64,000 nt of DNA from an uncultured Fibrobacteria bacterium (GCA_963716395.1 OY970309.1:1760001-1824000); one strand, 5' to 3'; counted from the first letter of the stretch, positions 1-64,000 are shown. The notes: generated from the letters alone by a model not told the origin. Translations and numbers: made by a program.

Positions 1-1440
1 GCCGGGTTTTTTCGGATTGGGAATCTTTTGCGTGCATTGCGATCCCTGCCACGATTTGCACACCGTGTCGACGAAGAGCGAATCCACAAAACCATAGGGT
101 ACGGTCACCGAATCCGGAACGCTGAAGGTGTAATCGGTGGAACTCGCAGGTTTGGAGTAGTAAATCGTGACCTGGCTGTCGGCATCGGCGCGCTGGCGGT
201 TTTCCACCAGCAGGTATTCGCTTTGGTTCAGGGGGATTTCCAGGGTGCGGATGCGTCCGGGGCCGGCGCGATCCGCGGCTTGGATGGAATAGCTCGTCGG
301 GCCGTTGGGAGTCGCGACCACCGGGTTGTCCCACCCCATGAAAGATCGCGTCCAGGCCGAGGGGAAAACCGGAAGGAAGCCGTTCAAAGTATTGTAGCCC
401 GCGAAGTCCATGACGTCGAAGGCGCCGACCTGGGAAATGCCCTGCACCACATCGTACAAATCGGGCATGCCCATTTGCCGGGCCAATTGGTTGATCAAGA
501 TGCCGTCGATGCCCCAGTTGACGTTGTCCTGGCTGGCGGATTCGGAGCACATCATGAACTGGGAGATGGTGTCGCCCGCCGCCACCACTACGCCCAGCGA
601 ATCCTGGCGCTGTTCCGGGGCAGCTTTCGATCCGGGTTGAAAATCAATTGTGGCCGAATCCAAGGCTTTGAAATCGTCTTTGGTCACGAAGAAGTCGAGG
701 AAATCATTGGGTGTATTGGCGCCCAAAGGTCCCAAGGTGCCGCCGTCGACCAGGCGCGAAGCGCCGGCATGAAAGATCAGGAATACCGGGTGGCGCAGGG
801 GTGACGGATTGTCGCGGGCTTCGGCGGCGGCCACCGCAAAGGGATTGTCGGCCGAATCCAGTTGGGTGAATAATCTGGCGGATTGACTGACGAAACTCAT
901 CAGGGCCTCGGCGCGCTCGGCTTGAAAGTCCCCGGCTTGGAGTTTGGGATTGTCGCCGGCGGCCGGGTTATAGGCCGCCATGTGGTAGAGTAACTCGTTT
1001 TGGGTCGTACTATGAATGACGACACCTTCTCCATCGGGACGCGGAAAATAGCGGGGTTTTATCACTACCCGCCCGCCGGAAACCGTGTTGAAATAGTTGT
1101 TGGCAAACTGAAAATGTTTGTCCAGGTAATAGTAGGAGGTGCGTATCGCCACGCCGTTGGGGTCAAGCGTATAAGAAGTATCCGGATCGGAACCGAAAGT
1201 TCCGAGGCCGGTGGTGGTGGGATTGTCGCCCGCCGTGGTTTCGTTTTCGAATTGCACATAGAGCACAAACACTTCCAGCGTGTCGGGCGCTCCGCTGGCC
1301 GAAGGTTTGAAAAGGGGATGAAACGGCGAGCCGGCCGCAACTGGCCCAACGGCGAGCGCCATAGCCAAGGCCCAGAACCCCGCCGCGGTTTTGGCCGCCA
1401 AACCTTTTTCGGCTAAACCAGATAAGTCGAGCTTTAGCAT
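1..1440 (-). CDS. Secreted M6 (immune inhibitor A)-like metalloprotease-domain protein, 5' part only (runs off the window edge); zinc motif degenerate
   Basis: Not in the ORF track. Spot-translated segments share one frame from ATG at 1440: MLKLDLSG..., signal-like FWALAMALAVGPVAA, then LEVFVLYVQF, YF..VSGG, FLIFHAG and GILINQLARQMGMPDLYD...VGAFDVMD, which follows the M6 motif order. Confidence 0.8.
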   Translation of the reverse strand, partial: MLKLDLSGLAEKGLAAKTAAGFWALAMALAVGPVAAGSPFHPLFKPSASGAPDTLEVFVLYVQFENETTAGDNPTTTGLGTFGSDPDTSYTLDPNGVAIRTSYYYLDKHFQFANNYFNTVSGGRVVIKPRYFPRPDGEGVVIHSTTQNELLYHMAAYNPAAGDNPKLQAGDFQAERAEALMSFVSQSARLFTQLDSADNPFAVAAAEARDNPSPLRHPVFLIFHAGASRLVDGGTLGPLGANTPNDFLDFFVTKDDFKALDSATIDFQPGSKAAPEQRQDSLGVVVAAGDTISQFMMCSESASQDNVNWGIDGILINQLARQMGMPDLYDVVQGISQVGAFDVMDFAGYNTLNGFLPVFPSAWTRSFMGWDNPVVATPNGPTSYSIQAADRAGPGRIRTLEIPLNQSEYLLVENRQRADADSQVTIYYSKPASSTDYTFSVPDSVTVPYGFVDSLFVDTVCKSWQGSQCTQKIPNPKKPG

Positions 1441-1691
1441 GGGAGAACGTGCGCCCCTTCAATGCCGCCCAGAGGCGTCGGATTTTAAAGTTGATAAGGT
1501 ACAAAGGGAGGCGTCAACGGCAGCGTGGTCGCTGGAGAATTCGGGTCGGGTGCGTTTTGGGCGCCGAGAGACGCAGAAGCGACCGCAAATTACCACGCAA
1601 CAATTTCCGCGGCAATCGATCACGGCCGCATGGATGGCCGGTCCCCGAAAGGGATCGCGGTTAAATTAATGGACGAGAGGCGGGGAGTTTT

Positions 1692-2657
1692 ATGCGGGTT
1701 TCCCGTTATTGTTGCCTGGCTGCCCTGGTGGTTTCCGCGCCGGCCCAAAACATTCGCGTGCTTTTTCTGGGCGGCGGTAATACCAGCCATGATCCGCTGG
1801 CGATGAGCGAGGTGATGATTCCCGTGATGGAAAGCCATGGGATGACGGTCGATTATAAAACCAACGAGAGCATTCTCGATGCCGACAGTTTAAAGCGCTA
1901 TGACGTGATGTTCATCTACAATGCCAAAAAAGGCAGCGCCACCGACGGCACACCCGATTTGACCACGGCGCAAGTGGACGCTTTATACGCTTGGGTCGAC
2001 TCGGGGCATGTCGTGATTGGCGTGCATTGCGCCAACAGCAGTTACCTGGGGAATCCCCGCTATTTGCAATTGTTCGGAGGCGCTTTCACCGTCCATGGGG
2101 ATACGGCGGCTTACCATTACATCACCATCGTCGATCCCGCGCATCCGTCCATGCAGGGCGTCAGCGCTCCGCCGGCGGCGAACGACGCGGGTTATTGGGA
2201 TGAAGGGCGTGTAGCGGCCTTTTCGCAAAACGACACCATCATGCTGGCGCGGGCGCGCGCCTACGGGGCGGAGGAGCCTTGGACCTGGGTTCGGCCCGAG
2301 GGCAAGGGTTGGGTGTATTACACCAGCAGTGGCCATGACGCCCGCAGTTGGGATGACGCGAATTTCCAGAATCAGTTGGTGCAGGCGTTGACTTGGGGCG
2401 CGGGAATGGCGGCGACGCCAATCGAGATTCCCACAACGGCGCGGAAGGGAAAGTCTTTATCGGCCTGGATGAGCGCGCAAATCCAAGGGGCAGGCTCCCA
2501 TTCCCTCCGCATTACCAGCCTCTCCGGAGCAACCGTTTTTTCGCAAACCTTTTCGAGCGCCCCAAGCACCCTTTGGCCGGCGTTGCCGGCGGGCGTCTAT
2601 TCTCTGCAAATCGACGGAAAAAACCAGCAGGCTTTCAAGTCGGTGTATGTGAAATAA
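1692..2657 (+). CDS. Secreted ThuA-like domain protein with T9SS-like C-terminal tail
   Basis: Signal peptide; GVHCA, LFGGAFTVH and EPWTWVRPEGKGWVYYTSSGHD are typical of ThuA-like domains; tail RITSLSG...LPAGVYSLQI. Confidence 0.8.
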   Translation: MRVSRYCCLAALVVSAPAQNIRVLFLGGGNTSHDPLAMSEVMIPVMESHGMTVDYKTNESILDADSLKRYDVMFIYNAKKGSATDGTPDLTTAQVDALYAWVDSGHVVIGVHCANSSYLGNPRYLQLFGGAFTVHGDTAAYHYITIVDPAHPSMQGVSAPPAANDAGYWDEGRVAAFSQNDTIMLARARAYGAEEPWTWVRPEGKGWVYYTSSGHDARSWDDANFQNQLVQALTWGAGMAATPIEIPTTARKGKSLSAWMSAQIQGAGSHSLRITSLSGATVFSQTFSSAPSTLWPALPAGVYSLQIDGKNQQAFKSVYVK

Positions 2658-2731
2658 ACCTCGCGGTTCGCCGTCGGCCCTGCGACGGGCTCAGGCCTCG
2701 ACCTCTCGGCGTATAGATTTTTCGGGGGGCG

Positions 2732-4072
2732 TTAATTTTTGTACACCGGAAACACGGGCTCGGCGCTCTCGATGCGGAGGTTGATCGACGGGTGCAATTT
2801 TTTTCCCACAGCATCAAACCACAGTGTCTTGGGGCTTTGCAAAAATTTTTGATCTGAGGATGAGAGACCCGGCGGCGCCTTCGGAAGGATAGATGTGGCC
2901 GGGAGCACGGTCGCCGTGAGCGTGCCGTACCCGAGTTGATCATATCCGCCGCTGTTCGGGCCGTAATCCCCGCCGCCGCCTTCGGGCCGGACTTGGGCGG
3001 CAAAGAGTTGCGTATAGGGCGCGGACAAACCTTTGATGTTCACATAATGGTTGTACAACAATTCCCATTCCGGCCGTATCGTGCCCCGACCGTCCGGGCT
3101 GATTACGGTTTGGACCACGCCGGTGCAATTGGAGTAGGTCACATAGGGCACGGAATCACCGAGGTTGTACTTCGCCACGTATTCGATCCCCTTCAGAAAA
3201 CGGTTGTCCTCATAGCCGTATAAATCATCGCCTTGATTCCAGGCCATTTCGCAAAACGCGCCCATCAACGCCGGACCCAAGGTCGCATGCCCCTGGTCGC
3301 GCCCGCTTTCCTGCCACTGCCCCAGGCCATCGGGATGGAGGTACCACACCGCGCTGTCGATGTTGCCGTTGCCGGCGCCATGCATGAAATAATCCACCGC
3401 TTCATTGTAGATCGCGCGGTTATCGCACAGAATGCCGATGCTGATCATCGAGGCCATGTTGCACAGATCCCAATTCGCGTACATGTGGCTCATGCACGGC
3501 TCGCTCCGCGTCAGAAAAGCGTGGTTCATCGGGTAAAAGATGGTCAGCATCATGTTTTGAAAGCGGGCGAAGTCCGCGGCGGCCCAACCCGAATAGCCGC
3601 GCATGAGTTCGGCCGCATTGGCGATTTCATAGCCGTAAATACCCGCTGCGAGATATTCGTCATTGGTGCCGCTGATCACCTTCAGGCGGGAAGACCAGGC
3701 ATTCAGCACATTCACGGAGGCGTTGGCATACGTCGTGTCGCTGGAAATGTGCCAGCGCAACGCCAGGGCGTATGCGGCCGCGACATCATTGTAAAGCTGC
3801 GCATAGTTTTGGGTATAGGTCGCCGGGCTGTCTGCGCCGCGATAAACCGTATCGACCGGCCTTGGGACATAATCGGCGGAGGAATGCGAATTGGCGAGCA
3901 GCTTTTGCCAACCCGCCAGCCAGGGTTGCGCTCCGGCATTCACCTCGGCTTGCATGCGGTCGAGGTCGGATTGCTTGTGCAGCATGCCCGGATGCGCGAA
4001 TTCTTGCGCGCCCGCGATACCGCAGGCCATAGCGATGGCTGATTGAAAATGAATGATCCGGCCGCTCGTCAT
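2732..4072 (-). CDS. Secreted alginate lyase-family (alpha/alpha toroid) protein
   Basis: FAHPGMLH, ANAAELMR, YANWDLC, GQWQESGRDQGH and DLYGYEDNRFLKGIEYVAKYN motifs. Start placed at ATG 4072; the longer ORF-track extension overlaps gyrB. Confidence 0.8.
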   Translation of the reverse strand: MTSGRIIHFQSAIAMACGIAGAQEFAHPGMLHKQSDLDRMQAEVNAGAQPWLAGWQKLLANSHSSADYVPRPVDTVYRGADSPATYTQNYAQLYNDVAAAYALALRWHISSDTTYANASVNVLNAWSSRLKVISGTNDEYLAAGIYGYEIANAAELMRGYSGWAAADFARFQNMMLTIFYPMNHAFLTRSEPCMSHMYANWDLCNMASMISIGILCDNRAIYNEAVDYFMHGAGNGNIDSAVWYLHPDGLGQWQESGRDQGHATLGPALMGAFCEMAWNQGDDLYGYEDNRFLKGIEYVAKYNLGDSVPYVTYSNCTGVVQTVISPDGRGTIRPEWELLYNHYVNIKGLSAPYTQLFAAQVRPEGGGGDYGPNSGGYDQLGYGTLTATVLPATSILPKAPPGLSSSDQKFLQSPKTLWFDAVGKKLHPSINLRIESAEPVFPVYKN

Positions 4073-4179
4073 TCCGACCCCGCGTTTTGGCTGGGGTGCC
4101 TCCCCGGGTATAAAATACCGAGTTTCAGGTGCGAGCGGGCCCGGCGCGCCGACGGAATCGACGCGGAAGGCGGAACCGG

Positions 4180-6102
<1,923 letters not shown>

Positions 6103-6128
6103 TTACTCCTTGTGATCGATTTATTGTT

Positions 6129-6422
6129 TTATCGTAGTTGTACGTCGCGGACCACGGGTCCGCCCAAAATCTGGTTGGCCCGGCCGCGAATGGCTTCGCG
6201 CTGGAAATGCAACTCCTGGCGCCAGGTTCCGTCGGCCACTTTCACCGTGAGCACGAAATTCCGCAGTGAATCCAATTCGGCGATGGGTGCGGCGCGTTCG
6301 CCCATCACTTCGACCCAGCGCCCGCGCAAGCGGCTTTCGGGCAGTAAATAGCCGAGACCTTGGGCCGAAAGCGCCTCTTGCAAGGCGCCGCCGATGGAGA
6401 CCGGAGCGTGGTTGCCGGCCAT
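6129..6422 (-). CDS. dciA: DUF721 / DciA family protein
   Basis: 97 aa lying between recF and gyrB (canonical position); W.EVMG...LTVKVADGTWRQELHF pattern. Confidence 0.8.
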   Translation of the reverse strand: MAGNHAPVSIGGALQEALSAQGLGYLLPESRLRGRWVEVMGERAAPIAELDSLRNFVLTVKVADGTWRQELHFQREAIRGRANQILGGPVVRDVQLR

Positions 6423-6425
6423 GCG

Positions 6426-7514
6426 TCAAGCCACCCTTCCGTGACGCAAAGTCGTTTCCTGATCCACGGAGAAGGGCAAATCTTCGCGGCGCGGCGTGGC
6501 GATGAAAACCTGCCCGCGGCCTGCGATCAGACTTCCGAAGCGTTCCCGCCGGAGCGGGTCGAGTTCTGCGAATACGTCGTCCAAAATGAGAATCGGGGGG
6601 AGACCGCAGGCTTCCTCAAGCATTCGGGCCGCGGCGAGCTTCAGGGCAAGCGCCACCGACCTTTTCTGCCCTTGGGATGCGAAGTCCCGCACCGCTTTTC
6701 CGGCCAGGAAAACTAGCAAATCATCGCGATGCGGGCCCACGGAAGTGAGGCCGTTTTCGCGGTCTTGGGCGCGCTTTTCCCGCAGCTTTTGCAAGAGGTT
6801 TTGGCGCAGGGTTTCGACGTCGGCAACGTCGCCGGCGGCGCGCGTAATTTCCAGCCGCAGGTCTTCGGTTTCGCTCCCGATTTCGCGGCAGAATTCCCGG
6901 GCCCAAGGCTGCAAGCGGCGCACCAATTCCAACCGGAGCATTCCGATGCGCGCGCCGGCTTCGGCCAAGGTGGCATCGAAGGCCGCGAACACGTCGTCTT
7001 CTTCGGAGCCCAGCCGCAGGCGCAACGCCGCATTGCGCTGGCGCAACGCCTGGCGGTAGCGTCGCAACACCTCCAGCACCCCGGGGTCATGCTGGCACAG
7101 CAACACATCCAGGTAACGCCGGCGTTCCTGGGGGCCCCCGCGCAGCAAATCCAGATCTTCGGGCCCGAAGGCCACGACCAGAAAATGTCCCAGCAAATCG
7201 CCCAGCCGGCGGCTCTCGTGATGCCCGATCCTGACCCGGCATCCGGTTTCTCCGTATTCCACCGATTGCGCATGCGGGGTTTCGCCCAACCAACCTTCGC
7301 CGCGAATCACGAAACTTGGATCGCCGAAGGCGATGAGGTCCTTGTCCTTGCGGGCGCGGGGCGAATGCCCCAGGCACAAGAAGTGCAAGCTCTCCAGCAA
7401 ATTGGATTTGCCGTGGCCGTTGGCGCCGGAGACGAGGTTGAGATGCGGCGCGGGCCGCAAATCCAAGCCGTGCAGATTGCGGAAGTGGTGGAGGGTCAGC
7501 CTTTCGATGCGCAC
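6426..7514 (-). CDS. recF: DNA replication and repair protein RecF
   Basis: FRN, Walker A GANGHGKSNLLES, GPQERRRYLD, VGPHRDDL, ASQGQKRS, LILDDVFAELD. Confidence 0.96.
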   Translation of the reverse strand: MRIERLTLHHFRNLHGLDLRPAPHLNLVSGANGHGKSNLLESLHFLCLGHSPRARKDKDLIAFGDPSFVIRGEGWLGETPHAQSVEYGETGCRVRIGHHESRRLGDLLGHFLVVAFGPEDLDLLRGGPQERRRYLDVLLCQHDPGVLEVLRRYRQALRQRNAALRLRLGSEEDDVFAAFDATLAEAGARIGMLRLELVRRLQPWAREFCREIGSETEDLRLEITRAAGDVADVETLRQNLLQKLREKRAQDRENGLTSVGPHRDDLLVFLAGKAVRDFASQGQKRSVALALKLAAARMLEEACGLPPILILDDVFAELDPLRRERFGSLIAGRGQVFIATPRREDLPFSVDQETTLRHGRVA

Positions 7515-7596
7515 GGCCAGGAAGTCTAGTTTCGCCGCGAAGACCGTAACGCGCTTCGCGGCGCCAAGCCGCGAAGAGATTGTTCGGGTTTGGGGT

Positions 7597-8238
7597 TCAG
7601 CCTTTTTTGCGCACCAATTGCATGCCGTCGCGTACCGTGAGCAAAACGTTTTCGACCCGGGTGTCGGCGGCGATGCGCCGGTTCAATTGATCGATGGCCC
7701 GCGTCGGCTCGTCTTCGGGTTTGAGCACCTGTCCGTCCCACAAGGTGTTATCGACGAGGATGAGCCCGCCGGGCCGCAACAGCTCCATCACCCGCTCGTA
7801 ATAGGCGGGATAGTTTTCCTTGTCGGCGTCGATGAAGGCCAAATCAAACGGGCCTGCCAGCGTTTTCAACGTTTCCAGCGCCGGCCCCAGACGGATGGTG
7901 ATTTTCGAACCGTGCGGGCTCAGCGCGAAAAAGCGCTGCGCGAAGTCGCGGCGCCCTACGTCGATTTCGCAGGTGATGAGTTCACCGTCGGGCGGCAACG
8001 CTTCGGCCATGGACAGCGCCGAGTACCCCGTGAACATGCCGATTTCGAGCACGCGCCGGGCGCCGCTGATCTGCGTGACGAGCTTGAGAAACCGCCCCGC
8101 CAGCCGGCCGGTCAGCATGCCCGCCCCTTCCATTTTGGACTGAGTTTCGCGCTCTACTTGCTGCAGTAAATCGGGTTCGGGTTGGGTGTGGTCCCAGGCG
8201 TATTGCTCCAGGTCATGCGGAATGATTTCGAGCATCAT
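7597..8238 (-). CDS. Class I SAM-dependent O-methyltransferase (Methyltransf_3 / CCoAOMT-like)
   Basis: VLEIGMFTGYSAL, FDLAFIDADKENY, LILVDNTLW, VRDG; start placed at ATG 8238. Confidence 0.92.
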   Translation of the reverse strand: MMLEIIPHDLEQYAWDHTQPEPDLLQQVERETQSKMEGAGMLTGRLAGRFLKLVTQISGARRVLEIGMFTGYSALSMAEALPPDGELITCEIDVGRRDFAQRFFALSPHGSKITIRLGPALETLKTLAGPFDLAFIDADKENYPAYYERVMELLRPGGLILVDNTLWDGQVLKPEDEPTRAIDQLNRRIAADTRVENVLLTVRDGMQLVRKKG

Positions 8239-8333
8239 GCGGGCCTCCCATACGGTTATTTGCAAGATGGCTTTCTTCGCGGACACCCACAAGCCCCTGA
8301 CCCGGATCCGATGGCGTTGTGCGTTCCTAATTT

Positions 8334-10058
8334 ATGCCCCGCATGCGTGGAGTCGGAATTGTAACCGTCGTGTGGTCAGTCGGGTGCGGAGCCGCGTTTT
8401 GCCTGCCTCCGGATACGGCGGCATCCTGGCTGGATAGCGCGGCGGGAAGCCCGGCCCTGTCCCAGCGTCTGCAACATCCGTGGAACGGCTTTCTTCTCGA
8501 CGGCGAAAACGTTCGGGAGGTGGGCGGGCTTTTTTATGCCGAGCAGCGCTTCTCGTCGCAGGAGCGGTATGCCCTGATGCCGCAGCTCGACGTGCTGCCG
8601 GTTTTTGCCGCCGATAGCGATACCGCGCGGGCCGCGGTTGGCTGGAACGGAGGCGGCCAGGCCGGATCCGCGGGACTGCCTTTCTCGAACGGTTTTCTTC
8701 GGGCCCGGGTTTTTTCCAACGCCCAGGTGGCCGGCGAAGGCGTGCAAGACGCCTTTTATTCCGCCGCCACCTTGCCCCGGCGTGCGGCGGCGCTGGGAGA
8801 TCAGCCGGCTTCCGCGGCCGCGTATTTCGGCGACGATGTGCCGCCCCTCAGTCTGTTGCGCGGGGGGGTGGAAATGGAACAGCGTGGCGGAGTGCTCGCC
8901 ATCGGGTATTCCCGCGGCACCCTCTGGGCCCCTTCGCCGCTGACCGGTGTGGATTATCCCTTGCGGACGCAAGGCACGGAAATTCTGGTCGGCATGGCCG
9001 AAGATTTGAGCATGCACTTCCGCTACGATCAGTATTCGGGTTTGTCGGATCAATCCGGCGCGCCTTCGGCCACGTTGTCGGAAATCGGGCTCCAGCTCTC
9101 CGGCGACGAGTCGCCTACGTGGGGGTGGAGTCTGCGCTGGGCCTATCGCAAGCGCGTGGTCGCTAAGGGATCGGATTGGACGCCGCTCGACCGCAGCTCG
9201 TATCCCTGGCAATTCCGTGCGGGAAAAATCTGGAAAAGCGAGGACAGCATCTGGACCATCCGTGTGCGCGGCTCCCTGGAAGACGACGAAAGCGTGCTGC
9301 TTTCCACCGGCGAAGCCGACGCCGAAGAACCGGTAAACCGGAACATATTCACCCAGGGCCTGCGCATCTACCACCGCCATCCCTTCGACTCCTCGGCTTA
9401 TCTCGGGGAGCGCGTTCTCGGCGACACCGCATTAGCCGCGGCGTATGATCTTCCCGCCAACGGACGCGGGGCCGGGGCCTGGGCGGGTTATGCCTGGCGC
9501 GATTCCTCCTGGGAGAGCGGGGTGCGCGCCACCGGATCGCTGGAGTGGGAAACACCGGTGTTTACCGGAGCGACCTGGCCGCCCACGGGCTCGGTGCCGG
9601 ACGATGCCTTGAGCCGTTACGGAGTGTATGCGGGCAGCGACTACCTGCTGGCGCGCACGCAAGCCGCGGCCTATGCCGAAGCCCGGGTGGGTGGGGCTAC
9701 ACGCCTGCGCCTCGCCCTGGGGTGGCAGGACTTTCTCGGCCATGACGCCGGTGCGCTGGAGTTTTCCCCGGCCCCGTATTTCGGGTCGCTGGAAGGCGGT
9801 TTCACCTTGCCGGCCCATCTGCGGGCGGATGCGATCTTGCAAGGCCTGGGTCCCAAGTATTACCGCGGTTACGGTCTCGACTGGCGCGTCGCACCCCATT
9901 TCGAAAATCAATTGGGTTTGCGGCAAAGCTATGCAGGGGGGCGCTGGGAGGCGCGGGTGGCTTTATTTCATGCCTTCGGAGAGGCCGTACAGGAATATCC
10001 CTTGGGCAATCCCATTCGCTTTCGCATTACCGCCGGAATTCGCGGCCGGCTGCCCTGA
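8334..10058 (+). CDS. Hypothetical exported protein, probable outer-membrane beta-barrel
   Basis: 574-aa ORF with signal-like N-terminus and aromatic/Gly-rich alternating strands; C-terminus QEYPLGNPIRFRITAGIRGRL resembles a terminal barrel strand. Confidence 0.55.
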   Translation: MPRMRGVGIVTVVWSVGCGAAFCLPPDTAASWLDSAAGSPALSQRLQHPWNGFLLDGENVREVGGLFYAEQRFSSQERYALMPQLDVLPVFAADSDTARAAVGWNGGGQAGSAGLPFSNGFLRARVFSNAQVAGEGVQDAFYSAATLPRRAAALGDQPASAAAYFGDDVPPLSLLRGGVEMEQRGGVLAIGYSRGTLWAPSPLTGVDYPLRTQGTEILVGMAEDLSMHFRYDQYSGLSDQSGAPSATLSEIGLQLSGDESPTWGWSLRWAYRKRVVAKGSDWTPLDRSSYPWQFRAGKIWKSEDSIWTIRVRGSLEDDESVLLSTGEADAEEPVNRNIFTQGLRIYHRHPFDSSAYLGERVLGDTALAAAYDLPANGRGAGAWAGYAWRDSSWESGVRATGSLEWETPVFTGATWPPTGSVPDDALSRYGVYAGSDYLLARTQAAAYAEARVGGATRLRLALGWQDFLGHDAGALEFSPAPYFGSLEGGFTLPAHLRADAILQGLGPKYYRGYGLDWRVAPHFENQLGLRQSYAGGRWEARVALFHAFGEAVQEYPLGNPIRFRITAGIRGRLP

Positions 10059-10168
10059 AGTCCACCCGGGTTGCCAAACATCGGCGCCCGGGCTTGAAGC
10101 GGAAAGCAACGACAGCGGTTCGGCGTCCGGCTTGCTGAAATTTCCGGCCCGGCGCTAGAATCACCGGG

Positions 10169-11956
10169 ATGGAGAGCGACGCCTGGTCGCCGGATTCCCC
10201 TCCACAGGATGGGAATGCCGGTCTGCATCTCGATTTCAAACGCTTCAACGCGGTGATTTTGCTGTTGGCCGCGTATGTGCTGGCCATCATTCCCTTGTAT
10301 CCCGCCATCGGGGACATGGTGTTTTTCCTGTCTCTGCTTCCCCTGGTGATCACGGCCAGTCTGATCGGCACCTGGCCGGGCCTCTTGGTGGCGGTGCTGC
10401 TCAGCGGCCTCAATCTGTACCTGGCCTATGCGCTCGACGGATCCTGGGCCGGACTGTGGGTCAGGGGATCGCTGTTCACCGGTCTGCACCTGCTCATCGG
10501 CGCGGGCGTGGGACGCTGGCGTGATCTGAACGCGCAGTTGCGGCGCGAATTGAAGGAACGCCAATCCATCGAAGCGCGCCTAGAGCACATGGCCTATTAC
10601 GATCCGCTCACGGGACTTCCCAACCGCACGCTGTTCCGCGAGCGCATGGAGTTGGAAATCTCCCATGCCCAACGCGATCGCATCGGCATCTGCGTGCTGT
10701 TCCTCAATCTCGATCGGTTCAAAGATGTGAACGACACCTTGGGACATGAAGCGGGTGACGGTCTGTTGGCCGAAACCGGGCGCCGCATCCAGCGCGCCCT
10801 GCGCGCTTCGGACAGCGTGGGACGTTTCGGTGGCGACACCTTCGCCATCTTGATGCCGCGGGTGCGCGATCCGAAAGAAGCCGTGCCCGTGGCCGACAAG
10901 GTGTTGGCTTCGCTGCGCCGGCCCTTTTTGATTGCGGGACAGGAAATCCATCTGTCGGCGCGCATCGGGGTGGCGATGTACCCGCGCGACGGCGAAGATG
11001 CCGACACCTTGTTCCGCAATTCCGACGCGGCCCTGCATCAGGCCAAGGCCTTGGCCACGCGCGCCTTTCATGCCTACAACCCGGCCATCAATCAAATCGC
11101 CAAAGAGCGTCTGGCCCTGGAAAGCGGGATTCGCAAAGCCCTGGAGCGCGGCGAACTGGAATTGTTCTATCAACCCATCGTCGAAACCGCCACGGGCGCG
11201 ATCGCGGCGCTCGAAGCCTTGCTGCGCTGGCGGCGCGGCGAAAAGGATTGCGTATTGCCCGAGGTGTTCATCCCCATCGCCGAAGATACGGGCATGATTC
11301 ATTCCATCGGCGACTGGGTCCTGGGCGAAGCCTGCCGGCAACTGCACGTGTGGCAGGGAATGGGATTCCATGATCTGCGCATGGCCGTCAACCTCTCTCC
11401 CCGGCAGCTTAAACGCGAATCGCTGTGGATCGACTTCGAGGCCATCGCGACCCAAGCCGGCGTGCGCCCGGGCGATGTCGACCTGGAAATCACCGAGAGC
11501 AGCTTGCTGGGGCAGGAATCGCAGGTGATGGAAAACCTGGAGCGCCTGCGCGCGGCGGGATTCCAGTTGTCCCTCGACGACTTCGGCACCGGCTATTCCT
11601 GCCTCGCCTATCTCAAGCGGTTGCCGTTCTCCTGCCTCAAGGTGGATCGCTCCTTCATCCGGCAAAGCCACACCGATCCCGATTACGCTTCGATCACCTA
11701 TGCCATTGTGGCCGTGGCCAAGGCCTTGAAGCTCAAGGTCATCGCCGAAGGCGTGGAAACGCAGGAACAGTGCGCCTTTCTCTGGCAACTGCAATGCGAT
11801 CAGGTGCAGGGGTATTTATTCGGGAGGCCGGTGGCGGCCCAGGAAATCACGACGGGGTTGTTCGACATTTCCGATCGCCGCCGGCGCTTTCAGGACGCGC
11901 AAGCGACGCTGCCTGCGGTAGCCTTGGCGGGAAGTCTCGCAGGCTCTACGCCTTGA
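10169..11956 (+). CDS. Membrane-anchored GGDEF-EAL protein (degenerate GGDTF, intact EAL); probable c-di-GMP phosphodiesterase
   Basis: N-terminal TM helices; YDPLTGLPNR, RFGGDTF, LEALLRW, LEITES, DDFGTGYS, KVDRSF, AEGVET, QGY. Confidence 0.92.
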   Translation: MESDAWSPDSPPQDGNAGLHLDFKRFNAVILLLAAYVLAIIPLYPAIGDMVFFLSLLPLVITASLIGTWPGLLVAVLLSGLNLYLAYALDGSWAGLWVRGSLFTGLHLLIGAGVGRWRDLNAQLRRELKERQSIEARLEHMAYYDPLTGLPNRTLFRERMELEISHAQRDRIGICVLFLNLDRFKDVNDTLGHEAGDGLLAETGRRIQRALRASDSVGRFGGDTFAILMPRVRDPKEAVPVADKVLASLRRPFLIAGQEIHLSARIGVAMYPRDGEDADTLFRNSDAALHQAKALATRAFHAYNPAINQIAKERLALESGIRKALERGELELFYQPIVETATGAIAALEALLRWRRGEKDCVLPEVFIPIAEDTGMIHSIGDWVLGEACRQLHVWQGMGFHDLRMAVNLSPRQLKRESLWIDFEAIATQAGVRPGDVDLEITESSLLGQESQVMENLERLRAAGFQLSLDDFGTGYSCLAYLKRLPFSCLKVDRSFIRQSHTDPDYASITYAIVAVAKALKLKVIAEGVETQEQCAFLWQLQCDQVQGYLFGRPVAAQEITTGLFDISDRRRRFQDAQATLPAVALAGSLAGSTP

Positions 11957-13193
11957 CATCGCGCGTCTTGGGGGCGCGCGGCATCCGGCTTTTTTCCGCC
12001 AGTACCGAATAGAGGTTGGCGTGCACTTCGATTCCGCCGTTGTCGAGCACGAGTTGGCGGCCCGGCTTGAACCAGATGTCTTTTTCCAGGCTGGGATCCG
12101 GAATCACGACACAGGCGCGGCTGCCCGCGCATTTGGTTTTGAGAAAGCGCCCGAAACTTTCATACAGCCCGTGCAGCGCCGCCGCGCTTTCTCCCAGGCG
12201 CACTCCGTAAGGAGGGTTGGTCACGATGTAGGCGTCGGGAAAGGGCCCCTCTAGGCGCTGAAAATCTTTCTGCGTCAGTTTGATGGCGCTGGCGAACGGC
12301 GTGCCTTCGAGATTGGCGCGGGAGGCGGCCATGGCGCGCGCGTCGATATCGTAGCCGAACAAAAGGCCCGGCGCCAGGGGCGCAATGGCCGCATCCATTT
12401 CGGTTTTGACTTTTTCCCAGAGGGCGGGCGAGAAGTCGGGCAGGGCCTCGAAGCCTTGCCGCTTGCGAAAAGAGCCGGGAGGCGTTTTGGTGGCCGCCAT
12501 GGCGGCTTCGATGAGAATGGTGCCGCTGCCGCAGAAGAAATCGTAGAGCCGCCCTTCGCCGCGCCAGCCCGCGAAGCGGAGCAAGGCCGCCGCCAGATTT
12601 TCCTTGATGGGTGCTTCCACCGCCTGCTTGCGGTAACCGCGCCGGTGCAGCACACCGTCGGAATAGTAGACGCTGACCGTGGCCTGGTCGCGGCGCAGGA
12701 AAAGATCGAAGCGCACGTCGGGGTCTTCGCGGTCGATGTTGGGGCGCGTGCCGTATTGCGTCCGCAGCGAGTCGACCACGGCGTCTTTGAGTTTCAAGGC
12801 CGCGAACTGGCTATGGGTGATGCCCGAGTCGGAAACCGTGGCCGTCACCTTGAGCGTCTGCTCGGGCTTGAGCACGGCGCTCCAATTGAAGACGGCGGCT
12901 TGTTGATACAATTCGTCGGGATCGCGGCAGGGAAAAGAAGCCAACGGACGTAGCACCCGCGAAGCCAGGCGCGAACCGTAGACCACGCGATAAACCTCTT
13001 CGCGGCTGAGCGGAACGGATACGCCGAGATACTCGGGTTTGGCACCCGCGACGCCCATTTCTTCCAGTTCTTCGCGGAGCAGGGGTTCGAGGTTGCGGGC
13101 GCAACTCACGAAAAAGGTATGGCGCTTTTCGTCGGCCGGCGCTTTGGACTCCGAACCTTTTTCCAGCGTCGCCGAGTCTTTTTTAGACGCCAT
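11946..13193 (-). CDS. THUMP-domain RNA methyltransferase (RlmL/UPF0020-like)
   Basis: LHRRGYR, APIKENLAAALL, DFFCGSGTILIEAA, IVTNPPYGVRL. Confidence 0.88.
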   Translation of the reverse strand: MASKKDSATLEKGSESKAPADEKRHTFFVSCARNLEPLLREELEEMGVAGAKPEYLGVSVPLSREEVYRVVYGSRLASRVLRPLASFPCRDPDELYQQAAVFNWSAVLKPEQTLKVTATVSDSGITHSQFAALKLKDAVVDSLRTQYGTRPNIDREDPDVRFDLFLRRDQATVSVYYSDGVLHRRGYRKQAVEAPIKENLAAALLRFAGWRGEGRLYDFFCGSGTILIEAAMAATKTPPGSFRKRQGFEALPDFSPALWEKVKTEMDAAIAPLAPGLLFGYDIDARAMAASRANLEGTPFASAIKLTQKDFQRLEGPFPDAYIVTNPPYGVRLGESAAALHGLYESFGRFLKTKCAGSRACVVIPDPSLEKDIWFKPGRQLVLDNGGIEVHANLYSVLAEKSRMPRAPKTRDVKA

Positions 13194-13274
13194 GAGGCAA
13201 ACATAAAAACAAACCCCCCTCACGCTTACGCGAGCGGGTTTTGTCAGAGAACGATACGGGAGTGAAAAAGCGGT

Positions 13275-13604
13275 TTAATACATGCCGCGATTGATCGCCT
13301 GGGAACGCGGTTCCCGGGGACGATAACCGCCTTGGGGGCGGGGTCCGCCGCCGTTTCCCTCTTCCCGAGGCCGCGCTTCGCGGGCATTGATGCGGCGTCC
13401 CAGCATTTCGGAGCCGTTCAACCCTTCGATGGCTTTCTTGCCTTCCTCGTCATTCGGCATCTCGACGAAGCCGAAGCCGCGGGACCGTCCGGTCATGCGA
13501 TCCTTGATGATGCGCGCAGACTGCACGGCACCGAACGCGGAAAACGCGTCGCGAAGCGAATCATCCGTAGCGGTATAAGGGATATTGCTGACGTAGATAT
13601 TCAT
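13275..13604 (-). CDS. RRM-domain RNA-binding protein
   Basis: RNP2 IYVSNI and RNP1 RGFGFVEM, with a Gly/Arg-rich tail; ATG 13604 preceded by an A/G-rich RBS-like sequence. Confidence 0.95.
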   Translation of the reverse strand: MNIYVSNIPYTATDDSLRDAFSAFGAVQSARIIKDRMTGRSRGFGFVEMPNDEEGKKAIEGLNGSEMLGRRINAREARPREEGNGGGPRPQGGYRPREPRSQAINRGMY

Positions 13605-13964
13605 GCCTTTTTCCTTGTTGAAAGACCCAGCACTCTGGGGAATTGTCAGAGAGGATTCATCGCGATGCGAGTTATCGAACAACCATCCGAAATACCGAAA
13701 CCAAGGTCTGGTTAAAAATAAATATAACCCCCGGCCGAACTTTTATTGTGGGGATTTTTTGTGTTTTTCATCCCAAATTCAACTGAAATTGGTTCAGTGG
13801 TGAGTATAAGTATAAAGTCGAGGGCATTCGGCGAGCCGAAATTGAATATCCATCCCGATGCAGAACCCCGGCTTTGCCGTGGGTGGGTGACCCGAAAATC
13901 CGGCGTCGTCGACAAGGTTCATGCGTCGAAAGCGACGGGCGCCCATGCTATATTTGCCAGCCCT

Positions 13965-14041
13965 GGACGCTTAGCTCAGCTGGTTAGAGTACATGGTTCA
14001 CATCCATGGGGTCAGTGGTTCAAGTCCACTAGCGTCCACCA
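13965..14041 (+). tRNA. tRNA-Val (anticodon CAC)
   Basis: Acceptor stem GGACGCT/AGCGTCC, D-arm AGCTCAGCTGGTTAGAG, anticodon stem CATGG-TTCACAT-CCATG, T-loop GTTCAAGTC, encoded CCA; 77 nt. Confidence 0.96.
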
Positions 14042-14117
14042 ACTTTTCCATTACTTCTGATTTTACCCTTCGGGGGGTTCCCTTGTTTTATCGGTGTAAG
14101 AATGGCAAAATGCTGCC

Positions 14118-15050
14118 GTGGCCCTGCGCATTTCCCAATTCGGTTCGGCTCAAGCAACCCCCGCGATGCCGGATAAACCACCCGTCGTCAAGGCTCCGGT
14201 GAACCATTGCCCGCCGGCCGCCGTTGCCGGCGGCCCGCCGCTGCCGGGATTGCTCATCTCGGGACCTTGCCGCCAAGAGCAGATGGAAAGCAAGGAGTTT
14301 CTGGAATGGCGATTTCGCCTGCACGGCGGAAAATACAGTCTGATCGTCCATCGCAAGCATTGGGAGTGGTGCTTCATCTGCCAGGCCCTGGCGGAACGGG
14401 GAATGCTGAAACCCGGAAGCCGCGGACTGGGTTTCGCGGTGGGCAAAGAACCTTTGGCGGCACTGTTCGCCAGTCTGGGGTGCGAAATATTGGCCACCGA
14501 TCTCGATACCGAAGCGGCCACGCAAAGCGGCTGGGTGCAGAGCAACCAGCATTCCAAGTCAAGCCTCGACGAGATGAACAAGCTCGGTCTGTGCGAACCC
14601 GAAGCGTTTCACCGCTTGGTGTCCTACCGCGACGTCGACATGCGCCGCATCCCCGGAGATCTCCGGGGATTCGATTTCATCTGGTCTTCCTGCTCTATGG
14701 AGCATTTGGGTTCGCTGGCCGAGGGCGAGCGCTTCGTGGTCGAATCGCTCCGGTGTCTCAAACCCGGAGGCGTGGCCGTCCACACCACCGAGTTCAACGT
14801 GAATTCGAACGATGCCACCCAGGATCATCAGGGCGTCGTGTTGTACCGCCGGCGAGACATCGAATCCATGGCCGTGCGCTTGCGGGGCGAGGGCCATGCC
14901 ATCGAGGCGGACTTCACCCTGGGGAACAAAACCTGCGACTTGGTCGTGCAGCAACCGCCCTACCGCCATGACATCCACCTGCGCATTCAGATCGGCCCGT
15001 TCGTAGCCACGTCTTACGGCATCATCGTCGTCAAAGCCGAATCCCGTTAG
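14118..15050 (+). CDS. Class I SAM-dependent methyltransferase (start uncertain)
   Basis: HRKHWEW, GLGFAVGKEPL, FDFIWSSCSMEHLGS, LKPGGVAVHTTEFN. Confidence 0.8.
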   Translation: MALRISQFGSAQATPAMPDKPPVVKAPVNHCPPAAVAGGPPLPGLLISGPCRQEQMESKEFLEWRFRLHGGKYSLIVHRKHWEWCFICQALAERGMLKPGSRGLGFAVGKEPLAALFASLGCEILATDLDTEAATQSGWVQSNQHSKSSLDEMNKLGLCEPEAFHRLVSYRDVDMRRIPGDLRGFDFIWSSCSMEHLGSLAEGERFVVESLRCLKPGGVAVHTTEFNVNSNDATQDHQGVVLYRRRDIESMAVRLRGEGHAIEADFTLGNKTCDLVVQQPPYRHDIHLRIQIGPFVATSYGIIVVKAESR

Positions 15051-15085
15051 CCCCCTCCGCCGCCCCGGTACTCCGCGGCAGCCGA

Positions 15086-15100
15086 TCCGCCGCAGGCGGA
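15086..15100. repeat. Palindrome TCCGCC-N3-GGCGGA, copy 1
   Basis: TCCGCC GCA GGCGGA between convergent stop codons; the same arms occur at 31641 and 44826. Confidence 0.7.
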
Positions 15101-15101
15101 T

Positions 15102-16502
15102 TCATTCACAGCGGAATTTGGTGCTGCCGGCGGGGATTTCCTCGGGGTATTTGCCGTCGAAACAGGCCGCGCAATATTGATCCGCGCCGTGGGGCATCAC
15201 CTCGAGTAGGCCCTTGATACTGAGGTATTCCAGGGTATCGGCCCCCAGTAACTTGCGGGTTTCTTCGACCGTGAGATTGCTGGCGATGAGTTCGGTTTTC
15301 GAGGGGAAGTCCATGCCGTAAAAGCAGGGATGGGCTACGGGCGGCGAGCTGATGCGGATGTGCACTTCCTCGGCGCCGGCGTCGCGCAGCATTTTGGTCA
15401 GCGACTTCAGCGTGGTGCCGCGCACGATGGAGTCGTCGACCAGCACCACGCGTTTGCCGCGCACCACGCCCGCGATGGTGTTGAATTTGAGTTTGACCTT
15501 CTGTTCGCGCAGGTTCTGCGACGGGTCGATGAAGGTGCGCCCCACGTAATGGTTGCGGAGAAAGCCGATGTCGAACGGCAGGCCCGCTTCCTGGGCATAC
15601 CCGATGGCGGCCGTGTTGCTCGAATCGGGAACCGCGATCACGAGGTCTCCGGCCGCCGGTTTTTCCCGGGCCAGTTGGGTGCCGATGCGGCGGCGGATTT
15701 TATCGCAGCTCTCCTCGAAAATGCGCGAGTCGGGCCGCGAGAAATAGATGAACTCGAACACACAATGGGCCCGCTGCGGTTTCTCCGCCATGATTTTCGA
15801 GTCGAGGCCGTTGCCGTCGATGCGGCACAGTTCGCCCGGGCGAATGTCGCGCACGTAGTCGGCGCCGAGCAAATCCAGGGCGCAGGTTTCCGAAGCCACC
15901 ACCCAGGTTTTGTCCAGGCGGCCCAGGCACAGGGGCCGGAAGCCGTAAGCGTCGCGCGCCACGTATACTTCGTTGCGCGTCAGAAACACCAGGCAGTACG
16001 AGCCGGTCAATTGCGCCAGCGATTCGGCAATCGCTTCGGGTAAAGTGGGTTTTTGCGAGCGGGCGATCAGATGCAGGATGACTTCGGTATCGGAGGTGCT
16101 TTGGAAAATGTGCCCCTGCTCCTCCATGGACCGGCGGATCTCCGGTGCGTTGACGATGTTGCCGTTGTGGGCCACGGCGATGGGCCCGCGCTTGGTGGAG
16201 ACCAGCATGGGCTGGGCATTGACGAGGTTGCTGCGCCCCGCGGTGGAATAGCGCACGTGGCCGATGGCGGCCACGCCCTCGATGGCCTCCACCAACTTCT
16301 CTTCGCGGATCAACTCGGTGACCAGCCCCATGCGCTTGATGAGCTGGATGTCGTTTCCGTCAGTGGCGGCCAAACCCACGCTTTCCTGGCCGCGATGTTG
16401 CAGCGAGTAAAGCCCCATCAACACCCGGCGCGCGACTTCCGGTCCCCCGAAAATCCCCATCACACCGCATTCTTCCCCGAAACCTTCCGCCGCTGCACCC
16501 AT
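15102..16502 (-). CDS. purF: Amidophosphoribosyltransferase
   Basis: Propeptide then EECGV, LQHRGQES, GHVRYSTAG, HNGN, CVFEFIYFSRPDS, VLVDDSIVRGTT, YCAACF. Confidence 0.97.
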   Translation of the reverse strand: MGAAAEGFGEECGVMGIFGGPEVARRVLMGLYSLQHRGQESVGLAATDGNDIQLIKRMGLVTELIREEKLVEAIEGVAAIGHVRYSTAGRSNLVNAQPMLVSTKRGPIAVAHNGNIVNAPEIRRSMEEQGHIFQSTSDTEVILHLIARSQKPTLPEAIAESLAQLTGSYCLVFLTRNEVYVARDAYGFRPLCLGRLDKTWVVASETCALDLLGADYVRDIRPGELCRIDGNGLDSKIMAEKPQRAHCVFEFIYFSRPDSRIFEESCDKIRRRIGTQLAREKPAAGDLVIAVPDSSNTAAIGYAQEAGLPFDIGFLRNHYVGRTFIDPSQNLREQKVKLKFNTIAGVVRGKRVVLVDDSIVRGTTLKSLTKMLRDAGAEEVHIRISSPPVAHPCFYGMDFPSKTELIASNLTVEETRKLLGADTLEYLSIKGLLEVMPHGADQYCAACFDGKYPEEIPAGSTKFRCE

Positions 16503-16619
16503 AGACCAAGAAATATAACCGGGCGTGGATCGCGAAAATTAAAAGTTGCGGCTGAATCCCTCGGAACCGAAAACCGAGCCGGGGAAAGTCTGATCCCGCC
16601 TCCGGGGCTGGACGCGGAA

Positions 16620-17234
16620 GGAGGGTTTATTGCACCGGAAGGACGAACGAGTCGTTATTATCAAGGAAATTGGTACTCCGACAACATGGGAAATCACTGC
16701 ACCAACGCCCAGTTTCACGACCTCAAGTATGATTCCAGTACGATTTCCGGTAAGGCCCTGAACTCCAGCAACGCCATTTGGCCGGGAAGAAACGTTTGGC
16801 AGTATTCCCTGTCGCGCGTACTGGATTCCACCTCGATGACCTTTTTGGGTCCGCAGCCGTCCCGATACCGCTTGGGATTCCGTCCTCAGTTTCACCCGGT
16901 TGCATCTGAGACTCGCTTCCAGCAATTCGAACCTCAATGGAGCGACTCCGATTTCTTCCGGATACATCGCCATTCAAGTGGAAGGCACCTCGACGGAGTT
17001 CGCCAAAATCGAATTGTTGAATTTGGTCGGTTGCATGGACAAAAACGACACCGCGTCCTGGCCGGCAGTGAAATCCTGAAAGTGAACGCCTACGATCTAA
17101 AAGGCGTTCGGGTGGCATCGTTTCCGGGCACGGGGCAAACTTTGCTGGATATTGCCGCGTTGAAGCCGGGGCTGTATAATCTGCAGGTGGAAACGCGCCA
17201 AGGAACCGCGCAGGCCGTTTACTCCAAGTTGTAA
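16620..17234 (+). pseudogene. Probable remnant of a secreted protein retaining a T9SS-like C-terminal domain (5' boundary approximate)
   Basis: C-terminus VNAYDLKGVRV...DIAALKPGLYNLQV is CTD-like; no signal peptide or convincing start, and the upstream part of the ORF is antisense to purF. Confidence 0.45.
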
Positions 17235-17304
17235 AATCCCCAGACAAAATCGGACGGTGGAATACCTCCCGGCCCGGGGGGTATACTAAGGCGAACCCGA
17301 CGCC

Positions 17305-18261
17305 ATGCACGCCACTTTGTCCCATCCCGTCCCGACTTCTTCGGATTGTGAATTCCACGGCGTTTCCCGGGTATTTGCCATCGGCGATTTGCATGGCAAT
17401 TATCCCGGCTTCTGCGCCATTCTTCGCGGCTGCGGGCTCATCGACGGCGACGACCATTGGATGGGCGGCGACAGCCACGTGGTGCAATTGGGCGATGTCT
17501 TCGGCCGCGGCGGGGAGCCGGGAAAAGTCCTCAACCTGATCAAAATCCTCGATGCGGAAGCTTCGGCCGTCGGCGGCCGGGTGCATATGTTGCTCGGCAA
17601 CCACGAAATCCTGACTTTGCGGGGGAGCATTTTGTACAACACCCCGGAGGAATTCGCCGACTTTGCGCGCGCCGGAGCCTTGCCGGCTTTCGACGAAGAG
17701 AGTTCGCCGGAAATCGACGCGGGTGTGCCGGAAAAACTGCGGCGACGCTTGCGCGCGTTGGGTTGCTGGGAGTTTTGCCGCGCCCTGTTGCCCGGCCATC
17801 CGGTGGGGTGCTGGCTGCGTGCGCGCCCGTCGGTATTGGTTATCAACGACTCGCTGTTCGTGCATGGGGGGTTGGATCCCGTCTTCGGAATCGAGGCCAT
17901 CGAGGCCATCAACGCGCAGGTGCGACGCGAGATATTTTCCTCACCCGATTGGACTCCCGTGCGTTCGCTACTGGGCTCCGACGGGCCGCAATGGCACCGC
18001 GACTATGTGTTGCGGCCCGATGGGGAGCGCGCCGAAGCCCTGGATCGCGTATTGACCCGTCACGGCTGCCGGCGCATGGTGGTGGGGCACACTCCCACCG
18101 CCCATCTGGGGCGGGCGGGAAAAGTGACGCCCCTTTACGGAGGCCGGCTCGTTTGCGTCGACACCGGCATCGGCCGCATGCACGGCGCGCGCTTGTCGGC
18201 GTTGTGTCTGGAGGGTGGCGCCGTCACGCCGGTCTATCCGCAAGCTGAAGTTCTATATTAG
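17305..18261 (+). CDS. Metallophosphoesterase (PPP family, Shewanella-like phosphatase type)
   Basis: GDLHG, GDVFGRG, LGNHE, VHGG, VVGHTP, VDTG. Confidence 0.9.
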   Translation: MHATLSHPVPTSSDCEFHGVSRVFAIGDLHGNYPGFCAILRGCGLIDGDDHWMGGDSHVVQLGDVFGRGGEPGKVLNLIKILDAEASAVGGRVHMLLGNHEILTLRGSILYNTPEEFADFARAGALPAFDEESSPEIDAGVPEKLRRRLRALGCWEFCRALLPGHPVGCWLRARPSVLVINDSLFVHGGLDPVFGIEAIEAINAQVRREIFSSPDWTPVRSLLGSDGPQWHRDYVLRPDGERAEALDRVLTRHGCRRMVVGHTPTAHLGRAGKVTPLYGGRLVCVDTGIGRMHGARLSALCLEGGAVTPVYPQAEVLY

Positions 18262-18305
18262 CTGCAGCCGGCAACCCCGAAGGCGAATCCGGCCCCCGAG
18301 GATTC

Positions 18306-18620
18306 ATGGTCGCACCCAATGGCGAATTCGAAGAGCGGAATCCGCAGTCGATCAACATCGAACTGCCCGAAGCCGTGGCCGAAGGCATTTATTCCAACCT
18401 TTTCCTGGTGGCGCATAGCGCGTCGGAATTCGTACTCGACTTCGCGCGCATTCTGCCCGGTCCGCCCAAGGGCAAGGTGCAGGCCCGCATCGTCATGACG
18501 CCGGCCCATGCCAAATCGCTGGTGGCCACCTTGCAGGAAAATCTTTCGCGCTATGAGCGCAATTTCGGACCGGTGCCGCCCTTTGGAGCACCGGGAACTC
18601 CGCCTGGCGAGGATTTTTGA
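18306..18620 (+). CDS. DUF3467 domain protein
   Basis: AEGIYSN...HSASEFVLDF...ARIVMTPAHAK...YERNFG. Confidence 0.88.
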   Translation: MVAPNGEFEERNPQSINIELPEAVAEGIYSNLFLVAHSASEFVLDFARILPGPPKGKVQARIVMTPAHAKSLVATLQENLSRYERNFGPVPPFGAPGTPPGEDF

Positions 18621-18753
18621 TCGCTGCAGCGCGGCGGATCGAGCCTCTTCACACTGGCACCCGGAATCCGGCGATGACGCATCGGCCCTGCGCAATTGAA
18701 CCGGGTCTTTCCTTTTGCAAATCGAACTTTGATCTCGGCAAATTGAACTGTCA

Positions 18754-19353
18754 ATGAACCTGCTTTGTCTCGACATGGAAGGCGTATTGACGCCGGAGAT
18801 CTGGCATCATGTGCGCGATCGCTCCGGCATCGCCGAACTCGGACTCACCACCCGCGATGTCAAGGATTACCGCGAGCTCATGGATCGCCGCGTGGAGATT
18901 TGCGCGCAACGGGGCATGACGCTGGAGCGCATTCAGGCCCTGATCGCCGAATTGGATCCGCTGCCCGGGGCGCGGGAATTTCTCGACTGGGTGCGGGACC
19001 GCTATCCGGTCTTCATCCTCTCCGACACCTTTTACGAATTCGCCGCGCCGCTGTTGCGCAAATTGGGCCTTCCCACCTTGCTATGCCATCACATCGCCTA
19101 TGATGAAGTCTCGGGCCGCCTCCGCTACACCCTGCGCCAGGACGCGGCCAAACAAAAGGCGGTCGAAGCCCTGCGCGGCCTGAATTTTCGGGTGGCGGCG
19201 GTGGGCGACTCGTACAACGACCTAGCCATGCTGCGCGCCGCCGACCGGGGCGCCCTCTTTCGCGCGCCCGCGACCATCGTGCGCGAATTCCCCGAATACC
19301 CGAGTTTCAGCGATTACGCCGACCTGCGGGCGTTTCTGAGCCGGGAATTCTAG
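18754..19353 (+). CDS. thrH: Phosphoserine phosphatase / homoserine phosphotransferase
   Basis: CLDMEGVLTPEIW, LTTRD, ILSDTFYEF, GDSYNDLAML. Confidence 0.92.
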   Translation: MNLLCLDMEGVLTPEIWHHVRDRSGIAELGLTTRDVKDYRELMDRRVEICAQRGMTLERIQALIAELDPLPGAREFLDWVRDRYPVFILSDTFYEFAAPLLRKLGLPTLLCHHIAYDEVSGRLRYTLRQDAAKQKAVEALRGLNFRVAAVGDSYNDLAMLRAADRGALFRAPATIVREFPEYPSFSDYADLRAFLSREF

Positions 19354-19561
19354 CCCCCATCTCCGGCGACCGTGGACCGACGATCCACCCGTGATATTGG
19401 TCGATAATCCGGCCGCCCGGCGGGCAACGCGCAACACCGGGTTGAATTAACAGCTCGCGACAGGCTGGAGAACCGGATACGCCCGCTACGTCAGAGGCCG
19501 GTCCCTGAGGCTGGAAGCCCAGCAAACTGCAACGGTGAATATCAGGCGTCGGCCGCCTGCG

Positions 19562-20227
19562 TCACGAGCCGGTCCCTGCCGAAGGGCCGGCCGTACCCAT
19601 GCGACAGCGGAACCAGGCCGCGATGTCGCGCAGCTCTTCGGGCAACAAAGTGTGATCTTTGTCATAGGCCTTGAATTCCAGTTGCAATCCGAGTTCCTGC
19701 AATCGCTGGAATTGGCGCGCGGAGGGCTCGAACGGGACGACGGCATCGAAACGGCCATGCGTGGCCAGAAAATGCTGGGCGCGCGCCGCCGCGGAAAATT
19801 GTTCCGGGTATTCCTCTTCGAAGGCCACATAACCCGAGACCGCGCAGACCCCGCCCAAGCCGGCTTCGTAACGCAGACCGCAATCGATGGCCATGAGCGC
19901 GCCCTGGCTGAAGCCGAACAGATAGACGTCGGCGGGCGCCACGCCCTGGGCGGAAAGCTCTTCCAGCAATTGCCGCAGCAGCCCACGACTGCGCAGCACG
20001 CCGGGCTCGGGATCGCCGAGAAAATCGAACCAACTGTAACCGCCGTAATACGGGTCGGGGGCGTCGAGCAGCAGATACGCACAGGGGTCCAGGCCCAGGG
20101 TTTCGGGCAAAAAGGCAAACCCCTCCCCCGAATCGCCCAGGCCGTGCAGGACGATCATGGTTTTGGCGCCCGGTCCCGGGCGGCGGGCGGGCACGAAGCG
20201 GTGCCGGAACAGGCGGGTCGAAAGCAT
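19562..20227 (-). CDS. Alpha/beta hydrolase (phospholipase/carboxylesterase family)
   Basis: LHGLGD, GFSQGA nucleophile elbow, HGRFDAVVP, C-terminal His; start placed at ATG 20227. Confidence 0.88.
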   Translation of the reverse strand: MLSTRLFRHRFVPARRPGPGAKTMIVLHGLGDSGEGFAFLPETLGLDPCAYLLLDAPDPYYGGYSWFDFLGDPEPGVLRSRGLLRQLLEELSAQGVAPADVYLFGFSQGALMAIDCGLRYEAGLGGVCAVSGYVAFEEEYPEQFSAAARAQHFLATHGRFDAVVPFEPSARQFQRLQELGLQLEFKAYDKDHTLLPEELRDIAAWFRCRMGTAGPSAGTGS

Positions 20228-20258
20228 GGCCTGCAAAGGTAGGCTCTGCGAACGGATT

Positions 20259-21485
20259 TCAATCCGCGACCGGTGAGACTTTGGATGCGCGCCGCGCCAG
20301 CAGTTGCAAAAAAACGAATCCCACGGTGCCGGCGGTACATGAGGCGCACAACACGGTGAGTTTGGCTCCGTCCAAGGGTTCGGGGGCATCCAGCCCCAGA
20401 CCGGCGATGAAAATCGACATGGTGAAGCCGATGCCGCCCAGAATCCCGGCGCCGAACATCTGAATCCAGGAGACGCCCCGCGGCAAGGCCCCCAGTTTGA
20501 TGCGCGTGGCCAACCAGGAAAACAAGGTGATGCCTGCGGGCTTGCCGAGGCACAGGCCCACCCAGATGCCCCAGCCCAAGGGCTCGGTCAGCACGTGCAG
20601 GGTATCCAACGACAGGTTCACGCCGGCATTCACCAAAGCGAACAACGGCAAAATACCGAAGCTCACATAGGGGGTGAGCAACCGTTCCCACCGTTGCAGC
20701 AAAGGCTCGCCCCCGGTTTCGGAGCGGTGCGGAATGCAAAAGGCGAGCAGCACGCCGGCCAAAGCGGCATGCACGCCCGAGCGCAGCATGGCGGCCCATA
20801 ACAGCAGGCCGCCGACCACATAGGGGAGCGCGCGTTCGACCCGCAAGCGTTGCAGCAAGGACAAAATCACCACCAGCAGCAGGGCCGCCATCAAAGCCGG
20901 AACGTCGGGAGGTTGGGAATAAAAAAAGGCGATGACCAGAATGGCGCCGATGTCGTCGATGATGGCCAGCGCGACCAGAAACACCTTGAGGCCGGTGGGA
21001 ATGCGTTTTCCCAGCAGGGAGAGAATGCCGACCGCGAAGGCGATGTCGGTGGCCATGGGAATGCCCCATCCCGCGGCGCCGGGCGCGCCATGGGTGAGTC
21101 CGATAAAAATGCAGGCCGGCAGCAGCATGCCGCCCAAGGCTCCGGCGATGGGGAGCGCGGCTTGCCGGAACGAGGCCAGTTCGCCTCCCAAAAGTTCGCG
21201 CTTGATTTCAAGGCCTGCAAGCAAAAAGAACACGGTCATCAAGCCGTCGTTCACCGCCCCCTCCACCGTGGGTAACGGAAGGCCGGGCAACCAGGCGCCG
21301 CCGAGGTGGAAGGCTTTGCCCGCCTCGTAAAAATCGGACCAGGGGGAATTGGCCCAGAGCAGAGCCCCGGCGGTGGCTGCAAGCAGAAGGATGCCGGAAG
21401 CGCTTTCGAACTGGGCGAACCGCTGAAAGGGTCCGCGCACCAGGGCGGAGAATTTGAATTCGAGGGCGGATTTGGAAGGCTTCAC
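20259..21485 (-). CDS. nhaA: Na+/H+ antiporter NhaA
   Basis: NDGLMTVFF, GLEIKRE, GWGIPMATDIAF, LAIIDD, GIGFTMSIFI. Confidence 0.96.
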   Translation of the reverse strand: MKPSKSALEFKFSALVRGPFQRFAQFESASGILLLAATAGALLWANSPWSDFYEAGKAFHLGGAWLPGLPLPTVEGAVNDGLMTVFFLLAGLEIKRELLGGELASFRQAALPIAGALGGMLLPACIFIGLTHGAPGAAGWGIPMATDIAFAVGILSLLGKRIPTGLKVFLVALAIIDDIGAILVIAFFYSQPPDVPALMAALLLVVILSLLQRLRVERALPYVVGGLLLWAAMLRSGVHAALAGVLLAFCIPHRSETGGEPLLQRWERLLTPYVSFGILPLFALVNAGVNLSLDTLHVLTEPLGWGIWVGLCLGKPAGITLFSWLATRIKLGALPRGVSWIQMFGAGILGGIGFTMSIFIAGLGLDAPEPLDGAKLTVLCASCTAGTVGFVFLQLLARRASKVSPVAD

Positions 21486-21522
21486 CTGCGGGATTATAAC
21501 AACCCGAAGAAGTGTGTCCGGA

Positions 21523-22434
21523 TTACATCGCCTGCAGACGGGCGATGCGTTTTTCCAGCGGAGGGTGGGTGGCCATAAGCGAAAGCAGACCGCCCTGCCG
21601 GCCCGAGATTTTCAATGTGGCCATCGAGGCGCTGCCGGTTTGCGATGCGGGTACGCGTCCGTATACGCGCTGCAATTCCTGCAGGGCCGAAATCATTTTG
21701 TCCCGGCCCGCCACTTCGGCGCCGCCGTGATCGGCGCGGAACTCGCGCCAGCGCGAGAAGGCCGCCACTACCATGAATCCGAACAGGCCGAACACGATTT
21801 CCAGCACGCTGATGAGGAGGTAGTTCGCCCAGAATCCGCCGAAGATCGAGGGGCGTTCATCGTCGCTGCGGCCCCGCATCGCCGAGTTGAGGGCCAGCGC
21901 CACCACCCGCGCGAAGAACATGACGAAGGCGTTGATCACGCCCTGGATCAAAGTCATCGTGACCATGTCGCCATTGGCGACGTGGGTCAGCTCGTGGCCG
22001 AGCACGCCTTCGAGTTGATCGCGATCCATGCGCGACAACAGGCCGGTGGAGACGGCCACCAAGGCGCTGCGGCGCGAAGGACCGGTGGCGAAGGCATTCA
22101 CTTCGGGGCTGTCGTACACCCCGACCTCGGGCATGGCGGGCAGCTTGGCCTTCTGCGCCAGGTCATGCACCAGCGCCACCAGATCGCGGAACTCGCCGGG
22201 TTGCCGCGTATCGATGATCCTTACCCCCATCATCCATTTGGCCATCAATTTGGAGAGACCCAGGGAAATGAAGGCGCCGCCCATCCCCCACACCAGACAG
22301 AACACGAACATGGAGCCATAGTTGATTCCGTTGGTGGTGAGATAGCGGTCGAGGCCGAGAATGCGCAGCACCAGGCTGATGGTGACGATCACTAGGATGT
22401 TGGTGAGAAAGAAAAGCGCAACGCGTTTGAACAT
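21523..22434 (-). CDS. htpX: Membrane zinc protease HtpX
   Basis: NAFATG, HELTHVANGDMVT, FSRWREFRAD, THPPLEKRI. Confidence 0.95.
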   Translation of the reverse strand: MFKRVALFFLTNILVIVTISLVLRILGLDRYLTTNGINYGSMFVFCLVWGMGGAFISLGLSKLMAKWMMGVRIIDTRQPGEFRDLVALVHDLAQKAKLPAMPEVGVYDSPEVNAFATGPSRRSALVAVSTGLLSRMDRDQLEGVLGHELTHVANGDMVTMTLIQGVINAFVMFFARVVALALNSAMRGRSDDERPSIFGGFWANYLLISVLEIVFGLFGFMVVAAFSRWREFRADHGGAEVAGRDKMISALQELQRVYGRVPASQTGSASMATLKISGRQGGLLSLMATHPPLEKRIARLQAM

Positions 22435-22715
22435 GGCCGTGGCTCCGTTTTTGGTCTAGCAGGAAGGTATTATTTTCGCCCTTGGCCGCCCCACCGGCGC
22501 GGCTCGCGGGCCGGCCCCGCGACGTGGCGATTCGATTTCAAAAAAGCGTGACAATTCCGTGCACTTTAGAAAAACCGGACGGAAGGCCATGGCAATCTGG
22601 AACAGCGGCAGGGATCCGGGAGCCCGGGCGGGTCGTCTCGCACGCAGGGTCTTCGATCGCCTCGGGAACCAAACCCGGGCCTCGTCGGTATTGTCAGAAT
22701 GATTCTGCGGCGTGA

Positions 22716-24893
22716 TTAAACCGCGATTTCTCCCATAGCCGCCGGCGTTTCCGCGGCCGGTTCGTCGGGGACTTCGGATTCAGCCGTCTCCTGGCGGGGT
22801 GGAAAAATCGAAGGCGGCTGCAGCAAACCGTCCTGGCCTTCGGCTTTGCGCACCAGCCATTCCTGCACGTTGAAGGCTTTTTCCTCCGGCGCGGATTCGA
22901 GCTGCGCATAGCCGCCGTCGGCGCGCATGGTGTAAACGCAGGCGCGGTCGTTCCAATAGGCCGAAAGAATTTCTTCAAGTCGGGCGCAATTTCCGGGCGC
23001 GCGAATGGGAACCATAACCTCGACGCGCTCGCGCAGGTTGCGCTGCATCCAATCACTGCTGCCGATCAGCATCTCGGGAGTTCCGGCGTTTTCGAAGTGA
23101 TAGATGCGGCTGTGTTCCAGAAAGCGGCCCACCAGGCTTTTCACTTCGATGTGGTCCGACATGCCCTTCACGCCCGGCCGCAAGGCGCAGATACCGCGCA
23201 CCAGCAGGCGAACGGGTACCCCCGCCTGCGAGGCGGAGTATAGCGCTTCAATCAATTCGGCGTCGAGAATGGCGTTGCATTTCACGGTGATCCCGCTGGG
23301 CCGACCCACGCGCGCATGTTCGCGCTCGCGCTCGATGCGGGCCAGTATTCCGGCCAGCAGATTTACCGGACCCACCAGCAGGTTGTGAAAATCGGAACGC
23401 CGTGATTGCGCGCTGAGGAAGTTGAAGACGTCGGAAACGCCTTCGATTAAGACCGGATCGGCGCTGAGCAAACTGAGATCGGTGTAGACCCGGGCGGTGT
23501 CGGGGTTGTAATTGCCCGTGCCCACGTGCGCATAACGGCGGATGCTGCCGTTCTCGCGGCGCAGCACCAACACCAGCTTGCAATGGGTTTTGAGCCCCAC
23601 CAAGCCGTAGAGCACGGTGCCGCCGCGTTCTTCCAGTTGCCGCGCCCATTGGATATTCGAGGCTTCGTCGAAGCGCGCCTTGAGCTCGACTACCACGACC
23701 ACCTCTTTGCCGGCCTCGGCCGCCTCCATCAAGGCGTAGACGATGGGGCTTTCGCGGCTGGTGCGGTACAGGGTCTGTTTGATGGCGAGCACGTCGGGAT
23801 CGCGCGCCGCGGCCTGAATGAAGCGCACCACCGGATCAAAAGATTCGAAGGGGTGGTGCAGCATCACGTCGCCGGCGCGCAAGGTGCCGAAGATTTCCGC
23901 CGGCTCCTGAAAGCGGGGAAGATGCCAGGGCGTGAAAACCGGAAATTTCAAATCGGGCCGCGGCACCATGCCGGGCAAACCGTACACCCGGCTGAGGTTG
24001 ACGGGATGGCCGACGCGGAACACGAGCGACATGCCGATGTCGAAGTTTTTCACCAGCAGTTCGGTCAGGCGCTTGGGCGCGTCGCGATCGATTTCGAGGC
24101 GCACGACGTTGCCGCGGCGGCGATTGTGCACCTCCGCCTCCACCGTGTCGATGAGCAGCGACCCCTCTTCTTCCTCCAAATAAAGGTTGCTGTTGCGGGT
24201 GACGCGAAAACCCGCGTGGGCTAGGATGTCAAAGCCCAGAAACAGGCTGTCGAGATAATGCCGCACGACGTCTTGAATGAAGATGAAACCATAGGCGCGA
24301 TCGCGGGTGGGCAGGGGCACCAGACGCGGCAGACTGCGGGGAATGGCCACCACGCCCACCCGCTCCTGGCGTTTGCGCTCGCCGCGCAAAAGCACCGCCA
24401 GATACAAAGCCTTGTTGGTCACGAAGGGAAAGGGGTGGGCCGGATCGACTTGAATCGGCGTCAGCAGGGGATAGACTTCGCGCCGGAAAAAGCCGTCGAC
24501 GAAGTGGCGTTCGCCTTCGTCGAGATCGGCCATGCCCTTGATGCGAATTTTCTGGGCGCGCATTTGCGGCAGCAGATCTTCTTCCCAGCAGCGGTATTGC
24601 GAGCGCACCAGGCGCTGGCATTGGCGCAGAATGCGGTCGAGTTTTTCGCGCGGCGCCAGCCCGGCGATGCCGTCGCTGGCCGCGCCCGATTCGGCTTTCT
24701 GCAGCAGCAGCGACACGCGAATCTCGAAGAATTCGTCGAGATTGCTGCTGACGATGGCGAGAAAGTGAATGCGCTCCAGCAAAGGGTGGCCGGGGTTCAA
24801 GGCCTGATCCAGAACGCGTTGATTGAACGATAGCCAACTGAGTTCGCGATCGAGGTACGGTTCGCGGCTTTGGGGTTCAAGGGGGGGGGTCAT
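22716..24893 (-). CDS. ppk1: Polyphosphate kinase 1
   Basis: RELSWLSFNQRVL, SNLDEFFEIRV, HHPFESF, ELKARFDE, KTHCK, GTGNYN, GRFLEHSR. Confidence 0.97.
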   Translation of the reverse strand: MTPPLEPQSREPYLDRELSWLSFNQRVLDQALNPGHPLLERIHFLAIVSSNLDEFFEIRVSLLLQKAESGAASDGIAGLAPREKLDRILRQCQRLVRSQYRCWEEDLLPQMRAQKIRIKGMADLDEGERHFVDGFFRREVYPLLTPIQVDPAHPFPFVTNKALYLAVLLRGERKRQERVGVVAIPRSLPRLVPLPTRDRAYGFIFIQDVVRHYLDSLFLGFDILAHAGFRVTRNSNLYLEEEEGSLLIDTVEAEVHNRRRGNVVRLEIDRDAPKRLTELLVKNFDIGMSLVFRVGHPVNLSRVYGLPGMVPRPDLKFPVFTPWHLPRFQEPAEIFGTLRAGDVMLHHPFESFDPVVRFIQAAARDPDVLAIKQTLYRTSRESPIVYALMEAAEAGKEVVVVVELKARFDEASNIQWARQLEERGGTVLYGLVGLKTHCKLVLVLRRENGSIRRYAHVGTGNYNPDTARVYTDLSLLSADPVLIEGVSDVFNFLSAQSRRSDFHNLLVGPVNLLAGILARIEREREHARVGRPSGITVKCNAILDAELIEALYSASQAGVPVRLLVRGICALRPGVKGMSDHIEVKSLVGRFLEHSRIYHFENAGTPEMLIGSSDWMQRNLRERVEVMVPIRAPGNCARLEEILSAYWNDRACVYTMRADGGYAQLESAPEEKAFNVQEWLVRKAEGQDGLLQPPSIFPPRQETAESEVPDEPAAETPAAMGEIAV

Positions 24894-25888
24894 GCTGCGC
24901 CTGCCGGGGAGGGAAGAGGGATATGCAAATGCCCGTTGCGGCTCCAGAAAAAGGCGACGCCGTCGCGCAATCCCGCCTCGCTGGCGGAAATGCGGGTGAT
25001 GCCGAAATGCCGCATGGAGGCCAGGAGGCAGGCCACGGCCGGCATGATGATGCGCGCCCGTTCGGGCGAAAGTTCGAATACGTCCGGCAGCGCCTGGTGC
25101 GAACGGCCGACGGCCATTTCCATCACGTCTTCCAGGCTACCGCGTGTGATCTCGGGAACGGATTTGGTGAATTCGAGGCTGTGCAGGCCGTCGACCATGT
25201 GCCGCACCGCGCGGATGTTTCCCGAACTGCCCACCACCCGGTCGGCGCGCGGCCCACCCGCCGATTTGCGGAATTGGGCGAGGGCTTCCTCCTGCATGCG
25301 TTCGAACGTCTCGCGGCTGAAGGGCTTGCCGTTGACGAACTTCTGCGCCAGGCGGATGGCCCCGAGTTCGTAACTTCGGCCCTCGATGTATTCGAGGCCG
25401 CGGCTCCACGACATTTCGAAACTGCCGCCGCCCAGATCCAGGGATTGCAACACCTCTTGCGGCCCGGCTTTGGCATCTTGCGCCACGCCCATGTGAACGA
25501 GAAAGGATTCTTCGGCCCCGGTAAGCACGCGCACCGGCAACCCGGATTTTTCTTCCAGCCGCTTCAGCGCCGCCTCGCGGTTCTTGGCCGCGCGCATGGC
25601 GGCGGTGGCCACCACGAAGGTGAAGTGCACCTTCTCTCCGTTCCAGGCGTCGTTGAGGCCGCGGAGAAACGCAGCGACGCGATCCAAGGCCGCATCCGGC
25701 AGCGTGCCCTGCTGAAAGGCGTAATCGCCTAAGGCAAGGCGCAGCTTGTCTCGCCCCAACAAGCGTTGGGCACGCTCTTCCACTTCGAACCAAGCCGCCT
25801 TGACGGCGTTACTGCCGATGTCGACCACCCGAATCACCATGCTTCTATGCTCCTCGCCTACCGGGGGCGGTTCATTTTCGCCACGCAT
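24890..25888 (-). CDS. ppx: Ppx/GppA family exopolyphosphatase (start may be ATG 25840)
   Basis: VDIGSN, VATAAMR, LTGAEE, DLGGGSFE, GLRDG; stop overlaps the ppk1 start. Confidence 0.88.
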   Translation of the reverse strand: MRGENEPPPVGEEHRSMVIRVVDIGSNAVKAAWFEVEERAQRLLGRDKLRLALGDYAFQQGTLPDAALDRVAAFLRGLNDAWNGEKVHFTFVVATAAMRAAKNREAALKRLEEKSGLPVRVLTGAEESFLVHMGVAQDAKAGPQEVLQSLDLGGGSFEMSWSRGLEYIEGRSYELGAIRLAQKFVNGKPFSRETFERMQEEALAQFRKSAGGPRADRVVGSSGNIRAVRHMVDGLHSLEFTKSVPEITRGSLEDVMEMAVGRSHQALPDVFELSPERARIIMPAVACLLASMRHFGITRISASEAGLRDGVAFFWSRNGHLHIPLPSPAGAA

Positions 25889-26375
25889 CTACCCAGGCGG
25901 GCGACGCCAAGCCCACCAGCTTTCCGGCGCCGGCGCGGAAGGTCGTCAATTCCACGCACGCCATGGCTCCCTTGCGAAAGGCGATGCCCGGTAGAGGGGA
26001 CCCGCAAAGCAGTAAACCTAAAAACTCTCCCAACTGGGGTTCGTGGCCCACCAGGCACAGCGAGGGGATGGCTTTGGCGGATCGCAACTGCCGCAACAAG
26101 AGCGCCGGCTGGGCGTCGTAGCGCAGGGCCGAAACCAGGCACACGCTGCCGAGTTGCAGGCGCCACGCCTTGGCCAACACGGCCGCACTTTCCCGTGCGC
26201 GCTGCACGGGGCTGTGCCAAATCACGCGCGGGGCCGCGTCGAGGCGGGCCACGGCTTTGGCCATGCGTTTCAATTGGCGCCGGCCCTTGTCGGTGAGGGG
26301 GCGCGCGTCGTCATGGGGATATTTTTTGGGATCGCGGCGTTCGGCTTCACCATGGCGGATTAAAAAAAGCAGCAT
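25872..26375 (-). CDS. sixA: Phosphohistidine phosphatase SixA
   Basis: IRHGEA, RPLT.KG, SPVQRARES, LVGHEP. Confidence 0.9.
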   Translation of the reverse strand: MLLFLIRHGEAERRDPKKYPHDDARPLTDKGRRQLKRMAKAVARLDAAPRVIWHSPVQRARESAAVLAKAWRLQLGSVCLVSALRYDAQPALLLRQLRSAKAIPSLCLVGHEPQLGEFLGLLLCGSPLPGIAFRKGAMACVELTTFRAGAGKLVGLASPAWVDAWRK

Positions 26376-26764
26376 GATTTAATCTGAGGTCTCACTGTCT
26401 AAAGTTCGCAATCGCACGCTTGTTACCGGATTGCGATTCGATTTCCGGACCATTGTGATATGATGTCCCGGAATATGTATCTTTTCTTTATCTTGACATT
26501 GTCTAGAGATCACAGAAAAACATGAAAAAGACGCCGGCCGAATCGCGATCGGGACAAAGCGTATCGGTTTGTAACGGCCGCGAAGCAGCGTCGTTCCGGC
26601 GGTCAAGTTTTCGATTTCGTCACGGAACATGATTTTTGTATGCTACTTCTTGTCGTTGAAACATGTAATTTAAGCGGCAAACGGCGGAGAGCGAATCTCC
26701 GCCTCGGGGGAAAAGGGAAGTACCGGAACGTGGCCGGGGACGAAAGGCCGAAGCAAAGGAAAGT

Positions 26765-27646
26765 ATGAAGAAGAAGAGTAAAACCCATTCACAGCAAAAA
26801 TCCGCCGTGCTTTCCCGTTGGGACGCCCAGTGGAAAGAACAATACGACGTGTTGTCGAAATTCCGGGCGCGCCATGGGCATTGGCCCAAGGTGACCGACG
26901 AGTTTCCGTCGGGCAACCGTCTCGGACAATGGGCCAACCGGCAACGCGACTTGCATGCGCAAGGTCGCTTGCTGACCGAGCGCGAACGCGCCCTGGGCAA
27001 GCTGGGATTTTCCTGGGATAAAACCGACGAGCGCGCTTCGCATTGGAACCAACAGTTCGAATATCTGCTGGCCTTTCGCAAGCGCCATCCGCAGGTGTGG
27101 CCCTATGCCCGCCAGGATTTTCCCAAAGGCAACCGTTTGGGATTGTGGGTGTGGCGGCAGCGCCAGGCCTTTGCGGCGGACCGTCTGCCCAAGCCGCGGC
27201 AGAAAATGCTGGAGAAAATCCGCTTTCCCTTTGAACTGCCCGACAGTTGGGAAGAGCATTTCGCGACGCTCAAGCAATACCGTCAGAAGTTTCCCGAACA
27301 ATGGCCCAAGGCGCGCGAAGAATATCCCAAAGGCAACCGTCTTGGCCTGTGGTGCCATTTGCAACGTTGCGCCTTTAAAACCGGAGCGCTGCTTCCGGAC
27401 CGGGTCTCTAAGCTCGCCAAGATGGGTTTTCAGTGGAGCGTCAAGCAGGTGAGTTGGATGCGCTTCTACGATCAACTCAAGGCGTACAAGCGGAAAAATT
27501 CCAAGCTCTGGCCCGTGCTTGAAGCCTCGGCCCTCGACGATCGGCGCCTCATCGCTTGGTGCAGCACTCAGCGCCACAAACGCAAGATCGGAAAACTGGA
27601 CAAGGACAAGATCGCGCTGCTCGACAAAATCGATTTTAGGTGGTGA
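26765..27646 (+). CDS. Stand-alone helicase-associated (HA) domain repeat protein, four repeats
   Basis: Four units of W...(F/Y)..L..(F/Y)+...LG.W...QR...L...R...L.K(L/I/M).F.W; no helicase motifs. Confidence 0.85.
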   Translation: MKKKSKTHSQQKSAVLSRWDAQWKEQYDVLSKFRARHGHWPKVTDEFPSGNRLGQWANRQRDLHAQGRLLTERERALGKLGFSWDKTDERASHWNQQFEYLLAFRKRHPQVWPYARQDFPKGNRLGLWVWRQRQAFAADRLPKPRQKMLEKIRFPFELPDSWEEHFATLKQYRQKFPEQWPKAREEYPKGNRLGLWCHLQRCAFKTGALLPDRVSKLAKMGFQWSVKQVSWMRFYDQLKAYKRKNSKLWPVLEASALDDRRLIAWCSTQRHKRKIGKLDKDKIALLDKIDFRW

Positions 27647-27753
27647 GCCCGGGAGTGCGCCCCGTATCGGTTGCGAAACCGCGGGGCGCCGAGATTCGGG
27701 CTTGGCATTTTCCGCCGCTTTGGGTGTTTGTTTATTAAGGTCCGGAGGCGGTT

Positions 27754-28797
27754 TTGCAACCCGATTCGGATCCCCAGCCCGAAGCCCGGCCATCGCGGCG
27801 GCGCCGGCGTATGCGGCGTCTGGTCCCGTGGCTGGTTTTTTTGCTCGTCCTGCTTCTGGCCCTGCTCCTGCACCGTTGTCCGTCGCCTCCGCCGCCCATT
27901 CCCCAACCGCCTTTACACACGTCTCCGCCACCGGCGGCGGCTCCGCCGGAAACGAGCTCGGCCAAACTTTTGCCACCGCCCAAACCCGTGGAGAAAAGAA
28001 AGCCACACCCACCGCCTGCGCCGACGCCTCCGGTCGCCGCGGCCGTTTCCAAAAACGACACCCTTCCCTTCGTCTATGCCGATCCCTGGGGCGGGCGGCA
28101 TTTCGACTCGGTGCGCGTCACTTTGCATTGCCGGGAAAACTGCGTCGTGCTGTACTCACTGGAAGACAGCGTGCATTTCCGCTCCTACGATTCGGCGCTG
28201 ACCTTCCGCCGCAATACCACGCTGTGGATGGCGGGCGAAACCTTCGACGGCCGCCAGACCCCGCCGGTGCGGCTGGAATACGTCATTGAAAAAAATCGCG
28301 GCGAATGCCCGTCCCAGACCATGCCCGTAAAGGTGGACCGGCGCACGGTGTGCGTCGACGAATACGAATGGCCCAACCGCGAGGGCGCCTGGCCGCAAAC
28401 CATGGTGAGCCAGGCCCAGGCCGAAGACTCGTGCCAAGCGGCGGGCAAGCGGCTATGCACCCGGGAGGAGTGGCAAGACGCCTGTCAGGGGCCCGATCAG
28501 TCCCGTTACCCCTACGGCACGCCGTATGATGAACGGTACTGCCCTGCGCAGCAGACCGCGCCGGCTCGCTCGGGGCGTTCGCCGGCCTGCCGGTCGTATT
28601 ACGGCATCTACGATCTCACCGGCAACGTGTGGGAGTGGACCGCGACACCCGATTCGGCTGAAGATGATTTCTTCTGGGTGGCCGGCGGCGACTGGGAAAC
28701 GGCCGAGAAAGCGACCTGCAGGCAGGCCAAGTTCAGTTTCTACCCGCAGAACCGCTATCCCAGCGTGGGGTTTCGCTGTTGCGAAGAGCCCAAGTGA
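27754..28797 (+). CDS. Membrane-anchored FGE-sulfatase (SUMF1/PvdO)-domain protein with Pro-rich linker and Fn3-associated-like domain
   Basis: TM helix, poly-Pro linker, ADPWGGRH...YSL, GKRLCTREEWQDAC, YDLTGNVWEW, VGFRCC. Confidence 0.85.
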   Translation: MQPDSDPQPEARPSRRRRRMRRLVPWLVFLLVLLLALLLHRCPSPPPPIPQPPLHTSPPPAAAPPETSSAKLLPPPKPVEKRKPHPPPAPTPPVAAAVSKNDTLPFVYADPWGGRHFDSVRVTLHCRENCVVLYSLEDSVHFRSYDSALTFRRNTTLWMAGETFDGRQTPPVRLEYVIEKNRGECPSQTMPVKVDRRTVCVDEYEWPNREGAWPQTMVSQAQAEDSCQAAGKRLCTREEWQDACQGPDQSRYPYGTPYDERYCPAQQTAPARSGRSPACRSYYGIYDLTGNVWEWTATPDSAEDDFFWVAGGDWETAEKATCRQAKFSFYPQNRYPSVGFRCCEEPK

Positions 28798-28807
28798 AGC
28801 CGCGGAA

Positions 28808-29215
28808 TCAGCTTTTAGGAATCAGAAAAAGCCCCGGAACATGGCGGAAATGTTGGTCGAAGGTTAAGAGCGCGGCCCCCTGGCTCAAAGCGGTGGCGGC
28901 GATCCAGATATCGTTTTGGGGAATGGGTTTACCGGTTTTGCGCAAATGGCCGACCACACGCGCGTAATGCTCGGCGACTTCGGTATCGATCGCCGCCACC
29001 GCCACTCCGGGTTGGTCCAGCAATGCGCGCAACAGATTACGATTCGCGGATTCGCGGTTTCCCTGGGCGAAGCCAAAGTACGCTTCGCCCAACACAACGG
29101 TGGGCACAAAAACCCGTTCGGCCTCTTCCAAAGTTTCCAAGGCCAAAGCCGTGCGGTCCCCCTGGCCTTCCGCCATCAACGCGGAAAGGGCGCAGGTGTC
29201 GAGACAGATCTTCAC
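28808..29215 (-). CDS. vapC: VapC (PIN domain) toxin
   Basis: ICLDT, VVLGE, GKPIPQNDIWIAATA, LTFDQHF; GTG start overlaps the antitoxin stop (GTGA). Confidence 0.92.
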   Translation of the reverse strand: MKICLDTCALSALMAEGQGDRTALALETLEEAERVFVPTVVLGEAYFGFAQGNRESANRNLLRALLDQPGVAVAAIDTEVAEHYARVVGHLRKTGKPIPQNDIWIAATALSQGAALLTFDQHFRHVPGLFLIPKS

Positions 29216-29460
29216 TTCCACGTCTCTTTGTCGATCTTGTCGAAAGTCTTCAAGGCTTGAAGGTATAACTCGGCGTCTCTGCCGCGAATTTTGCCCACCC
29301 AACCGGAAAGGTCCCTTTTCTTTCCGCGGCGTCGCTCTCCGTAAAGAGACTCCTCGACGACCTGGATCACGGCTTTATTCAGACTCAACCTTTTCCCCCG
29401 GGCGATTTCCCGTACCCGTGCATCCAGCTCGGGCGATACATCGCGAATCGTCCATTGCAT
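29212..29460 (-). CDS. Ribbon-helix-helix antitoxin (VapB/FitA-like)
   Basis: MQWTIRDVSPELDARVRE.A...SLNKAVI, KRDLS, FDKIDKETWK; directly upstream of vapC. Confidence 0.85.
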   Translation of the reverse strand: MQWTIRDVSPELDARVREIARGKRLSLNKAVIQVVEESLYGERRRGKKRDLSGWVGKIRGRDAELYLQALKTFDKIDKETWK

Positions 29461-29470
29461 AGAATCTCCA

Positions 29471-29522
29471 TTGCATGCAAATATGCCTGCATTATGGTAG
29501 CATTTATGCCTGCATAGGGCAA
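29471..29522 (-). promoter_or_regulatory. vapBC promoter with putative operator repeats
   Basis: Minus strand TTGCCC-N17-TACCAT with extended TG; 11-bp direct repeat TATGCCTGCAT at 29482 and 29505; palindrome TTGCATGCAA at 29471-29480. Confidence 0.55.
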
Positions 29523-29553
29523 GCATGGTTGCGCCCAAGCCAAAGGCGTATTA

Positions 29554-30435
29554 TTGACCACGATGGCGGCGGAAAAACTCAGGCACAAGAGAGCGCTCCC
29601 GCGTCGCGAAGCCCTGCGGCCGGTCGCCGGCCTGGTGTTTTTGGGCCTGATGCTTTCCGGCGCCGCCGTCATGCTGCGGCAAATCGATGCGGGAAAACCC
29701 AAAGACTGGAATCAAAGCCAACTGCTTTACCTGCCTTCGGGAAAACTGCTCAAGCCTTTGGCGCTGGATTACAATGCGGCCGTGGCCGATATGATTTGGG
29801 TGCGCGGCATGCTGTACTTCTCCGACCAATATTTGCGGGGACTGGGATATGTGTGGATGGGTCATATTTTGGACGTCGTGACCGAATTGAATCCCCACCT
29901 GCTTCCCGCCTACGAATTCGGCGGCACGGTGCTGGTCAAAGACAAAGGGCAGTGGCGGCAAACGCGACAGTTATTGCAGCGGGGCATTGCGGTTTTTCCC
30001 GACAATTGGCGCTTGCGGGTTTATCTGGCCATGGGTGAACTGAGCGTGGACACGAATTATGTGGCGGCGGCCGAAGCCTTGAAACCCGCGGCCTTGCTGC
30101 CGGGCATTCCGAATTACGTGCGCACCTTATCGGCCACGTTGTTCCAAAAAGGCGGCAGAGAACGCATGGCGCTGGCTTTTCTGGTGGATCAATATCTTCA
30201 TTCCCCCGAAGCCATCAATCGTGACGTGTTTCTGAACCGGATTCTGAAAATTTTTCCTGCGATTGAAAATGCAAAACCGGATAAAGAGGAAGTGCGGAAA
30301 ATTCTGGCCTTGGCCCAAGCGGATTCGCGCTCCGAACCCATCGTCTTGAATGTTCTCAGTGATTACCTTCGGGGAGATTTAAGCCCGGGATCGCGGCGCG
30401 TTTTGGAAAGGCTGAACGAAGAGACGGCGCCTTAA
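29554..30435 (+). CDS. Membrane-anchored TPR-like protein, resembling pilin-associated PilG/XapA-type accessory proteins
   Basis: TM helix then VADMIWVRGMLY...LDVVTELNPHLLPAYEFGG...RGIAVFPDNWRL; lies just upstream of the pilin gene. Confidence 0.6.
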   Translation: MTTMAAEKLRHKRALPRREALRPVAGLVFLGLMLSGAAVMLRQIDAGKPKDWNQSQLLYLPSGKLLKPLALDYNAAVADMIWVRGMLYFSDQYLRGLGYVWMGHILDVVTELNPHLLPAYEFGGTVLVKDKGQWRQTRQLLQRGIAVFPDNWRLRVYLAMGELSVDTNYVAAAEALKPAALLPGIPNYVRTLSATLFQKGGRERMALAFLVDQYLHSPEAINRDVFLNRILKIFPAIENAKPDKEEVRKILALAQADSRSEPIVLNVLSDYLRGDLSPGSRRVLERLNEETAP

Positions 30436-30544
30436 TACAAGCAAGCGTCTCATGGGTTGCGTTTTCCTTTTAACCGAGAACCGAGCCGGACCGCTTCTTG
30501 AATCTTGGTTGGCAATTTTCATCTCAATTTATTTTCATCCAATT

Positions 30545-30652
30545 CACGTAGGCGCGAAGGCGGTGTTGGTACACAGCATGATCAAGAAGACTCAGGAGAC
30601 ACCTAAGCCTGATTTAGACTTGGCGTTGAAACGGATGCGAGAATGGTTTTGA
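30545..30652 (+). pseudogene. 3' remnant of a RelE/HigB (Gp49-like) toxin (5' boundary approximate)
   Basis: VLVHSMIKKTQETPKPDLDLALKRMREWF matches the Gp49/RelE C-terminus; the N-terminal two-thirds is not recognisable. Confidence 0.7.
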
Positions 30653-30668
30653 AGGCAAGGAGGTTGAT

Positions 30669-30962
30669 ATGAGAAAGAAACAAAACATCTTCAAAGACTA
30701 CTTGAAAGGCAAACTCAAGAACAAGACGTTCCGGGAAGCCTACGCGCATTACGGGAACGTGCTGGAAATAGGTCTTCGGGTCCGAGATCTCCGGGAGAAG
30801 GCTGGGCTCACCCAAACCCAGCTTGCCCGTCGTCTCAAGGTTTCCCAGCAAGTGATCTCGCGCCTCGAAAGCGGTGAGGTGGATAACCCCACCGTGTCGA
30901 CGCTGGAGCGCATCGCCAAGGCAACGGGAAACAACCTGCGCCTGGAGTTTGAACCCGCCTAA
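30669..30962 (+). CDS. XRE/Cro HTH antitoxin (HigA-like)
   Basis: LREKAGLTQTQLARRLKVSQQVISRLESG.NPTVSTLERIAKA; strong RBS AAGGAGG. Confidence 0.9.
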   Translation: MRKKQNIFKDYLKGKLKNKTFREAYAHYGNVLEIGLRVRDLREKAGLTQTQLARRLKVSQQVISRLESGEVDNPTVSTLERIAKATGNNLRLEFEPA

Positions 30963-31099
30963 AGACTTCTCGCATTCTGCCGACGCTCTTTGCATTCTGC
31001 CACGAGCCGTCGGTTGTGAAGCCATCGGTTCTGGCGAGATTACCGATGTCTTTTTGGATTTATAAGCCGGGTTGGGCCCGTTTTTGATCCCGGGGGTAT

Positions 31100-31114
31100 T
31101 GGTACGGGTCTTGC
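31100..31114 (+). promoter_or_regulatory. Putative sigma54 -24/-12 promoter for the pilin gene
   Basis: TGGTAC-GGGTC-TTGC matches TGGCAC-N5-TTGC with one mismatch, about 85 nt upstream of the pilin ATG. Confidence 0.65.
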
Positions 31115-31199
31115 GCTTGCTTTAAGCCCAGAAAAGCCTTACGATGGAGACCGCTTCGTGGCGCTTTCGCAAAACCTACCACCTCAAAGGAGAAACATC

Positions 31200-31610
31200 A
31201 TGAAATCGCAAAACCAAAAAGGCTTCACCCTCATCGAATTGATGGTGGTGATCGTCATCATCGGTATTTTGGCGGCATTGGCTATTCCCCGCATGATGGG
31301 CGTCTCAGCCAAGGCCAAGGCTTCGGAAGCGCCCACCACCATTTCGAACTGGGAAACGTTGCAAAGTGCCTATATGCAGGAAACGGGTGGAACGGGAACG
31401 CCGGGTAAAATTGGGTTTTTACCGAGTGCCTCCAAATGGTTCAAGTTGGATACCAGTGCCAGCAAAACCCTCAAGGTTGTTGATTCGATTTCGGTTGGAA
31501 ATTGCGTTCCGACCACCGATTTTTGGGAATCCGATTCTGCGGCTAATGGTGCGTTTACGCATACACCGCCCAACACGGCGGGTTGTGCCGCCTACACTCC
31601 CAACTTCTAA
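31200..31610 (+). CDS. pilA: Type IV major pilin
   Basis: Class III signal QKG/FTLIELMVVIVIIGILAALAIP, AKASEA, two C-terminal Cys; RBS AAGGAG. Confidence 0.9.
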   Translation: MKSQNQKGFTLIELMVVIVIIGILAALAIPRMMGVSAKAKASEAPTTISNWETLQSAYMQETGGTGTPGKIGFLPSASKWFKLDTSASKTLKVVDSISVGNCVPTTDFWESDSAANGAFTHTPPNTAGCAAYTPNF

Positions 31611-31634
31611 TTCAACTGTTTCAAATCGGGTGAG

Positions 31635-31666
31635 AAAGAATCCGCCTCCGGCGGATTCTTTTTTTT
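31635..31666 (+). terminator. Intrinsic terminator of the pilin gene (core is TCCGCC-N3-GGCGGA, copy 2)
   Basis: AAAGAATCCGCC-TCC-GGCGGATTCTTT followed by a T-run. Confidence 0.85.
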
Positions 31667-31843
31667 GTACCCACGGCACGGACTACAGCTTTGGGGTGGA
31701 ATTCTACAGAACGCGGATCACAGCAAATCAAGCAAAGCGTAACTGCGAAAAATCACGGTAAGCACTGAGTTCTTCGCCGGGAGCTGCGTCATGATTTTTC
31801 AGCATGTGCAACAGCCGAGCTTGAAGCACCTAAAATTCGCCCC

Positions 31844-31872
31844 TTGACAATATACGCCATCGGCGTATGTTG
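31844..31872 (+). promoter_or_regulatory. sigma70 promoter overlapped by a palindromic operator (higBA)
   Basis: TTGACA at 31844, TATGTT at 31866, palindrome ATACGCC-ATC-GGCGTAT at 31852-31868; ATG follows 6 nt after the -10. Confidence 0.7.
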
Positions 31873-31877
31873 TTTCA

Positions 31878-32206
31878 ATGAATCTGCTCTTTCGGGAGGT
31901 TGGAAGTTTCACCGACATCATTACCGAGCTTTTGACGGATGATGAATATGCGGACTGCAAAAAAATCTCAGGGCCAATCCGGAAAAAGGGGATGTTATCC
32001 AAGGAACCGGCGGGGCCAGAAAAATACGGGCCCGGGCGGGAACCAAAGGAAAAAGCGGCGGGGTGCGGGTGATCTACTACTTCCAGCACGCGGAAACGAT
32101 CTGGATGTTGAGCGCCTACCCCAAAAGCAAAAAGGAAAATATATCGGAGAAAGAGAAGAAGCTGATTCGTCTTATCGTGGAAGAGATCAAGGGGGGAGCG
32201 GTATGA
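31878..32206 (+). pseudogene. HigB/RelE-family toxin with one frameshift near 31955
   Basis: MNLLFREVGSFTDIITELLTDDEYAD continues in another frame as LQKNLRANPEKGDVIQGTGGARKIR...GKSGGVRVIYYF...MLSAYPKSKKENISEKEKK. Confidence 0.82.
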
Positions 32207-32569
32207 AAGTGGTGAACAAAAGCTCGACGTGGGCAATTGGAAGAAGCGCTGCGAAGCGTGAAGACCTGGAAAACCGGAAAGACCAAGCTTCGGACTTGGG
32301 AGTTAGACGCCGCCGGCCATCGTCGGATGTCTTATCAATCCTACGAAGAGTATCAGCGTGAAAAGCAAAGGGGCAAGAAGCTGAAAACCATCCGCGAACA
32401 GATGGGCCTTTCGCAGAACCGATTCGCCCACGCCATGCGGACATCCGTTCGGACGTTGCAAGGGTGGGAGGTTGGTAAAAGCGTTCCAACCCCCGCCGTC
32501 GTGCTTGCCGAACTTCTGCGCGACAGCGAAGATGTGAGACGGCGTTTGATGCGCGAGGCGGCAGGCTAA
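32203..32569 (+). CDS. HigA-like HTH antitoxin; the coupled ATG at 32203 is out of frame with the main ORF 32237-32569
   Basis: IREQMGLSQNRFAHAMRTSVRTLQGWEVG...P; ATGA overlap with the toxin stop. Confidence 0.78.
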
Positions 32570-32619
32570 AACCGGAGCCAAAAGCGCGAGTAATCCGCGC
32601 CCCGTTGTACTTTTAACCC

Positions 32620-32823
32620 ATGTCCTCCGATTCGAATCGGCTATCCCAAAGCCTGGCCGCAGGTACGGCGCTGTTGCTTTTGTATGCGGCCTGGAAGAGA
32701 AGGCGCAATTGGCCCCGCCTCGCGCTGGGTCTATTGGTCGCCGCCGGTGAGCGTTGGCGCGACAGTCGCGATCGCCTCCGCTGGCAAGTTCTGAAGGCCG
32801 ATCCCGGGGGAGAAAAAATTTGA
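32620..32823 (+). CDS. Small hypothetical membrane protein
   Basis: 67 aa with two hydrophobic stretches; stop overlaps the TTG start of the next gene. Confidence 0.3.
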   Translation: MSSDSNRLSQSLAAGTALLLLYAAWKRRRNWPRLALGLLVAAGERWRDSRDRLRWQVLKADPGGEKI

Positions 32824-34346
32824 ACCGTCCACAATCTTCACCGCCTCCGATTTTTGATTCCGCCGACGCGGCGCGGCTGGCTGCAGCCGGAATCACCCCC
32901 GACGACGCGTTGCGACAACTGGATTGCCTGCGGCGCGGCGCCGTATTCCAACGGCTCTTGCGCCCCGGCGTGATCGGCGACGGCATCGAAACATCACCCA
33001 AGAAGACCCGGGCCGAAGAAGCCGAAGAAGCCGAAGAAGCCGAAGCATTTCAGCGCGCTTGCGCCGAAGGGCGCGTGCTGCATTTCATTCCCGCTTCCGG
33101 AGCGGCCTCGCGCATGGTGGCCGCCATGCAGCGGACGCTGGAGGCGCTGCACACGGGCTCGGCGGACGAATTGGAAAAACGCGCCGCCGCCGGCGACGTC
33201 GATGCCCGGTCGGCCTGGAAGGTGTGGCGCGAATGGGATCGCCTGCCCTTTGATCGCATTCCCGGCTCTGATTGGAACGCGCTGCGGAGTCAAGGCAACG
33301 CGGCCGCTTTGCTGGCGGCGCTGCTGCATGCGCCCGGACAGGGCGTGGCCGAACTACCCAAAGCCATGGTGCCGTTTCACCGCCACGGCGCGGAGCGGCG
33401 TACGCCGTTGGAAGAGCATTTGCGCGAAGCCTCGGCCCTGGCCGGGCCGGCGGCCGTCGCTCGCGTGCATTTCACCTTTGCGCCCGAGCACGAGGCGCAA
33501 CTCCGCTGCCATCTGGACCAAATGCTCCGGAAGCTGCGGGCCGAAGGGCTCCGCCTCGAAGCCGATTATTCCCTGCAAGCGGCCTCGACCCAAACCCTGG
33601 CGCTGGATGCCGACGGAAATCCGTTTCGCGACGCCGACGGAACCTTGGTGTTACGACCGGGCGGCCACGGGTCTTTGCTGGCCAACCTCGCGGCCTGCGG
33701 CGCCGAGTTCGCCTGGATCCGCAACATCGACAACATCGCGGCCGAACCCCGCCGCTCCCAGGGAAGGCTGCGGCGTCGGGCTCTGGCCGGGCGCCTTATT
33801 CGCCTGGCGGCCGAACGCGATGCGCTGCTGCGTGGCGCCGCGGCGGATGGCGGGGCTTTGTGGCTGCGCCGACTGGGCGCGACTCCGGCCGGCGAATCCG
33901 AAGTGTTGCGCGTGGCCGACCGCCCGCTGCGTGTTTGCGGCATGGTGCCCAATACCGGCGAGCCCGGCGGTGGACCATTCTGGGCGGCCGGTCCGCAGGG
34001 GGCGGCCTTGCGCATCGTCGAGGCCTCCGAAGTCGACGCTTCCGACCCGGCCCAAACCGCTACTTTCCGTTCGGCCACGCATTTCAATCCCGTCGACATG
34101 GTATGCGCGCTGCGCGACGCCCGGGGCCGGCCCTACCACTTACCGGACTTCGCCGATGCCGACGGCTACGGCGTCGCATCCAAGACCTATGCCGGCCGGC
34201 CGTTGCGGGCCCTGGAATGGCCGGGGCTTTGGAACGGCGGCATGGCGGGTTGGAACACGGTGTGCGTCGAAATTCCCCTGGCGCTGTTTTCGCCGGTCAA
34301 AACCGTGCTGGATTTGCTGCGGCCCGATCACCAGGAAACGGCCTGA
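32820..34346 (+). CDS. DUF4301 family protein (nucleotide-diphospho-sugar transferase-like)
   Basis: FIPASGAASRM, PKAMVPFH, RPGGHGSLL, IRNIDN, RPLRVCGMVPNTGEPGGGPFW, THFNPVD, ALEWPGLWNGGMA, FSPVKTV. Confidence 0.88.
   Translation: MNRPQSSPPPIFDSADAARLAAAGITPDDALRQLDCLRRGAVFQRLLRPGVIGDGIETSPKKTRAEEAEEAEEAEAFQRACAEGRVLHFIPASGAASRMVAAMQRTLEALHTGSADELEKRAAAGDVDARSAWKVWREWDRLPFDRIPGSDWNALRSQGNAAALLAALLHAPGQGVAELPKAMVPFHRHGAERRTPLEEHLREASALAGPAAVARVHFTFAPEHEAQLRCHLDQMLRKLRAEGLRLEADYSLQAASTQTLALDADGNPFRDADGTLVLRPGGHGSLLANLAACGAEFAWIRNIDNIAAEPRRSQGRLRRRALAGRLIRLAAERDALLRGAAADGGALWLRRLGATPAGESEVLRVADRPLRVCGMVPNTGEPGGGPFWAAGPQGAALRIVEASEVDASDPAQTATFRSATHFNPVDMVCALRDARGRPYHLPDFADADGYGVASKTYAGRPLRALEWPGLWNGGMAGWNTVCVEIPLALFSPVKTVLDLLRPDHQETA
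33012..33047 (+). repeat. In-frame 9-bp tandem repeat (GCCGAAGAA) x3 plus a partial copy
   Basis: Encodes AEEAEEAEEAEA. Confidence 0.8.
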
Positions 34347-34371
34347 ATCCTTCGGCGCTTTCCCCGGTCGG

Positions 34372-34416
34372 GGATTTTTTACCCATCGGATTTTTACCCA
34401 TCGGGTTTTTGTCCAC
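34372..34416. repeat. Intergenic 15-bp tandem repeat
   Basis: (G)ATTTTTACCCATCGG twice, then a degenerate third copy, between convergent genes. Confidence 0.65.
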
Positions 34417-34421
34417 CAGAT

Positions 34422-35495
34422 TTACAATAAGCTGCGGCTCCGCAGACCGGAGGCGTAGGACAGAGGCGGCGCGGGATCGGGATCGTCGGGCAGGCTGAAC
34501 AAAGTGATGGAATTGTTGAAGATGGCCCAGGAGCGGAAGCGCTGCATGGAGTCGCCGTCGCTGTCGAGGCGCCAGTTGGGTTCGCCCGCATAGCGTTTGT
34601 CTTCGTTGAACCAGACGAAAGAGCGCAAATCGGGATCGGCGTTGAAGTGCTGGAGAAAATCCAGAATCCACGCCGCTTTTTGGGGGCCGTCGGCGCAGCC
34701 CACTTCGGTAATCCACAGCGGCTTGCGGGCGAAGTGTTTTTTCATGCCGGCGATGGAGGCGGAGAACACCTGGGAGAAACTTTGCCAGACATGCGGATGG
34801 CGGGCTCCGAAGTTGTAGCCGTCGAGACCCACCACGTCGACATAACGGTCGCCCGGATAATAGGGGAGGATGTCATGGGCAAAGGTGCGGTCACCCCAGA
34901 GCACATTGGCGCTGAACACCCAGCGCACGTTGCGCGCGCCGGCGCGCTGGAAGATGGCATGGACATGGCGCCAGGCGCGGCGGAACAATTCGGGTTGCTC
35001 GCCCCAGGCCGTCCAGTCGCCGTTCATTTCGTAGCCGAAGCGGTAATAGACGATGCCGTGAAAATTCTTGGCCGCGCGTGCAAAGTTGCGGAAGTAGCCG
35101 TCCCAATGGCCTTGCAGGATTTCCGAGAGAATGCGGGGATCCCAGTCCTGACCGTATGCGCACAACTCCTGGGTGACGATGGACTGGATATTCCGCTCGG
35201 CGTTGAAGCGCACCACGTCGCCGGGAAAGCCGCGCTGCAGATCGACGAAGTAGAGGGCATAGGAGGGCGGAGTGCCCAGCGCCATGATCTCGCGGGTCAA
35301 TCCGTCGCCGTAGGACGCGTCTTTATCCCATTGATACATGCCGAAAGATTTTTTGATCCCGAGGTCCGAGGAATCCGCAGGGGGCGGGGTGTCGTCTGCG
35401 GTCGATGTGTTCTGAGGTGCGGGCGCTTGGCAACTCCAACACCACAGGCCCATGGCCGCCGGCAACCACGGAAATCGAAATCGGATTTCAGGCAT
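34422..35495 (-). CDS. Glycoside hydrolase family 26 lipoprotein
   Basis: Lipobox-like WSC; RFGYEMNGDW, YYPGDRYVDVVGLDGYN, KPLWITEVG, FVWFN. Confidence 0.9.
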   Translation of the reverse strand: MPEIRFRFPWLPAAMGLWCWSCQAPAPQNTSTADDTPPPADSSDLGIKKSFGMYQWDKDASYGDGLTREIMALGTPPSYALYFVDLQRGFPGDVVRFNAERNIQSIVTQELCAYGQDWDPRILSEILQGHWDGYFRNFARAAKNFHGIVYYRFGYEMNGDWTAWGEQPELFRRAWRHVHAIFQRAGARNVRWVFSANVLWGDRTFAHDILPYYPGDRYVDVVGLDGYNFGARHPHVWQSFSQVFSASIAGMKKHFARKPLWITEVGCADGPQKAAWILDFLQHFNADPDLRSFVWFNEDKRYAGEPNWRLDSDGDSMQRFRSWAIFNNSITLFSLPDDPDPAPPLSYASGLRSRSLL

Positions 35496-35615
35496 GGGCG
35501 TAACCCGATATTTATTATACCCGGAAATCGCAGCCGGGTCTTTTGCGCCGGCGCAGACCGGCCGCCCAAGAGACTACCCAAGAGGCTAAATTGGGGGTCC
35601 TAACAAAGGAAGCAC

Positions 35616-36293
35616 ATGCACGGCAAGGAACGCGCGGGTCACTGGGCCGCCGGCCAAGTTCAAGACGGCATGACGGTGGGCCTCGGCACCGGATCCACGG
35701 CGGAATTTTTCGTGCGGGCTTTGGCGGCACGCGTACGCGCCGAAGGGTTGCGCGTGCGGGCGGCGGCGAGTTCTTATGCCTCCGCTTTGCTGGCCGCGGA
35801 GTTGGGGCTTCCAGTGCTGCCTTTGGAACAGCTCGGGGCCTTCGATTTGTATGCCGACGGCGCCGACGAAGTCGATCCGCACAAGCGGCTGCTCAAAGGA
35901 CGGGGCGCGGCCATGGTGCGCGAAAAAGTGCTGGCGCAGGCCGCGGCGCGTTTCCTCGTGTTGATCGATTCCGGCAAGCGGGTCGAACGCCTGGGCACCC
36001 GTCATCCTGTGCCGGTCGAGGTTTTTCCTTTTGCCTACGGCGTCACCCGGCATGCGTTGGAAGCCTTGGGCGCCGCCGTGGTTTTGCGCATCTCCGGGGG
36101 CAAAGACGGGCCGGTGATCACCGATCAGGGCAATCTGGTGCTCGATGCGCGCTTTCCCGCCGACACGGATTGGAGCCGCATGGAAACCGATCTCAACGCC
36201 CTTCCCGGGGTGGCGGGCCATGGTCTTTTCACCCGTTACGCTGATCATATCACTTTGGTTGTGGGCGGCGATGCGGGCGTGGAGTTGCTGTGA
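35616..36293 (+). CDS. rpiA: Ribose-5-phosphate isomerase A
   Basis: GLGTGST, DGADEVD, KGRGAAMVREK, VPVEV, TDQGN. Confidence 0.96.
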   Translation: MHGKERAGHWAAGQVQDGMTVGLGTGSTAEFFVRALAARVRAEGLRVRAAASSYASALLAAELGLPVLPLEQLGAFDLYADGADEVDPHKRLLKGRGAAMVREKVLAQAAARFLVLIDSGKRVERLGTRHPVPVEVFPFAYGVTRHALEALGAAVVLRISGGKDGPVITDQGNLVLDARFPADTDWSRMETDLNALPGVAGHGLFTRYADHITLVVGGDAGVELL

Positions 36294-36910
36294 CAAAGGG
36301 TCCGGCGCAGTGGCTGATCAAAAGCTTTCTCAAGGGCCTGCTGTTAACCGTGCCCTTAGTGGTCACCCTGTGGGTGGTTTATGCGCTTTTCCGCACCATC
36401 GACGGGATTCTTCGGCTGCCGATTCCCGGCGCGGGATTTTTGCTCACGGTTTCGATTCTCATCATCATCGGCGCCATGGGATCCAACATTCTGGTGCGGC
36501 GGGCCGTGCTGGGGCTGGAAAGCCTGTTGAACCGCTTGCCCTTTGTCAAGCTGATCTACTTCTCGCTCAAGGATCTCATCGGCGCCTTCGTGGGCGAAAA
36601 GAAAAGCTTCAAGTTTCCGGTGCTGGTGACGCTGCAGCCGGGCAGCGAGGTCAAGCTGGTGGGATTCGTCACTTCGGAGTCGTTGGATTGGCCCGGCGTC
36701 GAAGGCCAGGTGGCCGTTTATTTGCCGCAGTCTTATAACTACTCGGGTTTTTTGGTGGTGGTGCCGCGGTCCCAGATCGTCCCGCTGCCCCCGGAAGAAA
36801 GCTCGCGCTGGCTGGCGTTCATCGTCTCCGGCGGCGTTTCGGGGGGCCGTCCCGGCGAACAGCATATCGGCGGTGAGGATTTCAGCCTGGCCAAATTCCC
36901 GCAAGCCTGA
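36290..36910 (+). CDS. DUF502 membrane protein
   Basis: FLKGLL..VPLVVTLWV, RLPFVKLIY.SLKD, GFVT, VYLPQSYNYSG, FIVSGG. Confidence 0.9.
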   Translation: MTKGPAQWLIKSFLKGLLLTVPLVVTLWVVYALFRTIDGILRLPIPGAGFLLTVSILIIIGAMGSNILVRRAVLGLESLLNRLPFVKLIYFSLKDLIGAFVGEKKSFKFPVLVTLQPGSEVKLVGFVTSESLDWPGVEGQVAVYLPQSYNYSGFLVVVPRSQIVPLPPEESSRWLAFIVSGGVSGGRPGEQHIGGEDFSLAKFPQA

Positions 36911-36963
36911 GTCAGCCGCGCGGCCGGCCCGAATTCGGCGTGCGCTCTTGGTATTTTTTAAGC

Positions 36964-38436
36964 ATGGCCCACCTCTGGAAATATGCCGGAATCGCGGCTG
37001 CCCTGATCTTGGCAACGGGTTGCCATCGCGCCCCCTGGAGCCATGGCGAAGTTCCGCCCCAACTGCTGGGCACGCCGTCCGGGGATACTTCCCCGCCGGT
37101 CGCCGCGGGTAAGTACGACAACTTTCAGGAGATTTTTGCCGACGTGGCCGAAGCGGCCCTGCCCGCCGTGGTCAGCGTCCACAGCGAAAAGCAGGTGGCC
37201 TCGGACGAATCTTCGCCGTCCTTGAACGGATCCCCCTTCGAGTACTTTTTCGGCGCCCCGGGTTCGGGCACGCATGAGGAGGCCGGTTTGGGTTCGGGCG
37301 TGCTCATCGATTCTTCGGGCATCATCCTCACCAACAACCACGTGATCGAGGGGGCGGATCGCATCGAAGTGCAATTGCACGACGACCGCGAATTCGATGC
37401 CGACGTCGTGGGCGCCGACAAGCCCTCGGATCTCGCGGTGATTCGCATCCGGGGCGGCCACGGGCCTTTTCCTTTTCTGCGCCTGGGCGACTCCGACAAG
37501 CTGCGCATCGGCGAATGGGTGTTGGCCGTGGGCAGCCCCTACGGGCTTTCGCAAACCGTGACCACCGGCATCATCTCGGCCAAGGGGCGGCACAACACCG
37601 GCATCAACAGCTATGAAAACTTTCTGCAAACCGACGCGGCCATTAACCCCGGCAATTCGGGAGGCGCGCTGCTGAACCTGCGCGGCGAACTCATCGGCAT
37701 CAACACCGCGATTTTTTCCGAGAGCGGCGGCTATCAGGGCATCGGGTTCGCAATCCCGATCAACATGGCCCGCAAAATCTCCGCCGACCTCATCCGGGAC
37801 GGCGCCGTGACCCGGGGTTGGCTGGGGGTGTCGGTGCAGCCGCTCGACCCGGACTTGGCGCAAGCCTTGGGCGTCAAAGACCGCAAGGGCGCCTTGGTGG
37901 GCGGGGTGGTGCCGGGCAGCCCGGCCGATCATACCGGCATCAAACGGGGAGATGTCATCGAACGTGTGGATCGCACGCCCATCGAAGATCCCAACGACCT
38001 GCTCAACCAAATCGCCCTGGATGCGCCGGGTTCGTGGGCGCACGTGGTGGTGAACCGCGACGGCAAAGAGCTTTCCTTCCAGGTCAAAATCGGGCGGCGC
38101 GACGAAAGCCACCTGGCTTCGTATCAAAAACTGGAGCAGCAGGACGCCTCGGAAACCGAGGCCCTGGGACTCAAGGTCGAGGATTTATCACCGCAGTTGC
38201 GCAGCGATTACCGCATCGATGCCGGCGTGACTCACGGCGCGGTGATTACTTCGGTCGATCCCGGCGGCCGCGCGGCGCGCGCGCGTCTGCGCGAAGGCGA
38301 TGTGATTCAAGAAGTCAACCGCCGGCGGGTGATGACGGCCGAAGACTTCCGCCGCGAGTTCCGCAAAAGCCGCAACGGCAACCGCATTTTGCTGCTGGTC
38401 AACCGCCGCGGCAGCACTTTTTTCTGTGCCCTTTGA
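36964..38436 (+). CDS. degP: DegP/DegQ (HtrA) serine protease with two PDZ domains, probable lipoprotein
   Basis: LATGC lipobox, GLGSGV, LTNNHV, SDLAV, QTDAAINPGNSGG, two PDZ domains. Confidence 0.92.
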   Translation: MAHLWKYAGIAAALILATGCHRAPWSHGEVPPQLLGTPSGDTSPPVAAGKYDNFQEIFADVAEAALPAVVSVHSEKQVASDESSPSLNGSPFEYFFGAPGSGTHEEAGLGSGVLIDSSGIILTNNHVIEGADRIEVQLHDDREFDADVVGADKPSDLAVIRIRGGHGPFPFLRLGDSDKLRIGEWVLAVGSPYGLSQTVTTGIISAKGRHNTGINSYENFLQTDAAINPGNSGGALLNLRGELIGINTAIFSESGGYQGIGFAIPINMARKISADLIRDGAVTRGWLGVSVQPLDPDLAQALGVKDRKGALVGGVVPGSPADHTGIKRGDVIERVDRTPIEDPNDLLNQIALDAPGSWAHVVVNRDGKELSFQVKIGRRDESHLASYQKLEQQDASETEALGLKVEDLSPQLRSDYRIDAGVTHGAVITSVDPGGRAARARLREGDVIQEVNRRRVMTAEDFRREFRKSRNGNRILLLVNRRGSTFFCAL

Positions 38437-38623
38437 TTTCTGAAAAATCGCTTAACGGTTTCCCCCAAGTTTGGTCCCAAGTTTAGGGTTGATTCTTCTG
38501 AACAAGGGTCGGCGTGTGGCTTTTTTGAGGTTCGGCCCGGATTTTTGTCGCGGAGGCTCATCTTCGGGGGAAAGCCGGCCGATATTAAGAACGCGTTGAT
38601 CCCAAACCCAGCAAGGGGATATT

Positions 38624-39121
38624 ATGAAAGCCAGCTTCTATGAATCCGCCGCCGAGCTCACCCTTACCCCCGCGGCCGATGCCGAATTCGAAGGGAGCCT
38701 GGGGTTGGTGCAGGTGAATCCGGGCGAGGTGCAATGGACCGAAGACCAGGTAATCCATTTTCCGGCCGGTATTCCCGGTTTCGAAAACGCGCGCCGCTTC
38801 ATCGTTTTGTCGGTTCCCCAATACGAGCCGTTTCATTGGATGGAATGCGTGGACGGTCTGCCGGTGCGCTTCGCCATCATCAATCCGCTCACCTTCCGCC
38901 CCGATTACCAGCCCAAGATCCGCAAATCCGATTTGGGCACTTTGCAGATCCGCGATCCCAAAGACCTGCTGTTGTACGTGATCGTTACCTTGCGCAGGCC
39001 GCTGGCCGAGTCTACCGCCAACCTCATGGGCCCTTTGTTCATCAACATCCGGGAACGGGTCGGCCGGCAAATTCTGATCGAGAACGACGCCTATTCCCTG
39101 CAGGAGCCCATTCTCCCGTGA
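38624..39121 (+). CDS. fliW: Flagellar assembly factor FliW (CsrA antagonist)
   Basis: [39 protein letters not shown]...GRQI. Confidence 0.9.
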
Positions 39122-39128
39122 AGCCGGA

Positions 39129-39359
39129 ATGCTGATTCTGACCCGCAAGCTGGGTGAATCGATCCGCATCAGCGACAACATCTGCATCACCTTGGTCGAA
39201 GTCGACGGCAAAACCGTCAAACTCGGCATCGATGCCCCGCGGGAAATTTCCATCCACCGCGAAGAGGTATATCAGCGGTTGCTCGAGGAAAATCGCGCGG
39301 CCACCGCCGGCGCGGAGAAGGATTTGCAGAGCATCGCCGCGCTGTTCAAGAAAAAGTGA
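39129..39359 (+). CDS. csrA: Carbon storage regulator CsrA
   Basis: [14 protein letters not shown]...[19 protein letters not shown], with the long C-terminal helix typical of FliW-regulated CsrA. Confidence 0.96.
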
Positions 39360-39521
39360 CCCCGACTCCGGGGAACAAAATACGCCACCCATGTTGCCGC
39401 GCGAATTCCGGCCGGCCGAGACCAAGTCAGGGCGGAACGCGCGTCGGTTTCTCCGCCGGTTTTAATACTTTAGTGGCCCTTGCTCCCTGATTGGGGGCCA
39501 GAACTTACAGGCGACGTCCCC

Positions 39522-42378
39522 ATGATTCTCAACAGTTTGCTGGCCAAAATTTTCGGCACCAGCCATCAGCGCGAAATCAAGCGGATTTTGCCCATGGTCG
39601 AAGCCATCAACGCCGCCGCATCGGCGGTGGAGGGGCTCGACGACGAAGCTCTGGTCGCCAGGACTGCGGCCCTGCGGGCAGAATTGCAGCAGGGCAAAAC
39701 CCTGGACGACATCTTGACGCCGGCGTTTGCCGTGTGCCGCGAAGCCGCCGACCGGCGCCTGGGCATGCTAAACCCGCTGAATCCGGATTTCGTCTTCGAC
39801 CTCTCCCGGCTTTCGCCCGACTCGCGCCGCCGGGTGGAAGAAGCGCGGCAGGCTCTGGCCGACGGCGCCGAACACCACACCTTGCTGTTCCCCGCCGGCT
39901 ACTATGCCGAGATTCGCGCGCTATACCCCGAGAGCCGGTATCCGTTCCGCTACCGTCCTTTCGACGTGCAACTCATCGGCGGCATCGTGCTGCATGAGGG
40001 CAAGGTGGCCGAGATGAAGACGGGCGAAGGCAAAACCGTGGTGGCCACGCTGCCGGTGTATCTCAACGCCCTCGCAGGTAAAGGCGTACACGTGGTCACG
40101 GTGAACGACTACCTGGCCAAGCGCGACGCCGAAACCATGGGCAAAGTGTACCGGTTTCTGGACCTTTCCGTGGGCATCGTCGTGCACGGGCAGGACGAAG
40201 ACCAGAAACGCGCGGGTTACGCCGCCGACGTCACCTACGGCACCAACAACGAGTTTGGCTTCGACTACCTGCGCGACAACATGGCGCATGAACTCGAAGA
40301 CTGCGTGCAGCGCGATCTCAACTTCGCCATCGTCGACGAGGTCGATTCGATTCTCATCGACGAGGCGCGCACCCCGCTCATCATTTCCGGGCCGGCGGAA
40401 GAAAGCACCGACAAATACCGCAAGGCCAACGAGGTGGTGCGCCACCTGCAGAAGGAAACGCATTACACCCTCGACGAGAAGGAAAAACACGTCTCGCTCA
40501 CCGAAGAGGGTGTGAACGTGTGCGAAAAGCAACTCGGGCTCGAGAACCTCTACGGCGATCTCAATGTGGAGTGGGTGCACCATGTGCAGCAGGCGCTCAA
40601 GGCCCACGTGATTTTCAAGCGCGACGTCGACTATATGGTGCGCAACCGCGAAGTGGTGATCGTCGACGAATTCACCGGCCGCCTGATGGAGGGCCGGCGT
40701 TATTCCGAGGGGCTGCACCAGGCCATCGAAGCCAAGGAAAACGTGCCCATCAAGCGCGAAAACCAGACGCTGGCCACCATCACCTTCCAGAATCTGTTTC
40801 GCCTGTACCAGAAGCTTTCGGGCATGACCGGCACCGCCGACACCGAAGCCAGCGAGCTCATGGAGATCTATAAGATCAAGGTGGTGGTCATTCCCACCAA
40901 CAAGCCCATGATCCGCGCCGATCGCGACGACGTGGTGTTCAAAACCCGCGATGAAAAGCTCCGCCACATCGTCGAAGACATCAAGGAACGGTACGAAAAA
41001 GGGCAGCCCATGCTGGTGGGCACGGTTTCGATCGAGAAATCCGAAGAGCTTTCGGCTCAGCTTACGCGCGCCGGCGTGCCCCACAACGTGCTCAACGCCA
41101 AGAATCACGAGAAGGAAGCGGGCATCATCGCCGGGGCGGGCGTGAAGGGCAACGTCACCATCGCCACCAATATGGCGGGCCGCGGCACCGATATACAGTT
41201 GGGCGAGGGCGTGGTGGAACGGGGCGGCCTTTACGTGCTGGGCACCGAGCGCCACGAAAGCCGCCGCATCGACAATCAGTTGCGCGGCCGCTCCGGCCGC
41301 CAGGGCGATCCTGGCGAATCGTTGTTTTACCTGTCGCTCGAAGACGACCTCATGCGCATTTTCGGATCCGACCGCATCAAGAAGTGGATGGACCGCATGG
41401 GCGTGCAGGAAGACGAGGTCATCTCGCATCCCATGGTCAACCGCGCCATCGCCACGGCGCAGACACGGGTGGAAGCGCAGAACTTCGAAATCCGCAAGCA
41501 CCTGCTCGAATACGACGACGTGATGAACAAGCAGCGCACCGTGGTGTACGGACTGCGCCGCCGCATCCTGCAGGGCGAGGAGGTCAAAGACGAAATCACG
41601 GCCCGCCTGGAGAACGCCGCCGAACTGGTGACCGAGCAATACGCCGTCGGTAATTATCCCGAAGCCTGGGATTTGGAAAAATTCTACTCCGAGGTGAAGC
41701 GCGCCTTCGACCTCGACTACCGCATTTCCGAAGACGCCATCCACCACCAGACCACCGACGAAACCATGGATGAGCTCGCCGGCAGGCTGCGCGAGAAATA
41801 CGCCGCCATTGAGCAGTCCATCGGTTCGGAAAGCATGCGCGCCATCGAACGCCAGGTGCTTTTGGGTGTCATCGATCATGCCTGGCGCGAGCATCTGTAC
41901 GCCATGGATCACCTGCGCGACGCCACCCGCTTTCGCGGTTACGCGCAGAAGGATCCGCTGCAGGAGTATAAGCAGGAAGGTTTCGCCCTGTTCGGAGCGA
42001 CGCTGGAGCGGGTGGCCCTCGACACGGCCCAGCGCATCATGCACATCGATCCCAATTTTCTTCAGCGCCAGCAGGAGGCGCAGCGCCGCGCCCGCGAAGT
42101 GGAGCAACGCATGCGTCAGGCGATGCAGTTCAGCGCGCCGGGCGAACCCGGGGGCGGCTTGTCCGTCGAAGGCGCCGCCGAACCCGCCCTGGCGGCCGTA
42201 GGTGCGGGAGCCAGACCCATGGCCGGCCCGCTGCCTGGCACCGTGGTGCAATCGCGTCCGGCGCCGGCCGCGCGCGCAGCGGATCCTGTCTAACGCTTTC
42301 AAAAATGTCGGCCGCAACGATCCCTGTCCGTGCGGCAGCGGCAAGAAATTCAAAAAATGCCACGGGCTGGAGGCGTGA
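39522..42378 (+). CDS. secA: Preprotein translocase SecA; main ORF stops at 42293 and the SEC-C zinc motif continues in another frame to 42378
   Basis: [51 protein letters not shown]; downstream frame reads [25 protein letters not shown]. Confidence 0.96.
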
Positions 42379-42995
42379 ATCGTTTCTTCGTCATCGACGG
42401 CATCGACGGCGCCGGCAAGTCCACGCAGGCGGCTCTGCTGGCCGAAAGCCTGGAGCGCGAAGGCCGCAGCGTGGCCCGCGTGCGCGATCCCGGCGGCACC
42501 AAATTATCGGATCGCATCCGGGAAATTTTGTTGCAACCCGATCACCTTCCGGCGCCGGCCGCCGAACTGTGCCTGTACGCCGCCGCCCGGGCGCAACTGG
42601 TACGCGAAGTCATAATTCCGGCCCTGGAGGCGGGGGCCGTGGTGGTCGCCGATCGCTTCACCTGGTCGACCTACGCCTATCAGGGGATGGGGCGCGGACT
42701 GCCGCGCCATCACATCGAGCAACTCGAAGCCATTGCCTGCGTGGGCACGAAACCGGGGCATGTCTTCGTGCTCGATCTGCCGGCCGAGTCTCGCGCCGGT
42801 CGGCTGCGGCAAAAAGGCGGCATGCCCGATCGGTTGGAGTCGGAAAGCGACGCGTTTTTCACGCGCGTACGCGAGGCTTTTCTGACTCGGGCGCACGAGC
42901 ATCCGCACAGCAGCAGCGTGATCGACGCGACCCAGACGCCGGCGATCGTGCACGCCGCCATCGCCGCCAAGGTGCGGGAACTGCTGACCGCGTGA
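42375..42995 (+). CDS. tmk: Thymidylate kinase
   Basis: [37 protein letters not shown]; GTG start overlaps the SEC-C frame stop. Confidence 0.94.
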
Positions 42996-43096
42996 AACGC
43001 CGGGATTCGAGGCCGCGGATTTCGTAATATGCAGGACGGCGGAATTTTCATCCACTCGCAAAGGGGCGGAGACGCAGGTTGGCCGCCGGGGAGCCC

Positions 43097-44806
43097 ATGA
43101 GGAAAAGCAAATTGTATTACGCCACCGTCACCTGCGTGGTGTTGGCGTTCGCCTTCATCGGCAAGCGCGTGCAGGCCGACAGCGACAAGTTCTATTCGAA
43201 CCTGATTCGCCTCGACAAGGTCATCTCCAAGATCAGCGAGAACTATGTCGAAAACGTCTCTTCGGACGAGTTGGTCGACGCCGCCATTACCGGCATCCGC
43301 GGCATACTCGATCCCCACACCGCCTATTTCACGCCCAAGGATTACGAAGAGTTGAAGGTGAGCACCGATGGCGAATTCGGCGGACTCGGCATTCAAATCG
43401 GCATGCGCGATCAGATTTTGACCGTGGTATCGCCGTTGGTGGGCACGCCCGCCTACCGCATGGGGCTTCAGGCTGGCGATGAAATCCTACGCATCGACAC
43501 CCTGAGCACCGAAGGCATGACCATCGACGACGCGGTCGACAAGCTGCGCGGGCGACCCGGCACCTTGGTGAAGCTCACCATCGGCCGCGAAGGCGCGCCC
43601 AAGCCGCTCGAATTCACCATCACGCGCGAAATCATCAAAATCGCCAGCGTGCCCTACGCCGCCCTGTTACCCGACTCGATGGGTTACGTCAAGGTGACCC
43701 AATTCGCCAAGCGCACCAGCGAAGATCTCGAAGCCAAACTCGATCAGCTGAAAAAGCAGCATGCCAAGGGGCTGATCCTCGACTTGCGCTTCAATCCCGG
43801 CGGGCTTCTGAACCAGGCTATCGGCGTGTCGGAATTGTTTCTGCCCAAGAACGATCTCGTAGTGTTCACCAAAGGCCGCGTGGCCTCGCAGAATCAGGAA
43901 TACCGCAGCGACCGTGATCCCGTATGGACCAAGAATATGGTGATTCTGGTGAATGAAAACTCCGCCTCGGCCGCCGAAATCGTGGCCGGCGCCATGCAGG
44001 ATTGGGATCGCGGCGTGGTGATGGGCCAGAATACCTACGGCAAGGGATCGGTGCAGACCATTCTGCCCCTCGACGGCCAAGAGGACATTCTCAAGTTGAC
44101 CACTGCTTACTATTACACGCCTTCGGGCCGCTGCATCAACAAGCCGGAAAACGCGGTGCGGTTCAAGCATGAAGAAGCCGTGCGCGATTCGCTGCGCGAC
44201 GACACCGATTGGTTCAAAACCCATGACGGCCGGCGGGTACTGGCGGGCGGCGGCATCATGCCCGACGTGCTGGTGCCCGATCCCCATTATTCGCGCTACG
44301 ATCAGGAACTGCTGCGCAAAACCATGTTTTTCGACTTCGTCATCCAGAAGCGTCCCGAATTGTCGGCCCAGGGCAAGAAAATCGATTCCAGCTTCCAAGT
44401 CACGCCGCAACTGCTGGACGAGTTCAAGAAATTCGTCTATTCCGATACCACCTTCACGCATTTCAAGAGTGCGGCCCAATTGGCGCTCGAAAACGTGCGC
44501 GAGGCTTGGAAAAAAGATCGCGAAGATCGCGGTGATACCGCCGACGCCAAGGCCTTGGCCGGCTTCGACCAAGCGGCGGCGCCTCTGGCTGCGTTGCTGC
44601 GCGCCGATGTCGACAAAGAATTCGCCCTCAACCTCGATTTCATCAAACAGGAACTCAAGGCCGAATTTTTGGGCACCTTAATCAGCGACGACGCGCGCAC
44701 CGATTTCGAGATTAAGCATGACGGGCAGGTGGCCCAGGCCCTGCGGTATCTCGAAAACGAACCCCTTTACTCCAAGGTTTTACGCAAGGCCAAGAATAAG
44801 GGTTAA
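43097..44806 (+). CDS. ctpA: S41 family carboxyl-terminal processing protease
   Basis: LDPHT, FGGLGI (PDZ), DLRFNPGGLL, SASAAEIVAG, GKGSVQ, YYTPSGR. Confidence 0.92.
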   Translation: MRKSKLYYATVTCVVLAFAFIGKRVQADSDKFYSNLIRLDKVISKISENYVENVSSDELVDAAITGIRGILDPHTAYFTPKDYEELKVSTDGEFGGLGIQIGMRDQILTVVSPLVGTPAYRMGLQAGDEILRIDTLSTEGMTIDDAVDKLRGRPGTLVKLTIGREGAPKPLEFTITREIIKIASVPYAALLPDSMGYVKVTQFAKRTSEDLEAKLDQLKKQHAKGLILDLRFNPGGLLNQAIGVSELFLPKNDLVVFTKGRVASQNQEYRSDRDPVWTKNMVILVNENSASAAEIVAGAMQDWDRGVVMGQNTYGKGSVQTILPLDGQEDILKLTTAYYYTPSGRCINKPENAVRFKHEEAVRDSLRDDTDWFKTHDGRRVLAGGGIMPDVLVPDPHYSRYDQELLRKTMFFDFVIQKRPELSAQGKKIDSSFQVTPQLLDEFKKFVYSDTTFTHFKSAAQLALENVREAWKKDREDRGDTADAKALAGFDQAAAPLAALLRADVDKEFALNLDFIKQELKAEFLGTLISDDARTDFEIKHDGQVAQALRYLENEPLYSKVLRKAKNKG

Positions 44807-44867
44807 GGGTACCTCTTATAATCGGTCCGCCTCAGGCGGAGAATGCGATGATGAGAGGTACCCTTAA
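44803..44867. repeat. 65-bp inverted-repeat element (MITE/REP-like) with internal TCCGCC-N3-GGCGGA (copy 3)
   Basis: Perfect 14-bp terminal IR TTAAGGGTACCTCT / AGAGGTACCCTTAA, extendable to 22 bp with 2 mismatches. Confidence 0.7.
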
Positions 44868-45197
44868 GCCTCCGGGAATTGGTCGCCATAACCTCTGGCG
44901 TCCGGAAGGCTTTGCCCGCGTTAAATTCCGCGGCGCGCCTGATTAAAGACCGACCGCCGCAGGGGCGTCCGGCCGGGATGCGGTCGCCGGCTTTCCAATC
45001 GCAACCTCATTTCCGAATGGGCTGGCAGTTTGAAAACCGCGTGAGACCCCGACCCAAGGTTCCAAAAACAAGTCGGGTTGTCGCGGCGAATGAAAAATAA
45101 GCGGAAATATATCCGGTTGAATCCGTGATACCCAACCCTCTCCTGGTATTACCCTTATATTCCAGGCAGGTTCATACTACCCAGTGGATATCCGTCT

Positions 45198-47405
45198 ATG
45201 CGCTCGCCCCCAACTTGCCCGCGGAGGGTTTTGCAAATTCGGTTCCGGGCCGCTGCGGTGCTGCTGGTTTGCGGAACCCTGACCGCGCAAACCACGCTGC
45301 CGTTAAATGTGAAGCTCTACGATCATAATTACGGGGATTTTGGGGGCGACTTCAGCGCGATATCCGTGACGACATGCAATTACAACGTGTACCAAGCCGC
45401 GCCCGGAATGGTGACCGACTCCCTTTATTTCGACTCCGTCCTGATGAAAAAAAATCTGCGGCAGGGTCCCAATCTGTGCGGATCCGCGAATATCGGCAAA
45501 TGGTTTGATCCCAATTACGCCCGCGTCTACACCTGCGGCAACCTTTTTTTCAACAATGTCGGAACCACCGCGGCGCCGCGCTGGAGGTTTGACGATACCG
45601 TGTTCCATCCCATGGACAGCCTGAGTTTGCAGCCCACCTGGGATTCCGGCGGAGTGTATTTACCGCATGATTTCGCCTTTTGCATGGAGATCAACACCGG
45701 GTTCGTTTACCAGGGTGGGGATTCGATGTGGTTCAAGGCCGATGATGATTTGTGGGCATATCTCGACAACCATCTGGTGGCGGATTTGGGTGGCGTGCAT
45801 TATTACCAGCAAGCCACGGTGAAGTTGGACACCTTGCCGTTCTTGCGGGGGCGCCAAGGTCAAAATCTGGATTTGGATGTTTACTACTGCGGCCGTCAGC
45901 CCGCCACCACGGTGTTCGGCATGGAGACCAATGTGAAACTGACGCCGCTCGCCGTCAAAGATTTGCAAATCGTCGATACCTTGGGGCAACCGGTGATCGC
46001 CAAAAGCATCATCGTCGGGAAAACCCGGGTGTGCGCGCGTCCCGATTTCCTGGTGCCCGGTGATGCGTCTTGCGGCAATTACGAGATGCCCGCGGGGCTC
46101 AGCTTTCTGGACGCCGACTGGGTGTTGAACGGCCAGACGCTTTCCATCAGCGGCGGCCAGCAATGCCTCGATCTCGATCCCTCGCAATTCGCCAACAACC
46201 AGAAAATCAACATCACCGCCACGGCCGAAGACAAGACCGCCGGCATCACCCTGACCTTGGTACGGGTGGCAAAACCGGTGGCGGGATGGCTGCACGGAAA
46301 CGGACGCGCCGAAACCGTGCAATTGAATTTGGATACAGCGGGCGGCCCGGCCCCCAATGGCCTGCAAACCGCCTTCACGTTCGCGGGCCGGGAACATACC
46401 CTCTGGGCCTACCCCGCCGGTAACTCCCCGGATACCCTGGTTTTGACCGGCACACTGGGCACCGATCCCGGCCCGTTGGGACTCACCGGCTTCACCCCCA
46501 TCCCGGCGGCCACGCAGCAAACCATTTACAGCCAAGTCATCGCCGAAAGCTGCTCTTTGAAAGACGGTGTCAGCCCGATTGCCACCTCAGCCCGATTCGA
46601 CTGGGATACTTCGGGATCCGGCTTTCCCGCCGTTCTGAATCTGGGGCTTTCCGAACCCTTGTCCACCCCCGCCAACCTGCTGGTGAACGCGGTGGCGGTG
46701 CAAGGGCCCGATGGGTCGGCCCTGAACCTTTCCGTCGCGGGGTGCCGGGGACTGTATCCGGATGCAGCGCAGATCCGGTTGCTGCTCCCGGAACTCGTAG
46801 CGGAAAATCTAAGGCCGGGAGACAGCTTGACCTTGACCGCGGCGGCGATGGATACGGCGGGTAATCCCGCGCAGCCGTATTTTATCGCGGTTGATTTTCC
46901 CAACGACCTGTCGCCTCAGATCGGGAATGTGCATTTCCAAAACGCCTTCACCATTGGAGCCGAGGTGAATCCCCTCGACGGAGATCCCGTCATGGTTTTG
47001 GTCGACGCCTCGGGAAACCCACTCTGGGACCGCGAACCCGACAGCCGGTTGGCAGCCATGCGCGGCCCGGTGCTGGAAATCTCCACCCAGGTACCGCTGA
47101 GCCGGATTCAACTCCAATTTTTCGACCATCTGGGAAATTTCATCAACGCCTGGGATCAGACTTTAACCGCGGCGGATTGGGAGCGCGTTTTGCGTGCCGG
47201 GGGTTCCGGAGACACCGAAGTGTATTTGATGTGGGTTCCCGTCTCAAGCACCGGGCATCGGGTCGGTACCGGCGTGTATATCGTGCAGGGGCAGGTGTGG
47301 AGCGATTATGGTTCCCCGGTTTCCGGCGCCGACGGGGTATTGATGAAAGCGCGCGCCACGCACATCAACGTGAATCCAATCCGTTTCGGATACGTCCGCC
47401 ACTGA
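45198..47405 (+). CDS. Fibro-slime (PA14-like) domain surface protein
   Basis: HDFAFCMEI, FKADDDLWAYLDNHLVADLGGVH, YYCGRQ; tail FFDHLGNFI...GHRVGTGVYI. Confidence 0.85.
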   Translation: MRSPPTCPRRVLQIRFRAAAVLLVCGTLTAQTTLPLNVKLYDHNYGDFGGDFSAISVTTCNYNVYQAAPGMVTDSLYFDSVLMKKNLRQGPNLCGSANIGKWFDPNYARVYTCGNLFFNNVGTTAAPRWRFDDTVFHPMDSLSLQPTWDSGGVYLPHDFAFCMEINTGFVYQGGDSMWFKADDDLWAYLDNHLVADLGGVHYYQQATVKLDTLPFLRGRQGQNLDLDVYYCGRQPATTVFGMETNVKLTPLAVKDLQIVDTLGQPVIAKSIIVGKTRVCARPDFLVPGDASCGNYEMPAGLSFLDADWVLNGQTLSISGGQQCLDLDPSQFANNQKINITATAEDKTAGITLTLVRVAKPVAGWLHGNGRAETVQLNLDTAGGPAPNGLQTAFTFAGREHTLWAYPAGNSPDTLVLTGTLGTDPGPLGLTGFTPIPAATQQTIYSQVIAESCSLKDGVSPIATSARFDWDTSGSGFPAVLNLGLSEPLSTPANLLVNAVAVQGPDGSALNLSVAGCRGLYPDAAQIRLLLPELVAENLRPGDSLTLTAAAMDTAGNPAQPYFIAVDFPNDLSPQIGNVHFQNAFTIGAEVNPLDGDPVMVLVDASGNPLWDREPDSRLAAMRGPVLEISTQVPLSRIQLQFFDHLGNFINAWDQTLTAADWERVLRAGGSGDTEVYLMWVPVSSTGHRVGTGVYIVQGQVWSDYGSPVSGADGVLMKARATHINVNPIRFGYVRH

Positions 47406-47412
47406 GGTACCC

Positions 47413-48171
47413 TTAGGGCGAAAGCCAAATGATGGCGGCCGGATTCCAACCGGTGGCGGTGAAGCTGGAATCGGTGTTCAGCGAATCCTGGGAAGTATAC
47501 ACGAGGCTGTCCCGCGACAGGGCGTTGAGGGCGTAAATCCCGGGCGGCAGGCTCGGTAACAGGAAGGATCCGTCCGCCTGCACGGCGGCCGCAAACGGCG
47601 AGCCGGAAATGAAAATCGAGTCCAAGCCCAAAGTCTCTCCTACAAGTCCCACCTGGCCGCGCAGGTTCGTGGCCGGCGGACTGAGCGCCAACGATCCCGA
47701 AAGCACGCCGTTGTTGAGAACCCAGGGATGGCCCTGGGTTTTTTGAAACCGGTAGTCGCTGCCCGAACGCGTCAGCAAAAAATCGCTGGCGAAGGCCTGA
47801 CCGCCCGGATTGAGGCCGATCAAATTGAATGCGATGGTGTCGGAGTTGGGCCAGGGAATGCCGCGCGCCTGGGCCTGCGTCATGGCCGACACCAGCGCTG
47901 CGGGCGTGATTTGCACCGTGTTCTGGGCCGAGGGCGTCGATTGTTCCAGGATCGCTTCCGTATCGAAGACCGGGTTTTGGAAGCGCGCGTAAACCCGCAC
48001 CGTACCCGCAGTGTTTCCATCGGGGTTGGTGAGGGAAACCGCCAGGGCCGGATACTCCACGTCATCGGTTCCCCCGCAGGCCGCGAAAAAGAAAATCGCC
48101 AACCCCGGCCAAATCAAGCCCGAAAACAGCCTCCGCCGGAGGAAGGACCTGCCTGCAAACAGAGGGCTCAT
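47413..48171 (-). CDS. Hypothetical lipoprotein coupled to the TIGR02147 gene
   Basis: Lipobox FFFAAC; IFISGSPF...DGSFLLPSLPPGIYAL (carboxypeptidase-regulatory-like strands); ATGA overlap. Confidence 0.7.
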   Translation of the reverse strand: MSPLFAGRSFLRRRLFSGLIWPGLAIFFFAACGGTDDVEYPALAVSLTNPDGNTAGTVRVYARFQNPVFDTEAILEQSTPSAQNTVQITPAALVSAMTQAQARGIPWPNSDTIAFNLIGLNPGGQAFASDFLLTRSGSDYRFQKTQGHPWVLNNGVLSGSLALSPPATNLRGQVGLVGETLGLDSIFISGSPFAAAVQADGSFLLPSLPPGIYALNALSRDSLVYTSQDSLNTDSSFTATGWNPAAIIWLSP

Positions 48172-49043
48172 GGTTTTTTCTTGGGCACCGCCTCCGGTCC
48201 CCATTCCGGAAGTATGGTGTTGGGAAAGAGTTGGATGTTCACGGTATAAACCCGATCTTCTTCCCGGTCCGACGCCACCAGGGCTTTGAGATCCTCACGA
48301 AAGGAGCGAACCCGCTCCCGCAATTCCTGGAACCCTTGGTGGGAGACATAGACGGTCATAGTGCTGTACTCCAAATCCGAAGTGGGAATGTGGGGCATCA
48401 CTTCTTTGGCGAGGTTGAGCATTTCCACGATGCGGGTTTTATTGCTGAAGTTTTTCTGATCGGGTTCCATGGTGATATGGGGATCCGTAACCGCATAACC
48501 GTTGGCGGTTTTGGTAATCAAGCCCAACTTCAAAAGCAGCCTTACCGCCTCCTCCACTTCTCGGACGGTGAGTTGGGGAAAGATTTCCTGGCCGATGCTT
48601 TCCGCATTTCTTTCCTTCGGGCGGATGCCGAAAAAAGCGCGGATCACCGAGTTTTGCCATTTCGCATAAAACTCGAAGCGATCTTTGGTGATGATGCGCG
48701 TTGGGGATTTTTTGTACTTGGCCAGAGCGGCGTAGAAGTGCTGCTTGCTCTCCTCGTTCTTCGACTGGTTGAATTGCACCAGTAATTCGAAATAACTTAA
48801 TTCGGAGGCCGTTAGTTTCATCGCTTTGGCCAATTTGAAGCGCAAATCTATGGTGAGATTCCGCTTGCCCGCGATAACTTTGGTGAAAAAGCTGGAATAC
48901 GACAATGGCAGTCCCGCATGTTTGGCAAACCCTCGCAGGGAAAAGCGGTAATCTTCCATTTTACGCGTGGAGAAATAATCCTCGAGAAACCGCCGGTAAT
49001 CCAGGTAATTGAAAACAGAGGGAGAGCTTTTGGGGTTCGCCAT
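48168..49043 (-). CDS. TIGR02147 family protein (Fibrobacterota paralogous HTH/DUF4423 family)
   Basis: VFNYLDYRRFLEDYF...FSLRGFAKHAG...VIAGKRNL...YFELLVQFNQSK...FYAKW...DRVYTVNIQLFP. Confidence 0.9.
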   Translation of the reverse strand: MANPKSSPSVFNYLDYRRFLEDYFSTRKMEDYRFSLRGFAKHAGLPLSYSSFFTKVIAGKRNLTIDLRFKLAKAMKLTASELSYFELLVQFNQSKNEESKQHFYAALAKYKKSPTRIITKDRFEFYAKWQNSVIRAFFGIRPKERNAESIGQEIFPQLTVREVEEAVRLLLKLGLITKTANGYAVTDPHITMEPDQKNFSNKTRIVEMLNLAKEVMPHIPTSDLEYSTMTVYVSHQGFQELRERVRSFREDLKALVASDREEDRVYTVNIQLFPNTILPEWGPEAVPKKKP

Positions 49044-49582
49044 CGAATTTTGCGCTCAAGTTCAAACTAAGAATACCGCCGGGGTGCCACGCAAATGGAT
49101 TGCTGCGGGGGCCGAAATGAGTACAAAACGTCTTCATTATTCGTCGAAATCGGTTCTGGGTGCGTGGAGGCTCACGATACATTCCCCAAAGCAAGGAGAG
49201 GAGTTGTGCACGTTTTGGTTTCCGGAGATGGCGTGATGGTGTCGACTCGGTTATCGTCCATCGCACCGCCGAAAGTGGATAGGGGCGGAATTCCGGACAA
49301 CTTCAAGGAGCGCTTCACAATTCCCCCTCCATTTTCCGTTTTTATCTTTAAATTCTGATGTGGAGAGCGGATTTTTATGGCGCAGCGGAAACGTTTCGGC
49401 AATTCCGAGCGGGGCAAACTGGGGTGTAAATATCAACTCCGGTGCCTTTGAATTTCCGCTTCCTGCGGGGCGGGAAATCAGCAAAAGCAATGGTGCGAAC
49501 GTTCCCAAAGGCGAGAGGATTTTGTCTGCGGGGTTTTAAGGGGATTAAAATGAAAACATGGCGGTCAATACAGGGGAGTGGG

Positions 49583-50920
49583 ATGAAGAAGCAACTTGGA
49601 ATCGGTTTCGGGGTCGCGGCGGCTTTGGCATTGATCGCCGCCCCCAATGCCCATGCGCAGCAGGATTACATGCCCCCGATGAGCGGTTGGCCGACTGGCG
49701 TTCAGACCCAATGGCAGGTGCAGGGCGAATATTACGGTTCGCAAACGCAAGATACCACCAAACATCTCGGCGCCTGGGTGGTAGCCAATGGAGGATCGAG
49801 CTACGGGCTTGTTATTCTGCCGGGAGGCCTGTTGACATTGCCGGGACAGCCATACGGTGGATGGGATACGAAAACTTTGTACCAAGGAACGGGAACGAGT
49901 GGTCCAGTAAATGGAACTCTTAACGGAAAAGTGTTCAACGTGAGCACCGCAACGGGCGGTTTTGTTTCAGATAGTATTACAGGAAATGGTGAAGCCAGAT
50001 CGCTTTATGTTCATAATGGCGGTACGGCATACGTCTTACAAAGGGTAAAACGCCATAGTCCCACCTTAGGGTTGAAGTATTCAGCGATTGCAAATATTCC
50101 AGGTGGAAGTGGAGTTGTTTCTCTCTTTGACTCTGCCACCGGCCAAGCGGATTTGTCGAAATGGGCTACGAACAATAACGACGGTGGTACGGGTACCTCC
50201 GGTCCTATACTCCGCAATAATTATCTCTACCGCGGGGTACATTCCGTGTCAGCCTTTGGTAGAGTTTTCATGCACATAGAATTTTTTTCCTGTTTTAACC
50301 CTACGGCAACGGGTCAAGGTCGGGCCAATAGCGGGGTTTATCAGCAAGGTCGATACGAAACCCAGGTATTGGATAATTTTGGTTTGCCGGCGATTAATGT
50401 GGATACTTATGGTGCGATTTACAGCATCAAAGATCCTCCGTTTGACCCTGAATTACCTCCTCAAGTTACCCTCCAAACCTATGACATATATTTTTCGCCC
50501 AGAACATCAGGCGGGGAAAATGATGTGGCCGGGTCTGCTTATTTCACCGTTTATGCGAACGGAGTATTGGTACAGGATTCAACCTTAGCTACGCATACAA
50601 CTACTTCACCTTATAATCAAATGGGCACCGACAATCAGCCGGTATTTTTACAAAATCATGGCAACGAAGTCGTCTTCAACAATATTTGGGTGGTCCCAAA
50701 CGCAACGGTTACTTCTTTGCCTTATAGTTCAATTTTGGCCGCCGCCTTGCCCCCTACTAGCGTAATGAATCCATTCAGTATTAAGCGCCCGAACAATAAA
50801 AGTGCGCTCAAATTGCTCGGAATCGGAGATGGGTTTGATTTGACGGGTCGGCACATTCATCGTGACGGAGCCGAGCTTTCCATCCTACCTGTTTTCATTC
50901 TTCCGAAGAAATCCAATTAA
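49583..50920 (+). CDS. Secreted DUF1080 (3-keto-disaccharide hydrolase-like) protein
   Basis: Signal peptide ending AHA; GQGRANSGVYQQGRYETQVLD, GAIYS, QTYDIYF, LQNHGNEVVFNNIW. Confidence 0.85.
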   Translation: MKKQLGIGFGVAAALALIAAPNAHAQQDYMPPMSGWPTGVQTQWQVQGEYYGSQTQDTTKHLGAWVVANGGSSYGLVILPGGLLTLPGQPYGGWDTKTLYQGTGTSGPVNGTLNGKVFNVSTATGGFVSDSITGNGEARSLYVHNGGTAYVLQRVKRHSPTLGLKYSAIANIPGGSGVVSLFDSATGQADLSKWATNNNDGGTGTSGPILRNNYLYRGVHSVSAFGRVFMHIEFFSCFNPTATGQGRANSGVYQQGRYETQVLDNFGLPAINVDTYGAIYSIKDPPFDPELPPQVTLQTYDIYFSPRTSGGENDVAGSAYFTVYANGVLVQDSTLATHTTTSPYNQMGTDNQPVFLQNHGNEVVFNNIWVVPNATVTSLPYSSILAAALPPTSVMNPFSIKRPNNKSALKLLGIGDGFDLTGRHIHRDGAELSILPVFILPKKSN

Positions 50921-50924
50921 AAAA

Positions 50925-50976
50925 TCGACTGTGAAGGCAACTGTGATGGGGAGAGTAATTATCCCTATCACAGTCG
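50925..50976. other. Intergenic hairpin with a duplicated left arm
   Basis: TCGACTGTGA (50925) and ACTGTGATGGGA (50940) can each pair with TCCCTATCACAGTCGA (50961-50976). Confidence 0.5.
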
Positions 50977-51025
50977 AATTTAACTAAAATTTGGTTTTGA
51001 GTTTTCCCCGTTTCTGAAAGGAGTC

Positions 51026-52378
51026 GTGATGCTAGACTACAAGAAGTATTCCATTCTTGGCGTGTTTGTGATGGGAGCGGCCATGGGAATCAGCGCCGAT
51101 GTATCAACTGTAAAGTTGGATCCTTTAAATGTGCAAGCAAACTGGGAGGCCGGACAAATCGAAAGCTTCGATAACCGGGGAAATCAAACTGCGGCTCAGA
51201 TCAAAGACAAGCAACTCATCAGCCATAGTTCCGTTTGGTTGTTACAACAGGCGCAACTGTCGGATAATGTGAAGGTTTCTTTGGGCGTGGGCGGAATTTA
51301 TTTCTTCATTCCAGCGTCCCCGAGTAACTATTACAGTTTTGGCCAACGTTCCGCTTTTGGCATATCCGATTTGCATCTTGAATGCAATTTCTGGAAAATG
51401 GAGGAAAACGACCATGGCTTATCCCTGAAAGTGGGCGTTTTCCCCTTCAAATACAACGAAGATGCCAAGAATCTGGGTGAATACATGTTTCGAACCTATT
51501 CCTATCCCACGGTTATTTATACCGGTGGTTTGGTGGTGTTAAATACTGCGGGTGTGCAATTGAATGGTGTGGATGCGAATACGAAAATCGCCGGACTCAA
51601 TAATGACCTAATGGTCACCATCAAAACCGATCAAGCTCCCAGCGGCGCTTTGAGCTTGACCGATATCTTTTCCTATTCCATCAAGAATGTTTTCACATTG
51701 GGCGGGGGTTACCAATTCGATAATTTTTATGATGCGACGGGCCTGGTAAACGGGAACTATAATTCGCGGGGAATTGCTAATTACTATGTACTTTCGGATG
51801 GAAGCGTTGTATACGGAACTCTTCCGGCCGCAGATTCTTCGCTGCTTGTCAGTTCCGGTCATTATACCTTCGCCGGTCAAAAAGCCATGGGGAGGGCTTC
51901 GCTGGATCTTGGGAATTTGATTTCCAGTTTCATACCGAACTCATTTCTGACCGATAAGCAATTTCGCCTTTACGGCGAAGTCATCGCGATGGGGATCAAG
52001 GATTATCCCGGATATTATCAGAAGCTCAGCGATCGCATCGCTTATATGTACGGATTGAATATTCCCACGGGAAATTTATTGGATGTGCTGTCCGTGGAAG
52101 CCGAATATTGCCGGAACCCCTATCCGGATAACTCCTTCGAACCCTTACAAGACCTTGCGCCCGTGCCCAATACCAGCGCGGGTATTGATGGCAAATCGGA
52201 TAATTTCAAGTGGACCATTTATGCCCAGAAAAAAATCATCAACGGATTTTCAATTACCGCACAGGCGGCCCGGGATCACATGCGCCTCGTGGATTTCTTC
52301 GGTCATTACTATGATCAAACCATCATGCAGCACCCCCAAAACTGGTATTGGGCCTTCCAGCTCGGGTATTCGATTTAA
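51026..52378 (+). CDS. Hypothetical outer-membrane beta-barrel protein
   Basis: Signal peptide; alternating aromatic strands; C-terminal WYWAFQLGYSI resembles a BAM-type terminal strand. Confidence 0.7.
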   Translation: MMLDYKKYSILGVFVMGAAMGISADVSTVKLDPLNVQANWEAGQIESFDNRGNQTAAQIKDKQLISHSSVWLLQQAQLSDNVKVSLGVGGIYFFIPASPSNYYSFGQRSAFGISDLHLECNFWKMEENDHGLSLKVGVFPFKYNEDAKNLGEYMFRTYSYPTVIYTGGLVVLNTAGVQLNGVDANTKIAGLNNDLMVTIKTDQAPSGALSLTDIFSYSIKNVFTLGGGYQFDNFYDATGLVNGNYNSRGIANYYVLSDGSVVYGTLPAADSSLLVSSGHYTFAGQKAMGRASLDLGNLISSFIPNSFLTDKQFRLYGEVIAMGIKDYPGYYQKLSDRIAYMYGLNIPTGNLLDVLSVEAEYCRNPYPDNSFEPLQDLAPVPNTSAGIDGKSDNFKWTIYAQKKIINGFSITAQAARDHMRLVDFFGHYYDQTIMQHPQNWYWAFQLGYSI

Positions 52379-52688
52379 TCCAGGGAGTACAATCCGAGAT
52401 CCGGTAACTGGATTACTGCGGCGGCAAAAGTCCGGCCGATGGGAATGCCGGTGGGCGCAAATCCGCCGGCTTCATTTTTCCGTTCCGAAATTCCAAACAA
52501 TCGTCCATCGCCCTCTAAACGAAATGAGGGCGGCTGCACTTCACAATTCCCCGTTTTTCTCAGGATTGATTCAAAAAACCGAATAACCCTTTTGAATCTC
52601 TGTGACCGGCGTCACCAGCCGGCGTAACCGAATTTTTAACATTTCCGTCCAAGAGTTTTAATTCCGTTCCGCGGCGGAAGGATGGGGT

Positions 52689-55600
52689 ATGAAAATGTTG
52701 AGTGTGAAAAACCTTTCCCGATTAATCCTTTTGTCTACCCTGGCCTTTTTCGCCTGGACCTGCAACGTGTCGGATTCGGGCGGCGATACCATCTTGACCC
52801 TGACCGTGGGCGATTCCCTCAAAGCCGCGTCGGGGAAATACGACTCCATTCAAATCAAGGCGGCGGTGGTGAACGGCTCCGACACCACCTATCTGAAACT
52901 CGTTTTCCATGGCGCCTACAGCGATTCTTCGCAATTGCAAAACCTGAATCTCGGCCGGTTGCCCTCCAACGACTTCACCATCATTCTCGTCGGTTATAGC
53001 CAGGGCTCCACGGCTTTGGTGCTGGAATTGCCTTTCAGCAACGGCAAGGCCGGTACGCCCAAGCTCGACACCTTGATTGCGCCACCCGATACGACGCATC
53101 CCCAAAGTCAAAAGCTGCTGATGTGGCTGGCCCCGCCCGACAGCGGGACCTCCTTGTTTCATACCGTTGAGGGCAAGACGCTTTCTTTCCGCGTTATGGC
53201 CAAGGATTCCAACACCAAAGACAGCACGACTTTGCTGCAGATTCAGAATCTATTCCCCGCCGATTGCGGAGTCCCAAGCTATGACACAACCAGCGGAGCC
53301 TTCAGCTTCAAACCCGCCTTTGCCTGCGTGGATTCGGGAGGCGGTTCGGTAAGCGCCGCTCTCAAGTTCTTGGCCAAAGACCAAAGCCATCCCCCGGTTT
53401 ACGACACCTTGAGCGTATCGGTTCAAGTGCTCGACTTCAACAGCGCACCCAAGTGGAAAGTGGACACGGTCAGCCTTACCGGCAAACAGGGCAAAAACGT
53501 ATCGCTGGCTCTCGACAGCCTGTATCTCGGCGATGCCGAAGGCGACTCGGTGGCTTTCACCGCCTCGCTGGGGGTCATGACGCAAAACCCGCTTGCCTGG
53601 AGCTTCACCCCCTCGTTCTCGGATTCGGGCATGAAAACCGTATCGCTCACAGCCACCGATAACCATCACCCTCCGGCGTCATCTTCTTTGGCTCTTAAGC
53701 TCACCATCCAAGACTCGGTGCGCCCGTTTAATGTCATTATCACGTCGCCGCAAAACGGCTATGTGACGCGCGACAGTGTCATCGCCGTGCGTTGGAGTGT
53801 GAACGGCGCGGCGCAAACCACCAATACCACCGAGCATTTGCTGGAAGGTCAAAACGGGGTGGTACGCAGCTACCATGACAACCTGACGAACGCGACGTAT
53901 TCGGATTCCATCACGGTGACGCGCGACACGGTGCCGCCGAACAAACCGGTGGTAAGCGCCGTGTCGCCGACCAACAACCCTACGCCCACCTGGGCTTGGA
54001 AAACGGGCGGAGGCGGCGACGGTTATTTTCGCCATCGGCTCGACACGGCTTCCTTCGTGGATACGGTGGGAACGAAAGATTCCTCGTTCACGCCGTCCAC
54101 CAATCTGGTTGCCGGAACCCATGTTCTCTATGTGGAAGAGCGCGATGATGCCGGCAATTGGTCGGCTCTGTCCGCCGACTCGGTGCGTATCATCTTGACC
54201 GGCCCGGTGGTGGTCATCACTTCCCCAGCCAACAATTACGTGACCCGGCAAGCCAGTGTGTCGGTAGCTTGGACGGTGAATGGCATGGCGCAGACGCCAG
54301 TGATTAAGAGCCTGGTGGAAGGGCCGAATGTGCTCAAGGTGACGGGTCAGGATTCGGCCGGGAATCAAGGTTCGGATTCGATTACGGTAACACGGGATAC
54401 GGTCCCGCCCAATAAGCCGGTGGTGACCGGTCCGGGGCTGACCAATAGTTTGAAGCCGACATGGACCTGGCATAGCGGCGGCGGCAACGGCAGCGGGTAT
54501 TACCGGTTCAAGCTGGATGATACCACGGCATTCACCGACACCTTGGGATTAAACGACAGTTCCTATACGCCGACCGCGAATCTTTCCAACGGAACCCACA
54601 CCTTGTATGTGCAGGAACGCGACGCCGTGGGTAACTGGTCGGTGACAGGCAGCGGCGCCGCCAACGTGGATACCACGCATCCGGCCATCGCCATCACCTC
54701 GCCGCCCAACAATTACGTGACCCGGCAAACGAGCGTGACGGTAAGCTGGACTTTGAGCAATGTGGCGCAGACGCCGGTGATTAAGAACCTGGTGGAAGGG
54801 GCGAACACCCTGACCGTGTCGGGAGCGGATTCAGCGGGGAACAGTGTTTCCGCTTCAATTACGGTCACACGGGATACGGTACCACCCAACAAACCCGTAG
54901 TCACGGGTCCGGGGCTGACCAATAATCTGAAGCCGACGTGGACTTGGCATAGCGGCGGGGACAGCGGCAACGGGTATTACCGCTATAGGTTGGACACCGC
55001 GACCTTTACGGACACCACGGGCCTGGCGGACAGTTCCTATACTCCCGGCACCAACCTCAAACAAGGCCGACATGTGCTTTATCGTCGAAGAACGCGACGT
55101 CGCCGGCAATTGGTCGGCCATGGACAGCAGCGGTATCGCGCAGATCGACACCACAAAACCGGTGGTGAAAATCACTTCACCCACGGCGGGTATCCTGACC
55201 AATGCCAATTCCATCGCCGTGGTATGGACGGTAAATAGTGTGGTGCAAACCCAAAACGACTCGGAAAATCTTACGGGTAAATCGGGTTCGGTGAAAATCG
55301 TGCGTTCGTTTTCCGACAGTCTGGGAAATACCGGGGCAGATTCGGTGACTATTACGGTCGACCATTCGGTGCCGAATGCGCCCTCAATGACAGGACCGAC
55401 TACCCCGACCCGAAATACAACGCCAACTTGGTATTGGAGTACCGGAGGCGGCAGCGGCAATTACCAATATCAAATGGATGCCGCGGGGTGGATGCCAACG
55501 ATCTCGCTTAGCTTCACTCCGGCCAGCGCCCTGAGCTACGGAACGCATACACTATACGTGCAGGAGAAGAATGCTGCAGGTACGTGGTCGGCATCGGCTT

Positions 55601-56952
55601 CGGCGGCAGTATTGATTAAAGCCGCACCTTTGGCGCCGAATGTATCGGTTAACGCAACCTTGACCAATGCGCCCCAATGGACATGGGCCGCGGCAGCAAA
55701 CAGCGGGGGCGATGGCACTTTTGCTTATTCACTCGATAACGCAGCCTATTCCACTGCGCAAAATTTGGCGCGGTATGCCCCGACATTAAGCGACGGATCA
55801 CATACGCTCTGTGTTGAGGAACATGATGTATTGGGACTCGGCGCCGCGGGATGCAAAACTTTGCAAGTCGATCTTACCGCGCCCGCTCTTGCCATTACCG
55901 CGCCGACCGGAATGGCCGCCGTTTTTTCGGGAACGCCGGCCACTACGGGAACCGCTTCGGATGCCAACGGGATCAAGACGTCGACTTATAGCTTAAATGG
56001 GGGGTCGGCTCAAACTTTGACCGTCAGCAACGGGACGTGGTCGTTTGCTCCGACATGGATTGAAGGCCAAAATATTCTATCCGTAACAATTACCGATAAC
56101 GCCGGGAACATAAATATTCAGAAGGATACTGTGTATAAACGATCTCATGTAGTATTTGTTCGCAAAGGTGCGATTGGGACCGGAGATGGGACTTCGTGGG
56201 CTAACGCTTATCCAGAAATGAGCACAGCTTTTAACGCCTGGGGAAAAAATCCTCGGGGAACCCAAGTTTGGGTAGCAGCAGGTACTTATATACCGTTAAA
56301 TGGCGGTGGTTTGAATATCGATTCCTCTATCGCAGTATACGGGGGGTTTCCATCGGATGGTAGTGCTAACGCAATAACCATGAGGAACGTTTCGTCATAT
56401 CAGACCGATGTTCAAGATCCTGTCAACGGCGGAAACCTTTTATACTTGGGCGGCAACAATATTACGATAAACGGGTTCATTTTTGAACAAGCCAATAGCG
56501 TTGCAGTTATTAGCGGTTCACAAATTAATATAGTTAACTGCACAATACGTAAATTTACCAAAACCAATAGTATCCCATTAATGATTACTTCAGATGGTTC
56601 TACTTTGGTAGATAGCTGTAACTTCACAAGTAATCAAACCACCGAAATTGGTGCTTTAGTTGGATCGGGGTTTACACTAAGTAACTCTCAGTTCCAAAAT
56701 AACACATCCAATAATATTGGCGGATATAGTGGCGGGGCAATGCAAATTTACGGAGGAACGGTGAAAATGTTTGGCACCGTATTTTCACAAAATTATGGTA
56801 CTGACCCCTCGAATAGCCTGAATAATATTCAGGTATATGTTTATAGCGGAACGTTAAATTATCAGACCGGCACCGTGTATTTTAATGAGGTAAACAATAC
56901 TAATTCCGGTATCTCAACTGCTGGGGGTACGGGAGTGGCCGATTCCTATTAA
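52689..56952 (+). CDS. Large Ig-like repeat surface lipoprotein with C-terminal beta-helix-like domain; one extra base at 55083 splits it (about 1420 aa if joined)
   Basis: Lipobox FAWTC; repeats DSITVTRDTVPPNKPVV...GTH.LYV.ERD..GNWS; HVLY-c-VEERD frameshift; C-terminus GDGTSWANAY...VWVAAGTY...YGGF and Asn-rich coils. Confidence 0.82.
53900..55350 (+). repeat. Three tandem intragenic repeats of about 475 bp (two Ig-like domains each)
   Basis: VTRDTVPPNKPVV codons begin at 53916, 54387 and 54864. Confidence 0.8.
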
Positions 56953-56985
56953 ATTTCCCGTTTGACTGTGAATTTATGACCCTTA

Positions 56986-59640
56986 ATGCCTAATCCCGCC
57001 CCCACCCCCGTTGACACCTTACCCTATCCGGCGCCTTGCTGCCGGGATTGCCAATGGAAACCCTGCCGTTACCTGGGTGGCAGCCCGCGCATACGGGGCT
57101 TTCACTACCTCGGCCCCTGGCCCAGGCTGCCGAAGGATTGCCCGGCCTGGCTGAAAAACCAGACACATCTGGATCTCGAAAAGGTTTTGCAAAGACTGAA
57201 CCGCAACGAGTTGGAAGAGCTTTACCGCACCGGACCTCCCCGCGTCACGGGATATCCGCTCCGCCCCGAAGATTCTCCCCTTCACCTTCTCGCCCACGAA
57301 ATTCCCCATCACCGGGAATCGTGGCTGGTGGTCGCGCCCGGCTCGCATCTCGACCATGCCGTGCATGCCCTGTACTGGGCCTATACGCGCGCCTTGGCCC
57401 GCGCCAACCCTAAAAGGAAAAAGGTCGAGGATGTAGATGCAGCGGCGGCGCAAAGCAAGGAGGCAGAACCGGCGCTTTTGAACCCCGGTTTTGTAAGCAT
57501 CGAGGATGAGAAAAAACCCGGCAGTCCCGAAACCACCATCACCGAGGCTGACATCGGAGAGGTGGTGCATCTCAAAGTGGATACCCAAGGCTTGCAACCC
57601 GCCGATAACATATTGTTCCAGATATTCCTCAAGGGTGAGAACGGGCAGGCGGATGTTTTCATTGAAAACGTATTCGGCAACGCCGGTAAAACCAAATACG
57701 GAAGCGATTGGACCACGCGCGAAGATGACGCCGCCGCGGTGCATTACCATATCGGCGACGGTCATGCGGAAAGAAAATACCGGCCGGGAAAAGACACCCT
57801 CTACTTCATCGCCAAGGTAAAGTCAAAAGGGCTGGAGCAGAGAAGCGGTGCGCTGCAACTGACGAAGACCGAAGAAGCGATTCTGTATTATTGGCCCGGC
57901 GATGCGGATAATGAAGGTGAATATCTCCTGTTGGAAAAAAGCGATGACATCGACGACGTGATGACCGAAGCCGGAACCATGAATTCAACTCGTGAAAAAC
58001 TGATGGAAGCGCGTGCGGCTGCCGGCGTCGATGCCAAGGAAAAAGCCGACAAGGTTTCGGATGCGGCCGAAAAGATGGACTCTTTGTTGAACGAAGCCGC
58101 GCCCGATCCCGAAAAAGCCTTGCTGGAACTTTATCTGGTCAAAAAGGGTGCGCGAAAAGAAAAAAGTCTGAAAAGTCTGATTTATATCCGTTCCCATCTC
58201 CGTAACGGCAAGCAAGCCCGAGGCCATTGGGCCAAAGAGCGCGACGCCACGGTGCGCAAGCAATTGGAGAAAGCCAAAAAAGATGAGGACAAGCGTGTTT
58301 CTCAGGAATTTAAGGTCAAGCTTTGGGATTGGCATAAGGAAGAATCGGGATCCTGGTTACCGCACTGGAAATTTGCGCAGAAAACCTTTTCATCGGAAAA
58401 ACCGGCCCAGCCTGGCGAGCGGTTTTCCGGTGCGGCGGAAGCGCAATTCGCACGGTTTTATGCGGGCGCAAAAAGTTCCGCGGATTTTGATCTGAAAGAC
58501 GCCAAGGTCGATTTCGGCGGTTCCGCCGAAGTTTCGGTGTCTTTGGTGCAAGGCAAGGCCAAAGGCACCTGGCAATTACCCAATGATCACGGCATCAATC
58601 TTTTTCCCAAATTCACCGGAACCGATAAAGCTGAAGCCGCAGCCGTGGGCAAGGAATTGCGACTGCGACTGGCGGTATCTTTGCAGGCCTATGGGTTCGT
58701 GGGAGTCTCGGCTTCAGCGGCCTTGCATTTTCCCAACTTGGATTTGGGTGGCAAAAAAGCCCCGCCTTTGCGTAAGCCTGCTTCCGATCCAAGCGGGAAA
58801 TTCGACGCCAATGTTTCCGGCGACGGCCAAGCCTTTGCGGGGGCCTCAGCCGGCGGCGGCGTAGAACTGGATTTGCAATGGGGCAAAACCGCCCAGTTTT
58901 TCGACAGCCTCGGCGATATGGAATTTACCGCGGATGCCTGTTTTGGAGCGGGCGGTGCAATCGGATTTATGATCGGATTCAAAGACGGCAAATTTCATAT
59001 TGAAATGAAGGCTGGTTTGGTGACGGGGCTTGGTGCCAAGGGATTCGTGAACGTGGCCGTGAGTGCCGAAGAAATGCTGAAGATATTGGGCTATTGTTTT
59101 AAAAACGTAAATCACCATTATCTCGACAATGTGCAACCCGATGCCTTTGATAATTATGTGGCCTATGGGTTCTGGCTGGCGGTGAAATACGTTCCGGAAT
59201 TGCGGGAGTCATTCGAAGTGTTTACCGGAGCCTCGGCCTTCACCAATTGGCTGGAAACCACGGGAAGCAAAATTTTTGGGGATCACGATACGAAAAAGGA
59301 TTTATTGGAATCTCTGCTCCAAAACGACAAGGCGCTGCATCAATGTGCACCGCAAACACTGGGTCAGATTTTGCGGACCATTATGGTGAGCCATGAAGAT
59401 GGGGACGAAGACAAAATCATCCACGTGCTTTCTATTCCAGAATCGGATCATGAATTCAAATGGACGATTCGCTGGGCTTCGGGGTTGGAGGAGTTGGACC
59501 ATGCGGTGCGCATTAACAAACACGTGAGCGATGATTTGAAGAAGCGGACATTAGAAGCGGGAGCAAATCGGATTAAAGGATTTAGCGATAAAGAAAACTA
59601 TCAAAAACAAATCAGTAGGCTGTTTGATGGTTCGAGATAA
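56986..59640 (+). CDS. Putative polymorphic toxin / effector, 884 aa
   Basis: No signal peptide; Cys-rich N-terminus, Gly/Ala-rich beta-strand region, helical C-terminus that is duplicated as a variant downstream; followed by YwqK/MORN genes. Confidence 0.65.
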   Translation: MPNPAPTPVDTLPYPAPCCRDCQWKPCRYLGGSPRIRGFHYLGPWPRLPKDCPAWLKNQTHLDLEKVLQRLNRNELEELYRTGPPRVTGYPLRPEDSPLHLLAHEIPHHRESWLVVAPGSHLDHAVHALYWAYTRALARANPKRKKVEDVDAAAAQSKEAEPALLNPGFVSIEDEKKPGSPETTITEADIGEVVHLKVDTQGLQPADNILFQIFLKGENGQADVFIENVFGNAGKTKYGSDWTTREDDAAAVHYHIGDGHAERKYRPGKDTLYFIAKVKSKGLEQRSGALQLTKTEEAILYYWPGDADNEGEYLLLEKSDDIDDVMTEAGTMNSTREKLMEARAAAGVDAKEKADKVSDAAEKMDSLLNEAAPDPEKALLELYLVKKGARKEKSLKSLIYIRSHLRNGKQARGHWAKERDATVRKQLEKAKKDEDKRVSQEFKVKLWDWHKEESGSWLPHWKFAQKTFSSEKPAQPGERFSGAAEAQFARFYAGAKSSADFDLKDAKVDFGGSAEVSVSLVQGKAKGTWQLPNDHGINLFPKFTGTDKAEAAAVGKELRLRLAVSLQAYGFVGVSASAALHFPNLDLGGKKAPPLRKPASDPSGKFDANVSGDGQAFAGASAGGGVELDLQWGKTAQFFDSLGDMEFTADACFGAGGAIGFMIGFKDGKFHIEMKAGLVTGLGAKGFVNVAVSAEEMLKILGYCFKNVNHHYLDNVQPDAFDNYVAYGFWLAVKYVPELRESFEVFTGASAFTNWLETTGSKIFGDHDTKKDLLESLLQNDKALHQCAPQTLGQILRTIMVSHEDGDEDKIIHVLSIPESDHEFKWTIRWASGLEELDHAVRINKHVSDDLKKRTLEAGANRIKGFSDKENYQKQISRLFDGSR

Positions 59641-59644
59641 TAAA

Positions 59645-60464
59645 ATGACTACAACATATTTAATCTTCTTTACAGCAATTTTTGGTTCAAGCGGTATTCC
59701 GGAAAAGTGCATTGAAAAAAAAATAGGAATTAATATCAGGCAAGAGTGTCTCACATTTTATTCAAATGGAAACAAAAAAGACAGTAGTACTACAATTATT
59801 ATTCCAGGCAAAAAACAAGGCTTTCATGATAGTGAATATGTTGCAGACGGGGAACAAAAAACATGGTATCGATCAGGCCGATTAAAATGGGTTGCCAAGT
59901 ATAAAATGGATTGTTTGGTGGATACAAATCTTCGAATATTATGAAAATGGAAATCCATGGTATATCGAACCCTATAAGGACTGCAAAAGAAACGGCCTTT
60001 CCCAACGCTTCGATTCAACCGGCGGATTGCTTTTTGAGGGCGAATTCAAAAACGGTGATCAAATTGGGTTGCAAAAGGAATTCTGGCGCAAAGGCGTATT
60101 GAAAGATGAATCGTTTTACAACGATTCCCAAACTCGGGTGGATTGGGAAAAATCGTGGTATATCAGCGGAAAATTAAGGCGAGATATGAAAATTAGTGGC
60201 GAGATAAAAGAAATCAAAAATTACGCCCCGAACGGAAAACTGGTTCAGCACACCCACGCCAAAGCGGCAGATGGGAATCTGATTACTGGCGAAAGTTTCG
60301 ATCCCGACGGAAAACCCACGGGCAAGGTGACGCAGGGCAACGGCTCGCTGACCACCATCGGTTTCAACGATTCGACCCTGGTCATGTATTCGAAGTACAG
60401 CTATAACTACAAAGACGGGTGGCCGGGCAAGATGAAACAAATATTCCCGCCGCCGCCGAAATGA
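59645..60464 (+). CDS. YwqK/MORN-variant repeat protein, putative immunity allele 1; one extra base near 59928
   Basis: Hydrophobic N-terminus; FYSNG, DGEQKTWYRSG, YYENG, GEFKNG, YAPNGK repeats; joins ORFs 59624-59944 and 59892-60464 by alignment to allele 2. Confidence 0.78.
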
Positions 60465-61186
60465 ATTCGCCGGATGCCTGTTTTGGAGCGGGCGGTGCAA
60501 TCGGATTTATGATCGGATTCAAAGACGGCAAATTTCATATTGAAATGAAGGCTGGTTTGGTGACGGGGCTTGGTGCCAAGGGATTCGTGAACGTGGCCGC
60601 GAGTGCCGAAGAAATGCTGAAGATATTGGGCTATTGTTTTAAAAACGTAAATCACCATTATCTCGACAATGTGCAACCCGATGCCTTTGATAATTATGTG
60701 GCCTATGGATTCTGGCTGGCGGTGAAATATGTTCCGGAATTGCGGGAGTCGTTCGAAGTGTTTACCGGAGCCTCGGCCTTCACCAATTGGCTGGAAACCA
60801 CGGGAAGCAAAATTTTTGGTAAAAGCATAAATAAAGATCAGCTGCTTGAATCCCTGCTTCAAAACGATGAGGCACTGCATCAATGTGCTCCGCAAACCCT
60901 GGGTCAGATTTTGCGGACCATTATGGTGAGCCATGAAGATGGGGACGAAGACAAAATCATCCACGTGCTTTCTATTCCAGAATCGGATCATGAATTCAAA
61001 TGGACGATTCGCTGGGCTTCGGGGTTGGAGGAGTTGGACCATGCGGTGCGCATTAACAAACACATGAGCGATGATTTAAAGAAGAGAGCGTTGGAGGAAG
61101 GGATTACAGCACTAAAATCGTTCGGCGACTTCCCAAAAAATCCAGAGAATCTATTAGCAATATTCAGCAAATTCGGCTTGCAATGA
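60461..61186 (+). CDS. Orphan effector C-terminal fragment, variant allele (241 aa)
   Basis: Near-identical to the effector C-terminus from DACFGAGG onward but with a different internal patch and tail; in-frame ATG overlaps the previous stop (ATGA). Confidence 0.75.
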   Translation: MNSPDACFGAGGAIGFMIGFKDGKFHIEMKAGLVTGLGAKGFVNVAASAEEMLKILGYCFKNVNHHYLDNVQPDAFDNYVAYGFWLAVKYVPELRESFEVFTGASAFTNWLETTGSKIFGKSINKDQLLESLLQNDEALHQCAPQTLGQILRTIMVSHEDGDEDKIIHVLSIPESDHEFKWTIRWASGLEELDHAVRINKHMSDDLKKRALEEGITALKSFGDFPKNPENLLAIFSKFGLQ

Positions 61187-62022
61187 AGTTAACAGTTATT
61201 TTGACAACACTTTCCACTTTAATTGCCCAGGAATCGGAGTTGAAAAAATGTGAGATCAAAAAGGATGGTTCAAAAATCGTTCAAACTTGCGTTTCCTTCT
61301 ATAAAAACGGTGCGCAAAAAGATAGCTCAAATGAGTTAGTACTTCCGGGCCATAAATGGGGTGTTCATGATAGCGAATACTTGCTCGACGGAGAAGCAAA
61401 ACATTGGTATCCGAGTGGAAATTTGAAAAGTCGGTCAATGTTCAGAGCCGATAGAACATTTGAATTTGGTTGTTCTATCGACACGTCGTTCGCTTTTTAT
61501 CCAAATGGGAAAGAAGAAGAAATTATTCCTTATAAAGGCTGTAAGCGAAACGGCCTTTCCCAACGCTTCGATTCAACCGGCGGATTGCTTTTTGAGGGCG
61601 AATTCAAAAACGGGAAAAAAGTCGGCTTGCAAAAAGAATTCTGGCGTAAAGGTGTACCCAAACATGAAATGTTTTATGATAGCTCAACTTTTAAGGCTAA
61701 CGAGGAAAAGTCCTGGTACATCAACGGCAAATTGAGCGAAGAAATAAGCATCGAAAACGGCATCGAAGAAACAAGAGATTACGCCCCAAACGGAAAACTG
61801 GTTCAGCACACCCACGCCAAAGCGGCAGATGGGAATCTGATTACTGGCGAAAGTTTCGATCCCGACGGAAAACCCACGGGCAAGGTGACGCAGGGCAACG
61901 GCTCGCTGACCACCATTGGTTTCAACGATTCGACCCTGGTCATGTATTCGAAGTACAGCTATAACTACAAAGACGGGTGGCCGGGGAAGATGAAACAACT
62001 ATTCCCGCCGCCGCCGAAATGA
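61183..62022 (+). CDS. YwqK/MORN-variant repeat protein, putative immunity allele 2
   Basis: Signal-like MKLTVILTTLSTLIA; WYPSG, FYPNG, WYING, YAPNG repeats; C-terminal ~80 aa nearly identical to allele 1. Confidence 0.82.
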   Translation: MKLTVILTTLSTLIAQESELKKCEIKKDGSKIVQTCVSFYKNGAQKDSSNELVLPGHKWGVHDSEYLLDGEAKHWYPSGNLKSRSMFRADRTFEFGCSIDTSFAFYPNGKEEEIIPYKGCKRNGLSQRFDSTGGLLFEGEFKNGKKVGLQKEFWRKGVPKHEMFYDSSTFKANEEKSWYINGKLSEEISIENGIEETRDYAPNGKLVQHTHAKAADGNLITGESFDPDGKPTGKVTQGNGSLTTIGFNDSTLVMYSKYSYNYKDGWPGKMKQLFPPPPK

Positions 62023-62215
62023 ATTCGCCGGATGCCGCCTGCAGATCGATCCGTTTTGCCGATCAAAGACAACAACGGCCATACCGCCCTGGTCGAAGCC
62101 GAACGCTGCGGGAAAAAAGCGAACGCCGATTTTTTACTCCGAGCGATGGGAAAATAAACCCCGACCCGGCCTTGCGGCCGGCGCCGGGATTGGGACCGAA
62201 CCGAAAACGCGACGG

Positions 62216-62404
62216 CTAGGCCGTCACATCCACGCTTCCGCCCACGCCGGGCATATTGGGAGCGCTGCCGGCCGGAGCCAGGGAATTGAGAAGGTCCGAG
62301 TTTTCCTGTTGCGACAAGTCCTGACCCTTTTTGAGCAATGTTGCATCCTTGCTGCTCATGTTCTGGGTGTCGGTGCTTTGGGTGACGGCGGATAATGGTG
62401 ACAT
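62216..62404 (-). CDS. YjfB-family putative motility protein
   Basis: LLKKGQD..QQ...LLNSL...GVGGSVDVTA fits the YjfB pattern; strong RBS AAGGAGG. Confidence 0.7.
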   Translation of the reverse strand: MSPLSAVTQSTDTQNMSSKDATLLKKGQDLSQQENSDLLNSLAPAGSAPNMPGVGGSVDVTA

Positions 62405-62524
62405 GCTGTTCCTCCTTGTCTTCGCATCTTAGAGCCCGGAAAGCGCGGCGACAAGTCGGAATGCCGGTAATTTCTCCCCGTGGTTTTCGGACTTTGAGGG
62501 GTCCCGTTGAGTAAATTAGGCCAG

Positions 62525-63916
62525 ATGGATCGGAAGTACGTCATCGAAGGCGGCCGCTATCTCAAAGGCGAGATCGCCGTGCGCGGCGCCAAGAATGCGG
62601 TCACCAAGGAAATGGTGGCTGCCTTGCTCGCCGCGGGCAAATCCACCTTGCGCAATGTTCCCGACATCGGCGACGTCGACATCACGCGCCGGCTGCTCGC
62701 GGCCCTGGGATGCCGGGTCGAACACGAGCGTGAAGCCGGAATCTTATGCGTGCACGGCGAAACTTTGGATACTCCCGAAGTTCCGGCCGAGTACTCGGGA
62801 TTAAACCGCATTCCCATTCTGCTGGCCGGCGTGCTCTTGCACCGCTTCGGCCGCGCCGTCATACCCGTGATGGGCGGCTGCGAAATCGGCGCGCGTCCCA
62901 TCGACTTCCATCTGGCGGGATTGCAGGAACTGGGCGCCCGCGTCGAATACCGCGACGGGGCTTACCGCTTCGAAGCCAAGCGGCTGACCGGCAAACGCAT
63001 CGTGCTGCCTTATCCCAGCGTGGGCGCCACCGAGAACCTGCTCATGGCGGCCGTGCTGGCCCAGGGCACCACCGAAATCCGCAATGCGGCCATCGAGCCC
63101 GAGATCGCCGATTTGGCCTTGATGCTGCAGGCCATGGGCGCCATCATTTCCCAGGAAACCGATCGCGCCTGGGTGGTGCAGGGCGTTGACGCCTTGCGGC
63201 CCGTGGACCACCGCGTGATCAACGATCGCATCGAAGCCGCTTCGTTCGCGGCCTCGGCTGTGGCCACACGCGGCGACGTTTTCATCCGCGGCGCCGACCA
63301 ATTGCACCTGCTCACCTTTCTCAACTGGCTGCGCCGCGCCGGCGGGGAATTTGAGGTCAAGGCCGACGGCATCCGCTTTTACGGCCGCGGAAGTAAATTA
63401 CGGCCCATCGCCGTGGAAACCGGCGTGCATCCGGGGCTGATGACCGATTGGCAGCAGCCGCTCGTCATGCTGCTGACCCAGGCCGACGGCATGTCGGTGA
63501 TTCACGAAACCGTGTACGAAAACCGCTTCGGCTATGTCGAAGCGTTGAACCGCATGGGTGCGCGCATCCAGCTTTTTCAGGAATGCCTGGGCGGCAAGGA
63601 GTGCCGCTTTCGCCATCTTGGCCATCTACATTCGGCGGTGATTCTAGGGCCGACACCCCTGCGCGGCGCCGCCATCGAAATTCCGGATTTGCGCGCGGGT
63701 TTTTCCTATTTGGTGGCCGCGGCTTTGGCCCAAGGCCGCACCACGCTGTCGGGCATCCGCTACATCGAGCGCGGCTACGACCGGGTGGTGGAGAAATTCC
63801 GCGCTTTGGGATTGCCGATTGAAGTCGTAGAGCAAGAGACGCGCCGCACGGCGCCCGATCCGGCCGTTGCGGCGGGCGCGCGCAATCCCACGGACAATTC
63901 CTCGGGCTCTTCCTGA
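62525..63916 (+). CDS. murA: UDP-N-acetylglucosamine 1-carboxyvinyltransferase
   Basis: GAKNA, GGCEIGARPIDFH, PSVGATEN, NAAIEPEI, DRIEA, ETVYENRF, PDLRAG, IERGY. Confidence 0.95.
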   Translation: MDRKYVIEGGRYLKGEIAVRGAKNAVTKEMVAALLAAGKSTLRNVPDIGDVDITRRLLAALGCRVEHEREAGILCVHGETLDTPEVPAEYSGLNRIPILLAGVLLHRFGRAVIPVMGGCEIGARPIDFHLAGLQELGARVEYRDGAYRFEAKRLTGKRIVLPYPSVGATENLLMAAVLAQGTTEIRNAAIEPEIADLALMLQAMGAIISQETDRAWVVQGVDALRPVDHRVINDRIEAASFAASAVATRGDVFIRGADQLHLLTFLNWLRRAGGEFEVKADGIRFYGRGSKLRPIAVETGVHPGLMTDWQQPLVMLLTQADGMSVIHETVYENRFGYVEALNRMGARIQLFQECLGGKECRFRHLGHLHSAVILGPTPLRGAAIEIPDLRAGFSYLVAAALAQGRTTLSGIRYIERGYDRVVEKFRALGLPIEVVEQETRRTAPDPAVAAGARNPTDNSSGSS

Positions 63917-63925
63917 CCTTTCGCC

Positions 63926-64000
63926 GTGACGCGAACTTTCTGCTTACTGTCGAAAAAAGGCGGTGTCGGCAAAACCACCTTGGCGCTCAACTGCGCCCAT
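63926..64000 (+). CDS. ParA/Soj/MinD family ATPase, 5' end only
   Basis: From GTG 63926: VTRTFCLLSKKGGVGKTTLALNCAH (deviant Walker A); runs off the window. Confidence 0.85.
   Translation, partial: MTRTFCLLSKKGGVGKTTLALNCAH

Follow-up and report, generated by a model that had tools for sequence, protein, structure and literature searches.

A predicted T6SS effector-immunity cassette locus with MORN_2 partner genes in a soil Fibrobacterota genome

Introduction

In polymorphic toxins, the toxic part usually lies at the extreme C-terminus, beside the immunity gene. Rhs, CDI (CdiA-CT/CdiI) and MafB loci share an order in which a full gene and its immunity gene are followed by 5'-truncated toxin ends, each with an immunity gene of its own. 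VasX-type T6SS cargo effectors (VasX, Tke5, TpeX and Bte2) are large (~900-1100 aa) and non-enzymatic and act on membranes from the periplasm. Accounts of the BTH_I2691/VasX-type family describe fusions to LysM, PAAR, VgrG and MIX/VasX_N (PMC13133200; 10.64898/2026.08.24.746647) and present Tki5 and TsiV2 as inner-membrane immunity proteins (PMC13133200). Two further sources give YwqK as the cognate immunity protein of Bacillus subtilis YwqJ (10.64898/2026.09.29.755374) and note vgrG-adjacent YwqK-family genes in T6SS clusters (PMC8356804).

Here, a stretch of 64,000 nucleotides from an uncultured Fibrobacteria bacterium (GCA_963716395.1, OY970309.1:1760001-1824000; hereafter the window) was analyzed, in which a sequence-only reading had proposed a toxin-immunity locus with orphan cassettes. 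In all likelihood, the locus encodes a bacterial weapon that depends on cell contact. It is with high probability a T6SS effector-immunity cassette locus, its toxicity and secretion being predictions.

Anatomy of the array in the window

The array comprises the following features.

56986..59640, + strand: effector gene, 884 aa (ORF call and paralog comparison)
56986..57495, + strand: N-terminal module, residues 1-170, with a conserved C-x2-C-x4-C ... C-P Cys motif (GC 61%)
57496..57852, + strand: beta-rich N-terminal domain, residues ~171-289 (predicted at low confidence, secondary structure only)
57853..58422, + strand: opening segment of the core conserved across the family, residues 290-479, composed of short strands, a long hairpin of helices and a linker modeled at low confidence
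58423..59064, + strand: six predicted very long beta strands, residues 480-693, 15% Gly (AlphaFold model)
59065..59547, + strand: all-helical C-terminal domain, residues 694-854, conserved and also present in the orphan cassette
59548..59640, + strand: variable 30-aa tail, residues 855-884, and stop codon (cassette-specific, following the family-wide tail pattern)
59624..60464, + strand: MORN_2 immunity-like gene 1, split over two reading frames, 59624-59944 plus 59892-60464 (Pfam)
60471..61186, + strand: orphan 3' effector cassette, 238 codons, carrying the final two long strands and the helical domain, followed by a different tail
61183..62022, + strand: MORN_2 immunity-like gene 2, 279 aa, intact, its start overlapping the orphan stop codon (Pfam)
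62023..62036, + strand: 14-nt cassette-junction remnant with the same letters as 60465-60478, ending the array after MORN gene 2

All four elements of the sequence-only reading, an 884-aa ORF, a MORN gene, an orphan toxin end and a second MORN gene, are present at these positions, and the two tails it quoted are correct. The orphan, which it put at ~240 codons with a different tail, has 238 codons and a different 30-aa tail; it lacks the N-terminal parts and corresponds to effector residues 648-884 with 87% amino acid identity over the 238 codons; identity reaches 99% across most of the cassette, and the last 30 residues differ. Its listed ORF start, 60419, falls within MORN gene 1. The repeat in the window is far beyond chance: nucleotides 58931-59230 and 60471-60770 are 99% identical, while 60146-60445 matches 61704-62003 with 90% identity across the 300 nt and almost perfectly in the final ~230 nt. 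Between these conserved flanks lies a strongly diverged block, consisting of the last 30 toxin codons plus the 5' two thirds of the MORN gene, with a GC content of 36% vs 55-61% in the surroundings.

Four loci and their cassettes

The source is a soil Fibrobacterota genome assembled as one contig (99.2% complete, 0.3% contamination), which holds four effector-type loci, the window locus and three more, at 0.39, 1.13, 1.82 and 3.24 Mb. A MORN-like gene lies directly 3' of the effector at 4/4 loci. The proposed toxin-immunity locus with orphan cassettes is supported. Orphan 3' cassettes, each with an immunity gene, number one in the window, two to three at locus 2, about four at locus A and about nine at locus B, and the junction letters and cassette logic are common to all four separate loci.

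All cassettes carry the same toxin domain (97-99% identity), and only its last 30-40 residues differ. Specifically, a 74-aa toxin segment occurs in 11 copies that are 99% identical to one another, while tails of at least 30 aa (n = 9) show 42% mutual identity (range 22-91%). The accompanying immunity genes have a near-identical 3' end and a variable N-terminal part, and type II orphans retain just the last ~115 toxin residues. Toxin domains are not what the cassettes swap; they exchange only the 30-40-aa tail along with the immunity gene's N-terminal part. The Rhs/CDI/MafB-type architecture that had been proposed thus holds in part: the order of the array is the same, with an immunity gene directly downstream, orphan cassettes and conserved stretches that could guide recombination. 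However, because the orphan is the same domain with a different tail, the swapped, unrelated C-terminal toxin domains of Rhs/CDI/MafB loci are absent, and the cassettes share one toxin domain throughout. Moreover, no Rhs, haemagglutinin/TPS, MafB/MafB_N, LXG or PAAR trafficking domain was found by Pfam in the 884-aa protein at E <= 5.

Among the four paralogs, only the window effector ORF, uninterrupted over 884 codons, is free of internal frameshifts, stops and tail truncation; its nucleotides 1-2297 align gap-free to locus 2. The other three contain frameshifts, a stop or short tails, and many MORN genes of the other arrays are likewise frameshifted or stopped. Because the cognate immunity gene in the window and the three other effector copies are damaged as assembled, the system may be decaying, or else its repeats may be poorly polished.

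As for the neighborhood of the array, an adhesin-like gene lies directly upstream of the window effector, and the upstream Ig-like gene is also frameshifted or stopped as assembled.

MORN_2 immunity-like proteins

Both MORN/YwqK genes score above the MORN_2 Pfam cut-off of 29.6 bits (gene 1, 45.9; gene 2, 59.6), as had been read, while NCBIfam models gave no name to gene 2. What that reading had missed is that gene 1, as assembled, is split by an additional base, absent from copy 2, in a run of A near 59924-59928; translation probably begins at the ATG at 59645. The N-terminus of gene 1 is signal-peptide-like as read from the sequence, and gene 2 combines such an N-terminus with two conserved Cys. 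These observations were extended by the aligned MORN proteins, in which a hydrophobic start occurs in 12/12 and the two Cys are nearly invariant. The MORN proteins therefore look periplasmic by predicted export, and the signal-peptide-like N-termini and conserved Cys pair suggest that the toxin, too, acts in the periplasm.

YwqK-type proteins belong to the same repeat family, MORN_2, that the window genes match. The antitoxin parallel drawn with YwqK survives at the level of this match, but not in compartment, since YwqK is cytoplasmic whereas the window proteins carry signal-peptide-like N-termini and the Cys pair. YwqJ, a type VIIb-secreted LXG deaminase acting in the cytoplasm, is unrelated to the window toxin. 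Among relatives, where adjacency of homologs to YwqK-type genes had been put forward as a check, eight of 12 full-length homolog loci have a MORN-like gene immediately 3' of the homolog; in three, nothing MORN-like follows (the downstream gene is an AraC-type regulator in one, encodes a 176-aa protein with no Pfam match in another, and is not recognized in the third), and the remaining one stops at a contig edge.

Effector family and T6SS link

The 884-aa effector gave no Pfam match even at E <= 5, no NCBIfam match and no PDB sequence match. By an exhaustive profile search, with a profile built only from the paralogs of the source genome, it is a member of a large, widespread, unnamed family (512, 343 and 76 representatives at E <= 1e-3, 1e-10 and 1e-30, respectively). 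Most representatives align to profile positions ~285-830 with varied N-termini ahead, so the conserved part is the C-terminal ~550 aa. Twelve family columns are nearly invariant (six Gly, two Pro, E, R, W and L), among which there is no His/Cys/Ser/Asp/Lys catalytic-type set; in the helical domain, near-invariance is limited to P, L and G.

Eighteen family matches, picked for length and including one that shares only the N-terminal module (P0074), were scanned singly. Three carry Hcp (P0034), VgrG (P0115) or VgrG and PAAR (P0092), ten carry OmpA, PG_binding_1, SLT, Amidase_2, M23 or SH3_3, and five have no added domain. Among 43 further matches, LysM was found on eight and OmpA on four, with VgrG families, DUF4280, VasX_N and Hcp on one member each, in agreement with NCBIfam.

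The source genome encodes TssC (436 bits) and Hcp at 3.318 Mb, one VgrG at 2.677 Mb, and PAAR genes at 0.055 and 1.181 Mb, while no vgrG, hcp, paar or adaptor gene occurs within the window or in the vicinity of the three other loci. A look for T6SS genes in homolog-bearing genomes had been suggested: an effector match was found in 24 of 61 related genomes, with TssC present in 24/24 (23/23 without the unpublished genome G025, which these counts include). None of the 24 TssC-negative relatives has a match, and 13 relatives are TssC-positive without one. VgrG adjacency was seen in one of five relatives checked (G015), where the homolog lies ~400 bp from the sole VgrG match in divergent orientation. 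The VgrG, PAAR-like, Hcp and VasX_N fusions, together with TssC in all matching genomes, argue for a T6SS effector family. The delivery and toxic domains, which had been suspected to be undescribed, match nothing in Pfam, NCBIfam or PDB, nor does the core model in Foldseek at E <= 0.001, but the delivery route can be named as the T6SS.

Further clues come from the N-terminus of the effector. Its residues 1-170 share 86% amino acid and 88% nucleotide identity with the paralogs, the rest of which are ~35% identical, and the substitutions fall at codon positions 14/14/41, a third-position bias; this part is a candidate loading or trafficking module. In related genomes that have a T6SS, the domain at ~171-289 is also present on many other proteins, whose C-termini differ. 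Across the whole protein, 19-aa hydropathy windows revealed no hydrophobic N-terminus, in line with the earlier call of no signal peptide, and the peak (mean KD 1.46, residue 562) falls inside a predicted strand.

Predicted structure and proposed mechanism

An AlphaFold model of residues 290-884, built with 66 sequences (pLDDT 77.1), places six strands of 23-28 residues ahead of the helices. The alternating hydrophobic/polar (dyad) pattern of these strands is conserved across the 66 family members; in strands 3-6 one face has a mean hydropathy of +1.7 to +2.4 and the other of -0.6 to -1.4, aromatic residues lie near the strand ends, and Gly is abundant. Such long antiparallel strands with alternating residues recall OpcA, OmpT and porins, as well as the stems of aerolysin, haemolysin or MACPF proteins. 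The beta part weakly matches porin I, OpcA, OmpT, FapF and PapC, all outer-membrane barrels, at Z 4.2-5.5 and rmsd 4-18 A; its top values (Z 5.5-5.8 for FyuA, C5b8, porin I and OpcA, with large rmsd) are below the level that the tool regards as meaningful (Z < 8). For the helical part, matches are confined to generic helical repeats (Z <= 6.2). Foldseek, the check recommended for a known fold, returned no match to the core model at E <= 0.001. Since each chain contributes just six long strands, several chains would have to combine to close a barrel.

The amphipathic strands, the lack of a known fold and the lack of conserved catalytic-type residues together suggest a non-enzymatic, membrane-inserting toxin. 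In our proposal, the N-terminal ~290 residues would load the effector onto the T6SS spike for delivery into the neighbor's periplasm, where the six long amphipathic, Gly-rich strands would insert into a membrane, probably after oligomerization, and breach it without enzymatic activity. The helical C-terminal domain and tail would be the part recognized by the immunity protein, and the MORN_2 proteins, once exported into the periplasm by the producer and its kin, would bind and neutralize incoming toxin. Each cassette, made of a conserved toxin 3' end, a variable 30-40-aa tail, a variable immunity 5' part and a conserved immunity 3' part, could serve as a substrate for homologous recombination, yielding a new tail with matching immunity specificity, and the cassettes may also provide a stock of extra immunity genes. 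We lean, if not strongly, toward this proposal as a whole, from T6SS cargo and periplasmic delivery to cassette recombination. The model-based step of membrane insertion by the strands is, taken by itself, plausible yet somewhat doubtful; amphipathic strands of such length can equally be packed onto helices within a soluble protein.

Alternatively, the locus would still be a T6SS effector-immunity system, but its toxic activity would reside in the helical domain (residues 694-884), which would act enzymatically or by binding a target in the periplasm or cell wall, with the long-stranded region being only a scaffold or translocation aid. The extreme C-terminus is usually the toxic part of polymorphic toxins, the orphan cassettes keep exactly that part, many relatives bear cell-wall-binding or lytic domains, and a precedent exists in BteO, which is described as a non-enzymatic T6SS effector targeting OmpA (PMC12541434). 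Nevertheless, the domain lacks an invariant catalytic-type set and resembles only generic helical repeats, and the ~115 residues kept by type II orphans are too few for the whole of it, so we consider this alternative rather unlikely. An origin outside toxin biology, namely a T6SS-associated or cell-envelope protein, such as an anchoring or adhesion factor, with MORN partners and ordinary tandem duplication, would fit the OmpA, LysM and PG_binding fusions, which also occur in envelope-anchoring proteins, the Pal-, YfiB- and TssL-type NCBIfam models matching those N-terminal domains, and the adhesin-like gene directly upstream. It is very improbable, given that 99%-identical flanks around a hypervariable tail and immunity block at four loci would be odd for a structural protein, that VgrG, PAAR and Hcp fusions are the usual form of specialized effectors, and that MORN_2/YwqK proteins are known as immunity proteins (10.64898/2026.09.29.755374).

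The window array itself could be an assembly or strain-mix artefact, its duplication or frameshifts unreal in the cell, or a dead, non-functional remnant. Repeats are where long-read assemblies are worst polished, and damage affects three of the four effector copies, window MORN gene 1, many MORN genes of other arrays and the upstream Ig-like gene; moreover, public contig scraps on the region are 151-337 nt long, come from one soil study and include none across a junction. Against this stand four separate loci in a one-contig genome with the same cassette logic and junction letters, copies whose differences form an ordered mosaic, which collapsed or mixed strains would not resemble, and the window effector, intact and gap-free as described above, leaving an artefact or remnant quite unlikely.

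Comparison with VasX-type effectors

The proposed membrane-inserting T6SS effector can be likened to the VasX type in size and presumed mode of action. Judged from the descriptions of VasX and Tke5, the two nonetheless differ: the window protein has no VasX_N/MIX match and no NCBIfam match (NCBIfam presumably contains a BTH_I2691 model). In place of a membrane-spanning hydrophobic helix, its predicted membrane part is beta, vs the colicin-like helices of the VasX type, and its immunity protein would be a soluble, exported MORN repeat protein rather than an inner-membrane one like Tki5 or TsiV2. LysM, PAAR, VgrG and VasX_N fusions occur in the present family too, VasX_N on one member, and in both types of locus the immunity gene lies directly downstream.

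Organization of the proposed effector-immunity locus

The ORF listing and Pfam searches confirm that the order read from the sequence alone (effector, MORN gene, orphan C-terminus, MORN gene) is real and had been correctly spotted. The genome carrying it (G000) is assembled as one contig of 3.75 Mb at 99.2% completeness, with the window at G000:C1:1760001-1824000, and the features of the locus and its surroundings are listed below. The relatives of its MurA at 75-81% identity come, except for a few bins with odd labels, from MAGs labelled Fibrobacterota or Fibrobacteria.

Features of the window locus and its upstream neighbours (window coordinates)
48168-49043, - strand: gene for a DUF4423 protein
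49442-50920, + strand: gene for a secreted protein with a 3-keto-disaccharide-hydrolase domain
52689-56952, + strand: gene for an Ig-like surface protein with Big_13 repeats and a beta-helix-like end
56986-59640, + strand: effector ORF, 884 aa (ORF listing)
59624-59944 and 59892-60464: MORN_2 gene 1, in two frames as assembled (Pfam 45.9 bits, cut-off 29.6)
60419-61186: orphan ORF, homologous to the effector gene from 60471 on
61183-62022: MORN_2 gene 2, intact, 279 aa (Pfam 59.6 bits)

The surface-protein gene ends 34 nt before the effector start and is itself assembled as two overlapping frames, split near 55070-55240. Its first 2.6 kb are 99.4% identical to G000:C1:3231569-3234142, in front of a further effector locus (locus 2), so the duplication takes in the surface-protein gene. 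A scan of six neighbouring ORFs (43079-52378) turned up no T6SS structural gene. Two antisense ORFs of 248 and 218 aa, at 57019-57765 and 60407-61063 on the - strand, lie within the effector gene and the orphan copy and are probably chance open frames.

Alignment of the two repeat units (58931-60478 and 60471-62036) reveals a mosaic in which the initial 350 nt are 99% identical, followed by a differing 30-nt patch and then by ~235 nt at 94-99% identity. The units are hardly alignable over the final 30 codons of the toxin and ~450 nt at the start of the MORN gene, and become ~99% identical again over ~230 nt at its end. Fourteen letters of the junction are repeated behind MORN gene 2, and GC content is 36% in the variable block and 61% at the start of the effector gene.

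Polymorphism limited to the toxin tail

Besides the window locus, G000 holds three further full-length effector copies, two of them belonging to a second type of the protein that is 46% identical over residues 1-733.

Further effector loci in G000 (genome coordinates)
C1:3236202-3245483: locus 2, 98.6% identical to the window locus over 2.6 kb
C1:3242933-3244580 (positions 4934-6581 of L072): two inserted genes between MORN cassettes of locus 2
382704-389557: locus A, second type, about four cassettes
1117572-1128997: locus B, second type, about nine cassettes

In locus 2 the tail contains a stop, and the array comprises two to three orphan ends and four MORN genes as well as the two inserted genes. 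The products of the inserted genes, one of 295 aa with hydrophobic stretches and one of 256 aa, have no Pfam match. At the second-type loci the cassettes recur with a period of ~1.1 kb, and a frameshift ahead of the helical domain interrupts each effector copy. A 74-aa toxin segment is present there in 11 copies that are 99% identical pairwise, and the nine tails of at least 30 aa are 42% identical (range 22-91%). Compared with one reference, the MORN genes of the arrays are 36-100% identical.

The polymorphic unit is accordingly the short tail together with the N-terminal part of the next gene, set between two near-identical stretches, and not the toxin domain. Of the polymorphic toxin system proposed by the sequence-only reading, the effector-immunity cassette system stands. 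Arrays of orphan ends in Rhs, CDI and MafB systems resemble the one described here, but the toxin-domain exchange that defines them is absent. Both the predicted architecture and a polymorphism limited to the tail are unusual, and the toxin body stays 99% identical while the short tail varies along with the part of the immunity protein that faces it, making the family a compact system for studying how immunity specificity is encoded. It should be noted that the tail and the immunity part are contiguous, so linkage alone would yield their co-variation.

The split genes are either broken or mis-assembled. MORN gene 1 carries a single extra base in an A-run near 59924-59928 when compared with copy 2, and many MORN genes in the second-type arrays and locus 2 are likewise split as assembled. 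Public reads (three runs from one soil study) gave contig pieces of 151-337 nt, 0 of them across a junction or the frameshift, and with pieces of this length decay and polishing error are both possible sources of the split genes.

A widespread family linked to type VI secretion

Searches with the 884-aa protein gave nothing in Pfam, even at E<=5, or in NCBIfam, and PDB yielded no relative, with no match below E 0.098 by sequence or by profile. A word-indexed protein search recovered the paralogs of G000 alone, but its candidate filter was saturated and the outcome has no bearing on how rare the family is; a scan for related loci with the single protein likewise gave no relative. An exhaustive HMMER search with a profile built from G000's own copies returned 512 representatives with E<=1e-3, 343 of them with E<=1e-10, corresponding to at least 512 clusters at 50% identity that lack a name, a Pfam model or a solved relative. 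The part common to the family is the C-terminal ~550 residues, conserved through the tail pattern, and the N-termini vary. Of 10 relatives whose clusters were looked up, P0115 alone had a name, 'Rhs element Vgr protein'. The best ESM Atlas scores (0.83-0.84, unnamed Bacteroidota clusters) fell below the tool's trusted level, and a plasmid collection yielded two distant Pseudoalteromonas matches at 26-27% identity in unannotated stretches, where the neighbours were uninformative. A distant relative of 980 aa in the gammaproteobacterium Pseudoalteromonas piscicida (NZ_CP074588.1; L073 6816-9758) is 26% identical over 80% of the core; it is followed, on the opposite strand, by two genes with FGE-sulfatase domains, and there is no MORN gene.

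Eighteen hits, chosen by length, were scanned singly for domains, one of which shares the N-terminal module only. Hcp, VgrG or VgrG plus PAAR was fused in three of them, ten carried peptidoglycan-binding or lytic domains (OmpA, PG_binding_1, SLT, Amidase_2, M23, SH3_3) and five had no domain match. In 43 more hits, LysM was found in eight and OmpA in four, with NCBIfam names in agreement, and VgrG families, DUF4280, VasX_N and Hcp in one member each. Sequence alone could not link the family to the T6SS more firmly than these fusions do.

G000 encodes TssC, Hcp, one VgrG and PAAR genes, none of them near any of the four effector loci. Profile matches occurred in 24 of 61 related genomes, 18 in the core and six in the N-terminal beta domain only. 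The T6SS genes that had been proposed as a check in genomes with homologs were indeed present, TssC being found in 24/24 matching genomes, and a profile match in 0/24 genomes without TssC; a further 13 genomes were TssC-positive without a profile match. The 61 genomes are kin, so these counts are not independent, and they include the unpublished G025 (one N-domain-only match, one TssC match), without which the count is 23/23. In one relative (G015; L013, G015:C97:1-5192), an effector homolog with a MORN gene downstream lies ~400 bp from that genome's only VgrG match, in divergent orientation, and in four other relatives the homolog and VgrG are on separate contigs.

From the domain fusions and the co-occurrence we conclude that the 884-aa protein represents a putative T6SS effector family. 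The locus would be a T6SS effector-immunity cassette system whose toxins form a widespread but uncharacterised family, with a mechanism that we infer. T6SS effectors are a main source of new antibacterial mechanisms. In the literature covered, one paper names both Fibrobacterota and type VI secretion, in passing; the present findings suggest that uncultured Fibrobacterota carry elaborate interbacterial weaponry. Within the genus, the 11 other genomes (G001-G011) are of 1.9-2.7 Mb vs 3.75 Mb for G000, with the effector family in 0/11 and TssC in 1/11, and the weapon set was apparently gained in the G000 lineage or lost in the other 11.

Predicted structure and proposed mode of action

In an AlphaFold model of residues 290-884 (66 sequences, pLDDT 77.1, pTM 0.63), a long hairpin of helices and a disordered linker precede six strands of 23-28 residues each, which span residues 480-693, and residues 694-884 fold as an all-helical domain; the full-length model, from 7 sequences, was unusable (pLDDT 36.7). 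The long strands contain 15% Gly, and hydrophobic and polar residues alternate along them, a pattern kept throughout the alignment of 66 sequences. Twelve columns are nearly invariant (six Gly, two Pro, E, R, W and L) and do not form a catalytic set, as judged from the alignment. Foldseek with the core model gave no match at E<=0.001, and together with the Pfam, NCBIfam and PDB searches this bears out the suspicion that the toxic and delivery parts may be undescribed. The best match of a wide VIA search (Z 7.0) covered the helical hairpin only, and VIA-align of the beta part gave weak matches only to membrane barrels and a complement pore (Z 4.2-5.8, large rmsd), a range that is uninformative per the tool.

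The MORN proteins have a hydrophobic stretch at the start and two nearly invariant Cys which, together with the cell-wall domains of the relatives, point to periplasmic action. Complex prediction for the orphan toxin end and MORN protein 2 scored 0.00 and, run without controls, is not evidence either way. The best reading of the model is a non-enzymatic toxin that would insert its long hairpins into a membrane and be neutralised by the MORN protein in the periplasm.

A bolder combination, which we regard as rather unlikely when taken jointly, is that this is the first T6SS effector family to kill via a beta-barrel-type pore, with an N-terminal loading marker and a tail-MORN immunity code. An oligomeric barrel would form in a target membrane from long amphipathic hairpins, three of them supplied by each chain, the N-terminal module of Cys motif and beta domain would serve as a T6SS loading marker in Fibrobacterota, and the immunity code would reside in the 30-40-aa toxin tail, be read by the exported MORN repeat protein and be rewritten through cassette recombination. 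If the long-strand region does form a pore, it would constitute a new structural class among T6SS membrane toxins.

In function, the BTH_I2691/VasX effectors come closest: they are of similar size, have the same N-terminal fusion repertoire and are followed by an immunity gene. Unlike the window protein, they carry MIX motifs and colicin-like membrane segments that are helical, and their immunity proteins sit in the inner membrane (PMC13133200; 10.64898/2026.08.24.746647). The characterised T6SS pore formers in the literature covered are helical or unclassified. MORN/YwqK proteins are established immunity proteins (10.64898/2026.09.29.755374) and YwqK-family genes are noted beside vgrG (PMC8356804). 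The literature covered, mostly abstracts and passages of main texts, contained nothing on exported MORN proteins paired with a membrane-type toxin, nor on this effector family or a beta-type T6SS pore former; supplementary effector tables could name relatives.

The N-terminal module

Residues 1-290, in which a conserved Cys motif is combined with a domain rich in beta structure, are read as a putative loading module. The known markers MIX/VasX_N, PAAR, DUF4150 and DUF4280 had no match in it. Over residues 1-190, identity to the second-type paralogs is 86% for the protein and 88% for the DNA, against ~35% otherwise, and the differences in this stretch fall on the codon positions as 14/14/41, a bias implying that the frame is real and strongly constrained or that the stretch was homogenised later than the remainder.

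The module also occurs with other C-termini, these being short ends in P0064 and P0073, and OmpA or PG_binding domains with a differing C-terminal part in P0074, P0129 and P0132. Taken alone, the beta domain has matches in many proteins of related T6SS-positive genomes and could be the mark of a larger set of effectors in Fibrobacterota. It was also seen on short proteins with other ends at two loci, L028 (G017:C28), where a lipoprotein-like gene and a gene for a class-3 lipase come next, and L029 (G031:C85), where a lipoprotein-like gene comes next.
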